Source: Candidatus Doudnabacteria bacterium (GTDB taxonomy: Bacteria; Patescibacteriota; Doudnabacteria; UBA920; O2-02-FULL-48-8). Taken from it: a DNA stretch of 64,000 bases. The DNA is taken from the NCBI GenBank assembly GCA_037200925.1, contig JBBCGO010000001.1:824235-888234 (forward strand), in the 5' to 3' direction. The notes under the pieces were generated by a model, which was given only the letters and a program-made list of their open reading frames with translations, ran no database searches and was not told the origin of the DNA. Both the position numbers and the translations under genes were made by a program. Position 1 is the first letter of the stretch, and every line of letters begins with the position of its first letter. Shown here piece after piece: positions 1 to 64,000 of the stretch.

Positions 1-2
1 GA

Positions 3-572
3 GGTTGGCAAGAATATTATCAGACGACAAAAAATAACCCGACGTCTGAATTGTTAGTAAGAGCAGCGTCTTTTGTAAATGAAAAAGACGCTGCTTTAGA
101 TTTGGGAGCAGGAGCACTTAAGGATAGCAAATATTTACTATCAATCGGTTTTAATAAAGTCGTCGCTGTTGACCAAGAGACTATTCCTGAAGAATTAGTG
201 AAGCCACTCTCTAAGGATCGTTTTGAGTTCGTGCAATCCAGTTTTGATAAATATAATTTTCCGAAAGATTTTTTCGATTTGATCAACGCACAATTTTCTT
301 TGCCGTTCAACCCACCAGAAACTTTCCATAAAGTCATGAAATCAATAAAAAATTCTCTCAATACAGGCGGTATTTTTACTGGCCAATTGTTTGGTATAAA
401 TGACGAATGGAAGAAAGATGAAGCAATGACCTTTCATACAAAAGAGCAAGCCTTGGATTATTTTTCAGATATGGAAATTTTGGAATTTACTGAAGTCGAT
501 AAACAGGGCCGCTTGAGCAATGGCCAGTCGAAACATTGGCATTTTTATGCAGTTATCGTCAGAAAGAAATAG
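3..572 (+). CDS. Class I SAM-dependent methyltransferase, TehB-like (5' end truncated by window edge)
   Basis: The frame is open from nt 3. Motif I DLGAGALKDS is present, and the overall layout resembles TehB-type small methyltransferases, for example QEYYQ...LDLGxG aligning with TehB DYYNQ...LDLGCG. Confidence 0.55.
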   Translation, partial: GWQEYYQTTKNNPTSELLVRAASFVNEKDAALDLGAGALKDSKYLLSIGFNKVVAVDQETIPEELVKPLSKDRFEFVQSSFDKYNFPKDFFDLINAQFSLPFNPPETFHKVMKSIKNSLNTGGIFTGQLFGINDEWKKDEAMTFHTKEQALDYFSDMEILEFTEVDKQGRLSNGQSKHWHFYAVIVRKK

Positions 573-616
573 AAATAAAAAATACCAGTTATCTGGGATT
601 TTTTAACTTTAAATAT

Positions 617-1021
617 TTATATCAACATGGCCACGATGGCGACAGTAAGACCGATCAAAGCGGCATACAAGGTGATGCGGCTGCCTTTTTGTTTATCCAT
701 CGCTTTCGAAGCATCGTCTGTGATTGCTTGTGTCTGGCCGGCTGGGCCGAAGTTGAAAAGTCCGCGACGCGCAAAACCGGAGCAGAAATGAAAATATGCC
801 TGCAGGAAACCGGACGCTGACATGGTCGCAGGCAAGAAGACAAACAACCGCCACCACGGATTGACCTTGAACCATATAAGCGCAGCCAGCAGTATTACAA
901 CAATTGCAAGACTAACCCAGCCGAGATTTCTCCTTCTGGCTATCTCTGCCGGACCGATATTACATACACCAGGAACATATTCTGATTGAGTCATATGATT
1001 ATAGATTACCAAAAAAACCAT
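617..1021 (-). CDS. Small integral membrane protein, hypothetical
   Basis: 134-aa ORF with two or three hydrophobic helices. No catalytic motif was recognised. Confidence 0.4.
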   Translation of the reverse strand: MVFLVIYNHMTQSEYVPGVCNIGPAEIARRRNLGWVSLAIVVILLAALIWFKVNPWWRLFVFLPATMSASGFLQAYFHFCSGFARRGLFNFGPAGQTQAITDDASKAMDKQKGSRITLYAALIGLTVAIVAMLI

Positions 1022-1113
1022 CTGACGCCAATCTGACCTCTTGAAATCCTGAGCAAAATCTGTTAAAATTGCTCTGCGTTCGGGCGTAGCTCAGCGGTAG
1101 AGCAGCTGACTGT

Positions 1114-1670
1114 GAACAAGTTCTTAAAGGCGGCATAAAGGTCTTATTTATGCCAAAATCTAATAGAACATATTCCGACCGTTCTCAATATATAATCCAA
1201 GCTGTGACCAAACGCCGTAAAAAGCTTCGGGAGATGGCAAGGACATATAAAGGCGGTAAGTGTATGATCTGTGGTTATGATCGTTACTTGGGTGCATTGG
1301 ACTTTCATCATCTTGATCCTTCCAAGAAAAAATTTGGTATTTCCATGAATGGACTCACTAAATCTTGGGAAAAGATTAGGATTGAGTTGGATAAATGTAT
1401 TCTGATTTGCGCCAATTGCCACAGGGAATTACATGCAGGAGTATTGCAGCTTCCTGGTGAAAGCCAGGTTGAAAAACGAGGTGAATTCGGGGAAGTCCAA
1501 TCTTCTGAAAAGTTGTTGGATAATCCCGAGCCAAGCGCAGACAATTTGTCTGTGAAGGTGTAGAGACTATCCCGACAGGGAGTAGTCCTTGCAGGAATGC
1601 AAGGCCGAAGCGCCTCGGACCTTAAACGGTTATGATATAGTCCATACTAAAGGTAACTTTAGATAAAATG
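1114..1670 (+). mobile_element. Group-I-like intron carrying an HNH homing-endonuclease ORF
   Basis: The 5' exon ends in U and the intervening sequence ends in G (omega-G). A P7-like pair GACTAT (1564-1569) and ATAGTC (1636-1641) sits in a context GATATAGTCC resembling the Tetrahymena P7 3' strand GAUAUAGUCGG. P8- and P9-like hairpins lie at 1587-1604 and 1644-1660. A candidate internal guide GCGG is at 1127-1130. The ORF occupies the 5' two thirds. Confidence 0.6.
1150..1563 (+). CDS. HNH homing endonuclease (intron-encoded)
   Basis: CMICGY...HHLDP...CANCHRELH is an HNH zinc-finger nuclease motif. The ORF lies wholly inside the tRNA intervening sequence. Confidence 0.8.
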   Translation: MPKSNRTYSDRSQYIIQAVTKRRKKLREMARTYKGGKCMICGYDRYLGALDFHHLDPSKKKFGISMNGLTKSWEKIRIELDKCILICANCHRELHAGVLQLPGESQVEKRGEFGEVQSSEKLLDNPEPSADNLSVKV

Positions 1671-1711
1671 TAATCAGCGGGTCGCTGGTTCGAATCCAGC
1701 CGCCCGAGCCA

Positions 1712-1750
1712 AAAGAAAATTGCCGACCTTGTGTCGGCGATTTTCTTTTT
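1712..1750 (+). terminator. Rho-independent terminator after the tRNA
   Basis: Hairpin GCCGAC-cttgtg-GTCGGC, extended by AAAGAAAAT/ATTTTCTTT, followed by a T-run. Confidence 0.6.
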
Positions 1751-1823
1751 GAGTGAGGCAAGTCTTCAAGACCCCATCTTTTAAAGACGGGGCCTTGTTT
1801 GCTTTTCAATCTCAGATCTGAAA

Positions 1824-3965
1824 TTATCTGACCTGATTGACAGTGAACTGGGCCTGGCCCGATGTCACGACCATGGAGCCGATCGCCTTATTGACGATCG
1901 ATTTGAGGTTTGCATTAATTTCGCAGATGCTCTCCTGGACTTCCCCCGGTCTGATAATCGCGTTTATCCCGTCGGTGTAGATGATGAGAGCGGTTACGTC
2001 TGTTGGCCCTGGTACGTAGCTTGCATGCGCGTTCGCATCATTGATCATCTGCTGCGCCGCAGTACTGATGCCGAACTGAGGACTCGGATCCCCAACTAGC
2101 GCCCAGATAGCTGTCTGCACATCCTTCACAAAATCGAGGTCGGATTTACCGGCTCCGCGGATCTTGTGGTTGAGCGTGTAGTTGACCTTGTTCCAGGCCA
2201 GAACAGCGACATCGGCAGGCAAACTACCGGCAGTAGTCGAGTACAGATGCGCTGACTGGTTGTGCAGGTCAGTGGGCACGCCATCCTGTATGCACCAGCA
2301 CTTATAGGTGCTGTCGGGCACATTGGCACCGGCACCCGTGATAGCAGTGTCTTGCGAGCTATTGGCGAATCCCAGCCAGGCCCCGGTGTTTATGTTCGCC
2401 GTGACCCCCTGTATCCAGTTCGTCACGCTACCCAGATCAGAGGCCTGCGTAACGTAGTTCTTCGTGCAGGTGAAGGTCGCGCCAGGAAGTATGATCGTCG
2501 CTATTGATCCGCAGGTAAATGTACCGAGTTTGTCATCGTTAATCGTGAATGGGCCGGTAAGCGGCATGTTGCCGTTGTCGGTCAACGCATAGGTATAGAC
2601 AATCGTCTGGCCGGCGGCAGAGTAAGTAATCGGGTTCGCCGACTTGTTCAGTGACAGGCTGAATGCAGGGGGGACTTGTACGACTAGGGAATTAGCGACC
2701 GTGCAGGTGGCCTGACTGCCAGCCACGACAGAAACCGAAGAGCAGGTGCTGGAGTTCTGTGTCCAGCCGGCCTGCGGGGTTTCCGTGATGGAATACGTTC
2801 CGGGCATGACCGCGGAGAACGTTTTTGTACCGCTGTTGGCAGTCGTGGTGATGACAAAGCTCGTGTTGCCCGGTATATTGCTGGTGAAGTTGAATGTGCC
2901 GTCAACGCCGCTGGTTGTCTTTGTGACTACCAGCGTCCCGGTTGTGGGAGGAGGAGTGCCTGGGCACGATGATGGGTTAAATGTGTCTGCGGCAGTCGTC
3001 ACGGTTCCGCCAAATGCCAAGGCCCGGCCATTCCATGTTACTTGGTTGCCTACGGTAATAGCCGTACCAATGACAGTTCCTGCAAACGTCGAGTTGGCGC
3101 CAAGGGTAGTGGCCCCAGTTGGGGTCCAAAACACATCGCAGACTGTTGCGCCGGGTGAAAATGTGACGGAAGAGGCGGCTGTAGTATTAAGCGCGCCAAC
3201 CATCCGAAAGAGGTATTGTCCGCTACCCCTAATGGTAATTCCCGGTGCTCCTACTGAAGCCGCGCCTGTAATACAATAGACTCCGGGTTCTAGCGGTTGC
3301 GGTAGTGCACTTAGGACAGTGGCAGCACCAAAATTGAAATCACAGGGTTGATCATTCAAGATCGCCAAAGCAGCGGCCTGATCTGCGCCTGCTTGGAGAT
3401 AAACTGGGTCAGGGGCCACGTAGGTTGTGCCATTCACTACGGGTGACATGGCGGGCGGGACAGTGTATCCTAGGTTTCCATTGATAATAGTTCCTGGTGC
3501 CGCGTTGGCCAAGGTACCGGTCAGAACCCTGAATGTGGCCGCAGCCCCAAGAGACGGAGGAAGCGTGGGGGGTATATCGTCATTGGTGACAGTGCAGGTT
3601 TTGGTCTCGAATGGGGACAAGGTGCCTGTGCAGTCAGCGGAAAAAGTGGCGGTATAGCTGGAAGGACCCGTTTCAATCACGCTGTAAAAAGAGTCATCCT
3701 GGATAGTGACTAAAACTCCCGGTGATTCTACGCCAGGGAAAGTAGTGGGCGTCCCAATAACTCCATTAACCGTCATTGTGAAATCAGAGGCAACCGCAGT
3801 GCCGCCGTTATCATTTATGACGTGTTTAATGACATTCAGAAAAGCTGGGGGTTGAAATGCAGCTTCCGCAGGGATAAGCCTTGCAAGACCGAATAAAATG
3901 GGCAGAACTAAGACGGCTAGTGCAACTGCCATTGCACTCTTTTTAAGAATTATGGTTTTACTCAT
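1824..3965 (-). CDS. Secreted surface protein with an ice-binding-like (DUF3494) beta-helix domain and Ig/prealbumin-like repeat domains
   Basis: N-terminal signal or TM segment. The central region (TFRVLTGTLANAAPGTIINGNLG...QAGADQAAALAILN...GVYCITGAASVGAPGITI...VFWTPTGATTLGANSTFAGTVIG...GRALAFGGTVTT) matches the DUF3494/IBP signature. A following TGTLVVTKTTSGVDGTFNF...ITETPQAGW segment resembles SpaA/DUF11-type domains. Confidence 0.6.
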   Translation of the reverse strand: MSKTIILKKSAMAVALAVLVLPILFGLARLIPAEAAFQPPAFLNVIKHVINDNGGTAVASDFTMTVNGVIGTPTTFPGVESPGVLVTIQDDSFYSVIETGPSSYTATFSADCTGTLSPFETKTCTVTNDDIPPTLPPSLGAAATFRVLTGTLANAAPGTIINGNLGYTVPPAMSPVVNGTTYVAPDPVYLQAGADQAAALAILNDQPCDFNFGAATVLSALPQPLEPGVYCITGAASVGAPGITIRGSGQYLFRMVGALNTTAASSVTFSPGATVCDVFWTPTGATTLGANSTFAGTVIGTAITVGNQVTWNGRALAFGGTVTTAADTFNPSSCPGTPPPTTGTLVVTKTTSGVDGTFNFTSNIPGNTSFVITTTANSGTKTFSAVMPGTYSITETPQAGWTQNSSTCSSVSVVAGSQATCTVANSLVVQVPPAFSLSLNKSANPITYSAAGQTIVYTYALTDNGNMPLTGPFTINDDKLGTFTCGSIATIILPGATFTCTKNYVTQASDLGSVTNWIQGVTANINTGAWLGFANSSQDTAITGAGANVPDSTYKCWCIQDGVPTDLHNQSAHLYSTTAGSLPADVAVLAWNKVNYTLNHKIRGAGKSDLDFVKDVQTAIWALVGDPSPQFGISTAAQQMINDANAHASYVPGPTDVTALIIYTDGINAIIRPGEVQESICEINANLKSIVNKAIGSMVVTSGQAQFTVNQVR

Positions 3966-4312
3966 TGTTATATGTGTTTATTAATGATTCAAAGGCAAAG
4001 TTTGTATTAATGATTGATTTGACGAATTGTTTATAAATTCAAGTACAGTCGACACTATACTTCGTCGAAAATTAAGCTCTCCTTATCTACTATACTTGTA
4101 TGCTATATGCGGCGGTAAGTAATAGATATGGATGATCCCACAAGATTAACCCCTATTTTGACCGAAAGGTGTCTAAAAGATCTTTCTAAATTGCTACTTC
4201 TTCTTTTTTACATAATAAGTTCTAATATCATCCACGATTCGGAGCCCACAAAATAGATTAGCGTGCGCTTACGTTTTTTGTTATTATAGATGTATTAAAT
4301 TAACAGATTTTT

Positions 4313-4723
4313 ATGGCAGAAATAAAGACTAAGGCCACGAAGGCCAGTGTTATGGAATTTCTTAAATCGGTCAAACCTGAAGATAAACAAAAGGATGGTT
4401 TGGCTTTGCTGAAAATGTTCAAAAAAATTACGGGCGAGAAACCCGTGATGTGGGGGACGAGTATTGTGGGCTTCGGGAAATATCATTATAAATCCGTGAG
4501 CAGTGAGGGTGAGTGGTTTGAAGTAGGGTTCTCGCCTCGAAAGCAAAATCTGACTCTGTATATCCTGGCGTGGAAGCAGGAAAATCCGGCGCTGGCTAAA
4601 TTAGGAAAGTATAAAAGAGGCGGTGGATGTCTGTACGTCAACCGCCTTTCTGATGTGGACGAGAAAGTCTTGGCCTCACTCATCAAAACTGTATATACGC
4701 ATAGGAAGAAAATTCATCAATAG
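4313..4723 (+). CDS. DUF1801 (YdhG-like) domain protein
   Basis: The block WGTSIVGFGKYHYKSVSSEGEWFEVGFSPRKQNLTLYI is characteristic of DUF1801. Confidence 0.7.
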   Translation: MAEIKTKATKASVMEFLKSVKPEDKQKDGLALLKMFKKITGEKPVMWGTSIVGFGKYHYKSVSSEGEWFEVGFSPRKQNLTLYILAWKQENPALAKLGKYKRGGGCLYVNRLSDVDEKVLASLIKTVYTHRKKIHQ

Positions 4724-4795
4724 TAAAGGCTAGAGTAATTTGCTATAATATTTATGTAAAAAGGTCGAAGGTTAAGAAATCAAAAACACAATTTT

Positions 4796-5176
4796 ATGGA
4801 CTCTACAATTGTTTTGGCCAGAATCGTCGGCATCATGTCCCTGCTGGTTGGCTTGTCATTCATGAATAAAAGTTATATCACAGCCATCGTCGATGACATA
4901 GTAAATAGCAAGGGATTACTTTGGTTTGTGGGTTTTGTCATGGCTATTCTGGGAGCTCTCATGCTGGCGGGTTACAGCACCTGGAGCTTTCATTGGCCGG
5001 TACTGATTACTATCTGGGGCTGGTTGGCTCTCATCAAAGGCACGGTCATCATGTTGTTTCCGACATCATGGCTTTCATGGTACAGGAAGGTTAAGTCCAG
5101 CGGCATCATGATGGTTACCGGTGTGGTCCCAATTATCTTCGGAATTATTTTGCTATATAAGGGTTTTATGGGGTAA
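4796..5176 (+). CDS. Hypothetical integral membrane protein
   Basis: 126 aa with four predicted hydrophobic helices. Confidence 0.4.
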   Translation: MDSTIVLARIVGIMSLLVGLSFMNKSYITAIVDDIVNSKGLLWFVGFVMAILGALMLAGYSTWSFHWPVLITIWGWLALIKGTVIMLFPTSWLSWYRKVKSSGIMMVTGVVPIIFGIILLYKGFMG

Positions 5177-5457
5177 CAGTTCTTATATTGTTCACAAAAG
5201 ACATTAGCGAAAGCTAGTGTTAAAGAAAAAACCCCAATCTTGTATTGGAGTTTTTTTATTTCTGTTGGCAGGATTCGCTTTTTTATTTGAATGCAAAAGA
5301 CATCAACACGATTGTTAAGGCATTAAGAACCACTAACGCTATTACTGTTTTTGAACGCGCGGGAAAGGGCTTGATTAAAATATAGATCGTATAGATTATT
5401 GCAACAATCGCCGCACCAATAAAATTTCCTTTTACCATATTTTTATAATGAGGTTAA

Positions 5458-6318
5458 TTAAGGCTGGCCCAGTAAGGCAATATCTTTGGGTCCTGCTAAA
5501 GTTGCCAGGAATTCAGTATCCGCATACGCCATATACAAATGCGGTTCGCCTAAGACCACTACAATATACTGTTTAGTTTGATATTTCAGAACCGTGGCAA
5601 GATTGTAGTGTGACTCCGGAAGATAGCCGGTCTTGCTGCCGACCAGATCAACCACAGAACTGGCCAGAAGAGTATCGCTGTTCGTTATCATTTGGTTGTA
5701 TTTGGAATTGTTTAGCGAGACCAGGTTATAGTCGGACTTCTGGGCAATCGTGCTCAAGTAGGGGTTGTTGAAGGCCTCAGCAACAATTTTCCCATAATCT
5801 GCCGCAGTGATCTTATTATCCGGATCCATTCCCGTCGGTTCATAAAAACGACTGTTGGCAGCCCCCAATGCTTTGGCTTTAGCGTTCATTTTTTTGGCAA
5901 ATTGTGATGTCGATAATCCGGTACTGCGGGCCAAAGCATTCGCTGCATTGTTTGCGGACTTTATGATGACTGCATTGAAAAGGCCATCTAAAGTGAATTT
6001 CACGCCGGAGGCAGACTTGATGCAAACTCCTCCGTTGCTGCACTGACCCGCAGTTTGATCGGCTTTGGCCATCGTTACGGATTTAGAAAGATTGGGTTTG
6101 GTATCGAGAACCACCAGGGCTGTAATAAGCTTGGTTAAGGATGCGGCAGTCCAAGCTAGATCAGGATTTTCCGCAGCTACCACCAGCTTGGTATCAGCAT
6201 CGATGATGACATATGCTTTTGCAGTGACGCCGCCGGAGGTCTGGGCCGAAGCAAAATGGGGAAGAATTGAGGCGATAACTATAGCTAAGACAATGATTTT
6301 TTGTTTAATGTGATTCAT
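5458..6318 (-). CDS. D-alanyl-D-alanine carboxypeptidase (serine-type, PBP5/S11-like)
   Basis: Signal peptide, then the SxxK motif (AASLTK), SxN (KSANN) and KTG (GSKTGY). Confidence 0.8.
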   Translation of the reverse strand: MNHIKQKIIVLAIVIASILPHFASAQTSGGVTAKAYVIIDADTKLVVAAENPDLAWTAASLTKLITALVVLDTKPNLSKSVTMAKADQTAGQCSNGGVCIKSASGVKFTLDGLFNAVIIKSANNAANALARSTGLSTSQFAKKMNAKAKALGAANSRFYEPTGMDPDNKITAADYGKIVAEAFNNPYLSTIAQKSDYNLVSLNNSKYNQMITNSDTLLASSVVDLVGSKTGYLPESHYNLATVLKYQTKQYIVVVLGEPHLYMAYADTEFLATLAGPKDIALLGQP

Positions 6319-6500
6319 GGCTGCAAGTATTATACTCTGAATTTAATTATTTACCCAAGCAATCCAGCATCCCGAGCTTTTATAAAATAATTTAATAAAA
6401 AAACAGGCTACGCGAGCGCGCAACCTGCCCTTGCTCAAAAATAGACCTCAATTAAGGCACCAAGCCCCGCGGTAAAGCCCATCAGTCCCCCTGGTAGTTT

Positions 6501-7130
6501 TTAGGGTGTGCAGCCATCGTCGATCCCTCTGGCGCCGTTTGCCAAGAGCAAACGCTTTGAGAGGCGACAGCCTGGGGTTAAGTCGAAATCCTTGTACTCG
6601 TAGTTGGGAGCCAGCAGTTTGACGATCCATACAAAAGTTTCGTCATGAGCGTTGTTGCCAAAACCCCACTGCTGATAGTGGAGAAGGTGAGCGACCTCAT
6701 GCGGAATGACCAATTTGAGGTGATCATCATGGTAGGTGAAAAACATCACCTCGTTGAGATGGATTTCAAACCGACCTGGCTCGCCGCGAGACATCGCAAC
6801 CTCGATGGGCTTCAGCGAATCCCAATAGACAGTCAACTTGACCCGAGGCAGGCGGTAAGCTTTTTGTCCTTTGAGAAAAAGTTGCGCGGACAGTTTTTCC
6901 GCTTCGGTTTTGAACTTCTGTCTAGTTTGAGCGCTCGCGCCGGGAGCCTCTGCCAAGGCGAGGGCTAACTCCTCACGAAAAACTTGTTTCCCGGCAGGTG
7001 TTGCGATTTCGAAATCCGGGTCGAGCAGCTTTTGCTCAGGGGTCGGAATCAAACTGATCTGGCCCAGAAGAATAATTGTTAAGAAGCACCGCACACATTC
7101 CTCCTTGGTTATTGCTGAAGCGCAGGTCAC
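6501..7130 (-). CDS. Putative HExxH zinc metallopeptidase (SprT/DUF45-like)
   Basis: IPHEVAHLLHYQQ HExxH motif. The N-terminus is hydrophobic. Confidence 0.4.
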   Translation of the reverse strand: MTCASAITKEECVRCFLTIILLGQISLIPTPEQKLLDPDFEIATPAGKQVFREELALALAEAPGASAQTRQKFKTEAEKLSAQLFLKGQKAYRLPRVKLTVYWDSLKPIEVAMSRGEPGRFEIHLNEVMFFTYHDDHLKLVIPHEVAHLLHYQQWGFGNNAHDETFVWIVKLLAPNYEYKDFDLTPGCRLSKRLLLANGARGIDDGCTP

Positions 7131-7273
7131 TGGCTCTTTAAAGTCTACAGGTTCAGACCAACTACTATATCAGTATTTAATAATTTTGTAAATAGCGGTT
7201 GTAATCTATTCTGCAGGCTTAGGGTCAGTTCATCCCTTGACAAGGATATTGCCGCAGTATATCATTCAACCAT

Positions 7274-7627
7274 ATGGTTGAATATACTATTTCATTAGAT
7301 AATATCTTTCATTCATTGGCCGATGAAACCAGGCGGGATATACTGCGGCGCGTAGCGAAGAAGACGCTGTCGGTCGGGCAGATTGCCAAGCATTATGGTA
7401 TGACTTTTGCCGGGATATCGAAGCATCTTAAAGTCCTTGAGAAGGCGAGGCTTATCAGTAAGCACAAGCAGGGCAAAGAGCATATTGTGTCGATCCATCC
7501 AATTGCTTTTAAGAACGCTTCGGAGTATATTAGCCAATACCAGAAGATTTGGGAGCGCCGCCTCGACAGGTTAGGGGCTTTGCTTGAAGTCGAAACCAGG
7601 AAGATTAAAGGAAGAAGAAAGCTATGA
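7274..7627 (+). CDS. ArsR/SmtB-family transcriptional regulator
   Basis: Winged-HTH region LSVGQIAKHYGMTFAGISKHLKVLEKARLI. Confidence 0.8.
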   Translation: MVEYTISLDNIFHSLADETRRDILRRVAKKTLSVGQIAKHYGMTFAGISKHLKVLEKARLISKHKQGKEHIVSIHPIAFKNASEYISQYQKIWERRLDRLGALLEVETRKIKGRRKL

Positions 7628-7932
7628 CTCAAAAAATTTCTGGAGGTGTAGTTCATAAAATGCCATCAGATTTGCGAAAAGTTCTTGTATCCGACAAAGC
7701 AGCGCTAGCGGCGTGGCAGGACCTGACTCCGCTGGCTCGCAATGAATGGATATGCTGGGTGATCTTCGTAAAGCTTGAACAGACGAGAAAGGATCATGTT
7801 AAAAGAGTGATCAGTGAGCTCAAGGAGGGGATGCGCCGGCCCTGCTGCTGGCTCGGTTGTCCTCATCGCAAAGATAAACAGGTAAGCCCTTCTGTGCAAG
7901 CTGTGCTCAATAGAAGATCTAAGAATAAATAA
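7624..7932 (+). CDS. YdeI/OmpD-associated family protein
   Basis: DLTPLARNEWICWV...KLEQTRKDHVKRVI matches the YdeI/OmpD-associated family. Its start overlaps the ArsR stop by 4 nt. Confidence 0.55.
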   Translation: MTQKISGGVVHKMPSDLRKVLVSDKAALAAWQDLTPLARNEWICWVIFVKLEQTRKDHVKRVISELKEGMRRPCCWLGCPHRKDKQVSPSVQAVLNRRSKNK

Positions 7933-7955
7933 TATAATTAATTCAAGGAGAATAT

Positions 7956-8441
7956 ATGGCACCGATTAAAGAGGTTGCTTTCGAAAGAACATATGACGCT
8001 CCAGTCGAGCAAGTGTGGCAGGCTTGGACGAAACCGGAAATGCTAAAACAATGGTGGGGTCCGGATAATGTGGTAATTCCTGAATGTGAAGTTGACTTGC
8101 GGGTTGGCGGAAGGTTTTTCATAGTCATGGAGGCCGGAGAAGGTATGGGGGAATACAAAGGTACCAAGTGGCCGATGGAAGCAGAATTCACGGTAGTGGA
8201 GCCAAAATCAAAGCTATCTTATAACGGCAAGGCTTGGGTGGGGGAAGTACAAAATGAAGAAACTGAGATTGACCAAACCACAGAGCTGACATTAACTGAA
8301 GAGAATGGCAAAACGAAGATCAAACTTAAGGCTACAATCAACAAAAGCGGACCAAATGCCCAAATGGCGGTCGAGGGAATGAAGTACGGATTCGATCAAC
8401 AGCTCAATAAGCTAAATAATTTTTTGGCAAAACACAAGTAA
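7956..8441 (+). CDS. SRPBCC/AHSA1-domain protein (activator of Hsp90 ATPase homolog)
   Basis: FERTYDAPVEQVWQAWTKPEMLKQWWGP is the typical AHSA1/START N-terminus. This family is commonly found with ArsR. Confidence 0.75.
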   Translation: MAPIKEVAFERTYDAPVEQVWQAWTKPEMLKQWWGPDNVVIPECEVDLRVGGRFFIVMEAGEGMGEYKGTKWPMEAEFTVVEPKSKLSYNGKAWVGEVQNEETEIDQTTELTLTEENGKTKIKLKATINKSGPNAQMAVEGMKYGFDQQLNKLNNFLAKHK

Positions 8442-8572
8442 ACTGTCATAAAGTTCGCCGGTCGTTGATGTAAGCGAGCTAAGAAAAAGCACCAAATTTG
8501 TGGTGCTTTTTTGTTTCCTGCTTGCCGCTATTGTATCAAATAGTCCTTAAATCAATGGGTTTTCTGCGTCCC

Positions 8573-8601
8573 CTTGACAAAAGCAAGAAAATGTGCTAAA
8601 A
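8573..8601 (+). promoter_or_regulatory. Sigma-70-type promoter (TTGACA-17-TAAAAT with upstream TGc) for the sortase gene
   Basis: TTGACAaaagcaagaaaatgtgcTAAAAT lies 38 nt upstream of the ATG at 8639. Confidence 0.4.
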
Positions 8602-8638
8602 TGTTAAGTTAATACAATTTATTCAGGGATCTCTATAT

Positions 8639-9376
8639 ATGTCTAGAAGTTATACTAAACACTCTAAAATAAGGGCTAAAACACGGAAAGCAAAATCCAG
8701 TTTGCCGTTTTTTCCATTTGCTGTTTCAACGCTCTTAGTTCTAACGCTCATTGTTTCAGCTGTCAGCTATGGTTTCTCCAAAGCATTAGCCATACCGGCT
8801 CCGGTCGTATTTGTCGCGGAGAAGGCCGCAAATCCTGTCCAAGCGAGCGTTCTGGCGGTTCCGGCACCGGCAATTCAGGTTGCTGTAGCCCAGAATTTAC
8901 CTCAAAAAAAGGTTGTTGTTATTCCAAAAACCGCAGAACTACCGGAAGCGCATTTGAAAATTCCATCGATCAATGTTGACGCTGTCATTAAAGATATGGG
9001 CGTGACCACTACCACCGGAGCCATGGCGCTTCCGGGCAATCGATTTGATGTCGGTTGGTATGACTTAGGCACGGTTCCGGGTCAGACGGGGAGCGCTGTT
9101 ATCGGCGGTCACAACTATTGGGATTCCGGAACAGGGGCGTTTGTTAATTTGAATAAGCTGAAAAAAGGCGATGTTCTGTCCGTCGTAGACGCGAGAGGTG
9201 TTTCAACTTCCTTCGTGGTTAGTGACATTCGCACATTTGATGCAAATGATACCAATAGCGGAATATTTCAATCCGTCAGCGGTGTTCATCTTAATCTGAT
9301 CACTTGCAGCGGCACTTGGGATCCGTCAACAAAAAGCTATACCACGCGTTTAGTTGTCTATACAGATGCTGTGTAA
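8639..9376 (+). CDS. Sortase-family transpeptidase
   Basis: N-terminal TM anchor, an His-containing GGHNYW block and the catalytic LITCSG (TLxTC) motif. Confidence 0.6.
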   Translation: MSRSYTKHSKIRAKTRKAKSSLPFFPFAVSTLLVLTLIVSAVSYGFSKALAIPAPVVFVAEKAANPVQASVLAVPAPAIQVAVAQNLPQKKVVVIPKTAELPEAHLKIPSINVDAVIKDMGVTTTTGAMALPGNRFDVGWYDLGTVPGQTGSAVIGGHNYWDSGTGAFVNLNKLKKGDVLSVVDARGVSTSFVVSDIRTFDANDTNSGIFQSVSGVHLNLITCSGTWDPSTKSYTTRLVVYTDAV

Positions 9377-9528
9377 ATTATGAAATATCAAAAAAACACC
9401 ACTGTCAAAAGTGGTGTTTTTTTTTGCACCAAAAATCGGACAAGTTGCGTATAATCAGAGAAATTGGATATAATTAAAACATCATTGCGTGATTAAAAAC
9501 GGCTAAAAATTAAACAAAACTGTCACAT

Positions 9529-12069
9529 ATGAAAAAAATATCTTTTTTTACGGCTTTAATCGGCATTTTTGCGGGTTTAGTGGTTTTTGCAGGGTCTGCC
9601 CATGCCATGACGCCAACTTTGTCCTTAACCGGCACCGGCGACGGCGATTCTGTCCAGATCAATGTCACCGGCGATCCCAGCGTTAATGTTTTGCTGTTTT
9701 ACACCAAAACCAATGTCGGGTCGCAGATAGCCACATTGGGGATGACCAATGCCAGCGGCAATTTTTCAAATACTATCAGCTCTTCCGGCTACGGCATTGC
9801 CGCCGGCACCTCGGTTTACGTTGAGACCACCGGTTTGAACGGTCCGCAATCGGCTGCCGTGGCCTGGCCGATCGCATCGACCAGCGGCACGTTTTCCTTG
9901 AGTCCGACCGGAGTTGTGCTTTCCGCCGGCCAAAATTCCACCATTACCGCGTCCAACAACGGCGGCAACACGCTTTATTTATCCAACAATTCCAACCCGC
10001 CTGTGGCCAACGCCAACATCAGCGGCAATCAAATTAATATTACGGCCTTAAGCAACGGCTCCACGGTCCTGACCGTCTGCACCAGCGGCAATACGTCAAC
10101 TTGCGCCAGCGCCTATGTTACCGTGCAGAACAGCGGCGGGCAAGCGCTGACATTCAGCCTAAGCAATGTGACCGTGGCTCCGGGCCAGAGCGTGCCCATC
10201 ACCATCAGCGGCGGCAACGGCAGTTATTCAACGTTAAACAATTCTAATTCCGCGGTCATCCAAACCAATATCAGCGGGTCCACAGTAACTCTCAGTACCA
10301 ACGGCACCAGCGGCTCCGCGGCCATAACCATTTGTTCGTCGGATATGGCGGCATGCGGCATTATCAATGCCACGGCCGGCAGCGCCAGCACCACGGCGCT
10401 GTCGCTCAGTCCGTACAATCCCACCCTGGCACCCGGCCAAAGCTTGAATGTGACCATTTCGGGCGGGGCTTCGTCAACATATTATGTTTCTTCCAACTCC
10501 AATCAGACCTCGTTAAGCACAAGCGTAAACGGGAGTAATCTGACGCTGACCGGCAATAGCTACGGTACGGCAAATCTGGTGGTATGTTCATCAAGCGGCA
10601 GCTGCGGCAACCTGACCGTGACAGTCAGCTATGTTTCCTACGGCGGCACCATAACTTTAAGCCAAAGCAGCATAGTGCTGCTGGTCGGGCAGGTCTTGAG
10701 CGTGACGGTCACAGGCGGCACTACGCCTTATTCCTTGTCTCCGGCTCAGAGCAATTTATTCCAGGCCAGCCTCAATGGCAATGTGGTCACCCTGTCCGGA
10801 ATTGCGGCCGGATCTTCCACGGTCTACGTCTGTTCTGCCGGCAGTGCCTGTGCCACGTTATCCGTCACAGTCAACGCCTCAGGCGCCGGTACGCCCATAA
10901 CCTTCAGCCAAAATAATATCAATTTGAGCATGGGAGGAATTACCGCGCTGACCATAACCGGCAGCGGCGGCTACTATGCCTCCACCAACTCCAATCCCAG
11001 CGTCGCTACTGTGCAGATCAGCGGCAGCACTGCTCTGGTCACGGCCGGCAGCGCCGGTTCAAACAATATTTCCATTTGCCAAAGCGGCGGACAATGCGCG
11101 ATCTTATTCGTGACCGTCAGTTCCGGCACCTCCACCGTTTCCATCCCGGCATTCAGCAACACTAATCCCGTGATCACGGCAGGACAGGTCTTGAACGAAA
11201 CTATTTCCGGAGGCGCTTCAAGCAATTATTATATTCTGGCCAACACCAACCCCGCTGTCGTGCAGTTGAGTCTGAACGGCAATCAGCTGGCCCTGTCAGG
11301 CTTAACCGGCGGTTCATCCACAGTTGCGATCTGTGCGACATCCAACAGTTGCGCCGTACTGACCGTTACGGTGAACGGGACTGCCGCATCGAACATTTAT
11401 TTTGCCACCACCAGCCTGCCTCTTGGCATAGTAGGGCAGGCTTACAACAACCAGATCATGGCCGCGGGCGGCAACGGCAGCTACACGTTCACCTTAACTT
11501 CGGGAAGCCTGCCTTCGGGGCTGACTTTATCCGCCACCGGTTTGCTTTCCGGTACCCCTATCGGAACTGCCAATAATAATATTTCCATTATGGCCGCGGA
11601 CAGCACCGGCAATTCCGCCACAGCGAATTTTACCCTGACCGTAAATAATGCCGCTCCCGTTGCTCCCGCTCCCGCCAGCACGGGCCCATACCAGAACGGC
11701 CAATTGATCCTTGAAAACGGCACAGTTTATATCGTTTATCAAAACACCAAAGTCGGGTTTGCCAGTGCGGATGCGTTCGTGGGTCTGGGTTATCAATTCA
11801 GCAATGTCACTCCCGTAACTGATTCGGGGTTGGCGGTTTCCAGCAAGGTCGTGGTCACGGCCGACGGGGGACATCCCAGGGGTTCGTGGCTTCTGAGCGG
11901 CCAGGCGGTATTTTTTCTGACACCCGACGGGTTGATCCCGGTCCCTGACTGGAATACCTTCCTAAGCAACGGCGGCCAGGCCATTTTCATAGTCAGTGCC
12001 AACAGTTTTGATCTGGCCCGGCCCAGACTGGCAAACATGAGCATGAACGATTCCAGGCTGAGCCCCTAA
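9529..12069 (+). CDS. Large secreted surface protein with about 7 tandem Big_2-like Ig domains and a C-terminal putative-Ig (He_PIG-like) domain
   Basis: Signal peptide MKKISFFTALIGIFAGLVVFAGSAHA. Repeated ~85-aa units each end ...VC.S.G.C..L.VTV. The C-terminal IYFATTSLPLGIVGQAYNNQIMAAGGNGSYTFTLTSGSLPSGLTLSATGLLSGTP is He_PIG-like. Confidence 0.6.
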   Translation: MKKISFFTALIGIFAGLVVFAGSAHAMTPTLSLTGTGDGDSVQINVTGDPSVNVLLFYTKTNVGSQIATLGMTNASGNFSNTISSSGYGIAAGTSVYVETTGLNGPQSAAVAWPIASTSGTFSLSPTGVVLSAGQNSTITASNNGGNTLYLSNNSNPPVANANISGNQINITALSNGSTVLTVCTSGNTSTCASAYVTVQNSGGQALTFSLSNVTVAPGQSVPITISGGNGSYSTLNNSNSAVIQTNISGSTVTLSTNGTSGSAAITICSSDMAACGIINATAGSASTTALSLSPYNPTLAPGQSLNVTISGGASSTYYVSSNSNQTSLSTSVNGSNLTLTGNSYGTANLVVCSSSGSCGNLTVTVSYVSYGGTITLSQSSIVLLVGQVLSVTVTGGTTPYSLSPAQSNLFQASLNGNVVTLSGIAAGSSTVYVCSAGSACATLSVTVNASGAGTPITFSQNNINLSMGGITALTITGSGGYYASTNSNPSVATVQISGSTALVTAGSAGSNNISICQSGGQCAILFVTVSSGTSTVSIPAFSNTNPVITAGQVLNETISGGASSNYYILANTNPAVVQLSLNGNQLALSGLTGGSSTVAICATSNSCAVLTVTVNGTAASNIYFATTSLPLGIVGQAYNNQIMAAGGNGSYTFTLTSGSLPSGLTLSATGLLSGTPIGTANNNISIMAADSTGNSATANFTLTVNNAAPVAPAPASTGPYQNGQLILENGTVYIVYQNTKVGFASADAFVGLGYQFSNVTPVTDSGLAVSSKVVVTADGGHPRGSWLLSGQAVFFLTPDGLIPVPDWNTFLSNGGQAIFIVSANSFDLARPRLANMSMNDSRLSP
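9886..11390 (+). repeat. Diverged in-frame tandem repeats (~255-270 nt units) encoding the Ig-like domains
   Basis: Recurrent protein-level periodicity (SLSP...G...L.V...GG....Y......N.......S......L...G.......VC.....C..L.VTV). Confidence 0.5.
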
Positions 12070-12081
12070 AAGCTGGGTAAA

Positions 12082-12114
12082 CAAAAAAACCGACTTGAAG
12101 TCGGTTTTTTTTTC
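12082..12114. terminator. Bidirectional rho-independent terminator between convergent genes
   Basis: AAAAAAACCGACttgaaGTCGGTTTTTTTTT has an A-run and a T-run on either side of the hairpin. Confidence 0.6.
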
Positions 12115-12124
12115 GTCATTCTGC

Positions 12125-15100
12125 TCATTCGGATCTGAGCATCGGATATTTTTCTTTTATCCATTTGGTAAAGGATGCCGCGTCTATCGCCGGGCTGAAC
12201 AATTTTCCCTGGCCGCCTTCGCATTTTTGCGATGCAAGAAATTCCAATTGTTCTTTCGTTTCAACTCCTTCGGCAATGACTTTTAATTTCAAATTGTGCG
12301 CCATAGAAATGATGGCTCTGACGATTTCCGCATCCTGTTCGCTGGTGAGGCAGTCTTTTATGAACGATCTGTCGATCTTCAGGTTATTCAAAGGAAAACG
12401 GTTGAGATAGCTTAACGATGAATAGCCTATGCCGAAGTCATCTATGGAAATCTCAAATCCTAATTTTTTCAGGCGCTCCAGCTGCTCAGTTGTGATTTTG
12501 AGATTATGCATGGCAATACTTTCGGTTATTTCCAATTCTATGAAAGCCGGCTTAAGCTTGAGTTCGTGCAGCGTTGAAGCGATTTTTTTGACCAGATTTG
12601 CCTGGGTAAATTGATGAGCGGAAAGGTTGACAGCCAGTTTCAGGTCCGGCAGATCTAATTTGTGCCATTTTTTTAATTGCATGCCGGCCGTTTTCAGGAC
12701 CCAGTCATCGATAGCAATAATTGCGCCGGTGTCCTCAGCCGCAGCAATGAATTCGCGAGGCAGGATCAAACCCAGCTTGGGATGCTGCCATCGGATCAGC
12801 GCTTCGACTGACATTAATGTGCCGTCTTTGACGTTTATCACCGGCTGATAAAATATTTTCAATTCTTTGCGGGACAGCGCCGTGCGCAAAGCAGTTTCGA
12901 TGGCCAATTTTTTGGAGGTCCGCTCGCTCATGCCCTGGTTATAGAGCAGGTGTTTGCTTCTGGCGGATTCTTTCGATCTGTACAAAGCCGTATCCGCGTT
13001 TTTCAGAAGCGTGTGAATATCTTTTCCGTCTTCAGGATAGAGCGCAATGCCCATGCTGGCCCCGACGTGGAGCGTATGGTTATTAATTTTAAATGCCGGC
13101 TTTAATGCCGCAGTGATCTTTTCCGCAACCTTTACCGTCTGGGTGTCATCCCTGATGTTGATAAGCAGAATGATAAATTCATCACCGCCCCACCTTGACA
13201 GCGTATCTTCCCGCCGGATGCACGATCCCAATCGTTCACCGACTTTTTTCAGCAGTTCATCTCCCACGCTGTGTCCCAGCGTGTCGTTGATCGTTTTAAA
13301 TTGGTCTAAATCCAAAAATATGATGCCTACCCGCTCTTTGTGCCGTTTGGCGCGATTAAGCGTCATGCCCAGGCGATCTTCCAGCAATTTTCTGTTGGGC
13401 AGGTTGGTGAGCGTATCATGAAAAGCTTGATGGTGAATTGTCCGTTCGGACTGCTTGCGTTCCCTCACGTCCCGGGCTACGACCGCAATTGCCGAGGATC
13501 TCTTTGTTTTGGGATCGCTTATGGCAAATATATGCATTTCCGTCACAATGGGCGTGCTTGTGGGCAAATGTTTGAGCTGCAGTTCGCCCGTCCAATTTTC
13601 ACCGAGAACTATCGCAGGCAGAATATCCTTTTCCAGTTTTTCCCTGTCAGCTTTCATAAAATAATCAAAAATAGTCATACGTTTTCCATTCCCGTTGCTG
13701 CCGCGCGGGTTTCCTACAAGGCGCCTCCCTCCGCCGTTGAGAAAGAGTATCTTGCCTTCCGGCAGCACCAAACTGATAAAATCGCTGCTGTTTTGAATAA
13801 GCGAGGATAATTCGCGCTGGCGCTGCGAAATGTCCTCGATCGCCAATAAGATCAGGCCAGGCGACCTTTCTCCGTCCTTTGGAATAGCCCGGGCATTCAG
13901 GAGCATGGTCCTGGATTCGTGATTAGGAAAATCATGTTCAATTTCTAAGTCGTGGAATTTTTTACCCTCCGGCAAAATTTCTTCCAAGAGCTTGCGCAAG
14001 CGGGGGATATTCCATTGTCCCTTTTCTATTGTGTACAAGGGCTGCCCCACGACATCTTTTTTCAAAAGTTTAAAAGTAGCATAAAAAGCGGAATTCGCTT
14101 CTTTGATGCGGAGGTCTCCGTCCAGAACCAAAAGAGGTTCGCGGACCGTGTCAAAAACCGCTTCAATATATTCCAGGCTGGTTTTCAGCTTGTCGATGTC
14201 GATCAGCGTAATGACCGTGCCGTTGATCTTGTTGTCGTGGGAGCGGGAAGGATGGATTTGCAGAGAATGCCAGGTGCCTTGCAGATCCTGAACGTCTTTT
14301 TTATATGGCGTGCCGGTAATTATCACTTCCCGCAGCAGCTCTTCCATGTTGGGGACTTTGAGGTTGGATTTGATGTCAGTGATGGGGCGGCCGATATCCG
14401 AGGGTAATATCCTCAAAATTCTTACTGCAGTGGGGGTAAAGCGCCTCACGGTCAGGTCATGTTCCAGCATCACCACCGGTATATCCACGGTGCTCAGAAG
14501 ATTGACCAGATCTTCGGACAACTGCCCTAATTCTGAATTTCTGTGCTGGACTTCTTCATTGACCGTGGTTAATTCCTCATTGGTGGACTGCAGTTCTTCC
14601 TTGGCTGTTTCCAGTTCTTCGTTGGTGCTTTGCAGCTCTTCGTTGCTGGACATGATCTCTTCGTTGGCTGCCATCAATTCTTCGTTGGCCGCCTCATGGT
14701 TTTCGATCAGTTCCTGCAGATATTTTCTGGTTGAGCTGACTTCTTGTTCCAGCTGCTTGTAAGTCTGATTTTTGGAACGTGGCCCTTGGCGCCGATCATT
14801 ATTTTTTTTGACCTTTGCGGCCTGAGCTGAGCTTTCTTCAAAAAGGATCAGGAAGTATGCTCCATTTTTTCCTATCGGAAGAACTTCAATATTGATGTTC
14901 CGATGGCTGCCGTTGATGGTCAGGCCGACATTTTCTTTCCGGAACGGCTTTTTGGTTTTTTTCGCTTCATCAACCGCCTGTGACAATTCTGAAAACAGGC
15001 CGACGGCCACCATTTTCAGTAAACTAAAACTTGCCTTCCCGGGCGCCATCTCCAGGTAAGGGCGGGTTTGGCCCCGGAATTGAATAACCTCCAGTTTGTT

Positions 15101-16750
15101 GTTGATCAAGATGCCGGCCGGAGCAAAATTGTTCACGATCAGGCGGTCAGCTTCTGCCTGAGCGTCCTTGACGCCCAGAATTTTGTTATCTGCAGCGGCT
15201 GTCTGCACCTGCTGCGTTACCGTATCGGCGGTTATCAGGTCGCGTTCATGACGCTGGTCAGAAAGCGGCTGATTGAAAGAAGTGATTGCAGCCGGGTTTG
15301 CCAGGGGATTTTTGGAATAGATCTTATGCTTTTTATCGATTGGAACGAACAGATCGGAAAAACTTCCGGTTGTCTCGGCGGTTCCGAGCTTTAAGAATCC
15401 TCCCGGTTTGAGCGCAAAATGAAACACCGGAAAGATTTTATGGTGCAGTGCCGGCCCCATGTAAATGAGAAGATTTTGGCAGCTGATAAAATCCAGAAAC
15501 GAAAAGGGAGGATCTTTTATCAAATTTTGCTTGGCAAAAACGCACATCTCTCTTATCTGTTTGCTTATCTGGAAACCGTTTTCTACTCTGTGGAAAAAAC
15601 GCTCCAGCCGCTCGGGCGAGACGTCCAGAGCAATATTTTCGATGTAGATCCCTTCGCGGGCGCGGGCCAATGACTTATCGCTGACGTCAGTGGCAAATAT
15701 TTGTACGGGAATGGCGATCTCGCGCTTTTTTAAATATTCAGACAAACTGATGGCAATGGAATAAGCTTCCTCGCCGGTGGAACATCCCGGCACCCAAATT
15801 CTTACGGGTTTGTCCGGAGGTTTGTTTTTTACGAGCGCCGGCCAGACCTTATGTTCCAGTATCTTAAACCCTTCGGGTTCGCGGAAGAAGCGGGTTACGG
15901 TGATCAGAATTTCGTCATACAGTTCACTGATCTCTTGAGGATGGCTCTTTATGAACTCCACATAATCTTTGTAGCTTTCCATCTTATTGAGTGTCATCCG
16001 TCGTTCTATGCGCCGTTTAATTGTGGCGTATTTGTAATTGGCAAAATCAACGCTGGTGTGGATCCGCAGCAAATTCAGAATTTTATGCATCGACTCATTG
16101 CCGGATGCTACGAATTCTTGAGCTGTTTCATATTCGGGCTTGGCCAAGTGCCCATTTTTCGCAAGCTGGCCTAATTCTTTACCGATGTTTTTGGCGGAAA
16201 GGATATGGTCCACGTTGCCGCTGGCAATGGCAGACTGCGGCATGCCGTTATATTTTGCGGATTCCAGATCCTGGGCAATGGTTATGCCGCCCACGGATTT
16301 AATTTCCGAAATACCAAGCGTGCCGTCACTGCCGGTGCCCGACAGAATGACGCCGATCGGCGGCGTACTACTACTACTATCGTCGGCAAGCGATCTGAAA
16401 AAAATATCTATTGGCATATGCTGGCCGTCAAACATTTTCCGCGGTGTCAGATACAGGATCCTGTCTTTTATGGTTATATTTTTATTCGGCGGAATAACAT
16501 ACACGGTATTTGGTGAAACCGGCATATTATTCTTGGCTTCCAGGATCGGAATAGAGGTTTTTTTACTGAGAATTTCCTGCAAATAACTTTCGTGATGGGG
16601 ATCTAAATGCTGAACCAGGACGTAAGCCATATTGGAACGAGGAGGCAAGTATGAAAGCAATTCAAGAAAAGTCTCCAAGCCCCCGGCTGATGCCCCTATA
16701 CCCACAATAGGAAAATTCCCCCTCGGTGCAAGAGGATATTTCTTTTGCAT
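12125..16750 (-). CDS. Giant multidomain signalling protein: CheB methylesterase - CheR methyltransferase - PAS - coiled coil - PAS - GGDEF - EAL
   Basis: CheB_methylest motif VGIGASAGGLETFLELL. The NEEL-repeat coiled coil EELMAANEEIMSSNEELQSTNEELETAKEELQSTNEEL is typical of CheB/CheR fusion proteins. RWGGDEFIILL (GGDEF), EALIRW, ELEITES and DDFGIGYSSLSYL (EAL) follow. Confidence 0.85.
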   Translation of the reverse strand: MQKKYPLAPRGNFPIVGIGASAGGLETFLELLSYLPPRSNMAYVLVQHLDPHHESYLQEILSKKTSIPILEAKNNMPVSPNTVYVIPPNKNITIKDRILYLTPRKMFDGQHMPIDIFFRSLADDSSSSTPPIGVILSGTGSDGTLGISEIKSVGGITIAQDLESAKYNGMPQSAIASGNVDHILSAKNIGKELGQLAKNGHLAKPEYETAQEFVASGNESMHKILNLLRIHTSVDFANYKYATIKRRIERRMTLNKMESYKDYVEFIKSHPQEISELYDEILITVTRFFREPEGFKILEHKVWPALVKNKPPDKPVRIWVPGCSTGEEAYSIAISLSEYLKKREIAIPVQIFATDVSDKSLARAREGIYIENIALDVSPERLERFFHRVENGFQISKQIREMCVFAKQNLIKDPPFSFLDFISCQNLLIYMGPALHHKIFPVFHFALKPGGFLKLGTAETTGSFSDLFVPIDKKHKIYSKNPLANPAAITSFNQPLSDQRHERDLITADTVTQQVQTAAADNKILGVKDAQAEADRLIVNNFAPAGILINNKLEVIQFRGQTRPYLEMAPGKASFSLLKMVAVGLFSELSQAVDEAKKTKKPFRKENVGLTINGSHRNINIEVLPIGKNGAYFLILFEESSAQAAKVKKNNDRRQGPRSKNQTYKQLEQEVSSTRKYLQELIENHEAANEELMAANEEIMSSNEELQSTNEELETAKEELQSTNEELTTVNEEVQHRNSELGQLSEDLVNLLSTVDIPVVMLEHDLTVRRFTPTAVRILRILPSDIGRPITDIKSNLKVPNMEELLREVIITGTPYKKDVQDLQGTWHSLQIHPSRSHDNKINGTVITLIDIDKLKTSLEYIEAVFDTVREPLLVLDGDLRIKEANSAFYATFKLLKKDVVGQPLYTIEKGQWNIPRLRKLLEEILPEGKKFHDLEIEHDFPNHESRTMLLNARAIPKDGERSPGLILLAIEDISQRQRELSSLIQNSSDFISLVLPEGKILFLNGGGRRLVGNPRGSNGNGKRMTIFDYFMKADREKLEKDILPAIVLGENWTGELQLKHLPTSTPIVTEMHIFAISDPKTKRSSAIAVVARDVRERKQSERTIHHQAFHDTLTNLPNRKLLEDRLGMTLNRAKRHKERVGIIFLDLDQFKTINDTLGHSVGDELLKKVGERLGSCIRREDTLSRWGGDEFIILLINIRDDTQTVKVAEKITAALKPAFKINNHTLHVGASMGIALYPEDGKDIHTLLKNADTALYRSKESARSKHLLYNQGMSERTSKKLAIETALRTALSRKELKIFYQPVINVKDGTLMSVEALIRWQHPKLGLILPREFIAAAEDTGAIIAIDDWVLKTAGMQLKKWHKLDLPDLKLAVNLSAHQFTQANLVKKIASTLHELKLKPAFIELEITESIAMHNLKITTEQLERLKKLGFEISIDDFGIGYSSLSYLNRFPLNNLKIDRSFIKDCLTSEQDAEIVRAIISMAHNLKLKVIAEGVETKEQLEFLASQKCEGGQGKLFSPAIDAASFTKWIKEKYPMLRSE

Positions 16751-16950
16751 TAGGGCCTTTTTTAGCGCGCTGGATGGCCGCTGTTTTTTATTCCGATCAG
16801 GTTTGATCTTCGTAAAATACCTTTCCTTTTCACTATCACAACAACGTATTGTATTACAGCAAATGGGGCATTGTCAATTGGAATAATTCCAAATTTTTTG
16901 TTGTTTTAGTCTGCGTTTTTTTGAAAAATTGTCCATATTTATTTTGGGCT

Positions 16951-16989
16951 AAACAAAAATTCCCGCCAAACGACAGGGAATCTTTGTTT
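16951..16989 (-). terminator. Rho-independent terminator for the yeaQ-like gene
   Basis: The minus strand reads ATTCCCtgtcgtttggcGGGAAT followed by TTTTTGTTT. Confidence 0.5.
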
Positions 16990-17000
16990 AAAACAGGTGT

Positions 17001-17249
17001 TTACTTGCGAACCATTTTTACGATCCAGATGAGTACGACAGCTCCTAACAGAGCGACCAGGAAGCTCGGAACATTGAAGCCGCTTATTCCCGTTTTGCCG
17101 ATCAGACTCATGATCCATCCGCCGATCACGGCGCCGATGATTCCGACAATGATGTTGGCCAGCAAACCCATTTGGGCATTGGTGCCCATGATCATAGAAG
17201 CGACCCAGCCCACTAATGCCCCGAAAATAATCCAAAGGATTATACCCAT
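17001..17249 (-). CDS. GlsB/YeaQ/YmgE-family stress-response membrane protein
   Basis: The 82-aa sequence MGIILWIIFGALVGWVASMIMG...GLLANIIVGIIGAVIGGWIMSLIG is the typical transglycosylase-associated-protein signature. Confidence 0.8.
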   Translation of the reverse strand: MGIILWIIFGALVGWVASMIMGTNAQMGLLANIIVGIIGAVIGGWIMSLIGKTGISGFNVPSFLVALLGAVVLIWIVKMVRK

Positions 17250-17275
17250 ATATGTTTTTTGTTAATTATTTAATG

Positions 17276-17635
17276 TTATTTAGGTTCTTCTTTGTCCAGT
17301 TTCGCCGCAGCCTCAGGCGTAGATACAGTCTTGCTCATGGAGAACAGCCTGATGATGCCCCAAGCCACAAGCCAGTAGACCAGCATGGCCAGAAGCGTGG
17401 TCCATTCAAATATATTGCCTTCGACTTTCGTCATCTTGAAAACGTTGAGAAATGGTGCAGCGAAAGGATAGCTGACATTATAAATAAAACTGCTGAATCC
17501 GGCATTCGGGTTGGCGGCAAGCAGCTTTAGCACGAACCGAAACACCAAAAGCGCTTCCAGCAGGCCCAGAATATACCAAACGATCTGAATACCCCGGAAT
17601 AAGGGCTTGGTTGTGGGTGAATTGTATGAATCCAT
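17276..17635 (-). CDS. YggT-family membrane protein (start taken at the internal Met MDSYNS)
   Basis: YggT-like repeats (FRFVLKLLAANPNAGF...YWLVAWGIIRLF). The first ~48 codons of the listed ORF are low-complexity and unlikely to be coding. Confidence 0.55.
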   Translation of the reverse strand: MDSYNSPTTKPLFRGIQIVWYILGLLEALLVFRFVLKLLAANPNAGFSSFIYNVSYPFAAPFLNVFKMTKVEGNIFEWTTLLAMLVYWLVAWGIIRLFSMSKTVSTPEAAAKLDKEEPK

Positions 17636-17799
17636 ATAATTAATGGTTAATATTGTTAAATATAGTATATACCTTTTATAGCTTTTTAGGAAAGGTTGCG
17701 TTGCACAAAAGAAAGTCGAAGATTGCCGGTGTTTTTTGTTAACCTTATACTTATAATAGTAGTTGAAGTTGCGCCACAATTTGAACAGGAGGACCTGTC

Positions 17800-18231
17800 A
17801 TGAGATGGAACGGAATTTACTCTGTTCTGGCAGTACTCGCTGTCATGCTCTGGCTCCAGTGGAAAACGTACAGTAAGGTTAGCGGCCGCCGCAGATTCCG
17901 AGAAGGCGATATTGTACTGTACGTAAACCCAGAGAGCGATGACATGAACAATATGATCACCAAGGTACTGCATGTTTTCCACTCGCACGGTACGGTACAG
18001 ATCCGCGGTAAGGGCACTACGGTGCTTGTATCTGCCAGCCGTTTGCAAATACTCAACATTGACACCAATGCGCCGATGCAAGTGCCGGAAGAACCGATCG
18101 CGGGCGATATCGGGCAGGGCGAAAAAACCCTTCGATGGAATCAGGCAAAGTTCCGTTTGATTCCGTTGAGCTGGTTCGATTACCTTGTCCCGGCCGGCGC
18201 TACACCGGTAGGTGAGTATGAAAGATTATAG
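17800..18231 (+). CDS. Hypothetical protein with an N-terminal TM helix
   Basis: ORF only. No recognised motif. Confidence 0.35.
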   Translation: MRWNGIYSVLAVLAVMLWLQWKTYSKVSGRRRFREGDIVLYVNPESDDMNNMITKVLHVFHSHGTVQIRGKGTTVLVSASRLQILNIDTNAPMQVPEEPIAGDIGQGEKTLRWNQAKFRLIPLSWFDYLVPAGATPVGEYERL

Positions 18232-18235
18232 GCAG

Positions 18236-18278
18236 TTCTGCACGAAAATCCCAGCGATGAGTAGTGCAGTTTTTTTAT
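18236..18278 (+). terminator. Possible terminator (CTGCAC...GTGCAG plus T7)
   Basis: 6-bp stem with a long loop followed by TTTTTTT. Weak. Confidence 0.35.
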
Positions 18279-18281
18279 TGG

Positions 18282-18305
18282 TTAATTAAGTCTTGACTTA
18301 ATTAA
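18282..18305. promoter_or_regulatory. 24-bp palindrome (11-bp arms) overlapping a TTGACT -35-like hexamer upstream of the PhnB-like gene
   Basis: TTAATTAAGTC-tt-GACTTAATTAA has perfect arms and lies ~50 nt upstream of the ATG at 18352. Confidence 0.35.
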
Positions 18306-18351
18306 AGACCTGGTTTATTGTCGAGAAGAAATAATAATTAACCTGAACCAT

Positions 18352-18864
18352 ATGCAAAAGATCTCTCCATTTTTGTGGTTTGACAATAATGCCGAAGAGG
18401 CAATGAAGTATTATGTTTCGGTTTTCGCGGGAAATCCTGCCAAGAAAGCCGAATCGAAAGTCGTAACCATCCAGCGCTATCCGGACGGACCGCTGGAAGG
18501 CCCGATGAAGGGCATGGAAGGAAAAGTTCTGACCGAAGTGTTTGATCTGGAAGGACAACAGCTCATGGCCCTGGACGGCGGGCCGCACTTTAAATTCACT
18601 GAAGCCATCTCCATGTTGGTGGACGTTGAAAATCAGGAAGAGCTTGATTATTTTTGGGACAAACTTTCGGCAGTTCCGCAAGCGGAACAATGCGGCTGGT
18701 GCAAGGACAAATTCGGCCTGTCCTGGCAGATCGCGCCCATGGCTTTAATGGGGCAAATGATGGGGGATAAGGACCGCGCAAAAGGCGGCAGGGTCATGCA
18801 GGCCATGCTGAAGATGAAAAAAATTGACATCGCTGAATTGCAGAGAGCTTACGAACAAGCATAA
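18352..18864 (+). CDS. VOC-family protein, PhnB-like (3-demethylubiquinone-9 3-methyltransferase domain)
   Basis: The N-terminus KISPFLWFDNNAEEAMKYYVSVF is typical of PhnB-like proteins. Confidence 0.7.
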   Translation: MQKISPFLWFDNNAEEAMKYYVSVFAGNPAKKAESKVVTIQRYPDGPLEGPMKGMEGKVLTEVFDLEGQQLMALDGGPHFKFTEAISMLVDVENQEELDYFWDKLSAVPQAEQCGWCKDKFGLSWQIAPMALMGQMMGDKDRAKGGRVMQAMLKMKKIDIAELQRAYEQA

Positions 18865-18884
18865 AATAGCCGCAAAATAGGCTC

Positions 18885-18918
18885 AAAAAACACTACTTTG
18901 GACTAGTGTTTTTTGTTA
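18885..18918 (+). terminator. Rho-independent terminator
   Basis: AAAAAACACTActttggacTAGTGTTTTTTG. Confidence 0.5.
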
Positions 18919-18954
18919 TACTTTAATATCTATTAAGATCCAAAAAGGATAGTA

Positions 18955-18983
18955 TTGACAAAATTGCTTTTCTATGCTATACT
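18955..18983 (+). promoter_or_regulatory. Sigma-70-like promoter TTGACA-17-TATACT
   Basis: Consensus -35, a 17-nt spacer and a near-consensus -10, ~30 nt upstream of the ATG at 19015. Confidence 0.4.
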
Positions 18984-19014
18984 TATATATTACAAATAAG
19001 GGCTAATAAACTCT

Positions 19015-19716
19015 ATGAAAATACGATATATATACATTGCATTGGTTCTAATAGCTGCAATAGTTGTGATCGTATTCAGTATGTCGAATTTTAAGCTTTC
19101 TACCCAGTCAGCCCAGGCAGTTTTCCAAAACATATCGCCTGCTTCTTCAGGTTCTGTTCGCGGTCTCAACCCTAGCGTTGCGTTAGGTCAGATTGCCGGC
19201 GCCTCAATTATTGCCCCTCAATTATCCATGCCGATATCAGCAGGCTTAAGCCGCGTTACCAAAAAACCATACGGGCTGTTTGTCACTCCGCAAACTTCTC
19301 CTGTACCCGATGATATTTTTACCGGATACCATACGGGAATTGATTTTGAAACTACTCCTGCTGAACAAAATACGGATGTAACCATTACAGCGGCCTGTGA
19401 CGGAACGGTATTGCTGAAAGAATGGGCAACCGGTTACGGCGGAGTTTTTGTGCAGAGCTGCAAGCTTGACGGCCAAGACGTGACGGTGATTTACGGCCAT
19501 TTAAATCTTGACAGCATTACTCCCATAGTCGGACAAACCATTACAGCCGGAGATAAGATCGGGAATTTGGGCCAGGGCTTTACGCACGAGACTGACGGCC
19601 GCCGCATGCATCTTCACTTTGACATTCACAAAGGTACTGAAATAAATATTCTCGGTTACGTTCCAAATCAAAGCGATCTTACTAACTGGCTTGACCCGAT
19701 GAAATATTTGCAGTAA
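19015..19716 (+). CDS. M23-family (LytM-like) metallopeptidase
   Basis: HTGIDF, YGHLNL and HLHFDIHKG motifs. N-terminal TM anchor. Confidence 0.8.
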   Translation: MKIRYIYIALVLIAAIVVIVFSMSNFKLSTQSAQAVFQNISPASSGSVRGLNPSVALGQIAGASIIAPQLSMPISAGLSRVTKKPYGLFVTPQTSPVPDDIFTGYHTGIDFETTPAEQNTDVTITAACDGTVLLKEWATGYGGVFVQSCKLDGQDVTVIYGHLNLDSITPIVGQTITAGDKIGNLGQGFTHETDGRRMHLHFDIHKGTEINILGYVPNQSDLTNWLDPMKYLQ

Positions 19717-19724
19717 CTTAAATC

Positions 19725-19751
19725 TTCCCGCTCATGAGCGGGAATTTTTTT
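19725..19751 (+). terminator. Rho-independent terminator
   Basis: TTCCCGCTCATGAGCGGGAA followed by TTTTTTT. Confidence 0.6.
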
Positions 19752-19821
19752 GACTTTCGTTAGCCAATATTTTATAATTAATAACATAATCTTCTAAAAC
19801 GGAAACCAAAAAGGATGTTCA

Positions 19822-22353
19822 ATGAACTTCGTTAAAAAAATATTTTTTGTTCTTGCGATCATTTCTTTTTTTGTAATGCCCAAGGCCATTTCACTGGCTC
19901 AGACGGCATCACCTCTGCTGCCGGCCGGCACGCTTGTCCAAGCAACGGGGGACATTACCGTCTACTATATAGAGAATAACGGGAAGCGGCCGATAGACTC
20001 GTTCGAGACTTTCCGGATGCAGGGATTTCATGCGCCGATCATTGCTGTTTCTCCCGCTGACTTAGCGCTTTATCCTACAGGAGATATCATCACCAAAGAT
20101 TCAACAATCGAAGTTCCCGGTCAATCACAGGTAGTGCCGGACCTGGTGCCATTTGCTCCGAGTGACCTTCAGCTGACACGCCGCAACGGCCGACTGCTGG
20201 TCCTTTTTACGACTTCGTTCTGGAACAGGGGGATGGGCCCTTTGGAACTTGACGCGACCTCATCCAAACCCGTGGCGGACAATACTTACGAAACCGCCCA
20301 GCATATTGTTTTGCCGGATGGATCGGTCCGCAACAAAGTAGTGGGTGATTTTTTCTGGGACGCGCCCCATAAGCATTTTCATTATAATGATTTTGCCTCT
20401 TACATCTTAGCGCCCATGGTCACGTCGCAGGGGCAGGCTCCGACCTTTGTGACGCCGCCCACGAGTACGGTTGTGCCGCCGCCGGCGATCTGGACGCCCG
20501 GGCTGACGCCGTCATTGCCCAAGGGAGCTGTGCTTGGGACGTCCACTGTAGCTCCGCAAGTTCTGAATAAATCCACTTTCTGCCTTTATGAAAATCAGCA
20601 TATCCTGCTGCCGACAGAAGGGGTCAGCAAACCCACGAAATCATACACGATCTGCGGAAGGTTCAAGCAGGGGGTTTCCGTAGGATGGGCGGATGTCTAT
20701 CCGTATTTGCTGGTTGACCAGAATTTTGATGTTACCGATCTGCCGGCAGGAACTTATTCCATATCTTTCGTGGTTGACCCTCACCAGCATTTAATGGAAG
20801 GGTCTCGCGACAACAATATCGGCATGACCATCTTTGATCTGGATCCGGCAAACGGAACCATGAGCATTCTGGCTAGCGGCGCGCCTTTTGCTACGCCGCT
20901 TAATCATTATACGAACGGGATGCTGGTGCGAAGCGAGAGCGACCCGGCCATATTTGTAATGCAGAACAATAAAAAGCAACTGTTGTCAGGTCCGTCAACA
21001 GGTCAGGTCTTTATTTTGCCGCAGGGGGTTTTTGATGCCATCCCTTCCCTGAATCTGATCCAGGCAACGGGTTCGCCGACCATCTATATTCTGAACAATC
21101 AAGGTTTCCGGCGAGGGATCACAAGCATGAATGTTTTCAATTCCTACGGATTGAACCTTTCGGATGTAACTCAGATCAGCCAGGCCGATCTTGTCAATTA
21201 TCCCGAGTCCGACCTTATTGAAAAGCAGGGTGATAACACGGTGTACTCCATAAGCACACATCAATCCGTGGGCACAATCACATCCTTGCCCCAAGGCCTT
21301 GATCCGGCATCGGTTCATATCGTCAACCAAACGGATTTTGAATCGTACATGGTGGCTACGGCCGCCAGCGGCCTGTTCGTTCCGTGGGACATCGCTTTCA
21401 TGCCTAATGGAGATATGCTCGTGCCCGAGCGCTCAGGGGATGTACGCGAGATCGGCAAAAATCCGGGTATCATCACAGTTCCCGGCGTTTTCAGTACAGG
21501 TGAAGGGGGACTCATGGGTCTTACTCTGAGCCCGAAGTTTGCGTCGGACAATTTGATCTATCTTTATTTTACGTCCAACGATAATGGCCAGAAGAACCGG
21601 GTGGCCAGTTTTCAGCTGAACGGAAATCAGCTCAGCAACGAGAAAATTATCATAGATAATATCCCTTCCAGGATCTATCATGACGGCGGCAGGCTTGCCT
21701 TTGGCCCTGACGGCATGCTCTATATCACTACCGGTGATGCCACTTCTCCGAATTTAGCCCAGGATCTCAACTCCCTGGCCGGCAAGACGCTGCGCCTTAT
21801 GCCGGACGGACAGATCCCCGCGGATAATCCTTTCGGAACCGCGGTCTGGTCTTACGGCCACCGCAACAGCGAGGGGATAGCCTGGGACAATCTGGGTCGG
21901 ATGTGGGAAACGGAACACGGGCCGACGCAGGGAGAGCCGGCGGAAAGAGGCCTGTGCTGCCGCGACGAAATAAATCTTATAGAGAAAGGCAAAAATTACG
22001 GCTGGCCGACGATCCAGGGAGATGAAACTAAAGCCGGCATGGTCGCGCCTATGCTCACTTCAGGAGCAAGCACGACATGGGCGCCGGCAGGAATCGCCTT
22101 TGCGGACAAAAGTTTGTACTTTGCCGGGTTAAAAGGCTCCAGCCTGTATCAGATAAGATTTAATGCCGACGGAAGTTACAAAGACCTGACCGCGCATTTT
22201 ACCGGACAATTCGGGCGCCTGCGCGCAGTGGTCCTGGGGCCTGACGGTTCATTGTACCTGAGCACATCAAACAGGGACGGCCGCGGAACTCCTCAATCAG
22301 GAGACGACAAGATCATACGGGTGTATCCGGGATTTCTTCAGAGCACACAGTAA
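19822..22353 (+). CDS. Secreted fusion protein: lysyl-oxidase-like copper amine oxidase domain (N-terminal) plus PQQ-dependent sugar (glucose/sorbosone) dehydrogenase beta-propeller (C-terminal)
   Basis: The signal peptide is followed by VVPDLVPFAPSDLQL, FFWDAPHKHFHYNDFASY (compare LOX WEWHSCHQHYHSMEVFSHY), NKSTFCLYEN and GWADVYPYLLVDQNFDVTDLPAGTYSISFVVDP (compare LOX ...[25 protein letters not shown]). The C-terminal half carries GSDH motifs PWDIAF, GEGGLMGL, GPDGMLYITTGD, YGHRNSEGIAWD and KNYGWP. Confidence 0.7.
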   Translation: MNFVKKIFFVLAIISFFVMPKAISLAQTASPLLPAGTLVQATGDITVYYIENNGKRPIDSFETFRMQGFHAPIIAVSPADLALYPTGDIITKDSTIEVPGQSQVVPDLVPFAPSDLQLTRRNGRLLVLFTTSFWNRGMGPLELDATSSKPVADNTYETAQHIVLPDGSVRNKVVGDFFWDAPHKHFHYNDFASYILAPMVTSQGQAPTFVTPPTSTVVPPPAIWTPGLTPSLPKGAVLGTSTVAPQVLNKSTFCLYENQHILLPTEGVSKPTKSYTICGRFKQGVSVGWADVYPYLLVDQNFDVTDLPAGTYSISFVVDPHQHLMEGSRDNNIGMTIFDLDPANGTMSILASGAPFATPLNHYTNGMLVRSESDPAIFVMQNNKKQLLSGPSTGQVFILPQGVFDAIPSLNLIQATGSPTIYILNNQGFRRGITSMNVFNSYGLNLSDVTQISQADLVNYPESDLIEKQGDNTVYSISTHQSVGTITSLPQGLDPASVHIVNQTDFESYMVATAASGLFVPWDIAFMPNGDMLVPERSGDVREIGKNPGIITVPGVFSTGEGGLMGLTLSPKFASDNLIYLYFTSNDNGQKNRVASFQLNGNQLSNEKIIIDNIPSRIYHDGGRLAFGPDGMLYITTGDATSPNLAQDLNSLAGKTLRLMPDGQIPADNPFGTAVWSYGHRNSEGIAWDNLGRMWETEHGPTQGEPAERGLCCRDEINLIEKGKNYGWPTIQGDETKAGMVAPMLTSGASTTWAPAGIAFADKSLYFAGLKGSSLYQIRFNADGSYKDLTAHFTGQFGRLRAVVLGPDGSLYLSTSNRDGRGTPQSGDDKIIRVYPGFLQSTQ

Positions 22354-22427
22354 GTTTTTGCAATATGCGAAAAAATTGCTAATATACGTAATAAGCAATT
22401 AATAGGGATAATCGAAAGGACGAAATT

Positions 22428-23273
22428 ATGAATACAACAAAATGGCTGGGAGTAGCCGCAGCCGTTGTGGTTGTGTGTTTATTGGCATTCTGGTTGACGC
22501 GGCCGAAAAATTCAACTCCGACCGATCAGACTCAAACATCACAACAGCCGGCCCAAACGCCAACCCCAACACCAACACCAACGCCGCCCAACGGGACCGT
22601 AAAATTAAGTTCCAAGACCGCTTTGGGTAATTTTCTTGTCGACTCAAACGGCATGACCTTATATTATTTTGCTAACGACAAAATTAATACAAGCAATTGC
22701 GCGGCCGGGCCGTGTTTGGATTTTTGGCCGATATATTCCCAGAGCAATATTGCGGCGCAGCCTCCGCTTTTGCAAACAGATTTCGCCCAAATTACCCGCA
22801 GTGACGGGGTTAAACAAACAACGTATAAGGGCTGGCCTGTATACTATTTCATAAAAGACAAACAGCCGGGCGACACGCTCGGCATAGGCGTGATGAATAC
22901 CTGGTATTTGTTTCCTGATCCTTTTTACACTGTCATGGTGGAAAATCAGGACAGCGTCGGCGGCAATTATTTGATCGATCCCAAGGGCATGACTCTTTAT
23001 TCCTTTGCCAATGACAAGCAAGGCTCAGCAACCACATCTCCCGTAAGCAACTGCACGGGGAAATGCGTAACCACCTGGCCGGTTTTTTCCACCAGCAGCG
23101 TCATCGCTCCGTCATTGCTGAAGAACTCAGACTTTTCAACTTTCAAACGTTCGGACGGCGCAAATCAGCTGGCGTATAAAGGATGGCCGCTCTATTATTA
23201 CTCTTCCGACACCAAATCCGGGGACGTAATGGGCCAGAACTTCAACAAACTCTGGTTCGTGGTCAAGCCTTAG
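22428..23273 (+). CDS. Secreted or lipoprotein with two PF03640-type 'secreted repeat of unknown function' units and a Pro/Thr-rich linker
   Basis: YKGWPVYYFIKDKQPGDTLGIGVMNTWYLF and YKGWPLYYYSSDTKSGDVMGQNFNKLWFVV are duplicated. The signal-anchor is followed by TPTPTPTPTPP. Confidence 0.65.
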   Translation: MNTTKWLGVAAAVVVVCLLAFWLTRPKNSTPTDQTQTSQQPAQTPTPTPTPTPPNGTVKLSSKTALGNFLVDSNGMTLYYFANDKINTSNCAAGPCLDFWPIYSQSNIAAQPPLLQTDFAQITRSDGVKQTTYKGWPVYYFIKDKQPGDTLGIGVMNTWYLFPDPFYTVMVENQDSVGGNYLIDPKGMTLYSFANDKQGSATTSPVSNCTGKCVTTWPVFSTSSVIAPSLLKNSDFSTFKRSDGANQLAYKGWPLYYYSSDTKSGDVMGQNFNKLWFVVKP

Positions 23274-23281
23274 AGACCGGT

Positions 23282-23315
23282 AACAAAAAACCTGACATCA
23301 GTCAGGTTTTTTGTT
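23282..23315 (+). terminator. Rho-independent terminator
   Basis: AAAAAACCTGACatcaGTCAGGTTTTTTGTT. Confidence 0.6.
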
Positions 23316-23326
23316 ATTCTAAGCCC

Positions 23327-24628
23327 ATGGCAGATGCAGAAATTATAATTGTTGGAGCGGGAGCCGCGGGGCTCATGGCAGCGCGAGAATTATCAAAGTC
23401 CGGAAGACGGGTTCTGATTCTTGAAGCAAGGGACAGAATAGGCGGCAGGATCTGGCCGCTTTCTGAAAAAGAATTCGGATATCCGGCCCAAGGCGGAGCG
23501 GAGTTTGTGCATGGACCCGCGAAGGTGACCAAATCCTTGCTTGCTGAGGCTGGACTTACTTATGTATCCATGTCGGAAGATGGTGAAATGTGGAATGTGC
23601 GGGACGGCAAATTTGCAAAGAACAGTTCTGATCCCACAGAAAATGCCGTGTTCACGGCGCACCATAATTTGATGATAGAAAAGCTAAAGGCATTAACGGA
23701 AGATATTTCAATTTCTGATTTCCTTCGGAAAAATTTTGCAGAAGAAAAATATACCGCTTTACGCGCGTACATATCCAGAATGGTGGAAGGATTTGACGCG
23801 GCCGACCCTGATCACATCAGCACGTTTTCGGTTCGGGATGAATGGCTAGGCGCGGAGGAATGGGAGCAGGGGAGAGTTAAGGAGAGTTACAAGGCTGTTA
23901 TAGATTTTTTGGAATTGGAATGTAAAAAGCACGGTGTCGCAATACTTTTCAATCAGGAAGTTGTTTCGGTTGAAATGGACACACCCGGCATCAGTGTTAA
24001 AGTTAAGGATAATCAAGATTATCATGCACAAAAAGTAGTAATTACCGTCCCGTTGCCTATAATAAGCAAGCTCCGGTTTCAACCGGAATTGCCTGAAAAA
24101 CTTGAGGCCGCATCAAATATCGGTTTTGGCCAAGTGATAAAGTTACTGCTTCGGTTCAAAGACCAATGGTGGGTCCGTCAAACAGACCAGGATCTGAGCA
24201 AAATGTCATTTTTATTTTCTGACCAGGAAATGGGCACTTGGTGGACGCAATATCCTGATCCGCAACCTGTGCTGACAGGCTGGATCGCAGGGCCAAGAGC
24301 GCTGAAGTTTAAAGATAAATCATCTGAAGAGATATTTGAACTGGCGCTGAATTCGCTTGCAAATATTTTTAAAACAGATAAACAAAAGCTTAGACAACAA
24401 GTGGTCGCATCAAAAGTGATAAACTGGCCCAAAGATCCTTTCGCTTTAGGCGCTTACAGTTATTCCACCATTGAATCCGCCAAAGCGTACGCCGAGTTGC
24501 GGGAGCCTGTGAAAAATACAATTTACTTTGCCGGCGAGGCTGTGTATGCTGAAGAAGATACTGCAACAGTGGAAGGAGCTTTGGCCAGCGGCCTGGAAGC
24601 TGCGCAAAAGATCTTGGCATTAAATTAA
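23327..24628 (+). CDS. Flavin-containing amine oxidase-family oxidoreductase (start moved to the Met after the terminator)
   Basis: Rossmann fold IIIVGAGAAGLMAARELSKSGRRVLILEARDRIGGR. Amino_oxidase-like C-terminus YFAGEAV. Confidence 0.7.
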   Translation: MADAEIIIVGAGAAGLMAARELSKSGRRVLILEARDRIGGRIWPLSEKEFGYPAQGGAEFVHGPAKVTKSLLAEAGLTYVSMSEDGEMWNVRDGKFAKNSSDPTENAVFTAHHNLMIEKLKALTEDISISDFLRKNFAEEKYTALRAYISRMVEGFDAADPDHISTFSVRDEWLGAEEWEQGRVKESYKAVIDFLELECKKHGVAILFNQEVVSVEMDTPGISVKVKDNQDYHAQKVVITVPLPIISKLRFQPELPEKLEAASNIGFGQVIKLLLRFKDQWWVRQTDQDLSKMSFLFSDQEMGTWWTQYPDPQPVLTGWIAGPRALKFKDKSSEEIFELALNSLANIFKTDKQKLRQQVVASKVINWPKDPFALGAYSYSTIESAKAYAELREPVKNTIYFAGEAVYAEEDTATVEGALASGLEAAQKILALN

Positions 24629-24637
24629 GGAGAACCA

Positions 24638-25192
24638 ATGAGGAAGATAATTGTATTTAACATGGTCTCTGTTGACGGATACTTTGCCGGAGTTGACGGC
24701 AATATTGACTGGCATAATACGGATGCCGAATTCGGTAAATTTGCGGATGAGCAAACCGGTGAGTTTGGCGCTCTGATATTTGGGCGTGTCACTTATGATC
24801 TGATGGCCGGCTACTGGCCGAAGCAGGAGAGCGTCAAGGATGATCCGATAGTTGCGAATATTATGAATAGCTTGCCGAAGATCGTTTTTTCCAAATCTTT
24901 GGGTAAAGTTGAATGGAATAACTCCAAGCTTTATCATGATATTGATGCGGAAGAGGTGAAGAAGTGGAAACAAGAACCGGGCAAGGATATGGCCATATTC
25001 GGCAGCGGGACGATCGTTCAGGCTTTTGCCAAGCTCGGTTTGATAGACGAATATCGGCTCATGATAAATCCGATCATTTTGGGCAAAGGCAAACTGCTGT
25101 TCAAAGATGTTGACACTCTAAAATTGAAACTGATAAATACAAGAACGTTTGGTAACGGAAACATCCTGCTTGCTTACGAACCTGTAAAATAA
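24638..25192 (+). CDS. Dihydrofolate reductase-family protein (RibD C-terminal domain-like)
   Basis: IIVFNMVSVDGYFAG...IFGRVTYDLM...AIFGSGTIVQ...YRLMINPIILGKGKLLF. AAGGAG Shine-Dalgarno 8 nt upstream. Confidence 0.75.
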   Translation: MRKIIVFNMVSVDGYFAGVDGNIDWHNTDAEFGKFADEQTGEFGALIFGRVTYDLMAGYWPKQESVKDDPIVANIMNSLPKIVFSKSLGKVEWNNSKLYHDIDAEEVKKWKQEPGKDMAIFGSGTIVQAFAKLGLIDEYRLMINPIILGKGKLLFKDVDTLKLKLINTRTFGNGNILLAYEPVK

Positions 25193-25198
25193 TGGCAG

Positions 25199-25648
25199 TT
25201 AGCTGTTGTGTCTGAACCAGCCTAAAATGCCTGAAACTATCCGTTCAATTGCGCTTAAGGCCAGAAGCATTGAAATGACGAATGTGGGTGTTGGCCAAAA
25301 AATGTAAGCATAGACTATTGCCGCGGCGAGCCAAACTCCGGTGCACGAAGGGCAATAGATCAATAATCCGAAAGCCCTCAATGCTCCGGATCTTTTCGGT
25401 ATTTCCACCACTTTGCCGTTCTTTTCTGTTTCATCCACGAAAGGGGACCGCAGGGGTTTTGTGATCACTTCATTTGAAAGGATGTTCGCTGCTCTGTAAA
25501 CAGCCAGCCCCAATACCAAAAGTTTGAAAAAACCGATATTGCTTAAGGTTGAAAGTCTATTTCCGAAGTTGGCAATGAGAAAGATGTTCACCGCCACAAA
25601 TATCACCATATCCAGCGTCAGCCAGCCAAAAATTCGCTTGTTGTTCAT
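25199..25648 (-). CDS. DUF1360-family membrane protein
   Basis: The CPSCTGVWLAAAIV motif (compare DUF1360 CPxCxxxWVA). Start taken at the internal Met so it does not overlap the next gene. Confidence 0.5.
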   Translation of the reverse strand: MNNKRIFGWLTLDMVIFVAVNIFLIANFGNRLSTLSNIGFFKLLVLGLAVYRAANILSNEVITKPLRSPFVDETEKNGKVVEIPKRSGALRAFGLLIYCPSCTGVWLAAAIVYAYIFWPTPTFVISMLLALSAIERIVSGILGWFRHNS

Positions 25649-25667
25649 GAGGATATTATAACATTTT

Positions 25668-26000
25668 TTAATGATCGGGTTGAGCTTTAGCGTATTTTTC
25701 GTAAAGCAATTCCATAGCAAAGTATAAGATTCTGCTTATGGTATAGATTAAGTAACTCGATAATCCTAAAATAAACCAAGAGAATAAAATTGGAAATCCA
25801 AACCTGATCTGCCCGCTTTGAAACAAAAGAAAGATCAAAGTGAACCAATAAATAAAACAAAAACTGCAATGCAAAACTTTCATTAGAACCCAAGGGAGGG
25901 AATGGATAGTTTTGCCGAGTGTTGGAAAATCCTTTTGCAGGTTTTTCCAAATCATCCCAACGCTGGCAATGAATAAGCTATTTAGCAAAAGTTGGTGCAT
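25668..26000 (-). CDS. Small membrane protein, possible DUF1360 paralog
   Basis: LHCSFCFIYWF motif in a polytopic 110-aa ORF. Confidence 0.35.
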   Translation of the reverse strand: MHQLLLNSLFIASVGMIWKNLQKDFPTLGKTIHSLPWVLMKVLHCSFCFIYWFTLIFLLFQSGQIRFGFPILFSWFILGLSSYLIYTISRILYFAMELLYEKYAKAQPDH

Positions 26001-26050
26001 AATATTTAAAAAAGTGGCCCAAGATCACTTGATCTTAGGCCGAATGCAAA

Positions 26051-26458
26051 TCAGCAATCAGCCGATGCCAGTACGCCGTTCTGCAGATTGATCTGCTCTG
26101 TCGTGGTCATCTGCAGAGCTTCGCGCGACGGGCCGAGCACCGTGCTGCAGCAGTTGTACAACCCCATGGCAACGCCGAGCTTTTCTTCGCACACGCTGCG
26201 CGAGACATCACAGCCCACGAGACGGATCAACTGGCGGCCGAGAGGGGAGTCTGGCGGCGTTGTGGTCAGTTTGCGCTTGCTCGTCGCCAAGACTTCCGAG
26301 GCTTCCCGCTCCAGAAATGCAACACCCAGCGGCAGGTCGTGGCGGAAGGCGCTCCACAGCGCGGAGCGCAGAACGTCTTCGTGCGCGGTTTCCGGGTCGG
26401 TAAAGCCTTGTTCCAAAAGAACCGAACGGATTGAGGGATACGACACAGCTTCCTCCAT
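26051..26458 (-). CDS. Hypothetical protein in a GC-rich (~60%) island. Start taken at MEEAVSY
   Basis: ORF with a protein-like frame and a local GC well above the ~45% background. No motif recognised. Confidence 0.35.
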   Translation of the reverse strand: MEEAVSYPSIRSVLLEQGFTDPETAHEDVLRSALWSAFRHDLPLGVAFLEREASEVLATSKRKLTTTPPDSPLGRQLIRLVGCDVSRSVCEEKLGVAMGLYNCCSTVLGPSREALQMTTTEQINLQNGVLASADC

Positions 26459-26483
26459 TTCTAAATGCGACCAATTCGCATTT
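26459..26483. promoter_or_regulatory. Perfect 10-bp-arm palindrome (candidate operator) in the divergent intergenic region next to the Fur-family gene
   Basis: CTAAATGCGA-ccaat-TCGCATTTAG abuts the start codon of the minus-strand ORF and lies ~90 nt upstream of the Fur-family gene. Confidence 0.4.
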
Positions 26484-26572
26484 AGATAGAGTATACGAAG
26501 GCCTTTGATTACTGTCAAGTAAATGCAAATCATTCGCAATTGTAAAAGGCTATAATTTAAGTTATAATCTGA

Positions 26573-26992
26573 TTGATGATAAACAAGGATTATAAGCAGG
26601 TTTTACGGGCAGTCAAGCTGAAAGCCACTCCGGGACGCATCGAATTGCTGGCTTTTTTGACCAATACCTTGCAGCCATATTCCATCAAGGAAATTGGCAA
26701 GGCTGTGGGATCAAAGACCCTGGATCAAGCCACGATTTACCGCAACCTCGAGCATTTTAGGGAAGCGGGACTTGTGCGGCATATTGATTTTGGTGATGGA
26801 GTCGGCCGGTTTGAATTGAAAACCCATAACCACCATCATCATATTATTTGCACCAGCTGTCGGAAGGTGGAGGATATTCACGTCGAACGCGATGTCGGGC
26901 CGATCGAGCAAAAAATCCGCCGAAAAAAACATTTCACCGTGCATAGCCATTCTTTGGAATTTTTCGGCTTGTGCAAAGCCTGTGCGAAATAA
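26573..26992 (+). CDS. Fur-family transcriptional regulator (likely Zur, given the ZIP transporter downstream)
   Basis: ATPGRIELLAFL DNA-binding helix, HxH and two CxxC pairs (CTSC...CKAC). Confidence 0.8.
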   Translation: MMINKDYKQVLRAVKLKATPGRIELLAFLTNTLQPYSIKEIGKAVGSKTLDQATIYRNLEHFREAGLVRHIDFGDGVGRFELKTHNHHHHIICTSCRKVEDIHVERDVGPIEQKIRRKKHFTVHSHSLEFFGLCKACAK

Positions 26993-27006
26993 TTAACATA
27001 AATCAA

Positions 27007-27732
27007 ATGGAAGCGATCCTACTTTCAATAGCAACTTTTTTCTCCACATTGTTCGGCGGCCTGTTTGCGGTCAGGTTCCGCGACAAATTGCATCTGATCA
27101 TGGGCTTTACGGCCGGCGTCCTGCTCGGCGTGGTCAGCTTTGATATTTTTCCGGAGATCATAGAGCTGATAAAAGATAACAACCTTAAGACCATTGATGT
27201 CATGGTGGCCTTGGTCATCGGTTTTCTGCTGTTCCATATTTTGGAAAAATTCATAGCCCTGCATCATTCGCATGAAGGATTTTATGCTGACCACAAACAC
27301 CCGCACGTCGGAGTTTTTTCCGCGTTAGCTTTGGCCGGACACAGTTTTATGGACGGGGTGGGGATTGGCCTTGGATTCCAGGTCAATCCGGCAGTGGGCC
27401 TGCTTGTGGCTATCGCGGTCATTTCGCATGATTTTACCGACGGCATGAATACGGTGACGCTGATGCTGAACAGCAATAATACAACGCGGAAATCCAAAAT
27501 GTTCCTGCTGCTTGATTCCGTAACCCCGGTGCTGGGGGCTTTGTCCACGCTCTTGTTCAGGTTTTCGCCGCATTTTCTGGCCTTATACCTCGGTTTCTTT
27601 GCGGGCTTCCTCCTCTACATCGGCGCTTCCGATATTTTGCCTGAGGCGCACAGCAAGAACAGCTCTGCCAAGCTGATATTTCTTACCGTACTGGGAGTCG
27701 TGTTCATCTTCATAGTCACGCGTTTTGTCTAG
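27007..27732 (+). CDS. ZIP-family metal (zinc) transporter, ZupT-like
   Basis: HHSHEGFYADHKHPH His-rich loop, HSFMDGVGIG and ISHDFTDG ZIP signature helices. Confidence 0.8.
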   Translation: MEAILLSIATFFSTLFGGLFAVRFRDKLHLIMGFTAGVLLGVVSFDIFPEIIELIKDNNLKTIDVMVALVIGFLLFHILEKFIALHHSHEGFYADHKHPHVGVFSALALAGHSFMDGVGIGLGFQVNPAVGLLVAIAVISHDFTDGMNTVTLMLNSNNTTRKSKMFLLLDSVTPVLGALSTLLFRFSPHFLALYLGFFAGFLLYIGASDILPEAHSKNSSAKLIFLTVLGVVFIFIVTRFV

Positions 27733-27749
27733 TTTATTTATCTGATATA

Positions 27750-28892
27750 ATGGATAACATGCAGCATAAGAAGCTTGTTATCCTGTTAGCATTTCTGATC
27801 CTGGTACCGCGTCTGGCATTGGCCCAGGATAATAATTCAGAACCGATTGACGGCGTTCAAAACATTCCCGCAGATGCGTATTACAAAGCCCAGGTAACAC
27901 AGATCGTGAACCAGGAATATCTCGGATCCGGAGCGGACAAGCAGATCTTCCAGGACCTGAAAGTAAAAATTCTTTCAGGGGATGAAAAAAACAAGGAAGT
28001 TGAGATAGACAGGGTGGGAGGGGTCAATATCAACGGCGGCAAGGGATTCAAAGCGGGGGACAAGGTTGTAATTGATAAGACCACGGACAACGGCCAGACG
28101 GTTTATTATGTGGAAGACATCTACCGCATCCCTGCGCTGGTGTTTGCCACGATCATTTTTTTGTTGGTCGCAATATTCTTCAGCCGCTGGCGGGGAGTCG
28201 GTTCCATTCTGGGCCTCGTGATCACGATTGCGGTGATCATTAAATTCGTCACGCCGCAGATCATTGCCGGAAAGAATCCTATAGAGATAAGTCTCATCGG
28301 CGCATTCATTATCGCTTTCGTATCTTTGTATCTGGCTCACGGATTCAATAAGCGCACATCCATCGCCATTTTAAGCACATTCATAACCTTAAGCCTGTCC
28401 ATTGCTATGGCTTACGGATTTGTTCATTTTACCCGGCTTTTCGGCAACGGCAGCGAAGAGTCGGTATATCTGCAATTCGGACCGACAGGACACATAAATC
28501 TGCAAGGACTGCTCTTGGGCGGGATCATTCTGGGTGCCTTGGGCGTTTTGGACGATATCACCACAGCACAGTCGGCCACCGTGCATGAGCTGAAGAAAGC
28601 CAATCCTTCATCAACCTTCAAGCAGTTGTATACGGGCGCAGCTTCAGTCGGCCAGGAGCATATTTCTTCTTTAATTAACACTTTATTTTTGGCATATGCC
28701 GGTGTTGCCCTGCCGCTATTTTTGCTGTTCACGGTCAACGGCGGCACGCCGATCTGGATCACGCTGAACTCCGAATTCATCGCGGAGGAAATAGTCAGAA
28801 CTCTGGTCGGAAGCATCACTTTGATCGTGGCAGTGCCCATCACAACTTTATTGGCGGCTTACTTTTTCAGCCGCAGAAAGGAAGAAGCATGA
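27750..28892 (+). CDS. YibE/F-family membrane protein
   Basis: GVLDDITTAQSATVHEL and a multi-TM layout typical of YibE/F. Confidence 0.7.
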   Translation: MDNMQHKKLVILLAFLILVPRLALAQDNNSEPIDGVQNIPADAYYKAQVTQIVNQEYLGSGADKQIFQDLKVKILSGDEKNKEVEIDRVGGVNINGGKGFKAGDKVVIDKTTDNGQTVYYVEDIYRIPALVFATIIFLLVAIFFSRWRGVGSILGLVITIAVIIKFVTPQIIAGKNPIEISLIGAFIIAFVSLYLAHGFNKRTSIAILSTFITLSLSIAMAYGFVHFTRLFGNGSEESVYLQFGPTGHINLQGLLLGGIILGALGVLDDITTAQSATVHELKKANPSSTFKQLYTGAASVGQEHISSLINTLFLAYAGVALPLFLLFTVNGGTPIWITLNSEFIAEEIVRTLVGSITLIVAVPITTLLAAYFFSRRKEEA

Positions 28893-29779
28893 AAAAGACT
28901 TCTATAATTATTTTAATTGCCGCGGTTTTGGCCGTGGGATTTTATTTAGCATACAAGCACGATCGGAGTTCAAAAAATCATCCGGGTCCGGCAAACATGT
29001 CAGGGATGAATATGGCCGGCATGAACATGGGCGGGGATGTGAGCAAAAGATACACGGTCAGCTTTACGACAAACCCGGTAAACGTTCTGCCGAATCAAAA
29101 TGTTGAGCTGAAATTCAAAGTTTATGATGCTTCAAGCGGCAACGAGGTGACGGACTACAGCACGGTAATGACCAAATTGATACACCTCGTCATTGTGAAC
29201 AGCAACCTGGATTATTTTGACCATATCCATCCGGTCCAGAACGGGTCGCAGTTTAGTATCAGCACAAAATTCCCGAAGGCCGATACTTATCACCTTTATA
29301 TTAATTTTCAGCCGACAGGCGCAACTGAACAGCAGATCGGTTTTTCACTGCCGGTCGGCGGCGGGACTACCAGCCCGCGTTCAAATGTGCCGGTTGATAC
29401 AAGCTTGACCAAAACATTCGGCGATTATAAGGTGACTTTGAGCACAGCTGACGGCAGTGATTTCAATGCCAATGCCATGAACAACCTGGCCCAGATCATA
29501 AATTTTCATCTGGCTGATGCGGCGACCGGCCAGCCGATCACTGATCTTTCGCCGTACTTGGGCGCCTTCGGGCACCTGGTCATGGTCAATGAAGAGACTT
29601 ACAAATACGTGCATATTCATCCGATAGCCTCGGATAATACTGCGGCCGGGGGGCCTGACGTGAAATTTTTGCCTGCGATATTGTTTGATAAGATAGAACC
29701 AGGGATCTACCGGGTCTTCGGGCAGTTCAACCGCAATAACCAGGTCTTTGTCGCGGATTTTACCATTAAGCTCAATTAA
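28889..29779 (+). CDS. Membrane-anchored Met-rich putative metal-binding protein with two duplicated HIHP motifs
   Basis: MSGMNMAGMNMGG Met-rich segment. FDHIHPV and VHIHPI repeats ~120 aa apart. Confidence 0.4.
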   Translation: MKKTSIIILIAAVLAVGFYLAYKHDRSSKNHPGPANMSGMNMAGMNMGGDVSKRYTVSFTTNPVNVLPNQNVELKFKVYDASSGNEVTDYSTVMTKLIHLVIVNSNLDYFDHIHPVQNGSQFSISTKFPKADTYHLYINFQPTGATEQQIGFSLPVGGGTTSPRSNVPVDTSLTKTFGDYKVTLSTADGSDFNANAMNNLAQIINFHLADAATGQPITDLSPYLGAFGHLVMVNEETYKYVHIHPIASDNTAAGGPDVKFLPAILFDKIEPGIYRVFGQFNRNNQVFVADFTIKLN

Positions 29780-30591
29780 TGAAGCGGATCATTTTCTATG
29801 TTTTTCTGGCTGTGCTGTTTTTTGGTTTTGCTCAGCCGGTTTCAGCGCATGTTTTTAAAACTGACGGATCGATCACAGTGCTTATGCATGCCAATCCGGA
29901 TGATGACCCTATCGCCGGACAGCCAGCTTCCTTGCTGTTCGGCATCACAGACACGGCCAATAAGTTTGATCCGGCAAACTGCGATTGCAAAGTTTCCATT
30001 TCGGATAAAAGCAAGCAGCTGTTAGACGAATCCTTGCTGCGGATTGCGGGGGCAGCCCCGAGCCTGTATGCCTTGACGATACCGTTTACTTTTCCAGAAA
30101 GAGCTGTATACAGCATTGTGGTGACCGGAGCGCCAAAAACTGCCGGCGCATTTCAAAACTTTCAGGTCGAGTATGACCTGCGCGTTGATAGAACGGCGGG
30201 CAATACTGAAGCAGGAAGCTTCACGAACCATTGGTTACTTTATCTATTTTTAGGCGTTTTGTTTATCGGGTTTTTTGCTTACTATTTAATACGGCTGAAA
30301 AATCGCAAAAAGGGGAATCATGGCAAATCAACTCTGACAAGCATTTTTTTGCTGGTGATTCTGGCTGGGTTAACTTTACATCACGCGGCTTTAGCCGCAG
30401 TATTTTGCCCGGATCATTTTACGGACAGCCAAGCTCACTCATGCTGTTTTCCGCTGCAAACCCAAGTTGCTAAGGCCGCTCTTGAATCCCGGGAATCGTA
30501 TTTATTTTGGGAACCGGTAAAGTTGGTTGAAAACAATTATTTTTTCCGCCGGATAATTAATAATAAGTCGCCGCCATCCGCTATTGTCTAA
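29779..30591 (+). CDS. Secreted or membrane protein with a mature N-terminal His (CopC/YcnI-like N-terminus), hypothetical
   Basis: The signal peptide ends ...VSA-HVFKTDGSITVLMH. An internal TM helix follows. Confidence 0.35.
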   Translation: MKRIIFYVFLAVLFFGFAQPVSAHVFKTDGSITVLMHANPDDDPIAGQPASLLFGITDTANKFDPANCDCKVSISDKSKQLLDESLLRIAGAAPSLYALTIPFTFPERAVYSIVVTGAPKTAGAFQNFQVEYDLRVDRTAGNTEAGSFTNHWLLYLFLGVLFIGFFAYYLIRLKNRKKGNHGKSTLTSIFLLVILAGLTLHHAALAAVFCPDHFTDSQAHSCCFPLQTQVAKAALESRESYLFWEPVKLVENNYFFRRIINNKSPPSAIV

Positions 30592-30621
30592 AGTTCGACT
30601 TACTATTAATTTGTTTGAAAC

Positions 30622-31251
30622 ATGAAAAAGTTAATATCTCTATCAATTACAGCAATTGGTTTGCTGGTTGCTGCAAGTGTTTCTGCACATGTGGTCGTCA
30701 AACCCAATACCGCGGGGATCGGAGCGTTTCAGGTTTTTACAATGGGAGTACCGTCCGAAAAGCCGATTGCCACGGTCAGCCTCAAGTTAATGCTGCCTGA
30801 TGGGCTGAGTTTTGTTACCCCAAACGTTAAACCTGGCTGGCAGGTGCAAGTAAAAACTCAGGCCACCGGTAAAAAGATCACTGACGACGACGGCATGCAA
30901 GTTGATGAAATGAAGCCTATAGAAATTGACTGGACCGGCGGATCAGTTCCGGCAGGGCAGCGCGATGAGTTTACGTTCCAGGCCCAGGTCCCCGCAACTC
31001 CGACGACGCTGGCATGGAAAGCTTACCAGACTTATTCGGACGGCAGTGTTGTTGCTTGGGATCAGACTCCCGGGGCAAATGTAGAAAATCCTTATTCCCA
31101 AACCGCTGTGACGGATGATCTGTCACAGTCCGCGACGTCAATGCCAAAGGAATCCTGGTGGGATTCCCACGGCACCGCCGCTACGGCGGTTTTAAGCATT
31201 CTGGCCATTATCCTCGCGGCTTACGCTTTGACGAATAGAAGAACCGGTTAA
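30622..31251 (+). CDS. YcnI-like (DUF1775) copper-binding protein with a C-terminal TM anchor
   Basis: SA-HVVVKPNT, KPGWQV, IDWTGGSVPAGQRDEFTF and VAWDQTP follow the DUF1775 pattern. Confidence 0.6.
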   Translation: MKKLISLSITAIGLLVAASVSAHVVVKPNTAGIGAFQVFTMGVPSEKPIATVSLKLMLPDGLSFVTPNVKPGWQVQVKTQATGKKITDDDGMQVDEMKPIEIDWTGGSVPAGQRDEFTFQAQVPATPTTLAWKAYQTYSDGSVVAWDQTPGANVENPYSQTAVTDDLSQSATSMPKESWWDSHGTAATAVLSILAIILAAYALTNRRTG

Positions 31252-31308
31252 AGTGTAAAAAACAAAAATACCCCGGCCTTTCGGCCGGGGTATTTTTAAA
31301 TTCGCGGG

Positions 31309-31950
31309 TTATTGTTTCAGCGCCGCGTCAATGTCTTTTTTCAGATTATCATAGTCAGTTGCGCTTTCTTGTTTGCCGTTCAAATAAAGCGTAGGCGTGG
31401 CATTCACGCCCAGAGCATTCCCGTCATCCAGATCTTCAGTGATTTTGTCTTGAGCCTGGTTGTTTTGAACTGCATCTTTGAATTTATTGATATCCAGGCC
31501 TAAAATCTGGGCGAAGCTTGTGAATATATCCAGCGGCTGGCTGTTGCCGGTCCAGGAATTTTGGTTGTCAAAAATTTTGTTATGCATGTCCCAGAATTTG
31601 CCTTGAGCTCCGGCTGCTTCGGCCGCCTCGGCGGCAAGTTTGGCATATTGATGCTGGGCGAGCGGGAAGTTTCGGAAGACATAATTAAAATCCTTGTTAT
31701 CTTTGTAATCAGCAAGCAGTTTTTCTATTACCGGATTCAATGCTCCGCAAAACGGGCATTCATAATCGCCAAATTCCACTAAGGTGACTTTGGCATCTTT
31801 ACTGCCGGTCATATCGCTGTCATCCCGGACCAGGCGTCCGGCATCCGCAAGCGGAACGTGAGCGGGAGGATTACCTTTTAAAAATAAGAGCACTGCGCCG
31901 GCAATCACCACGATGGCGATGCCGAACATGATTTTTAGTTCTTTTGTCAT
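31309..31950 (-). CDS. DsbA-family thiol:disulfide oxidoreductase (BdbD-like)
   Basis: N-terminal TM anchor. The active site CPFC sits in a thioredoxin fold. Confidence 0.8.
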   Translation of the reverse strand: MTKELKIMFGIAIVVIAGAVLLFLKGNPPAHVPLADAGRLVRDDSDMTGSKDAKVTLVEFGDYECPFCGALNPVIEKLLADYKDNKDFNYVFRNFPLAQHQYAKLAAEAAEAAGAQGKFWDMHNKIFDNQNSWTGNSQPLDIFTSFAQILGLDINKFKDAVQNNQAQDKITEDLDDGNALGVNATPTLYLNGKQESATDYDNLKKDIDAALKQ

Positions 31951-32003
31951 GGGTATATATTACTATATTCAATTCAATTTGTGCAATATGGTATAATGAA
32001 GCT

Positions 32004-32435
32004 ATGAAATTTTTTAAAAACAACTCATTATATCTGGCTTGGGGCACGGCATTGATTGCCATGTTAGGAAGCCTGTATTTCAGCAATGTCCGGAATTTTC
32101 CTCCCTGTGTACTGTGCTGGTATCAGAGGATCTGCATGTATCCGTTGGTCATTATTTTAGGAGTGGGTATTCTGAAAAAGGATAAAAATTTGCCGTTTTA
32201 TGTTCTACCGTTCAGCCTCATAGGTTTGGGCATTTCCATTTATCACAACCTTTTATACTACAAGATTTTGCCGGAGAGCCTTTCGCCCTGTGTTGCGGGG
32301 GTTTCGTGCACCACTAAATTTATAGAATATTTCCACTTTGTGACCATTCCGTTTTTGTCTTTTGTGGCTTTTCTGGTAATAAATCTTATGATGTACGTTT
32401 ATCTGAAATCAAAAAATGATCCCATAGAAAATTAG
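32004..32435 (+). CDS. Disulfide-bond formation protein B (DsbB/BdbC-like)
   Basis: CVLCWYQR and a second Cys pair CVAGVSC in a 4-TM protein. Start taken at MKFFKNN. Confidence 0.65.
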   Translation: MKFFKNNSLYLAWGTALIAMLGSLYFSNVRNFPPCVLCWYQRICMYPLVIILGVGILKKDKNLPFYVLPFSLIGLGISIYHNLLYYKILPESLSPCVAGVSCTTKFIEYFHFVTIPFLSFVAFLVINLMMYVYLKSKNDPIEN

Positions 32436-32438
32436 GAT

Positions 32439-34079
32439 ATGGATTTTGCTGCCCAAATCAAACAACTGATAAAAGGCGATGTTGCCGGGGATGAAAAGAC
32501 CCGGGCCGACTTCAGCCGCGATGCCAGTTTGTTCATAGTCAAACCCTCACTGGTGGTTTTTCCGAAAGATTCGGATGATATAGAAGCTCTGGTGAAATTT
32601 GTCGCGGAAGAAAACAAAAAAGGAAGCCATTTGTCTTTGACCGCCAGGTCTGCCGGAACTGACATGACAGGCGGGCCGCTCTCCGAATCGATTATAGTGT
32701 CCATGACCCGCTACTTTAACCGCATAATAAAGATCGGCAAAGATTCAGCCATAGTTGAACCGGGAGTGTTTTACCGCGATTTTGAAAAACAAACTCTCAT
32801 GCATAATTTGCTTTTGCCGAGTTACACGGCTTCCAGGGAGATCAACACAGTTGGCGGCATGGTCGCAAATAATTCCGGGGGAGAGCTGAATTTGATCTAC
32901 GGCAAAACCGAAAGATATGTGCAGGAGCTTAAAATGGTTTTATACGACGGTAAAGAATATACGTTTAAAGCCTTAACGATGCCGGAGTTGGAGAAAAAGA
33001 AACAGGAGAACGGACTGGATGCGGAGATCTACCGCAAGCTTTTTGACCTGATCGACGGCAATTTTGATCTGCTGCAAAAAGCCAAACCCGATGTTTCCAA
33101 AAATTCCGCGGGATATTATCTGTGGAATGTTTATGACAAGCAAAAAGGGATCTTTGACATCAACAAATTGATCACCGGGTCGCAGGGGACTTTTGGGATC
33201 ATCACAGAGATCAAGTTCAGCCTGGTCAAGCCAAAAATGCGCGAACATCTGCTGGTGGTATTTTTGAACGACCTGCAAATGCTTCCAGAGATCACCAATC
33301 ATCTGCTTAAATTCAATCCTGTGAGCATTGAGTCTTATGATGACCAGACTTTTAAGGTTGCCATGAAACTATTGCCGGATATCATGGCCCGCCTAAAAGG
33401 GAACGCTGTCAGATTGTTCTTTAGTTTTATTCCTGAACTTTGGATGGTCTTAACCGGCGGCGTGCCGAAACTCGTGCTTCTGGCCGAGTTCAGCTCAGAC
33501 AGCGAAAAAGATGCCCTTTTGAGAACGCAGGAGGCTCAGGAGAGCCTTAAGGAATTCCCTGTTAAGACCAAATTGGTTTTAAGCGAACAGGCGGCTGAGA
33601 AATATTGGGTCATCCGCCGCGAAAGCTTTAATCTTCTCCGCCATCATGTCCAGGGCATGCGGACCGCACCTTTCATTGATGACTTTGTGGTCAGGCCCGA
33701 ACTGCTGGGAGAATTTTTGCCCAAACTTTATGTGATAATGAATAAATATAATTTGCTTTATACTATTGCCGGACATGTCGGAGACGGCAATTTTCATATT
33801 ATTCCGTTGATGAAGATCGGCGACCCGAATGCGGCCGAGACCATAAAAAATTTAGGACAAGAAGTGTATGATCTGGTCCTGGAATACAAAGGTTCAATTA
33901 CCGGCGAGCATAATGACGGATTGGTCAGAAGCCCGTATCTTCCCCAAATGTACGGTCCGAAGGTATATGAGTTATTTACAGAAACTAAAAAGATCTTTGA
34001 CCCCCAGAATATTTTCAATCCCGGAAAAAAAGTCGATGCTTCGATGGGATACGCCCTTGATCACATTGATTTTAAATAG
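32439..34079 (+). CDS. FAD-linked oxidase (GlcD/D-lactate dehydrogenase-like)
   Basis: FAD_binding_4 N-terminal domain (ARSAGTDMTGGPL, GGMVANNSGG) plus a C-terminal FAD-oxidase_C region. Confidence 0.8.
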   Translation: MDFAAQIKQLIKGDVAGDEKTRADFSRDASLFIVKPSLVVFPKDSDDIEALVKFVAEENKKGSHLSLTARSAGTDMTGGPLSESIIVSMTRYFNRIIKIGKDSAIVEPGVFYRDFEKQTLMHNLLLPSYTASREINTVGGMVANNSGGELNLIYGKTERYVQELKMVLYDGKEYTFKALTMPELEKKKQENGLDAEIYRKLFDLIDGNFDLLQKAKPDVSKNSAGYYLWNVYDKQKGIFDINKLITGSQGTFGIITEIKFSLVKPKMREHLLVVFLNDLQMLPEITNHLLKFNPVSIESYDDQTFKVAMKLLPDIMARLKGNAVRLFFSFIPELWMVLTGGVPKLVLLAEFSSDSEKDALLRTQEAQESLKEFPVKTKLVLSEQAAEKYWVIRRESFNLLRHHVQGMRTAPFIDDFVVRPELLGEFLPKLYVIMNKYNLLYTIAGHVGDGNFHIIPLMKIGDPNAAETIKNLGQEVYDLVLEYKGSITGEHNDGLVRSPYLPQMYGPKVYELFTETKKIFDPQNIFNPGKKVDASMGYALDHIDFK

Positions 34080-34095
34080 TTAGAAGACCTAAGTT

Positions 34096-34674
34096 ATGTG
34101 GTATACGCTTTCTGATGTTATCCGCTGGCTGATCCATTTTAAATACTGGGTGATTTTTCCGTTTGCGGTTTTTGAAGGGCCCATTGTCACTATTATTACA
34201 GGTTTTTTGGCTTCGACCGGCCAGCTGAATTTTTGGGTCGCATTCATGGTTGTGGCCCTGGGTGATCTGGTCGGCGATACTTTTTACTATTGCGTCGGCC
34301 GGTTCGGCCGCGAAAGGTTTATCGCCAGGTTTGGGAAATTTTTCGGATTAAATAAAGCCAGGATCGAGCGCCTGGAGCTGCATTTTCAAACCCACCCCTG
34401 GAAAACATTCACATTCGGAAAATTTTTCCATGGAACGGGTTCTCTGATACTGGCAGCCGCGGGCCTGAGCCGGGTTCCGTATTTTGAGTTTCTTGGCTAT
34501 AATGTACCTACAACTTTTGCCAACTCTTTTATTCTGATCACAATTGGCTATTATTTCGGCCATGCCTATGCGCAGATCGATACTTTCTTTAAATATTTCA
34601 GCGTTATTGTTATTGCACTCGTCGTGGCAGCCTATATTTATTTCATTAAACGCTACAGCAACATCCCTGACTGA
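34096..34674 (+). CDS. DedA-family (SNARE-associated) membrane protein
   Basis: FPFAVFEGPIVTIITGFLAS...VVALGDLVGDTFYYCVGRFG. Confidence 0.8.
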   Translation: MWYTLSDVIRWLIHFKYWVIFPFAVFEGPIVTIITGFLASTGQLNFWVAFMVVALGDLVGDTFYYCVGRFGRERFIARFGKFFGLNKARIERLELHFQTHPWKTFTFGKFFHGTGSLILAAAGLSRVPYFEFLGYNVPTTFANSFILITIGYYFGHAYAQIDTFFKYFSVIVIALVVAAYIYFIKRYSNIPD

Positions 34675-35891
34675 TGAAAATACTCATTGTTGCCGATAAT
34701 TATTATCCGAACGTCAACGGCTCGTCATACTTTACGCAAAGACTGGCCTACTATTTGCAGCAGCGCGGCCATGAGATTTTGGTTATGGCTTCCTCTCCAA
34801 GCATAAAAAATGAACCTTTTGTCTACAATGGAGTGAACGTGTTTGGTATCAGATCTTTTTCTCCTCCCTTATATCCCGGGTTCCGCTTTCCGGCCCCGAT
34901 CGGAATAAGAAAAGCTATCGAAATCGAGATCAAAAAATTTCAGCCCGACGTCATACATATACAAGATCATTTTGTCATCAGCCCGGTAGTCCAAAAAGTC
35001 GCCAAAGAATTGTCCATCCCCATGATCGGGACCAACCATTTCATGCCGGAAAACCTCCTGCACTATTTACATCTGCCGAAAAGACTGGAACAAATTGCCA
35101 AGAATTGGGCTTGGAGGCAGTTCCGGGCCATCTTTGAGCAACTGCATACCGTTACCACGCCGACCAGGACTGCCGCGAAGCTTTTGGAGGAGGTTAAATT
35201 GACCAAACCGGTGCTTGCGGTCTCAAACGGGATCGATCTGCAAAAATTTAAGCCCGGTAACGACGGTGAATATCTGAGAAAACGGCTGAATCTTCCGGAC
35301 CAGCCCATACTATTGTATGTCGGCCGGCTTGATAAAGAAAAAAATATTGACGCTGTCATGAAAGTCCTGCCCGGCGTTTTAGCCCGAACCGATCTGCATT
35401 TCGTTATAGCCGGTAAAGGAGCTGAGCAGGAAAAACTTAAGCGGTTGGCCCGGCAATTGAATTTGGAAAAATCCGTGACCTTTGCGGGATTTGTGCCGGA
35501 TGAGGATCTGCCTAATCTGTATACGATCGGCGATTGTTTTGTCATTGCCGGGATCGCTGAACTGCAAAGTCTAGTGACCATGGAAGCTATGGCCACGGGA
35601 TTGCCAGTCGTTGCGGTCAACGCCATGGCCCTGCCTGAACTCGTCAGGCATGGCGAGAACGGCTATCTGTTCGATCTTGGCCGTACCGACATACTATCCG
35701 AACATTTGCTGGAAATTTTTTCCAATCCGGATCTGAGAAAAAAAATGGGCGACAGAAGCCTGGAGATCATCCAAGCCCACGACATTAATAAGACCATGGA
35801 AATTTTTGAATCTCTCTATGAAAATTTAATCGGTAGAGACAATATCACAATGCCGGCGCCGCGCATCAGAGAATATGAGATCATTAATTGA
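34674..35891 (+). CDS. Family-4 (GT4) glycosyltransferase
   Basis: ILIVADNYYPNVNGSSYF, E-x7-E region TMEAMATGLPVVAV...ELV. Confidence 0.8.
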   Translation: MKILIVADNYYPNVNGSSYFTQRLAYYLQQRGHEILVMASSPSIKNEPFVYNGVNVFGIRSFSPPLYPGFRFPAPIGIRKAIEIEIKKFQPDVIHIQDHFVISPVVQKVAKELSIPMIGTNHFMPENLLHYLHLPKRLEQIAKNWAWRQFRAIFEQLHTVTTPTRTAAKLLEEVKLTKPVLAVSNGIDLQKFKPGNDGEYLRKRLNLPDQPILLYVGRLDKEKNIDAVMKVLPGVLARTDLHFVIAGKGAEQEKLKRLARQLNLEKSVTFAGFVPDEDLPNLYTIGDCFVIAGIAELQSLVTMEAMATGLPVVAVNAMALPELVRHGENGYLFDLGRTDILSEHLLEIFSNPDLRKKMGDRSLEIIQAHDINKTMEIFESLYENLIGRDNITMPAPRIREYEIIN

Positions 35892-36513
35892 TGCCCATAG
35901 AAAAACTTGGAACAGGGAGTTTTCCCGTTCTGTGACTTGGGGCGTAATATTTTTTTTGGCCAGCCTGGTTCCGAATTATCTGGCCACAACATATGCCACG
36001 GAACGCGCGAGCATGCCAGTGACAGATCTCATTCTGAGCAACATCAGGGTCTATGACGTGGACGGGATCATAATCTATGGGGCAGTACTGCTGATAATAT
36101 TCAGCATCCTTGTACTGTTTTACGATCCGAAAAGGATCCCGTTTACGCTGAAAGCATTGGCTTTGTTCATTGTCATCAGGTCAATTTTCGTGAGCTTAAC
36201 GCACCTGGGGCCGTTTTCGCCTCAGGATGTGATCGATTCGACTCATATTTTTAATTTTCTGGGCTTTGGGACTACGGCTGATCTGTTTTTTTCCGGACAC
36301 ACAGGCATACCATTTTTGCTGGCCCTGATTTATTGGAATAATATTAAGCTGCGTTGGACCTACTTGGCAATTTCCGCGGTTTTTGCAGTCAGCGTTCTGC
36401 TTGGCCACTTGCACTATTCGATAGATGTTCTTGCCGCGTTTTTTATCACATACACGATTTTTCACATCGCCCAAAAATTGTTTGCGGATGACTGGCAACT
36501 GTCGATAACATGA
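35875..36513 (+). CDS. PAP2_C / sphingomyelin-synthase-like membrane phosphotransferase
   Basis: FFSGHTG (D3-like) and HYSIDVLAAFF (D4-like) in a multi-TM protein. Confidence 0.6.
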   Translation: MRSLIDAHRKTWNREFSRSVTWGVIFFLASLVPNYLATTYATERASMPVTDLILSNIRVYDVDGIIIYGAVLLIIFSILVLFYDPKRIPFTLKALALFIVIRSIFVSLTHLGPFSPQDVIDSTHIFNFLGFGTTADLFFSGHTGIPFLLALIYWNNIKLRWTYLAISAVFAVSVLLGHLHYSIDVLAAFFITYTIFHIAQKLFADDWQLSIT

Positions 36514-36959
36514 ATATCCATCCGATTTTCGTCCATTTTCCCATCGCACTACTGACCACTTATGCGGTTTTGGAATTATTAAGATTTGATTTTATCAACC
36601 GCCAGCCGTATTGGTTTTATGTCAAAGCTGTTCTGGTGATCTTGGGCGCATTGAGCGGATACGTGACGATAGTGACCGGATTAATGGCGGAAAGTTTGAT
36701 CAAAGACCAAAGTTCTCATACGCTGATCTCCACGCACGAACTTTGGGCCATCACTTCAATTGGAATTTTCAGCATCATCGCTTTGGTCTATCTATGGTCG
36801 TGGTGGAATAGCCGGTTCGGAATGAAAAGTAAATTGGTCCTTGTTTTGGCCCTGGCCGGAATTTTATGTTTGCTGATCACAGGCGCCTTGGGCGGGTCGA
36901 TCATATTCGGACATACCACGGACCCGTTCACGAATTGGATCTACAATTTATTTTTTTAG
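36510..36959 (+). CDS. DUF2231-family membrane protein
   Basis: The N-terminus HPIFVHFPIALL is characteristic of DUF2231. Confidence 0.6.
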   Translation: MNIHPIFVHFPIALLTTYAVLELLRFDFINRQPYWFYVKAVLVILGALSGYVTIVTGLMAESLIKDQSSHTLISTHELWAITSIGIFSIIALVYLWSWWNSRFGMKSKLVLVLALAGILCLLITGALGGSIIFGHTTDPFTNWIYNLFF

Positions 36960-36997
36960 CTTGAAAATTTTGGAAAGCTGTATTATCATATACCTCT

Positions 36998-37378
36998 ATG
37001 ACAGACGAAGAATTGAAGAAAAAATTGACGCCCGAGCAGTACCATATCATGCGCGAAAAGGGGACAGAGGCGCCTTTTACGGGCAAGTATTACGATTCGC
37101 ATGAAAAAGGAATGTACGTTTGCGCTGTCTGCGGCAACGAATTGTTCTCATCCGATACCAAGTTTGATTCAGGCACGGGCTGGCCGTCTTTTACGGACCC
37201 GGCAAATTTAAAGAACATAGTGCTTCAGGATGATGACAGCCTTGGCGAGCACCGCACTGAGGTAGTGTGCAAGAATTGCGGTTCGCACTTGGGACACTTG
37301 TTTGACGACGGTCCGAAAGACCGAGGGGGTAAACGCTATTGCATCAATTCGGCTTGTCTGTTGCTGAAAAAAGAATAG
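36998..37378 (+). CDS. msrB: Peptide-methionine (R)-S-oxide reductase MsrB
   Basis: CAVCGNELF...GWPSF...CKNCGSHLGHLFDDGP...RYCINSACL. Confidence 0.9.
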   Translation: MTDEELKKKLTPEQYHIMREKGTEAPFTGKYYDSHEKGMYVCAVCGNELFSSDTKFDSGTGWPSFTDPANLKNIVLQDDDSLGEHRTEVVCKNCGSHLGHLFDDGPKDRGGKRYCINSACLLLKKE

Positions 37379-37423
37379 CTTGACGACAGGTTAAGATTTA
37401 ACTAGAATTAAAATCTAAACTTA

Positions 37424-37452
37424 TTAAGGCGGCAAAAAAGCCGCCTTTTTAT
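37424..37452 (+). terminator. Rho-independent terminator after msrB
   Basis: AAGGCGGCaaaaaaGCCGCCTTTTT. Confidence 0.6.
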
Positions 37453-37453
37453 T

Positions 37454-37699
37454 ATGCTTGAACAGATCAATGAGACAATTGAAGTCATCGCCAGATTTTC
37501 CGGGAATAAAGCGACTCCTGTCAAGTTTTTATGGCAGGGCCGGGAAATCCCGGTGAAAAAAATTAATCTAACCTATTCGCGTTTTGAAGGCCGGGTAAAA
37601 TTTTATTTTTTTGCGGTTTCCGATGATACGAATTACTTCAAATTGCAGTTCAACAGCGACAGTTTGATCTGGACATTATTAGAAAGCTATGTGGAATAA
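37454..37699 (+). CDS. Small hypothetical protein (81 aa) translationally coupled to dinB
   Basis: Its stop codon overlaps the dinB start (tATGtggaaTAA). No motif recognised. Confidence 0.35.
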   Translation: MLEQINETIEVIARFSGNKATPVKFLWQGREIPVKKINLTYSRFEGRVKFYFFAVSDDTNYFKLQFNSDSLIWTLLESYVE

Positions 37700-38906
37700 A
37701 CTGCCCCGAATCATGCTCGTAGACATGAACTCTTTTTTTGCTTCTGTGGAACAGCAGGCCAATCCTTTTTTACGTGGGAAGCCTATCGGGGTGGCAGTGT
37801 CGCCTCATCCCGGCAGCTGCCTGATCGGGACTTCGAAAGAGGCCAAAGCCATGGGAATTAAAAACGGCATTCCAGTTTATAAAGCGCGGAAGATCTGCCC
37901 GAAGATCATAACCGTGGAATCCGAGCCGGAAAAGTACCGCGAAGTGAACCGGCAGATCAATCGGATCTTTTCGGATTATACCGAAACTTTGGAAGCTTAC
38001 AGCGTCGACGAGTCGTTTTTGGATCTGCAAAACTCCAAATTCAACCCTTTGATCATTGGCGCAGAAATCAAACAAAGGATCAGATCCGAGGTGGGGGAAT
38101 GGCTGACCTGTTCTGTGGGGATCGCGCCAAACAAATTTATGGCGAAATTGGCCGCAGACCTGCAGAAGCCGGATGGCTTAAGCGTGGTCTGGCGCGAGCA
38201 GCTTAGGAATATTTACGAATCGAAAAAACTTTCGGACCTCTGGGGGATCAACCGCGGCTGGACGAACCGGCTGGCCAAATTAAATATCACAAGTCCGCTT
38301 CAGCTACTGGATTATCCGGTTGAGAACCTGATCAGTGTTTTCGGCAAGCCCGGATATTTTATCTGGGAACGGGTCAACGGACTGGAACACGACGAAATTT
38401 TTTCTAACCAGGAGATTTCCGGATCTGCCACAGGCAGATCTCGGCCTAAATCTTTCGGCCACTCGTGGGTCCTGAATTTCCGCACAACAGACAAAGAACG
38501 CCTGAAGGTCGTAATCCTTCGGCTGGCGGAAAAAGCCGCGCGGCGCATGCGGGCGGAAAGATTTATTGCCTCCGGCATGTATTTGTCGGTCACGCTGGCG
38601 GACGGCGGTTATTTTCACCGGTCAAAAAAATTGCGGTTCAATATCGAGACCGGGCTGGAGTTGTATACCGAAGCTTTGGATATCTGGAAATCCTGGCAGT
38701 TCAAACATGAGGTTTTGCACATTGCGGTCGGGTTTAATTATCTGTTATTCAAGACCAAACAGCTGGTTTTGTTTCCGGACAAATTATCGAACCTGATCCC
38801 GACCCTGGATTTTTTAAATGACAAATACGGCGAATTTACAATAAGATCCGGATTGCTGGTGCGAACTTCTGAGTTTGCGCCGGACGCGATCGCTTTTGGA
38901 AAGTGA
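37689..38906 (+). CDS. dinB: DNA polymerase IV (Y-family, DinB)
   Basis: IMLVDMNSFFASVE, SVDESFLDL and other Y-family palm motifs. Confidence 0.9.
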   Translation: MWNKLPRIMLVDMNSFFASVEQQANPFLRGKPIGVAVSPHPGSCLIGTSKEAKAMGIKNGIPVYKARKICPKIITVESEPEKYREVNRQINRIFSDYTETLEAYSVDESFLDLQNSKFNPLIIGAEIKQRIRSEVGEWLTCSVGIAPNKFMAKLAADLQKPDGLSVVWREQLRNIYESKKLSDLWGINRGWTNRLAKLNITSPLQLLDYPVENLISVFGKPGYFIWERVNGLEHDEIFSNQEISGSATGRSRPKSFGHSWVLNFRTTDKERLKVVILRLAEKAARRMRAERFIASGMYLSVTLADGGYFHRSKKLRFNIETGLELYTEALDIWKSWQFKHEVLHIAVGFNYLLFKTKQLVLFPDKLSNLIPTLDFLNDKYGEFTIRSGLLVRTSEFAPDAIAFGK

Positions 38907-38933
38907 TTATTAAACAATGTTAATATCTTGTCA

Positions 38934-39033
38934 AGCCCGTTAGAAGTTTTTCTAATGATTTTTATATCTGTGTATAAGTTATAAAATGTGACTTTTTACG
39001 AACAATCAAATAGGTTTTTACTTCTAACGGGCT
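38934..39033. repeat. Pair of perfect 14-bp inverted repeats flanking a 72-bp AT-rich segment
   Basis: AGCCCGTTAGAAGT (38934-38947) and ACTTCTAACGGGCT (39020-39033). Confidence 0.45.
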
Positions 39034-39243
39034 CAAATTTTTGTATGAACAAACCATGAATTTTTGGTTGGTTTGAACATTGTTAAGTTCAGCAGGTTAA
39101 GACAGAATCTAAGTACCTTTATTAATTTGCGTTTGGGGAAACGCAGAATTGGATGAAAGGAGTGAAGGGACAACAATTCTTCAAAAACTTTAGTTTTCTT
39201 CGTAAGCAATATAGTGGGCTTATCAAGAAAACTAAGCATCATT

Positions 39244-39279
39244 AAAGCCCCGTTATTAAAATAACGGGGCTTTGTTTTG
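39244..39279. terminator. Bidirectional rho-independent terminator
   Basis: AAAGCCCCGTTATtaaaATAACGGGGCTTT followed by GTTTT. Confidence 0.6.
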
Positions 39280-39471
39280 GCAACCCCCAGGCAATCCACA
39301 GATATTCTCTAAAGCTCCATAAAAGTCCGTCTAAAAGCCGGTTTTTTGATTTGGATTGTTGATTTTGTTTTGATTTGCATAAGTTTAAGTTTAAGTCAGA
39401 TGGTTTAGGCCTAAGTCTGGTTCGTTCCACAAAACTTACTGGATTAGGCCTGGGCCGCTTAAATAATTATT

Positions 39472-40833
39472 TTAATAAGGAGCAGCGCCCGGGGATCCGT
39501 AAAACCATTGCAGATTATCTCCCGCATGTAATGTAAAATCAGCCGCACCTAAATTGGGAACAGTTCCATTGACTGCAAATTGCCAGCCGCTGGAACCGAC
39601 CGGATCGTAGCCGTCAATACTTTGCACAAACTGGCCTAATCCAGTTTGTTTTATTACATACAAGAGGTTGATCTGACTGCAGGCGCTGATCAGCGCCTGC
39701 AGTGCAGTCGGGCTGTTTGCAGTTGTGCCGTCAAAAATCTTGTTGCCGGGATAAGCAATAGTGACATGTGTTCCTCCCGCAGCCGGAGTCTGATAAATAT
39801 TAGGTGTAGGATATGGCGTAGGGTAAGGGGTTGCATAAGGAGTAGCATAGGGCGTTGAATAGATGCCGGGAGTTTGATACGGAGTCGCGTAAGGCGTTGA
39901 ATAAACAGTTGGAGTCTCATATGGCGTAAGGTAAGGGGTTGCATAAGGAGTAGCATAGGGAGTGGCATAAGGAGTAGCATAGGGAGTCGGATACGGGCTT
40001 GGATAAGGCGTTTGATAATTTGATACGGTATTTATCGGCAGAGTATGTCCGGAAAGAGCGATCACAGCATATGCCGTGACCAATCCGGAGCCGCTGGAGT
40101 CTGAAGGATGCCATTTAAAAGTTCCGTCGGAAAGCTGAAGGCTGCTTAAAAAAGCCGTGGCAGAGGCCGGAATGGGCTGGCCTGCGGCTAAAAGGCCCCA
40201 CATAACCCAGGCTGTGGATGCTCCGTCAGCTGACTGTCCCGAAGAAAATCCGTAGCCTCCGGAAGAATCTTGGGATTGGCTGAGGTAATTCACAGCATTA
40301 TTCGGCGACCCGCCGGTGGCAGCCAGGGCTGCAATAGCCGCGGCAGTGGTATTGGAATCAGAGCCCACCCCTGTCGCATACCCCCAGCCGCCGTCGGAAT
40401 TCTGGTGAGACAGAATAAATTGGCGGGAGGAAGAAACAGTGGCATCGCTGATGCCTGCCGAAGCCAAAGCAAGCACGCCGAAAATATCGTCATTGATCAG
40501 GCTTGCGTCGCCGATCTGACCTCCGGAAGACATGCTTTCAAGCTTGGAGACAAAATTCTCAGAGCCGATAGTTGACGGATTGCCGCCGGTGGCAGTGATG
40601 GCCAAGATCCGTTTTTCGTAGTCTGTGGCTATGTTTGAATTCAGGGGAGCGGCCAGAAAACTTTGGCCCAAGTTTTGGCCGACTGAGGCATAAGCCATGA
40701 TAGCCCATTCGTCATTGGCGGGAAGTGTGGCAACGGCCTGCTGTAAATTAGCCGCGTCGGCAAGATTATTGGTAGCTAAAACAGCAACTGCAAATGCCGA
40801 AATAACCGTGAGAATTATTTTTTTGTACTTCAT
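39472..40833 (-). CDS. Secreted protein: prenyltransferase/terpene-cyclase-like alpha/alpha-toroid repeats plus TPY-rich linker plus C-terminal DUF4430 (transcobalamin-like architecture)
   Basis: Signal peptide. Repeats QNSDGGWGY...TAAAIAAL, QDSSGGYGF...TAWVMWGLLAAG, QLSDGTFKW. The (T/S)PY(A/P) linker repeats over ten times. The C-terminus ALISACSQINLLYVIKQTGLGQFVQSIDGYDPVGSSGWQFAVNG...HAGDNLQWFY is DUF4430-like. Confidence 0.55.
   Translation of the reverse strand: MKYKKIILTVISAFAVAVLATNNLADAANLQQAVATLPANDEWAIMAYASVGQNLGQSFLAAPLNSNIATDYEKRILAITATGGNPSTIGSENFVSKLESMSSGGQIGDASLINDDIFGVLALASAGISDATVSSSRQFILSHQNSDGGWGYATGVGSDSNTTAAAIAALAATGGSPNNAVNYLSQSQDSSGGYGFSSGQSADGASTAWVMWGLLAAGQPIPASATAFLSSLQLSDGTFKWHPSDSSGSGLVTAYAVIALSGHTLPINTVSNYQTPYPSPYPTPYATPYATPYATPYATPYLTPYETPTVYSTPYATPYQTPGIYSTPYATPYATPYPTPYPTPNIYQTPAAGGTHVTIAYPGNKIFDGTTANSPTALQALISACSQINLLYVIKQTGLGQFVQSIDGYDPVGSSGWQFAVNGTVPNLGAADFTLHAGDNLQWFYGSPGAAPY
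39780..40015. repeat. Imperfect 12-nt tandem DNA repeat encoding the ATPY/TPY linker
   Basis: GCATAAGGAGTAGCATAGGGAGT... periodicity on the plus strand. Confidence 0.55.
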
Positions 40834-40911
40834 AAATTTATTAATTGTGAAAGTTTTTAAAGAGAATAGAAAAGAGAGTGTAGCCCGCTGATTATCGGCG
40901 GGCTACGGGGA

Positions 40912-41238
40912 TTAAACCGGTTCCAGTATGTACCCGAGGTTCTCCGGCACCTGATATTTCCCGACATTGAGCGTGGGGGGTCCGCTTTTGACAGGATCAA
41001 GTCCCAACCCTTGGTCAATGCCGATCAGCGAAGCGCCGACGCGAATGCGCGGGATTTTCCCGTTGATGACAAGGTATACTCCGCCGTCCAGATTTTTTCG
41101 CTCTACGACAGTGTAACCGTCACGCTGCAGCATTGTAAGCAGGGGAGTGGTCGAGGTTGGTGCGGTTGTGCTCTTAAGAGAACTGCAAGCTGAAGTAAGC
41201 AGAGCCGCCAGTGAAGCGAAAAATCCACGTCGGTTCAT
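40912..41238 (-). CDS. Small putative Tat-signal lipoprotein, hypothetical
   Basis: MNRRGFFASLAALLTSAC has a twin-arginine-like motif and a lipobox Cys. Confidence 0.4.
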   Translation of the reverse strand: MNRRGFFASLAALLTSACSSLKSTTAPTSTTPLLTMLQRDGYTVVERKNLDGGVYLVINGKIPRIRVGASLIGIDQGLGLDPVKSGPPTLNVGKYQVPENLGYILEPV

Positions 41239-41268
41239 CACATCCTCCTTCTGAATGTGGTCAAACAA

Positions 41269-41300
41269 AAAACCTTCTTCCGAACAGAAGAAGGAGTTTT
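41269..41300. terminator. Bidirectional hairpin terminator
   Basis: AAAAACCTTCTTCcgaacaGAAGAAGGagTTTTT. Confidence 0.45.
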
Positions 41301-41895
41301 TAAAAATAAAAACCGCTTTCTCCTGCTCGGGAGTAGCTAAGATAAATTGAATTCATATTTGGTTTTCCGGCTATACGGTTGCGGCACAGCGGAGGACTTG
41401 CACCTCACTTACCCGAAATGAATTACTTACAGAGTTAAAGAACGTAAACAAATACTAAATCTAAAAAAAAAGCCTGTCAAATCGACAACATAAAAACCAG
41501 GTGAGAGAACCTGGTCTTTATGTGTGTCGAAAGCCGTGCTTGGAAAATTACGATTTTGGTAACTCCAGGTCGTGAGCTTTCAATTTTGGTATCCCCGGTC
41601 CAGAACAAATCTTCGGTGGTTAAGCCTAATGATTGGGTTCCAGGCTGGAAATAAGCGAATTCAAAAAAGCGGTCTTTGTGTTTCAGCAGGGAAGAGAGGC
41701 GATAGGATTAGGTACAAACTTAAACCATCCTTCATATGTTAGGATCGTTTGCTTGTTTATTGCCTGTGCCCTGTAGCCATGTTTTTGTTTTGTCTTTGTT
41801 TCCGCTCGAGTACTTTACTCTATGTACATTATAGCAGAAAAAGTCGGACTTGTCCAGACCCTACGTAAAAAATCTCAAAAACCGGGAAATTTTAC

Positions 41896-42603
41896 CTAAA
41901 TTTTAACGATCATTGATTTAAAATCTTTTGGTATTCCAGAAAAGAGGGTGGATTTTTTGGAAACGAGGACCATGTCTTCGATCCTGACCCCGAATCTGTT
42001 AGGCAGGTAGATTCCGGGTTCGATTGTGACCACGTCATTTTTTATGATAATGTCTCCTGATGTTGCTTTAAAATTTGGCGCTTCGTGGATTTTTTTGCCA
42101 ACGCCGTGGCCGGTGCCATGAATATAGTTTTTGCCAAAGCCTGCCTGATTGATTATATGACGGGCAGCAAAGTCGATCTCATCGCCAAACTTTCCCTGAG
42201 CGACTTTTTTGATCGCGGCCAGCTGCGCCCTTAAGACGATCTCGTAAATTTTTTCATGTAGTTTATTGGGACGGCCGATAAATAAAGTCCGCGTGAAATC
42301 AGAACAGTAGCCATGAACTTTGACGCCGTAATCCAGCATCAGAAAGTTGTTCTTGCCGATTTTTTTCTTGGAAGGTTTATGATGGATCTCAGCGGAACTT
42401 GAACCAAAAGAAACGATCGGAGGGAAAGCCATGCCATCACTCCCAAGTTTTTTTGCCAGAGAACGAATTTTGTTTGCCAGAGAGATTTCAGTTGCGGATT
42501 TATGCGATCTAAGGATTACTAAAAGCTCCCGGAAGATCTCATCAATGATCCGGGAGCCTGTTTGAATAAATTTGATTTCCTTGGAGGTTTTCTGTTTGTG
42601 CAT
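41896..42603 (-). CDS. M24-family metallopeptidase (aminopeptidase/prolidase-like, catalytic domain only)
   Basis: DYGVKVHGYCSDFTRT, HGTGHGVGKKIHEAP and TIEPGIY metal-ligand motifs. Confidence 0.7.
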   Translation of the reverse strand: MHKQKTSKEIKFIQTGSRIIDEIFRELLVILRSHKSATEISLANKIRSLAKKLGSDGMAFPPIVSFGSSSAEIHHKPSKKKIGKNNFLMLDYGVKVHGYCSDFTRTLFIGRPNKLHEKIYEIVLRAQLAAIKKVAQGKFGDEIDFAARHIINQAGFGKNYIHGTGHGVGKKIHEAPNFKATSGDIIIKNDVVTIEPGIYLPNRFGVRIEDMVLVSKKSTLFSGIPKDFKSMIVKI

Positions 42604-42947
42604 TATTTCATTGAAGCAACAATCTTTTCAAACGCTTTAGGATTTCGCACTGCCAGTTCGGCCAGCATCTTGCGGTTTAGGCCAACCTTGTTTTGATGAA
42701 GCAGTGCCTGGAGCTTGCTGTAGGTCAGACCTTGTTCGCGCGATGCGGCGTTGATGCGGATGGTCCAGAGCTTTTTCATGTCGCGCTTGCGCAGCCTGCG
42801 GTGACCGTATGCATATGAATCCGCATGAAGCAAAGCTTCCTTGGCCGCGATCGCATTGGTGCGCCGGCGATTGGTGAAGCCTTTTGTTCTGGCTAAAACG
42901 TATTTTCTTCGTTTGTGGGCGGCAACGCCTCTCTTTATTCTTGTCAT
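42603..42947 (-). CDS. rplT: 50S ribosomal protein L20
   Basis: MTRIKRGVAAHKRRKYVLARTKGF... Confidence 0.95.
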   Translation of the reverse strand: MTRIKRGVAAHKRRKYVLARTKGFTNRRRTNAIAAKEALLHADSYAYGHRRLRKRDMKKLWTIRINAASREQGLTYSKLQALLHQNKVGLNRKMLAELAVRNPKAFEKIVASMK

Positions 42948-42948
42948 C

Positions 42949-43140
42949 CTAACCTCTCATTAATAATGCTATTTTTTGGTTCGTCTTATGCACTGTCAGG
43001 TCCCGTCGCTTGTTTTTCGTAGTGCTGCCTGATTCACGGGAATTAAAATGCGCCTGGCCGGATTTGCGGCTCATGAGCTTGCCGGAGCCGGTCTTCCAGA
43101 AAGTTTTGGCAACACGCTTGTTCGTTTTCTGTTTAGGCAT
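42949..43140 (-). CDS. rpmI: 50S ribosomal protein L35
   Basis: MPKQKTNKRVAKTF..., 63 aa, between infC and rplT. Confidence 0.9.
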   Translation of the reverse strand: MPKQKTNKRVAKTFWKTGSGKLMSRKSGQAHFNSRESGSTTKNKRRDLTVHKTNQKIALLMRG

Positions 43141-43154
43141 CTTTGTAATTAAAT

Positions 43155-43685
43155 TTAATTCTTGGCTTGGGGTCCGATGATGATAGAAACCATGTTGCCC
43201 ATTCTTGTCGGGCCTGCTTCTTTGGTAAAGGGGATAGTAACTAAAGTTTGGAATTTTTTTATAAGGTCAAAAGCCAGTTCCGGGTGTGCCTGCTCGCGGC
43301 CGCGCATGACCACATCAACCTTGACTTTATTTCCTTCCGTGAGAAATTCGCCGGTCTGCTTGGATTTGAAATTAAGGTCATGTTCGCCGATGCGGACCGA
43401 AAGACGAATGCCTTTCATGGTCACTTTCTTAACTTTTTTCTTGGCTTCCTGAGCGGCTTTTTCCTGCTGGTAGCGGTATTTGTCGTAGTTAAGAAGTTTG
43501 ACGACCGGCGGGCGGGCTTGCGGCGAGATCTCGACCAGGTCGACTTCGCGCTCGCGGGCCAAGGACAAGGCTTCTTCGATCTTCATGATCCCGACCATTT
43601 TGCCCTGGTCGTCGATGACCCGGACCTCCGGCGCGCGTATTTGGTTGTTGATGCGGGTTCTAAGTGCTATCGTTTTATTTTTAAT
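43155..43685 (-). CDS. infC: Translation initiation factor IF-3, extended upstream to a probable AUU start codon
   Basis: The listed ORF starts at an internal Met. The in-frame upstream extension reads (AUU)KNKTIALRTRINNQIRAPEVRVIDDQGKMVGIMKIEEALSLA, the canonical IF3 N-terminus. AUU starts are the rule for infC. Confidence 0.85.
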   Translation of the reverse strand: MKNKTIALRTRINNQIRAPEVRVIDDQGKMVGIMKIEEALSLAREREVDLVEISPQARPPVVKLLNYDKYRYQQEKAAQEAKKKVKKVTMKGIRLSVRIGEHDLNFKSKQTGEFLTEGNKVKVDVVMRGREQAHPELAFDLIKKFQTLVTIPFTKEAGPTRMGNMVSIIIGPQAKN

Positions 43686-43732
43686 GTCTAAATCAAAGGA
43701 ATAATAGAGGAAATAGGGGTCTTGGTCAAGTG

Positions 43733-43761
43733 CTTGTCTTAAGTGTTGTTTGGGCGTATAA
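43733..43761 (+). promoter_or_regulatory. Candidate promoter TTGTCT-17-TATAAT upstream of ssrA
   Basis: cTTGTCTtaagtgttgtttgggcgTATAAT lies ~125 nt upstream of the mature tmRNA 5' end. It could alternatively serve infC on the opposite strand. Confidence 0.3.
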
Positions 43762-43884
43762 TAAAATACAATTCAAAATGCGGACAGGGGTCAAGCATCG
43801 GATTTTGAATTGAGAGGAGCAGTAGCAGACCGTAGCACTTTTTGCTTAAGCAAAAATGCGAAGTGTCTACAAACTGCGACGAGT

Positions 43885-44268
43885 GGGGCTGCTCAGATTC
43901 GACAGAAGTTCTTTGATAAATATTGCAAGTCCGATTAGCCTAATTTCTCGGTTAAAAAAACAAGGCAAATCATAAATGCCAATTCTTTGGTAAGCAAGGT
44001 TAAGAATGCTTTTGCATTCTCTCCTGCTTTGGCTCTCGCTTAATACGTGAAAGCCCATCCGCCCCGCAAAGTCTGTGCGCGGGATACGGGTGTTATATTA
44101 TCCGGACTCACTTTAGCTGGCGCCTGACGGCTTTAGGACACTAAGGGCTTAACTTAAACCGCTTTCGTCCGTTTTTATGGTTTGAGCCAACAATTCAAGC
44201 GGTCCAAACTTGTAGATATATTTGTTAAAATCTTTTGGACGGGAGTGCAATTCTCCCCAGCTCCACCA
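43885..44268 (+). ncRNA. ssrA: tmRNA (SsrA)
   Basis: 5' GGGGCUGCUCAGAUUCGACAGAAG, 3' ...GGACGGGAGUGCAAUUCUCCCCAGCUCCACCA. Acceptor stem with the G3-U70 wobble, T-arm and CCA. Internal reading frame ...GCU UUU GCA UUC UCU CCU GCU UUG GCU CUC GCU UAA (tag ...AFAFSPALALA). Convergent with smpB. Confidence 0.85.
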
Positions 44269-44282
44269 AATAATTTTATTTT

Positions 44283-44310
44283 AAAAACAGCAGGTATCTG
44301 CTGTTTTTGT
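44283..44310. terminator. Bidirectional terminator shared by ssrA and smpB
   Basis: AAAAACAGCAGgtatCTGCTGTTTTTG. Confidence 0.6.
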
Positions 44311-44759
44311 TATACTCGAGTTCTTACAGTCCGGTCCAGGTTTCGTTTCAGTTCTTTTTTCTTGATGGATTCGCGTTTATCGAATTGTTTTTTGCCTTTT
44401 GCTAAGCCAATTTTGAGTTTGATCAATCCTTTTTTTGTGTAGAGTTCCAGAGGTATTAAAGTCAGGCCTTTTTCTTTGCTCTTAGTCTGCAATCGTTCAA
44501 TTTCTTTTTTATGCAGCAGCAGTTTGCGCTCCCTTGATTCATCATGGCCTTCCAGGTTGGAGGCTTGTTTGTATTTGCCGATGTAAGCATTGCGTAAGAA
44601 ACCTTCCCCGGCCCGAATGGTGACGTAAGCACCGGCTAGGGAAGCCTGGCCGGTCTTGGCGCTTTTCACTTCATGACCGGCCAATACTAAGCCGGCCTCT
44701 ACTGTCTCTTCTATAGAGTAATCATGGAATGCTTTTCTATTTTGGGCCAAAGTCGACAT
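44310..44759 (-). CDS. smpB: SsrA-binding protein SmpB
   Basis: NRKAFHDYSIEETVEAGLVLAGHEVKS...GHDESRERKLLLHKKEI. Confidence 0.9.
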   Translation of the reverse strand: MSTLAQNRKAFHDYSIEETVEAGLVLAGHEVKSAKTGQASLAGAYVTIRAGEGFLRNAYIGKYKQASNLEGHDESRERKLLLHKKEIERLQTKSKEKGLTLIPLELYTKKGLIKLKIGLAKGKKQFDKRESIKKKELKRNLDRTVRTRV

Positions 44760-44782
44760 AAGGTAAGTTTATCAGATATAAT

Positions 44783-46420
44783 GTGCTTATGTTAATGAGA
44801 GAAAATATAGAAAAACTCGTATTGAAAGCCATTGCTGATTTGGGAATAACAGCTTCAGAGCAATCGATAGTAAAAATTGCCGTTACATACCCAGACCCTA
44901 AACTTGGAGACTATGCTTCCAACGCCGCTTTGATCTTGGCCAAGGAAGCAAAAATAAAGCCTTTGGATTTGGCAAACAAGATAGTAGAAAAATTAGACAA
45001 AAGCCAGTTTGAAAAAGTGGAGGCAGCGGCTCCCGGGTTTATCAATTTTAAACTTAATACCGAGCAGTTGCTACCACCGGCAACCTATGATCTAAAACCT
45101 AAGACCACGGGTAAAATATTGCTTGAGTATTTTCAGCCGAATATTGCCAAACCTTTGCATATGGGGTTATTAAGAAATGTTATTATTGGCGATGCAATCA
45201 AAAGAATGCTTAAATTTTTGGGTTATAAGGTTGAATCCGACACCCATATGGGAGATTGGGGGACGCAGTTTGGATTTTTGATCTTAGCTAAAAAAAAGTT
45301 TGGCGAAGTCAATGAGAAGCTGTATGCAGAACTCAATGCGGATGAAACTCAAAAAGAAGCTGCGAAACAAGAATTTGTAAATCTGGAAAAAGGAGACAAA
45401 GAAAACCGTAAGATCTGGCAAGAGATTGTGGATTCAAGCTTGAAAGAATTTTTGAAAATCAATGATCAGATGGATATTTTACCGTTTGACCACCATTGGC
45501 CTGAAAGTTTTTATCAAGATAAAATGTCTGATATTCTTGAAAAATTAAAAACAAAAAAGCTTCTTAAAGAATCTCAAGGTGCACAGATTGTGAACCTTGA
45601 AACTCAAGGTTTGGGTATAGCGGTGATTGTTAAATCGGATACGGGTACGACCTATCTTTTGCGCGACCTGGCAACATTTATTTATAGAAAAGAAAAATTT
45701 TCGAAACAACTTTATGTCGTTGACAATAGACAATCACACGTGTTCAAGCAATTGTTTGCAATTCTTAAACTATTGGACGAAATTAAAGAAGCTGAAGCTG
45801 TACATATTGATTATGGATTCATTAGTTTCAAAGGGGAAGTGCTCTCAACTCGCAAAGGCAATATGATTCTGGCGGAAGATGTGATTACGCAAGCCGAAGA
45901 GAAGGTTGCAAAAATTATCGCTGAAAAAAATCCCGATCTGAAAAATAAGGAACATGTCATCAAAGCCGTAACCAAAAGCGCGCTGAAATATTTTGACCTC
46001 AAGCACAACCGGCACAGCGATATTGAATTTGATTGGGATGAAGTTCTGGATTTTGAAGGGGACTCCGGGCCCTATTTACAATACGCTTATGCCCGCTTGA
46101 ATAGTATCCTTAAGAAAGCCGGATCTGAAGGCGAATTTTCTGATATCAAATTTTCAGATACAGAACGCGAAATACTTTTCAAATCTTCGATCTTGGCCGA
46201 AGTTGTTGAGGATGCGGCTAAAGATTATCTGCCGAACATTTTGGCCAATTATTTATTTAATTTTGCCACACTTTTGAACAAGTTTTACCATGAAAGCCCG
46301 GTTACCCAAGAAAAAGATGAGGACATTCGCAATTTCCGCTTGGCTTTGATCGCCAAAGCCAAGGGAACTTTGGGCCGGGGATTGGATCTGCTCGGGATCG
46401 AGGCGCTGGACGAGATGTAA
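44783..46420 (+). CDS. argS: Arginine--tRNA ligase
   Basis: Class-I HIGH-type PLHMGLLRNVIIGD, KMSK-like region, C-terminal DALR anticodon-binding region. Confidence 0.9.
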   Translation: MLMLMRENIEKLVLKAIADLGITASEQSIVKIAVTYPDPKLGDYASNAALILAKEAKIKPLDLANKIVEKLDKSQFEKVEAAAPGFINFKLNTEQLLPPATYDLKPKTTGKILLEYFQPNIAKPLHMGLLRNVIIGDAIKRMLKFLGYKVESDTHMGDWGTQFGFLILAKKKFGEVNEKLYAELNADETQKEAAKQEFVNLEKGDKENRKIWQEIVDSSLKEFLKINDQMDILPFDHHWPESFYQDKMSDILEKLKTKKLLKESQGAQIVNLETQGLGIAVIVKSDTGTTYLLRDLATFIYRKEKFSKQLYVVDNRQSHVFKQLFAILKLLDEIKEAEAVHIDYGFISFKGEVLSTRKGNMILAEDVITQAEEKVAKIIAEKNPDLKNKEHVIKAVTKSALKYFDLKHNRHSDIEFDWDEVLDFEGDSGPYLQYAYARLNSILKKAGSEGEFSDIKFSDTEREILFKSSILAEVVEDAAKDYLPNILANYLFNFATLLNKFYHESPVTQEKDEDIRNFRLALIAKAKGTLGRGLDLLGIEALDEM

Positions 46421-46486
46421 CTCTACGTTTTTGCTTACGATTAAAAGAGAGTATACTATTAATTACAGATAATTAACCACAAAAAG

Positions 46487-46795
46487 ATGAAAAAAATCCT
46501 TTTAGCCGCTGCTGCCGTCGTGTTGCTGGCTGCCGCCTGCAACAGCCAGCAGGCGAGCAACCCCCCTCCACCGCCTCCAGTCGCGGCCAATCCGCCTGCT
46601 CCGCAGCCCCCTCCACCGCCCACTCCGCCGGCCAAGCAAAATTCGGCGCAAGACCAGGTCGACGCCACTGTTAATGATCTGAACGCGAGCATTAACAGCG
46701 AGAGTGCAATTAATTCGCAATCAGATGCCGACATCGCGAATTCTGACCAGTCGGTCGTCAATGATTCCAATGGAGTCTTAAATGCAAACTATTAA
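46487..46795 (+). CDS. Pro-rich lipoprotein, hypothetical
   Basis: Lipobox LLAAAC, then PPPPPPVAANPPAPQPPPPPTPP. Confidence 0.45.
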   Translation: MKKILLAAAAVVLLAAACNSQQASNPPPPPPVAANPPAPQPPPPPTPPAKQNSAQDQVDATVNDLNASINSESAINSQSDADIANSDQSVVNDSNGVLNANY

Positions 46796-47543
46796 AAAAA
46801 TTGCAGTCCTCGCTGCGGCTGCAGGCTTGCTCGCAAGCCCCCTGTTTGCTTTAGCTGTCGATACTTCGGTCAACGTTTCAGGGAACGCCAACGTAAATGT
46901 CGGCGCAAATTTTTGCTCCAGAATTAACAGCACTTCCAGCACTCTCAATAATTTGGTAGCCAAACTGCAAAATAATCGCGGCAAGTTCAGATCGCAGATG
47001 CTGCAGTCCTTGAGCAACCGCATCACCAGCCGCGCGTCTTCAGTTGCAAAGATCCGAGCTTCAGCTAAAGGCAACTTTGCCGCTGATATCGCCAAACTTA
47101 ACGCCAAGGCGACAACCGATGCGCAGAAAGCGGCGGTAGCCTCTTTCCAGGTTTCCGTCCAGGCAGCGCAAACTACCCGCCAGCAGGCTATCCAAGCCGC
47201 GATCAGCGCGTACATGACAGCCGTGCAGCAAGAGATCACGAACCGCGAAAACACGGTTCAGACAGCAGCAACCACTTTCCAATCAGCGGTCACCGCAGCT
47301 CTTGCCAAGGCCAAGTCGGACTGCGCCAGCAAGGTGGATTCGCCGACTGCGCGCGCAACTTTTGCCGCCAGTATTTCCAGCGCTAACACTACTTTCAAGG
47401 CTTCCGTGACAGGCCTGGCCACTGGCCAATTGATTGCTTTGGCGCAGACCCGCGACAATGCGATCCAGGCCGCCAACCAAGCTTTCAGAGCCAGTCTGCA
47501 ACAGGCGGTTGTAACGCTTAAAGCCGCATTCGCAACACCGTAA
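46782..47543 (+). CDS. Secreted Ala/Gln/Thr-rich alpha-helical protein, hypothetical
   Basis: Signal peptide followed by low-complexity helical repeats. Overlaps the previous ORF by 14 nt. Confidence 0.4.
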   Translation: MQTIKKIAVLAAAAGLLASPLFALAVDTSVNVSGNANVNVGANFCSRINSTSSTLNNLVAKLQNNRGKFRSQMLQSLSNRITSRASSVAKIRASAKGNFAADIAKLNAKATTDAQKAAVASFQVSVQAAQTTRQQAIQAAISAYMTAVQQEITNRENTVQTAATTFQSAVTAALAKAKSDCASKVDSPTARATFAASISSANTTFKASVTGLATGQLIALAQTRDNAIQAANQAFRASLQQAVVTLKAAFATP

Positions 47544-47558
47544 ATTGATGATTTCAGC

Positions 47559-47590
47559 AAAACGTCCCGGTAATCGGGGCGTTTTTGTTT
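47559..47590 (+). terminator. Rho-independent terminator
   Basis: AAAACGTCCCGgtaatCGGGGCGTTTTTGTTTTTG. Confidence 0.5.
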
Positions 47591-47795
47591 TTGACCGGGA
47601 TTTGTTATAATTGATACAATAATTTAAAGGCGCCAGAGTCGGCGATCAACCGACGAGCCGGTAGAAGAAAACCCATAGAACTACCCGCAAGTCCTGCGTA
47701 ACAGGGCAGAATTAAGAGCCAAATTGGGTTGGTACCTTTCCCGACAAGCCGGGAGAACCCAAAGAAAGTGGCTTTTTATTTTTTCCGCACCATAA
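47591..47795 (+). promoter_or_regulatory. ileS promoter (TTGACC-18-TACAAT) and T-box riboswitch leader (Ile specifier)
   Basis: T-box sequence AAATTGGGTTGGTACC (47721-47736) sits in the 5' arm of a long terminator hairpin (AGCCAAATTGGG...CCCGacaagcCGGG...CCCAAAGAAAGTGGCT) followed by TTTTTATTTTTT. A candidate specifier AUC-A lies in GGCGAUCAACCGAC. A stem-I-like GGTAG...CTACC hairpin is present. Confidence 0.6.
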
Positions 47796-47802
47796 CGAGT
47801 TT

Positions 47803-50800
47803 ATGAAGCAAACTTTTAAACCAATCGATCCGAAGCCTGACTTTCCCAAACTTGAGGAAGAGGTCTTAAAGTTTTGGGAAGACAATCAGATCTTCCAAAA
47901 ATCTTTGGAGCAGACGAAAAACGGCAAGCCGTACGTTTTTTATGACGGCCCGCCGTTTGCTACAGGTACACCGCATTACGGACATATTTTAGGTTCAACT
48001 GTAAAGGACCTGTTTCCGCGCTATCAGACTATGAACGGAAGATTTGTCCGCCGCCGCTGGGGCTGGGACTGCCATGGCCTGCCGATAGAAGAGATAGTTG
48101 AGCGGAAATTGGGGATCTCAGGCAAAAAGGACATTGAGAAGCTGGGCATAAAAAAATTCAACGAAACCTGCCGCTCAATGGTTTTGGAATATGTGGGCGA
48201 GTGGCGGAAGACCATCCGCCGAATTGCGCGCTGGGTTGATTTTGATAATTCTTACAAAACCATGGATCGCGACTACATGGAGTCCGTCTGGTGGGCATTC
48301 AAACAGATCTATGACAAAGGGTTGGTTTACGAAGGCCGCCGGGTGCTTCTTTATTGTCCTCGTTGCGAAACGCCGGTTTCAAATTTTGAAGTGGCTATGG
48401 ATAACAGTTATCAGGAAGTCACAGAAGAAGCGGTAACCGTAAAATTCAAAATCCAAAAGCAGAAGAACACTTATTTATTGGCCTGGACGACCACCCCCTG
48501 GACTTTGCCGGGCAATGTGGCCTTGGCTGTGGGTGCGGATATTGATTACGTAAAAGTTAAAGCAGGCGATGAGTTCTATATTTTGGCAAAAAAAACTGAA
48601 TAAAGACGGGACAATTATTGAAGAATTCAAAGGCTCCAAACTTGTCGGCTTGGAATACGAACCGTTATTTGATGTGCCTGATGTGAGATCAGACAAGTCA
48701 TTTAAAATTTATGCGGCTGACTTTGTGAATACCGAAGACGGCACCGGGGTCGTGCACACGGCCGTGGTTTACGGTGAAGATGACTATGATCTGGGGCTGA
48801 AAGTCGGTTTGCCCGTGGTTCCTTTGCTTGATGAAAAAGGAAAGTTTAATGATAAGGCGCCGAAGTTATTGCAAGGCGTATATTTTAAAGATTCGGAAAA
48901 AATCATTAAGAAAGACCTTGAGGGCAGGGGATTGTTGTTTGCAAAAAATCAGCACAAACATTCTTATCCGCATTGCTGGCGCTGTGGTACGACGCTTTAT
49001 TACAATGCCATCCCGGCCTGGTTCATGAATATCCAAAAGATCAAGAAAGGCCTTTTGGAAACAAATGACAAAGAGATCAACTGGTTCCCCGAGCATCTGA
49101 AACACGGCCGGTACGAAAAAAGCGTGGAAGCAGCCCCTGACTGGAATATTTCCCGCAACCGATACTGGGGCAACCCGATCCCGGTCTGGAAGTGCGAAGA
49201 CGGGCACAATACCGTGGTTGGCAGTATCAAGGATCTGGGTTTGGAAAGAAATACTTTTTATTTTTCAAGACACGGCCAAGCTGACCTGAACCTTACGATG
49301 GTGGCCAGTAATTATCCGGAAATTGTTATCAGCAGCCTGACTGATGAAGGAAAAAAACAAGCCGAAGCATTAGCGAATGACCTCCGGAAGAGCGGTGGTG
49401 TTGATCTGATATTTTCATCTGATTTGAAACGGACAAAGGAGACCGCAGAAATTGTCGGAAAATTACTCGGAGTTAAAGTGGTCGAGGATGAACGACTGAG
49501 GGAATACAATGTCGGCACATATAACGGCAAACCGGACGCTGACTATGACCGCGATTTTCCTGTTGAAGTGCGGTGGGATAAAGCCGCTCCCCAAGGGGAA
49601 ACCTGGAAGCAATTGCAAGAGCGGATGGTTGATTTTACTGAAGAAATCAATAAAAAATATCAAGATAAAAAAATACTCGTTGTTTCGCACGGCGACGCGC
49701 TATGGATGCTACAGAAATATTTTGGGTCAGAGCGAGAATACCCGAAGTTTGGCCAAGTTTTTGAAGTGTCCGTCAGCGTAACGGATCTGCACCGGCCGTA
49801 TATTGATGACATCGTTTTGAAGTGCAAACAATGCGGCAAGGACTCTCATAGAACGCCGGAAATCTTTGATTCCTGGGTGGAGGCCGGTTCCATGCCATTT
49901 GCGGAATATCATTATCCAATTGATCAGAAAGAAACATTTGAGTCACGCTTTCCGGCCCAGTTCATCTCCGAGTATATTGCCCAGACCAGAGCCTGGTTTT
50001 ACGTCATGCATGTCATCTCTTACAATTTATTCGGTAAAGCGCCGTTTGAAAACGTGGCGACCACAGGCACTATTCTGGCTGAAGACGGCGACAAGATGAG
50101 CAAGTCAAAAAATAACTATCCCGACCCTTGGATCGTGATCGATAAATATGGCGTGGATGCCCTGAGATTTTATCTAATGAATTCTTCTGTCATGAACGCT
50201 GACAATTTGAACTTCAGTGAGAAGGAATTGGGGGTTGTTTACCGCAAAAATATTCTGATCCTTTGGAATATTTATAATTATTTTGTGACTTATGCCAATG
50301 AAGCTGATTGGGAGCCGAAGGGACCCGGTTACAAACCGGATTTGACAAATGTTCTGGATCTTTGGATCGTAGCCAAGACACAAGATCTGGTAAACGAAGT
50401 TACGGAGCAGCTGGATAATTACAACACTGTGCGCGCAACGAGAGCGATAGAAAATTATATCAATGAACTTTCGACTTGGTATGTGAGAAGGAGCAGAGGA
50501 CGAAAAGACAGCCATTTCTTCGGTAGCCTCCGCCATGCGCTGATGGTTCTGGCAAAAGTTTCAGCTCCCGTAACGCCTTATCTGTCTGAACTGATCTACA
50601 GCAATTTGAATAAAAATCCGGATGTGATCTCGGTGCATCTGGCCAAGTGGCCGGAAAAGAAAGAGTTGACCGCTGAACAAAAAGAAATCTTGAGCCAGAT
50701 GCAGTTTGTCAGAGAAACGGTGGAACAAGGGCACGCGCTGCGGAAAAGATCAAACATAAAACTGCGCCAGCCTCTGGCCTCGGTTACCTATACGCTTAAA

Positions 50801-51145
50801 GATCAGTTATCAAAAGAATATGAGGATATTTTGGCTGACGAACTGAATGTCAAAGCCGTAAATTTCGGCAGCAAGCTTGAGTTTGATCTGAACATATCCC
50901 CGGAACTCAAAAAAGAAGGCTTAGCGCGCGAACTGGAACGGGCTGTTCAGGATATGCGCAAAAAGTCAGGCTTGCAGGTTGGCGAACAGGCCGATTTATC
51001 GTATGATACAGATGATGATGAATTAAAAGCCGCTTTTGAACTGTTCGACACCAAAAAGACTTATATCGGGAAGATTTCTCGGGAAAAGGGCGGAGAAATC
51101 GTTGAAATAGACGGGAAAAAAGCGGCGATTGCGTTAAAAAAGTGA
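47803..51145 (+). CDS. ileS: Isoleucine--tRNA ligase (eukaryote/archaeal-like type), interrupted by a +1 frameshift in an A8 tract and carrying an inserted histidine-phosphatase (PGM-like) domain
   Basis: HYGH, CP1/editing, KMSKS and C-terminal regions are all present. ORF1 (frame 1) ends ILAKKTE*. ORF2 (frame 2) continues FWQKKLNKDGTIIEEF. The two halves are colinear with a single IleS. Confidence 0.85.
48588..48595 (+). other. A8 homopolymer that is the site of the ileS frameshift
   Basis: GGCAAAAAAAACTG. Removing one A joins ...DEFYILAKK to LNKDGTIIEEFKGSKLVGLEYEPLF in one frame. Confidence 0.7.
49262..49780 (+). other. In-frame histidine-phosphatase (phosphoglycerate-mutase superfamily) domain inserted inside IleS
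   Basis: FSRHGQADLN (RHG motif) ... VVSHGDALWML (second catalytic His). It is flanked by IleS segments ...IPVWKCEDGHNTVVGSIKDLG and VTDLHRPYIDDIVLKCKQCG...FDSWVEAGSMPFAEYHYP, which are contiguous in other IleS proteins. Confidence 0.75.
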
Positions 51146-51684
51146 AATACAAGAAACTTACAGGAATCATCTTAAAGAAACAAAATTACAGGGAAGCCGA
51201 TCAGATTGTCAGCGTTTGGAGCAGGGAAGCCGGGAAAATAAGGGTTTTGGCCAGATCTCTGCGCAAACCTGCCAGTAAGCTTAACTATGCCATGCAGGAC
51301 CTGTCCGAAGTTGAGATTTTTGTTGCAGGCAATCATTTGCCGACCTTGATCGGGGCCAAACCCATCCGGCAATTCAAGAGCCTGGTCCAAGATCTGAAAA
51401 AGACGGCAATTGCGTTCTACGCTTCAGAGTTAATGCTGAAAATGACCGCTGACGAACATCCAAATCCGCCAGCCTATGATCTGCTCTCTGATTTTTTGGG
51501 CAAACTGGAAGAGCAATCAGCGGTAAATGATTATTTTTTGATCGACGGCTTTGCTTTGGGTTTGGCTTCCGTATTAGGATTTGGTTCTCCCAAGAAATCC
51601 AATTCTCACATTGACGTTAACAGGTTTATCGAATATATCATCGAGCGCAACGTTAAATCCGAACCATTCTTAATTTCAGTTTAA
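51142..51684 (+). CDS. recO: DNA repair protein RecO (short form)
   Basis: N-terminal OB-fold pattern TGIILKKQNYREADQIVSVWSREAGKIRVLARSLRK. YASELMLKMT helical region. Start overlaps the ileS stop (ATGA). Confidence 0.6.
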   Translation: MKYKKLTGIILKKQNYREADQIVSVWSREAGKIRVLARSLRKPASKLNYAMQDLSEVEIFVAGNHLPTLIGAKPIRQFKSLVQDLKKTAIAFYASELMLKMTADEHPNPPAYDLLSDFLGKLEEQSAVNDYFLIDGFALGLASVLGFGSPKKSNSHIDVNRFIEYIIERNVKSEPFLISV

Positions 51685-51688
51685 GTTT

Positions 51689-53464
51689 ATGCCCGACGAT
51701 CAGATTTTTGACGAGAAAACCCGCGAAGAGATACCAGTGGATTTCAACCGGCCGGAAAGCGGCTGGAAGAGATTTTTTAAAAATAAAAAAATAATCATCC
51801 CGTCGGCCGTGGCAATCGTTCTGCTCGGCGGAATTTTCTGGTATTTTTTGTCCCGGGGGACCACTCCAGTCAGCCCTACATCCACGAACGTTTTGCTGAC
51901 CGTGAAAGGTCCGGACCAGCTGACCTCAGGCAACGAAGCGGAATACGATATTAAATATCTCAATGGCGAAAATGCCGACTTGGTCGGAATTTCGATGGAA
52001 GTTTTTTATCCGTCCGGTTTTACATTCAAATCATCTACTCCGGTCGCCACGAATTCCACAGGCCAGGCTTTTAACCTGCCGATCTTAAAGCAGGGGGCGA
52101 GTTTCGAAATCGTGATCAGAGGAAAACTTTCCGGTTCCACGGGCGAGGATAAGGAAATTAAGGCCCGGTTGCATTACCGCTTGTCCAACTTCAACTCCGA
52201 ATTTATAGTGGAGCAGAGCAAACATACCGGTATTTTGCCGCCCAATCTGACCATGGATATCAACGGTCCGGTGGATGTCGTGAACGGCCAGAACACGACA
52301 TATACCATAAATTTTACCAATGTTTCTTCGCAGGATTTCGATAACCTGGCAGTACAGCTGACCTATCCCGAGGGCTTTATTTTTACTTCCAGCGTCCCGG
52401 CGCCTGCCAAGAACAACAGCTATTGGATCATCCCGAAACTTGCGAGCGGCAGTTCGTCGAATATCAATATCACAGGGAGTTTTACGGGGGATTCGTCGCA
52501 GGATTTGCTGGTCCGGGCCGATCTTGGGCAAATTATCAATAACACTTTTGCACCGCAGCTGGTTTCCACCGCTACTTTCAAGATCATTCCTTCTTCCTTA
52601 GCGTTGACAATCTCATCGACATCCAAGGACTACATCAAACTGGGAGACAGTATCCAGTACGCGCTGAAATATTCCAATCAGGGGAGTATCGGCTTGAGCA
52701 ATATTATTATCACCCTCAATCTGGACAGCCCAGCGGTGGATTTTACAAGGCTCACGGCGCAAAATGCGATCATCACCGGCAATACCCTGACCTGGAAAGC
52801 TGCGACCACGCCCGCCCTTGCGGCTTTATCTCCCAACGACAGCGGCGAGATCGATTTCTCGGTTCCGGTTAAGGACAATCTGCCGACCAATCTGAAAAAC
52901 CAGTCAGTCACAGCGTCTGCAACAATTTCATCGGATGAAATAACCCAGCCGACTCAGGCCACGGCTTTGGTGCTCAAATTGATCTCCGGCCTTGATCTTA
53001 CAGTTGACGGCAACTATGTTTCCGGCGTAGTTCCCATGCAGGTCGGCCAAACCACCATTTTTGCCATGACCTTCACGCTTTCTAATTTAAGCAATGATGT
53101 GTCGGGAACCACAGTCACGGCATCTTTGCCCTTGCCGCCAACCGCATGGAATAGTGTAATAGTCCCGGATTCGGAAAAACAGCGCTTAAGCTATGATCCC
53201 AATTCGGGAAAGATCAGTTGGAAGATCGGAACCCTGCCGGCATTCACCGGCAAGTTCACTCCGGCTTTGGTGGTAACATTCCAGCTGCAGGTCACGCCCA
53301 CGGAATCAGACCGCGGCAAACCGTTAAACCTGCTTTCGAATGTGCAGGCGGTGGGTACCGACACTTTTGTCAATCAGCCGATTCAAACCCAGAATATAAG
53401 TTCTGTATCCTCATCAAGCATTAATGATGATGTCTTGAATGTAAAGGGATCAATAGTACAGTAA
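51689..53464 (+). CDS. Membrane-anchored protein with repeated DUF11/CARDB-like beta-sandwich domains
   Basis: N-terminal TM helix. Repeated ...TYTINFTNVSSQDFDNLAVQLTYPEGFIFTSS...-type units occur four to five times. Confidence 0.5.
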   Translation: MPDDQIFDEKTREEIPVDFNRPESGWKRFFKNKKIIIPSAVAIVLLGGIFWYFLSRGTTPVSPTSTNVLLTVKGPDQLTSGNEAEYDIKYLNGENADLVGISMEVFYPSGFTFKSSTPVATNSTGQAFNLPILKQGASFEIVIRGKLSGSTGEDKEIKARLHYRLSNFNSEFIVEQSKHTGILPPNLTMDINGPVDVVNGQNTTYTINFTNVSSQDFDNLAVQLTYPEGFIFTSSVPAPAKNNSYWIIPKLASGSSSNINITGSFTGDSSQDLLVRADLGQIINNTFAPQLVSTATFKIIPSSLALTISSTSKDYIKLGDSIQYALKYSNQGSIGLSNIIITLNLDSPAVDFTRLTAQNAIITGNTLTWKAATTPALAALSPNDSGEIDFSVPVKDNLPTNLKNQSVTASATISSDEITQPTQATALVLKLISGLDLTVDGNYVSGVVPMQVGQTTIFAMTFTLSNLSNDVSGTTVTASLPLPPTAWNSVIVPDSEKQRLSYDPNSGKISWKIGTLPAFTGKFTPALVVTFQLQVTPTESDRGKPLNLLSNVQAVGTDTFVNQPIQTQNISSVSSSSINDDVLNVKGSIVQ

Positions 53465-53536
53465 ACGTGTAACTTGTAACTCAAAAAAAAACCGGAAATC
53501 AATTCCGGTTTTTATTACATGTTTTGCGTTACATTT

Positions 53537-54664
53537 TTAGGGCCTTACGTATGCCAGCGGATTAACTCGCGTGCCGTTCTTTATGATCTCAAAGTGCAAG
53601 TGGATACCTGTGACTCCGCGAACACGTCCGGTGTGGCCTTGTTTGGCGATCAGCTGGCCCTGCTTCACAGTATCACCGGCTTGCACGTAAAGCTCTGAAG
53701 CATGCCCATAGCGCGTTTTAAAACCATTGCCGTGGTTGATGACGATCGTGTTGCCGTAGCCGTTGGCCTGATAACCTGAGATTTCAACGAACCCGTCAGC
53801 CGCAGCATAGATCGGCTCCATTTTGCTGTCGGAAATATCCAGCCCGGTATGACGGGAGGAGAAGCCCTGCGTGATGTTGCGGACCGGGGTCGGCCATATG
53901 AAATTAACGGGTCCCGACAACAGATTATCCGGAGCAGCGGCTTGTTTTAAGGCGACCTGATTGCTGTCATCGCGGACGAACTGGGAAGGAGGTTTTGGCT
54001 TTGTCGGGACAGTGACATTATCCAAAGGGATGACTACAGTGGCGCCTACATCCAGATCGTCAAAAGATTCGATATTGTTGGCGTCAAGAAAATCATCCTC
54101 AGAAACCTTATATTTATTTAAGATCGATTCCAAAGTATCACCTTCCTTGAGCGTGTAGGTAATGCCGGTGATCGGCAAGATCGTCAGTTCTTGCCCCGGT
54201 TTTATGACGCTGGTCGTGTCCAGCTTATTTTCCATCATGATAGTTTGCGGGGAAATTCCGAAGCTGGTCGCGACACTGACAACAGAGTCGCCGGGCTGGA
54301 CGCTGTATTGGGTCAGGCCCTGGCGGTAGTTGTTCTGGGTATCAGCAGGATTGGTTTTTACTATCACGTCAGCCTGGATGGTGGTCGGGTCCGCGGTTGG
54401 AGTTTTTGCGCCCACTGACGCGCTCGCCAGGACTATGCCAAGGGAAGACTGGGCCTGCGCCGTATTTACGAACTGATCGCTGCCGGCCATGATCGTAGTG
54501 GTATCGCTGGAAGCCATGAGCCTGGTGTTCAGTTTCGGGTTGGCTTTAAGGAAAGAAAAAATCACGCTTTGATCATCGGAGGAAGAGATGAGGTTGGCGT
54601 GAGTGCTTAAGGAAAAATTAACCAAAACCGTAAAAGCGGCGATAGTTAAAACCACCAATTCCAA
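53537..54664 (-). CDS. LysM-domain M23-family peptidase
   Basis: Two LysM units (YSVQPGDSVVSVATSFGISPQTIM, YTLKEGDTLESILNKYKVSEDDFLDANNI) and M23 motifs HTGLDIS, YGHASE, GHTGRVRGVTGIHLHFEI. Confidence 0.8.
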   Translation of the reverse strand: MELVVLTIAAFTVLVNFSLSTHANLISSSDDQSVIFSFLKANPKLNTRLMASSDTTTIMAGSDQFVNTAQAQSSLGIVLASASVGAKTPTADPTTIQADVIVKTNPADTQNNYRQGLTQYSVQPGDSVVSVATSFGISPQTIMMENKLDTTSVIKPGQELTILPITGITYTLKEGDTLESILNKYKVSEDDFLDANNIESFDDLDVGATVVIPLDNVTVPTKPKPPSQFVRDDSNQVALKQAAAPDNLLSGPVNFIWPTPVRNITQGFSSRHTGLDISDSKMEPIYAAADGFVEISGYQANGYGNTIVINHGNGFKTRYGHASELYVQAGDTVKQGQLIAKQGHTGRVRGVTGIHLHFEIIKNGTRVNPLAYVRP

Positions 54665-55094
54665 ACTAAAACGGGCGACATAGTCCGGAACTGAGAGGGG
54701 AAGGAGATGGCGGGAGTGAAGAGACTTGAAAGGATGGATAGTGAACTTGCTATTCGATTTCCAGGATTCTGCGAACTTTTTGAGCGAAGGGATGAGGAAG
54801 GAAATAAGAACTCCTTGTATACACCAGTCAAAGGCTCACTTTTTCAACCGCAATAGGGATAAATAATCCGTAAAGTAAGCCAAATTATGGGCTAAATGTT
54901 CTTACACAAAACAACAATATTCGTAGCCCCAATCTTATCAAAATTAGCTAATTTGGTCAACACTTTACACACCGCTATATGTGCAAAAGTTGAAAAAAGG
55001 GCCAATTCAGGGGCTAATTTTCGTTATAATATCCACAAAAGAGCAGGTGACAGGTTAAAGATGATAGTAGGCAGCAAAAAAATGCGGTTTTTTT

Positions 55095-55129
55095 ATAACC
55101 TACAACCTAAAACCTATAACCTGTATAAT
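55095..55129 (+). promoter_or_regulatory. Four tandem heptamers (A-N-AACCT) running into a TATAAT -10 box only 9 nt upstream of the uvrD ATG
   Basis: ATAACCT ACAACCT AAAACCT ATAACCT G TATAAT. ATG at 55139 with no Shine-Dalgarno. Confidence 0.4.
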
Positions 55130-55138
55130 GCATGAGCC

Positions 55139-57142
55139 ATGAAAGAAAATTTAGGGCTTAATCAAGCTCAATTAGAAGCTGTCACGGCCCCGATGGGACC
55201 GGTTTTGATTTTGGCCGGCGCAGGCAGCGGCAAAACGCGCGCTTTGACCATGCGGATCGTTTATCTGATAAAAAAGATCGGTTTAAGCCCGCGCAATATT
55301 TTGGCAGTGACGTTTACCAACAAAGCCGCGGGAGAAATGAAGGAGCGGATCACGAAACTGCTCGGAAAGAACCTTGATGGTTTGCCGACCATGGGAACTT
55401 TTCATTCCATTGGGGTTAAGATCCTGCGCATCGACGGAAAATTAGTCGGGCTTGATCCTAATTTTTTGATCTACGACAGCCAGGACCAGGAAAGCCTGAT
55501 CAAAGATATTTTATTAAGACAGCGCGTGGACCCGACCAAATACAAGCCGTCAATGTTCGGCGCCATCATTGACCGGGCGAAAAACAATCTGGAGGAACCC
55601 GAGGATATGGAGGAAGACGATAAGGCTTTTTCACGGACGGTAAAAAAAGTTTATGAGACTTATCAGGAGGAGCTGCGGAAGAACAATGCCGTGGATTTCG
55701 GCGACCTTTTGGTTTTACCGGTCAGGATCTTTCAAAAGCATCCCGAGGTTTTGGCAAAATACCAGAAACTCTGGCAATACATCCTGGTAGACGAATACCA
55801 GGACACGAACTATGCCCAGTATATTTTTACCAAACTCCTGGCCGCGGCCCATGAGAATATTTTTGTGGTCGGGGATGACGCACAGGCGATCTACGGTTTT
55901 CGCGGGGCTGACCTGCAGAATATCCTGGACTTTGAAAAAGATTATCCCAAGGCCCGCGTCATCCGCCTCGAGCAGAACTACCGCTCTACGGCTCCGATCC
56001 TTTCTATCGCGGAAAAGATCATTGAATTAAGCCCCCGCCAGCATAAAAAAAAGCTCTGGACGGAAAATGAGCAGGGGAAAACCCCGGTCTTGTTCGTGGC
56101 CCCGGATGAACTGGCAGAAGCTTACTTTGTCGCCGGCAAGATCATTGAACAGCAGGACGGGAAGTCAGAAGAGATGCAATACGTGGAAGAGGATGACGAG
56201 ACAATCCTGGGACGAATTATGCGCAATGCCAAATCCAAGATCTTGCCCAAGCTTAGGAACCGGAACGGACTGAACAACATTGCCGTGCTTTACCGTACGC
56301 ACGCCCAGTCGCGCGTTTTGGAAGAAGTTATGATCGAGGCCTCGATCCCTTACCAGATCGTCGGCGGTTTGAAATTCTACGAACGCAAAGAAATTAAAGA
56401 TATCTTGAGTTATTTGAGGCTTTTGGTTAATTCCAATGATCTGATAAGCATGAAGCGTGTCATCAACACCCCTCCACGCGGCATTGGTCCGAAGACCTTT
56501 GACTTGCTCAAAGAATCTTTGCTCGAAAAGAACGAGAAATTGCTTGGTGAATTGATGGCAGCCAAGCCTGCGGTCAAGAATTTTTTTGAAATGCAGGATC
56601 TGCTGACCAATCTGGATGAAAGCGGCAATCTGCTTGATCTGCTTCGCCAGGTCCTGAAACTGACCGGCTATGAAAGTTTTTTGCGCGATGGGTCGGAAGA
56701 AGGCGAAGGCCGATGGGAAAACGTCCAGGAACTGTTCAATGTGGCCGGCAGTTTTCGGGGGTTGCCCTGGAAAGAAGGATTGAATCAGTTTTTGGAAGAA
56801 GTGGCGCTCATGACCTCTGCTGATGAAGTTGATATGAATTCTCCGAAAGTAACTCTTATGACCTTGCATCAGGCGAAAGGCTTGGAATACGAAACCGTGT
56901 TTCTGGTGGGGCTGGAGGAAGGCTTGCTGCCCCATGCCCGCTCTTTGCTTGAACCAAAAGACATTGCCGAGGAAGTGCGCTTGGCTTATGTGGGCGTGAC
57001 CCGCGCGCGAAAAAATCTGTATCTGGTCTATGCGCAAACGCGCAAACAGTACGGCATGAGGAATGTTTCGATACCGTCAAGGATCCTCAAAGCCATCCCT
57101 GAAGAATTATTGGACATCCATGAATCAAATCAATACTGGTGA
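55139..57142 (+). CDS. uvrD: ATP-dependent DNA helicase UvrD/PcrA
   Basis: Walker A AGAGSGKT, motifs II (DEYQDT), VGDDAQAIYGFRGA, helicase C-terminal motifs. Confidence 0.9.
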   Translation: MKENLGLNQAQLEAVTAPMGPVLILAGAGSGKTRALTMRIVYLIKKIGLSPRNILAVTFTNKAAGEMKERITKLLGKNLDGLPTMGTFHSIGVKILRIDGKLVGLDPNFLIYDSQDQESLIKDILLRQRVDPTKYKPSMFGAIIDRAKNNLEEPEDMEEDDKAFSRTVKKVYETYQEELRKNNAVDFGDLLVLPVRIFQKHPEVLAKYQKLWQYILVDEYQDTNYAQYIFTKLLAAAHENIFVVGDDAQAIYGFRGADLQNILDFEKDYPKARVIRLEQNYRSTAPILSIAEKIIELSPRQHKKKLWTENEQGKTPVLFVAPDELAEAYFVAGKIIEQQDGKSEEMQYVEEDDETILGRIMRNAKSKILPKLRNRNGLNNIAVLYRTHAQSRVLEEVMIEASIPYQIVGGLKFYERKEIKDILSYLRLLVNSNDLISMKRVINTPPRGIGPKTFDLLKESLLEKNEKLLGELMAAKPAVKNFFEMQDLLTNLDESGNLLDLLRQVLKLTGYESFLRDGSEEGEGRWENVQELFNVAGSFRGLPWKEGLNQFLEEVALMTSADEVDMNSPKVTLMTLHQAKGLEYETVFLVGLEEGLLPHARSLLEPKDIAEEVRLAYVGVTRARKNLYLVYAQTRKQYGMRNVSIPSRILKAIPEELLDIHESNQYW

Positions 57143-57929
57143 ACTGAAAGATTATTTCCGCGCGCGGGGACTTAAGCCCAAGGATTACATGGGTCAGAAT
57201 TTTTTGATCGATGCGGATGTGCTGGGGGAGATCCTGAAAGTTGCGGAGCTCAAACCAACCGATATCGTATTAGAGGTTGGCCCTGGTCTTGGAGTTTTGA
57301 CAAGGCAGTTGGCAGATAAGTCAAAAGAGATCTGGGCTGTGGAAAAAGATCATAAATTAATCCCTCTGCTTAACATAGAATTGAAAGACAAAAAAAACGT
57401 TCATATCGTGCATGATGATATTTTAAGATTTCATGTCGCGGAAAATATCAAAGGAGATTATAAAGTTGTCGCCAATATCCCTTATTATTTGACATCAAAG
57501 TTAATTCAGAATTTTTTGGAATTACGAAACCCGCCGAAACTTCTGGTGCTCATGGTCCAGAAAGAAGTGGGGGAACGGGTGGTGGCAAAACCGGGAGAAC
57601 TTTCCGTACTCGGAATATCCGTGCAGATCTATTCAGACCCTGAAGTTGCATTAAATGTCTCCAAACAAAGTTTCTGGCCTGTGCCTGAAGTGGATTCAGT
57701 GATACTCAAAATTGTCCCAAGCAACAAATACCCGCAGATCAAAGACAAAAAATTATTTTTCCGCATTATCAAAACAGCTTTTTCCGGCAAACGAAAACAA
57801 ATTCACAACACGATAAAAGATCCTGCAGCTTTGCAAAAAGCGGGGATCGATCCCAAAGCCAGACCGCAGGACCTCTCAATTGAGCAGTGGATCGAGCTTT
57901 ATAAAGCCTTGGAAGCATCTGATATCTGA
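57120..57929 (+). CDS. rsmA: 16S rRNA (adenine1518-N6/adenine1519-N6)-dimethyltransferase RsmA/KsgA (start at the Met after the UvrD-overlapping leader)
   Basis: GQNFLID, VLEVGPGLGVLT, NIPYYLTS motifs. Confidence 0.85.
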   Translation: MNQINTGELKDYFRARGLKPKDYMGQNFLIDADVLGEILKVAELKPTDIVLEVGPGLGVLTRQLADKSKEIWAVEKDHKLIPLLNIELKDKKNVHIVHDDILRFHVAENIKGDYKVVANIPYYLTSKLIQNFLELRNPPKLLVLMVQKEVGERVVAKPGELSVLGISVQIYSDPEVALNVSKQSFWPVPEVDSVILKIVPSNKYPQIKDKKLFFRIIKTAFSGKRKQIHNTIKDPAALQKAGIDPKARPQDLSIEQWIELYKALEASDI

Positions 57930-58095
57930 AAAAGTGTTTTGGGGCTTGCAAAGAATCAGAATCTGTGCTATAATATATATATAGTTTGAAACGGTTTTCG
58001 AAACAAAAACCAACAAAAATCAATAAAATAAAGCCGAAATGAGAGATTTGGCAAGCCTAGTTTTGAGCTTGTCATTCCTTATTTTGAGAGACGGC

Positions 58096-58476
58096 ATGTT
58101 CATGTCAAGAAATAAACAAGAAGCAACCAGATTATTTGCACTAACAGTAATACTTATTAGTGTGCTGTTTTTGCCTCATACTCATAAGGCTCAGGCGCAA
58201 GCGGCAGGCCTGCCTTTCGGCGGCCGGCTTTTGTTTACTACGCCCCCAATTATCACAGTATTTGTCAATTGTCCTGCTATAGCTACCGTTTCAAATTTTG
58301 GACCAGGACCAAAAGTTTTGCATTTACTACTGCCTCCGATACAACCTAGATCTTTTTATAATTTTTATCTTCCCGGGGTCGCAGTTTTAGGAACATATTT
58401 TCCTACCCCGCTTCCTTTTAATTGTCCAATAGCGCCAATTTTTCCAGCATTCTATTTTGGGACAAGCGGCAGATAA
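58096..58476 (+). CDS. Small secreted Pro/Phe-rich protein, hypothetical (start at the Met preceding the signal peptide)
   Basis: Signal peptide MFMSRNKQEATRLFALTVILISVLFLPHTHKAQA, then a Pro-rich ~100-aa mature region with two Cys. Confidence 0.4.
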   Translation: MFMSRNKQEATRLFALTVILISVLFLPHTHKAQAQAAGLPFGGRLLFTTPPIITVFVNCPAIATVSNFGPGPKVLHLLLPPIQPRSFYNFYLPGVAVLGTYFPTPLPFNCPIAPIFPAFYFGTSGR

Positions 58477-58480
58477 AAAA

Positions 58481-59437
58481 ATGTTCAGAAATAAAAAACC
58501 AAAAAATCAATACGGAACGTTTGCTACCGACAGGCCACAGAACAAAAAAACTGCGAAAATTTTAATTACGGTTTTGCTGGGCGTGATTTTTGTTTTGGGC
58601 GTTGGTATTGCTTTGTTTAGGAAAGCCAATAAGCCTGTCCAGATAGCCGAAGTGCAGCAAATTTCAGCTACGATCCCGGGATGGTGGTATCAGCAATATT
58701 TCGGTTCCAGCGTTTGTACTCCTCAAAGCAGCAATTGGAATGTTTGTAAACCCGACGCTGATCCAGACCACGATGTATTGACCAATGCGCAGGAATTTTA
58801 TTATCACACCGATCCTAATAATAACCACACCGTTGGAGATAAAATGTCTGACGGACAATTGGTCGCTGGTGGATTTGATCCGAGCAAATCAGGAAAAATT
58901 ACTTTTGATCAGGCAGCCAACGACGGGAATATTTTTGGAGAAAGTTTGGTTTTTGACAAAGACATAAAAAGCATGATTTCGGATATGACCGATGTCAATA
59001 ATGCACCTTTACCCGACGTTAGTGATGCGAGCATCAAAACTTCGAATGACAATTCGAAGCAAAGCATTAGTGATTATTTAAACCAGCTTAACAATATTTT
59101 TAAGAAATATTTTCCAGATGACGTCGACATTGCAACCCTGATCAAGGTTCAGGACCCCAACGGCCTGGATGATTTGAGAACAAATACTGCCAAGGCATTG
59201 TCGGAAACAGAGCAAATTACGGTTCCATCTGACGCTGTGCAGCTTCAGAAATATCAAATTGGCCTGTTGCAAACTATTCCTTTAATCATGGTTTTGCCTT
59301 CCCAGAGTGAGCTGTCTGACACAACGAACGTAATTAGCAACTCTTGGTATGATAGTGTCCGTACTTACACTTCATTGGTTCAAAAGACCGGCATTGAAGC
59401 CACGAAATTAGTGAAAAAATACAATGTCGGTAAATAG
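58481..59437 (+). CDS. N-terminally membrane-anchored extracytoplasmic protein, hypothetical
   Basis: KILITVLLGVIFVLGVGIALF anchor. No recognisable motif. Overlaps neighbours on both sides. Confidence 0.4.
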   Translation: MFRNKKPKNQYGTFATDRPQNKKTAKILITVLLGVIFVLGVGIALFRKANKPVQIAEVQQISATIPGWWYQQYFGSSVCTPQSSNWNVCKPDADPDHDVLTNAQEFYYHTDPNNNHTVGDKMSDGQLVAGGFDPSKSGKITFDQAANDGNIFGESLVFDKDIKSMISDMTDVNNAPLPDVSDASIKTSNDNSKQSISDYLNQLNNIFKKYFPDDVDIATLIKVQDPNGLDDLRTNTAKALSETEQITVPSDAVQLQKYQIGLLQTIPLIMVLPSQSELSDTTNVISNSWYDSVRTYTSLVQKTGIEATKLVKKYNVGK

Positions 59438-61145
59438 AATAAAAAAAACAATCTCGATTGGCTTAACTGGAAGCATTGTTTTATTGCAAGTTTTGTTTTT
59501 TTCATTGGCTTCAGCTCCTTCTGTAGCTCACGCGGATGATTTTCCTTTGCCGTCAACCTTTATTCCGCCGTCAACAATAGCAATTACCGTGCCCACAACA
59601 ACGGCGTTGAACATACCCGATCAGCTCGATAATAAATACATTGCCATTATGAGGGGCATTGCTTTTGCCGCAGTCCAAAAATTCACCTCAGTTTTTATCA
59701 ATAAATTAACGGAGAAATATAAGATCAGGAACTACCTCTATTATGACCAAGTTTTAACTAATTATTATTTAAGCAATTATATTAGTGATAAGATCCAAGA
59801 CCCGAATTTGCGGCAAATATACGGCTTGATGAACGCAGGTTATGTAACAGGCCAATCAACAGGAACTACCGGAGGACCCGATCCGAACAAAGCTCTAATC
59901 CCAAGGCTTAAAACTGCGATCAATAATTATTATCAGAATAATTTTGGCGTGTCAGATAATGTGATAACCAACAATCCGAATAATTTATCGGGCTATGATT
60001 ATTATTCCACTGCTTTCAGTTATTATCTCAACCCGCCGGGTTATGTGTATCAAAACCTCCAGGGACAATTTGGGGCATTCCAGTCAGCCGCCACGACAGC
60101 GGCGCAGCTGGAAGTAATAGTCGGCAACAGTCTGAAAGCCGGGCGAGTTGTCGGAGGTTTTTGCAGTAATACGACCGATAACGTTTCCTGGGGCGATGGC
60201 TGGGCGCCTGCTTCATGTGTAGCCTCCGGCGGCAAATGGAATGCTTCGGCTCTGGATAATGCCCGATCTTTTATCGATAACCCCACCACTTTTATAAATA
60301 ATTGGTTACAGGGAGTTATATCAAGCCAGACCAACACCAATTTTGACCCAAATAACTTTTGGTACGCGATTGGCGGCGCCTTAGGAAACTTTTTACTTAA
60401 TTCATTAACCGCCAGTTCCAGTAGCAGTGCAGTAATAAATGAAGATCCAAATCACCCTTATGTTCCATCAAACAATGGGGGAATTACTTCGGGGGCAAAT
60501 ATAGATATTGATGGCGACGGGATAGCAGACGGATTTTCTGTCAATAATAACGGTATAATTGATAATTGTTTCTTTGGCGGCACAGCTCCAAATAATTGCG
60601 TCGGATCGAAAACTGCGCTGGCTCCGCCACCAGCGGGGGGAACTTGTACTGTGACCAGTACGGGCACGGCTGGCACACAACCGGATTCAATTGATCTGAA
60701 TTCCGTTGTATATGAAGCAGGTTCACCTAATGTCGCCGGCTGGGCCCAGACCGCGACCATCACAAATCCCGATCTCTCTGCAAATGGTTCAATTGATTTT
60801 ACTAAGAAAGATGGTCCTGACCGTTGGCCAGATCAGCCGTATACTGCGGGAAGCGCCGACACAATTCAATACACTATCTGGTATTTCCTGTATATTGACG
60901 GCCAATGGTATGGAGCTGCGGTGGTTGATCAGTGGTTTGGAAGGCCAGGCAATGGAGGCGGCATTTATAATTCCAATCCGCCGCTCTGCAATTGGGCAAC
61001 CGGCAGCCAGTACGGTCCGATGTTCGGGCATATGATCGTGCCAGGCGAGAAAGTCGGAATTATGGTTACTGCAGGAGGGGTGCGGCAGAACCATGATTCA
61101 AATATCAAAGAGAGATCAGACGTTGTAGTTGTGCCGGCACCTTGA
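59424..61145 (+). CDS. Secreted 573-aa protein with a calcium-binding-like DIDGDGIADG loop, hypothetical
   Basis: Signal peptide ...ASAPSVAHA. Asn/Tyr/Gly-rich. DxDxDG motif. Confidence 0.45.
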   Translation: MSVNRIKKTISIGLTGSIVLLQVLFFSLASAPSVAHADDFPLPSTFIPPSTIAITVPTTTALNIPDQLDNKYIAIMRGIAFAAVQKFTSVFINKLTEKYKIRNYLYYDQVLTNYYLSNYISDKIQDPNLRQIYGLMNAGYVTGQSTGTTGGPDPNKALIPRLKTAINNYYQNNFGVSDNVITNNPNNLSGYDYYSTAFSYYLNPPGYVYQNLQGQFGAFQSAATTAAQLEVIVGNSLKAGRVVGGFCSNTTDNVSWGDGWAPASCVASGGKWNASALDNARSFIDNPTTFINNWLQGVISSQTNTNFDPNNFWYAIGGALGNFLLNSLTASSSSSAVINEDPNHPYVPSNNGGITSGANIDIDGDGIADGFSVNNNGIIDNCFFGGTAPNNCVGSKTALAPPPAGGTCTVTSTGTAGTQPDSIDLNSVVYEAGSPNVAGWAQTATITNPDLSANGSIDFTKKDGPDRWPDQPYTAGSADTIQYTIWYFLYIDGQWYGAAVVDQWFGRPGNGGGIYNSNPPLCNWATGSQYGPMFGHMIVPGEKVGIMVTAGGVRQNHDSNIKERSDVVVVPAP

Positions 61146-61165
61146 TGTGCTGTTAAATTTGAAAA

Positions 61166-64000
61166 GATGAAACAAAAAGCAAAAATTAGTATATTTATGA
61201 GTTCAATCTTGGCAAGCTTAGTGTTTGCTAATTTTGCTTTGGCGCAGGCAAATCCTCCGATTATTGTCACAAATCCTTTTCCTTCCACGACTACTACACC
61301 TTCTACACCCGATACTATTACTTCGGCTGAGCTCATCCAGATGGATAAGACTGGGCAACAAATGCGCGATGCCTACACGAATGGTGCCGGGACCTTCACG
61401 GGCTTTACCCATAGCGTGGAAAGCTGGTCTTATGCGCCATTTGATACATATAAACAACAATGCAAGGCCATTGGTGATAAACTCGCCCAAGCGTTCCCAA
61501 ATACTGTGAATACCAGCAGCGGTGTGAGTACCACCGTAGGTCTGAATACTATATTTGATCCGTACAATTTTTATTGCACCTGGGGCAGGTATACGGGAGT
61601 TTCCACAACACCCGACAGCTTAGGAAGGAATATTACTGTTGTAAAAGATGACCAAATTGATAATTTGAGGATCATGAAAATGAGCGGCGGTTCCATCAGT
61701 TCCTTGCCTGAAATTCAAAAGAACAGGGAAGCCGCGCAGGCGGCATCGGATAATCAAAGAGCTTCGGTCAATCCTTTAAGCCAGGCGGTAGGCTGGGTTA
61801 TATCGTTTATTTTGAATGTGATTACATATGTACTTTTGGCATTGAGTTCTTTGGCCGGCATAATATTGAACTGGTCAATTGGGAATTTCGGATCGGCAAT
61901 TCAGAGCGAAATAGTATTGAGCGGATGGACAATTGTGCGGGATCTAATGAACATGTTTTTCATTCTTGCGTTTATCGCTATGGCTTTGGCCACAATTTTA
62001 CAGATCGGAGAAGAGTACAACTACAAGCGCTTACTGCCAAAATTGATTATTATGGCTTTACTTATAAATTTCAGCAAAGTCATTGCCGATACGCTGATCA
62101 ATTTTTCCAATTTTTTAACGCAAGTATTTGTTCCGGCGGGCGGGTTTGGTGATTTTGGTCAATTTATTTCAGGGCTTGTAACTCAGGGCCAGGGACCGTT
62201 GGGCCTTTTTATTACCAGTTCCGGCGGAGCGGCAGCGGCATTGGGTCAAGGCATCCTCAAAGTCATAACAGCACTAATTATTACGTTCAGTTTTTTGGCA
62301 ATTGCCGGATTGCTGCTGGTGAGGATAGTCGGGTTATGGGTTCTGACCGTGATCTCTCCTGTAGCATATGCTTTAAATATTTTACCCATCACTGAACACT
62401 ATGCTCGGGAGTGGTGGCAGTGGTTCATCAAATATTTGATCTGGGCTCCTGTATCAATTTTCATGTTGAGAATAGGGGAACAACTGATCGCTATTAAAGG
62501 CTCGCTTACCACCAATGATATGTTTAGTTTTATATTGGTTTCGTTCTTCATGTTTTCGGCGGTGCTAGTGGCGCAAAAAGCCGGCATGGTGGGAGGCGAT
62601 ATGATAATCAACGGAGTAAAAGGCGGAATGGCATTTGCCGGCGGACTCGTGGGAGGAACCGTAGGGAGAGCGTATACAAAGCGAATGAATGCCAATGCTG
62701 ATGCCGCAACTGTGTCCGGAAATACATTCAGAGCGGGGCTGTATAAAGCCGCTGCTTTCTTGAATCCTGTAGCGGCGAGGAAGGCTTTTGAACAGCGCAG
62801 CCACCATCTCGAAGAAGAAGCTTATGGTCCGGCTGTAGGCGCGATGCACGATACTTTGAACCGCGTTATGCCGACTGAATGGCACAATTTAGGCAATGTA
62901 CTTAAGGGCCAGGCTCCAAGTTTAGGCAGAACGACCCAGTTTGGCCAAATAGAAAGCAACCGCGTCATAAACAAGAAAGTTAAAGAAATTAACGAAGCCG
63001 GTTTGACGGAAAAGCAAAGAAGCGAGGGATATATGTCATCCTCCCATTTGGTGGATAAATTGGCTTATGGCCGGGCCATAGCCATGAATAACGGTCAGGA
63101 TGGCTTGGCTGGTGAAAGAGGTCAGAAATATGATCCTACAGCCTATAAAGAAATGATATTTAAGGATTTGATCGCGGCGGGAGCTAATCCTTTGCAAGCC
63201 GGGCGGGAAGCGAATTATATTTCTGAACTGTCCGATGGAAACAAGAAAATCCGGGATTTGGGAGCGGGGGTTGAGGCTGATGTTGACGGTAAACCGCGCG
63301 CGACAGTTGATCTATCTGCAGTTATAGACTTAGGAAAGAAAAATTTTGACGGACCGGATGGATTACAGTCATATTTAAAGAAATTAGGAGTTATTAATCC
63401 CACTACAAACCAATTTGAAGATCGAACGGGAAATGAGCTGGGAGTTGTCAATAATATGGATGATTTTAATGCCTTGTTGAATAAAACCGGCATAACAGAA
63501 GATGAGAAATTATATGATGGCAAGGACTTCAGGCATGAAATAATGAGCGCCCGCGGAGCGCTCGAAGCCGATAGGCGCGGGAAAAGATGGGACGCTGAAG
63601 ATCTGGCTAAGGCATTGGAGCCTGCAGGCACCCATGTCCAGGAATTAAACGGAACATGGGAACATCTTAGCGGCCAAGGCTCAAGATTTTATCAAAGAAT
63701 GAATCCTTCCGTCGGAGCTGCAATTCCGGGAATGCGCAGAACCGCGCCGCGTATGCAAGCCACGATAGGAGGCAGTATAGATGTTAATGGTAAAATTGAT
63801 TATAGTTCAATACCAACCGATCCCAAAAAGCTAAAAATTTTAGTGGAGAATGTCCATTCCGGGCCTGAAGTTGCTTCTGGATTACTGACAAAGGGTAACA
63901 TTGATTTTACAACCGCAGAAAGGATAAGAGATCTTGTGAATGCAGAATTAAAGGAATATAGAAATTCGAAAAAAGCCACAAAAGAATTAGTTGTTGCACA
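61166..64000 (+). CDS. Large (>944 aa, 3'-incomplete) polytopic membrane protein: signal peptide, ~170-aa extracytoplasmic domain, ~6-7 TM helices, long hydrophilic C-terminal domain (VirB6/TrbL-like topology)
   Basis: Read manually in frame 2 with no stop codon from ATG 61166 to the window end. Signal peptide MKQKAKISIFMSSILASLVFANFALAQA. TM cluster VGWVISFILNVITYVLLAL..., MNMFFILAFIAMALATIL..., ILKVITALIITFSFLAIAGLLLVRIVGLWVLTVI..., WWQWFIKYLIWAPVSIFML.... Not in the supplied ORF track. Confidence 0.6.

Follow-up and report, generated by a model that had tools for sequence, protein, structure and literature searches.

The T4SS of the Patescibacteria was described in 2025 (Quinonero-Coronel et al. 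2025, PMC12102498). VirB6 was found in 480 proteins in that survey, compared with 2,474 virB4 genes, and long N- or C-terminal extensions of VirB6 were not discussed. VirB2-like pilin genes are frequent, although not universal, near virB4 in these systems, and the T4SS loci of the class ABY1 co-localise with comF, recG and radA (PMC12102498). The VirB4 proteins of the Patescibacteria form a monophyletic clade of their own in the published phylogeny. Southlakia epibionticum ML1 cannot grow epibiotically without its T4SS genes, virB6 among them (Wang et al. 2023, cited in PMC12102498; also PMC12857230). These systems attract attention at present because the one member of the phylum that can be manipulated genetically depends on them for its epibiotic life. 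VirB6 forms a pentamer in R388, and no more than two of its helices lie within the membrane in that structure. 'Extended VirB6' proteins have also been described (PMC12857230).

The window, i.e. the whole stretch of 64,000 nucleotides of Candidatus Doudnabacteria DNA that was analysed, ends within an open reading frame which in all likelihood codes for an 'extended' VirB6/TrbL protein of 960 amino acids, the central polytopic subunit of a chromosomal, monoderm-type (MPF-FATA-like) Doudnabacteria T4SS. The frame (61167-64000, forward strand, identical to P0001) includes codons 1-944 of the 960. Its start codon had been placed at 61166 in the initial annotation, but the ATG is at 61167-61169, and translation from 61166 yields a stop-ridden frame. 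Translation from 61167 reproduced exactly the reported beginning of the product, MKQKAKISIFMSSILASLVFANFALAQANPP..., and the reported run of 944 codons without a stop, which extends to base 63998 at the end of the window. The frame was missing from the ORF track because it is open-ended, as had been presumed, the ORF lister skipping ORFs which run off an end. The stop codon was found in the downstream sequence, where the full gene ends 16 codons past the window (...ELVVAHDRNDPNKAVFTVKPI, followed by the stop, 51 nt past the window end).

The absence from the ORF track could also indicate an artefact, i.e. non-coding DNA, a pseudogene or a gene whose stop was lost by a sequencing error, and the IleRS gene in the window does contain a probable homopolymer frameshift. 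However, the chance of 944 stop-free codons in a row is approximately 1e-23 at the base composition of the window, and with a codon model trained on the housekeeping genes of the window the annotated frame scored highest of the six (+0.08 vs −0.13 or lower) and was best or tied in each 300-nt block. Codon usage was thus coding-like. The identical protein is encoded by three contigs that come from separate records, two of them NCBI assemblies and the third a Logan assembly, which argues against a stop having been hidden by a sequencing error. There were 35 homologues, with E 1e-118 for the best of those that are not identical, and the fold was predicted with confidence. The artefact explanation has hardly any probability left and is already refuted by these results; the gene is real and conserved. 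The initial reading holds in all its parts: an open-ended frame that codes for a protein, the product having a hydrophobic, polytopic core and a C-terminal domain rich in charges. An identical protein of 950 amino acids has been deposited as "hypothetical protein, Candidatus Doudnabacteria" (MAG, 964-kb contig), hence the ORF has already been called in a public MAG record and is not an unannotated gene.

The deposited start is the ATG at 61197, which would drop the basic N-terminal stretch. Judged from the aligned sequences, the first ATG (61167) is better supported than that at 61197, because a basic MKxK-type stretch precedes the hydrophobic core of the signal peptide in all 14 of the 14 aligned homologues. 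Inspection for Shine-Dalgarno sequences did not tell the candidate starts apart, no such motif being present in any gene examined in this genome. The predicted Sec signal peptide comprises aa 1-28 (61167-61250, forward strand, as are all the features below) and consists of the basic MKQKAK, a hydrophobic core (hydropathy peak 2.01 at aa 7-25) and a cleavage motif of the ALA|QA type; the pattern MKxK...ANFAxAQ is kept in the homologues. We infer that the signal peptide is cleaved. The N-terminal domain which follows (aa 29-202, 61251-61772), presumed to be extracellular, is fast-evolving: BLAST with this domain matched none of the first 35 homologues and gave just two weak matches among 166 sequences. 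It contains the sole cysteines of the whole protein, C99, which is invariant, and C137, kept by 90 % or more of the 15 homologues, and was modelled by AF2 as a helix with a small sheet (partial pLDDT 80-85).

The conserved hydrophobic VirB6/TrbL core (aa ~203-476, 61773-62594) has six to seven long helices, against at least five hydrophobic helices in a VirB6/TrbL polytopic protein. All six of the hydrophobic stretches previously quoted for a core at aa ~200-455 were present. The core has the invariant motifs GW-x-IVRD-x-x-N-x-FF, LLINFS, R386 and SP...LP-x-T...WW...KY. Hydropathy analysis of aa 204-476 showed six hydrophobic stretches, which were interpreted as seven membrane segments with the C-terminus inside, whereas AF2 predicted six long helices (pLDDT 85-95); the topology is thus ambiguous, as is the side of the membrane on which the C-terminal module lies. 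The core is followed by a Gly-rich, basic, helical linker (aa 477-589, 62595-62933), recognized from the alignment, the charge count (9 K+R vs 6 D+E in aa 472-560) and the lower pLDDT (30-77), with the conserved motif FLNPxVAxKAxxQR...EAYxPAxG...DTLNRVMPTEW. Hydrophilic regions thus lie on either side of the core, 174 aa on the N-terminal and 484 aa on the C-terminal side, as in 'extended VirB6' proteins, which combine the core with at least one large hydrophilic domain. The median length in the family was 908 aa (n = 167 sequences, the best 150 of 28,023 representatives together with the homologues from the first search).

The remainder of the protein is a C-terminal globular alpha/beta module (aa ~590-960, 62934-64000, the window including it up to aa 944), the globular part of which, approximately 370 aa, was predicted with an AF2 pLDDT of 88-94 and a pTM of 0.73. 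The description of the C-terminal domain as charged and repeat-poor was accurate, since the last 480 aa carry 65 K+R and 61-62 D+E, and apart from one trivial 24-nt tandem repeat the region is essentially repeat-free. The module is always fused behind a VirB6 core and is restricted to a sub-clade; it is common to P0107 (47 % identity), P0002, P0081, P0162, P0103, P0077, P0005/6 and P0168, the last being one protein returned by the C-terminal profile search. When nine C-terminal homologues were scanned with Pfam, scattered single-member noise and no consistent family came up, and the C-terminal profile had no credible match among PDB sequences, its sole match, the SSB 3pgz (E 0.059), being judged spurious. 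Foldseek searches of the C-terminal model against PDB and BFVD returned low-probability helical-repeat matches and nothing else. The module, newly noticed here, is without a counterpart in Pfam or among solved structures. It is a conserved, structurally orphan and uncharacterised extra domain on a VirB6-like protein which is otherwise an ordinary member of the recently described Patescibacteria system. New here are this module with its globular part and the preference for the 61167 start from the N-termini of the homologues.

The initial annotation had proposed a profile search with TrbL/VirB6 (PF04610), in which homologues passed the gathering threshold of 25.9 bits and the protein itself scored below it (20.0-20.2 bits, E 6e-4, aa 264-464, profile positions 4-210 of 215). 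The homologue P0007, 49 % identical to the protein in the core (E 6.5e-74), scored 37.5 bits, P0020 30.6 bits and P0027 25.9 bits, and 13 of the 35 family members matched TrbL at E ≤ 0.01, so that membership in TrbL is transitive, through unambiguous homologues above the threshold. A precomputed match to PF19590 (TrbL_3) is on record for the identical protein; PF19590 was absent from the results of the local Pfam scan, and PHROGs and NCBIfam scans of the 960-aa protein gave no match. The full-length family profile retrieved low-complexity artefacts from the PDB (SNF5, Mediator, huntingtin), and a core-only profile was used instead. With this profile the sole match among 177,635 PDB sequences was TrwI/VirB6, collinear but weak (E 0.18). 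In a Foldseek search of 350,542 chains, TrwI/VirB6 ranked first, second and fourth (probability 0.95-0.98, TM 0.35-0.41), again with weak E-values (0.06-0.2). In the hhalign comparison with TrwI the conserved motif block aligned at P = 0.006; the alignment with TrwI is collinear and includes the specific motifs GWxIxR and L..SP...P.T...W. The core profile also matched 28,023 representative clusters, and in a scan of genome contigs a single distant locus was seen, in a Veblenbacteria genome (30 % identity).

An unrelated polytopic transporter or anchor encoded near T4SS genes might resemble VirB6 by composition alone. The sub-threshold TrbL score of the protein itself and the weak structural E-values would agree with this, as would the fact that hydrophobic helices often give spurious matches, the low-probability Foldseek matches including rhodopsin and GPCR chains. 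However, close homologues exceed the curated Pfam threshold, VirB6 was ranked first by two independent types of search, the TrwI alignment is collinear and includes specific motifs, and the prgI-trsD-virB4 linkage is kept in four genomes. Resemblance by composition alone is thus largely refuted and has a very small probability. From the sequence comparisons we take the hydrophobic core to be homologous to VirB6/TrbL, and the TrbL/VirB6 identity suggested earlier is backed by family and T4SS-cluster evidence, the fold comparisons pointing the same way with individually weak scores.

The VirB6-like gene is part of a conserved string of genes encoding a membrane protein of ~320 aa, a secreted protein of 570-810 aa, the VirB6-like protein, a soluble protein of 430-540 aa, PrgI/VirB3, a TrsD-like protein, the VirB4 ATPase, two more envelope proteins and RecG. 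The gene order matches in three other genomes (L004, L005 and L006), with homologous flanking unknowns. The first upstream partner in the window (58457-59437) is a bitopic membrane protein of 318/326 aa with a short basic N-terminus, one TM and an outside domain of ~270 aa, publicly called from the ATG at 58481. A homologue lies at the corresponding place in L006 (E 9e-64), and the protein has a weak match, below the cutoff, to the NCBIfam model 'Amuc_1099 pilus-like system' (E 2e-6). The second (59424-61145) is a secreted, Asn/Gly/Thr-rich protein of 573 aa with a signal peptide, ending 21 nt before the VirB6-like ATG; homologous and syntenic proteins are present in L006 (E 5e-62) and L004 (E 3e-44), and no match was found in Pfam, PHROG or NCBIfam. 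Downstream, the VirB6 stop overlaps the ATG of the gene for a soluble 492-aa protein (ATGA) in this genome. The last ~5.5 kb of the window are thus the front half of a Patescibacteria T4SS locus which runs past the window.

The VirB6-like protein is encoded together with VirB3 and VirB4 homologues, on the same strand, with PrgI 2.1 kb and VirB4 3.3 kb downstream (the T4SS genes span 2-4 kb downstream). The PrgI/VirB3 homologue scored 33.1 bits (gathering score 27) and VirB4 368 bits with the NCBIfam model conju_CD1110 (cutoff 325), the family to which VirB4 of pCF10 is likewise annotated and which indicates relatedness to the monoderm MPF-FATA type. The 227-aa ORF directly upstream of virB4 matched TrsD below the cutoff (E 7.5e-5) and the N-terminus of VirB4 models (E 1.5e-12), and has a precomputed PF26593 TraC-like match on record; a TrsD-like gene thus adjoins virB4 in a locus with PrgI/VirB3. 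Homologues of VirB8 and VirB1 were not detected in the cluster, nor was a VirB2-like pilin. The small ORFs (145, 79 and 77 aa) had no pilin match in Pfam, the only database used for them, and were without the two-helix pilin pattern. The 145-aa ORF (58039-58476) was rejected as a pilin or cluster member, having no family match and no similarity to its positional counterpart in L004. The motif SHANGYKVD, found in a 317-aa protein encoded downstream of virB4, looks by eye like that of LAS/M15 peptidases, without profile support.

The cluster is flanked by housekeeping genes (IleRS, RecO, UvrD, KsgA, RecG), and the site is chromosomal. No relaxase or coupling protein (T4CP) was found among the ORFs of at least 400 aa in the ~61 kb upstream in the window and the 10 kb downstream, every window ORF of this size belonging to another family or being a cluster unknown. 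A recently acquired ICE or other mobile element, with the ORF as its VirB6, might be considered from the CD1110/MPF-FATA type of the VirB4, which is typical of conjugative elements of Firmicutes, from the GC3 of the VirB6-like gene, which is below that of the housekeeping genes (0.43 vs 0.60 for UvrD), and from the PIN-domain gene inside the cluster. However, the neighbours on both the UvrD/KsgA side and the recG side are the same in L006, and recG also in L004, which indicates vertical inheritance; integrase, relaxase and T4CP genes are likewise missing nearby, the GC of the region (0.39-0.49) is within the range of the window, and the VirB4 proteins of the Patescibacteria are monophyletic. 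A mobile-element origin, highly unlikely on this evidence, was rejected from the conserved chromosomal synteny.

That a system of the same family moves DNA, whether in uptake or competence, in DNA release (ComB of Helicobacter, Ced of Sulfolobales) or as a remnant of conjugation, and is not a device for host interaction or nutrient exchange, is also rather unlikely. The position of recG directly downstream of the cluster in three genomes (L004 and L006 among them), which recalls the ABY1 loci, the UvrD and RecO genes upstream and the weak matches of VirB4 to the CedB/CedD DNA-import ATPase models all point in this direction, but adjacency to repair genes may merely reflect a compact genome, neither a relaxase nor a coupling protein was found in the ~61 kb upstream and 10 kb downstream, and S. 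epibionticum needs its T4SS but not comEC-dependent DNA uptake (PMC12857230). By analogy with this species, in which epibiotic growth requires the T4SS genes, virB6 included, the machine would most likely serve interaction or exchange with a host cell and not conjugation.

For the preferred central-subunit role, the R388 structure and the T4SS literature suggest that the protein would be inserted Sec-dependently and its signal peptide cleaved, leaving the Cys-pair N-domain outward. The long hydrophobic helices would oligomerise to a platform or protochannel over the PrgI-anchored VirB4 hexamer, which would power transport. More speculatively, the C-terminal module, probably cytoplasmic, may be a docking site for the ATPase, for substrates or for the 492-aa protein translated along with it. 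The module and the syntenic unknown partners are candidate lineage-specific parts of the machine. It is possible, albeit doubtful, that the module and the 492-aa, 318-aa and 573-aa partners form a lineage-specific T4SS set which takes over the functions of the coupling protein, VirB8 and VirB1, none of them found here, and adapts the VirB6 platform to host-cell exchange, e.g. macromolecule uptake from the host; this would be a new architectural variant of the T4SS, beyond a divergent VirB6. A gene deposited as "hypothetical" thus receives a functional assignment and a probable corrected start. The practical value is modest. The core profile retrieved ~28,000 representative clusters, compared with the 480 VirB6 proteins of the published survey.

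Among known systems, TrwI (VirB6) of R388 (PDB 7o3v/8rt9/8rtd; PF04610) is the best structural match of the window protein and shares with it the long-helix hydrophobic core, GWxIxR near the start, the L..SP...P.T...W block and the clustering with VirB3 and VirB4. However, TrwI is a protein of 342 aa (~13-14 % sequence identity) from a diderm MPF-T conjugation system with VirB2/5/7-11, relaxase and T4CP, whereas the 960-aa window protein has a predicted signal peptide, a Cys-pair N-domain of ~175 aa and a C-terminal extension of ~480 aa. PrgH of the Enterococcus plasmid pCF10, the Gram-positive MPF-FATA prototype, is encoded in the same order, VirB6-VirB3 (PrgI)-VirB4, in a monoderm envelope, and the VirB4 proteins belong to the same NCBIfam CD1110 family. 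PrgH is 266 aa long, its profile comparison, in which the same motif block lines up, fell short of significance (E 0.42), and pCF10 is a conjugative plasmid with relaxase and T4CP. The Patescibacteria T4SS (PMC12102498) are from the same phylum and share VirB4 (MPF-FATA-related clade), TrsD, PrgI/VirB3 and VirB6, the chromosomal location without a relaxase, and recG nearby; the window cluster differs in being without an adjoining VirB2-like pilin array in the Pfam scan. The 'extended VirB6' proteins (Rickettsiales paralogues and the MPF-FA Orf15-type, 700-900 aa; PMC12857230), compared by description alone, similarly have at least five hydrophobic helices and large hydrophilic domains, but the MPF-FA extensions are largely unstructured (PMC12857230), whereas a compact C-terminal fold (pLDDT ~90) is predicted for the Doudnabacteria protein.

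The target open reading frame begins with the ATG at window positions 61167-61169 of the forward strand, one base from the position 61166 named in the initial annotation; read from 61166, the frame contains many stop codons. Translation from 61167 reproduced the peptide quoted there and its 944 stop-free codons up to the window end, and the absence of the frame from the ORF track had been rightly ascribed to its open end, the mechanical ORF list omitting ORFs which run off an end. The chance of such a 944-codon frame at this base composition is approximately 1e-23. Codon usage, proposed earlier as a check, also spoke for coding: log-odds scoring of codons, with the well-identified genes of the window (IleRS, RecO, UvrD and KsgA) as training set, gave the target frame +0.08, compared with -0.13 or lower in the other five frames, and ranked it top or tied in every 300-nt block. 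This score was below those of the housekeeping genes (0.23-0.31) and close to those of the adjacent envelope genes (0.04-0.14). GC3 was 0.43, versus 0.60 in UvrD, and the overall GC content of the region was inside the range of the window. An identical 950-aa protein, labelled hypothetical, is found in the database; its gene is present in two NCBI assemblies, in one of them on a contig of 964 kb, and in one Logan assembly. The objection that a sequencing error might have hidden a stop codon was thus answered by three records; the frame is a real gene and not a sequencing artefact.

Only the final 16 codons and the stop are missing from the window, the stop having been located in the downstream sequence which the initial annotation had suggested obtaining. 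The database entry starts at the second ATG (window 61197). Since all 14 aligned homologues start with a basic MKxK-like stretch, which precedes the hydrophobic part of the signal peptide and its ANFAxAQ-like end, the ATG at 61167, giving 960 aa, appears from the alignment to be the better start. No Shine-Dalgarno motif was found in any gene inspected in this genome, which gave no help in choosing the start.

According to hydropathy and charge analysis and the AlphaFold model, the protein consists of a predicted signal peptide (aa 1-28), a hydrophilic N-domain of approximately 175 aa, a strongly conserved hydrophobic core (aa ~203-476, pLDDT 85-95) and a C-terminal region of approximately 480 aa, in which a Gly-rich basic helical linker separates the core from the globular part. 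Both cysteines of the protein are in the N-domain (C99, invariant, and C137, nearly invariant), and W254, R258, D259, N262, N301, S303 and R386 are invariant polar residues of the core. In region-by-region BLAST searches the core alone was common to the whole family, while the N-domain had diverged beyond detection and the C-terminal region was common to a subset of relatives.

The TrbL/VirB6 Pfam search suggested in the initial annotation gave a match spanning profile positions 4-210 of 215, but its score of 20 bits was below the threshold of 25.9. The TrbL model was matched by 13 of 35 homologues, including P0007 (37.5 bits, above the curated threshold of 25.9), the core of which is 49 % identical to that of the target, and P0020 (30.6 bits). 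PF19590 (TrbL_3) is listed in the precomputed annotation of the identical protein, a score not reproduced with the local library. A core-only profile had one match among 177,635 PDB sequences, TrwI, the VirB6 of plasmid R388 (E 0.18), with a collinear alignment and a common GWxIxR motif. In a Foldseek search of the AlphaFold model against 350,542 PDB chains, TrwI/VirB6 chains ranked first, second and fourth, the matches being weak (probability 0.95-0.98, E 0.06-0.2, TM 0.35-0.41). Comparison of the profile with TrwI by hhalign gave P = 0.006 over the conserved R..LW.L..SP...LP.T...W block, with which pCF10 PrgH also aligned, without significance. The TrwI/VirB6 scores, individually weak, are convincing when taken together with the genomic context, and at the family level the VirB6/TrbL link is firm as judged by sequence; the guess of the initial annotation was right. 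The family comprises 28,023 representative clusters (50 % identity) at E <= 0.001 and 17,040 at E <= 1e-30. Median length was approximately 900 aa among 167 sequences (the 150 best representatives and the homologues from the first search), and therefore long extensions are the norm.

Behind the core, alignment of nine sub-clade members revealed the strong motifs FLNPxVAKEAWKxR...EAYxPAxG...DTLNRVMPTEW and RGxxExWxxAxEPAxFxxQ. In the AlphaFold prediction a helical linker leads into a compact alpha/beta domain of approximately 370 aa (pLDDT mostly 88-94, pTM 0.73). This C-terminal module, which unlike the N-domain with its Cys pair has no cysteine, matched no Pfam family consistently and no PDB sequence credibly, and Foldseek searches of PDB and BFVD were negative (best probability 0.25 and 0.41, TM <= 0.21). 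In every sequence bearing it, the module is behind a VirB6 core. With seven hydropathy segments and the N-terminus outside, the C-terminus is predicted to be cytoplasmic, and the first 90 residues beyond the last helix have a mild excess of basic over acidic ones (9 K+R versus 6 D+E). The AF2 model has six long helices rather than seven segments, and VirB6 topology predictions are considered unreliable (PMC12857230).

The gene is part of a T4SS locus which runs on past the window end. The bitopic 318/326-aa membrane protein and the secreted 573-aa protein encoded upstream, inside the window, had no family match above cutoff. Directly downstream, the ATG of a gene for a 492-aa soluble protein overlaps the target stop (ATGA). 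On the NCBI contig locus L003 this is followed by a PIN_3 nuclease-domain gene (L003 14384-14842), PrgI/VirB3 (33.1 bits, above the gathering score of 27) and VirB4 as two adjacent ORFs (L003 15496-18012), a 227-aa TrsD-like ORF, similar to the N-terminal part of VirB4 models, and a 610-aa ATPase, which scored 368 bits with the CD1110 family model (cutoff 325). Next come a TM-anchored Cys/Gly-rich 317-aa protein (L003 18016-18969), a TM-anchored beta-propeller protein and recG. By eye, 'SHANGYKVD' in the 317-aa protein recalls the HxxGxAxD motif of LAS/M15 peptidases, a reading without profile support; conservation with L006 was confined to the TM region.

Gene order is conserved around target homologues in three other genomes (loci L004, L005 and L006), all with the two-ORF VirB4 split, in agreement with the published TrsD observation. 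The PIN_3 gene is also inside the cluster in L004, and 23S_rRNA_IVP-family genes take its place in L006. The flanking proteins without family matches are true homologues across the loci (E 1e-24 to 9e-64). Housekeeping neighbours are also kept, UvrD and KsgA on one side and recG on the other, and neither the window ORFs of at least 400 aa nor the 10 kb downstream yielded an integrase, a relaxase or a coupling protein, which argues against a mobile element.

The VirB6-like gene is preceded, 6.5 kb upstream, by the gene of a cell-wall hydrolase with two LysM domains and Peptidase_M23 (window 53537-54664, reverse strand), whose position is conserved in L006. Some Patescibacteria VirB1 homologues bear extra M23/LysM domains (PMC12102498), and by analogy the hydrolase could serve the T4SS. 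Adjacent to it is a predicted large DUF11/CLIPPER-repeat surface protein (51689-53464, forward strand), the pair being syntenic with the T4SS region in L006.

Elsewhere in the window, the IleRS gene occupies two ORFs which overlap and differ in frame (47803-48603 and 48569-51145, forward strand), with the junction (~48586-48603) at an A8 homopolymer and a plausible continuation, ...LNKDGTIIEEFKGSKLVGLEY, in the other frame; a frameshift, whether genuine or introduced by assembly, is the probable cause. The second ORF has an unusual insertion, a His_Phos_1 histidine-phosphatase domain (aa 231-403, E 6.7e-37), inside the class-I catalytic domain. UvrD is intact (667 aa) in the window (55139-57142) and the NCBI contig (L003 3943-5946) and is replaced by two gene calls (66 and 601 aa) in the Logan record of this organism (L002 3944-5946), an assembly or calling difference. 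On the reverse strand are a 1541-aa signalling fusion of CheB methylesterase, CheR methyltransferase, PAS, GGDEF and EAL (12125-16750), large for a genome of ~1 Mb, and a large predicted surface protein with ice-binding-like, SpaA-like and DUF7507 domains (1824-3965).

By analogy with R388 and the monoderm T4SS literature, the core would oligomerise into a platform or protochannel at the centre of the machine, over the VirB4 (and TrsD) ATPase anchored by PrgI, with the N-domain outside. In the R388 structure two VirB6 helices are membrane-embedded and the remainder is a pentameric stalk base (PMC12857230). More speculatively, docking of the ATPase or of substrates might fall to the C-terminal module and to the 492-aa protein translated along with it, in a system in which no coupling protein is encoded nearby. 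As cited in PMC12102498 and PMC12857230, Wang et al. 2023 reported T4SS genes including virB6 as essential for epibiotic growth of Southlakia epibionticum, in which comEC-dependent DNA uptake is dispensable (2025 FEMS review, PMC12857230). A DNA-related role of the T4SS, to which the adjoining recG and the weak similarity of VirB4 to CedB/CedD would point, seems unlikely; because no relaxase was found in the window ORFs of at least 400 aa or the 10 kb downstream, and given the Southlakia data, the T4SS more probably serves interaction with a host, or exchange, than conjugation.

The target, already deposited without functional annotation, belongs as a divergent protein to a known family, and its system was described recently; what remains of interest is the choice of a better start, the C-terminal module without structural relatives and the conserved partner genes without known role. 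Quinonero-Coronel et al. 2025 (PMC12102498) described a VirB4 clade which is specific to Patescibacteria, is related to the MPF-FATA systems of monoderms and is accompanied by TrsD, PrgI/VirB3, VirB6 and often VirB2-like pilins; these T4SS are chromosomal, usually lack a relaxase and in the class ABY1 adjoin recG, radA and comF. Only 480 VirB6 proteins were detected there, the gaps being put down to divergence. The target cluster is exactly this kind of system, and the protein, with its core and large extensions, resembles the "extended VirB6" proteins, defined as a core with large hydrophilic domains without known role (PMC12857230); it is accordingly one of these, belonging to a Patescibacteria T4SS.
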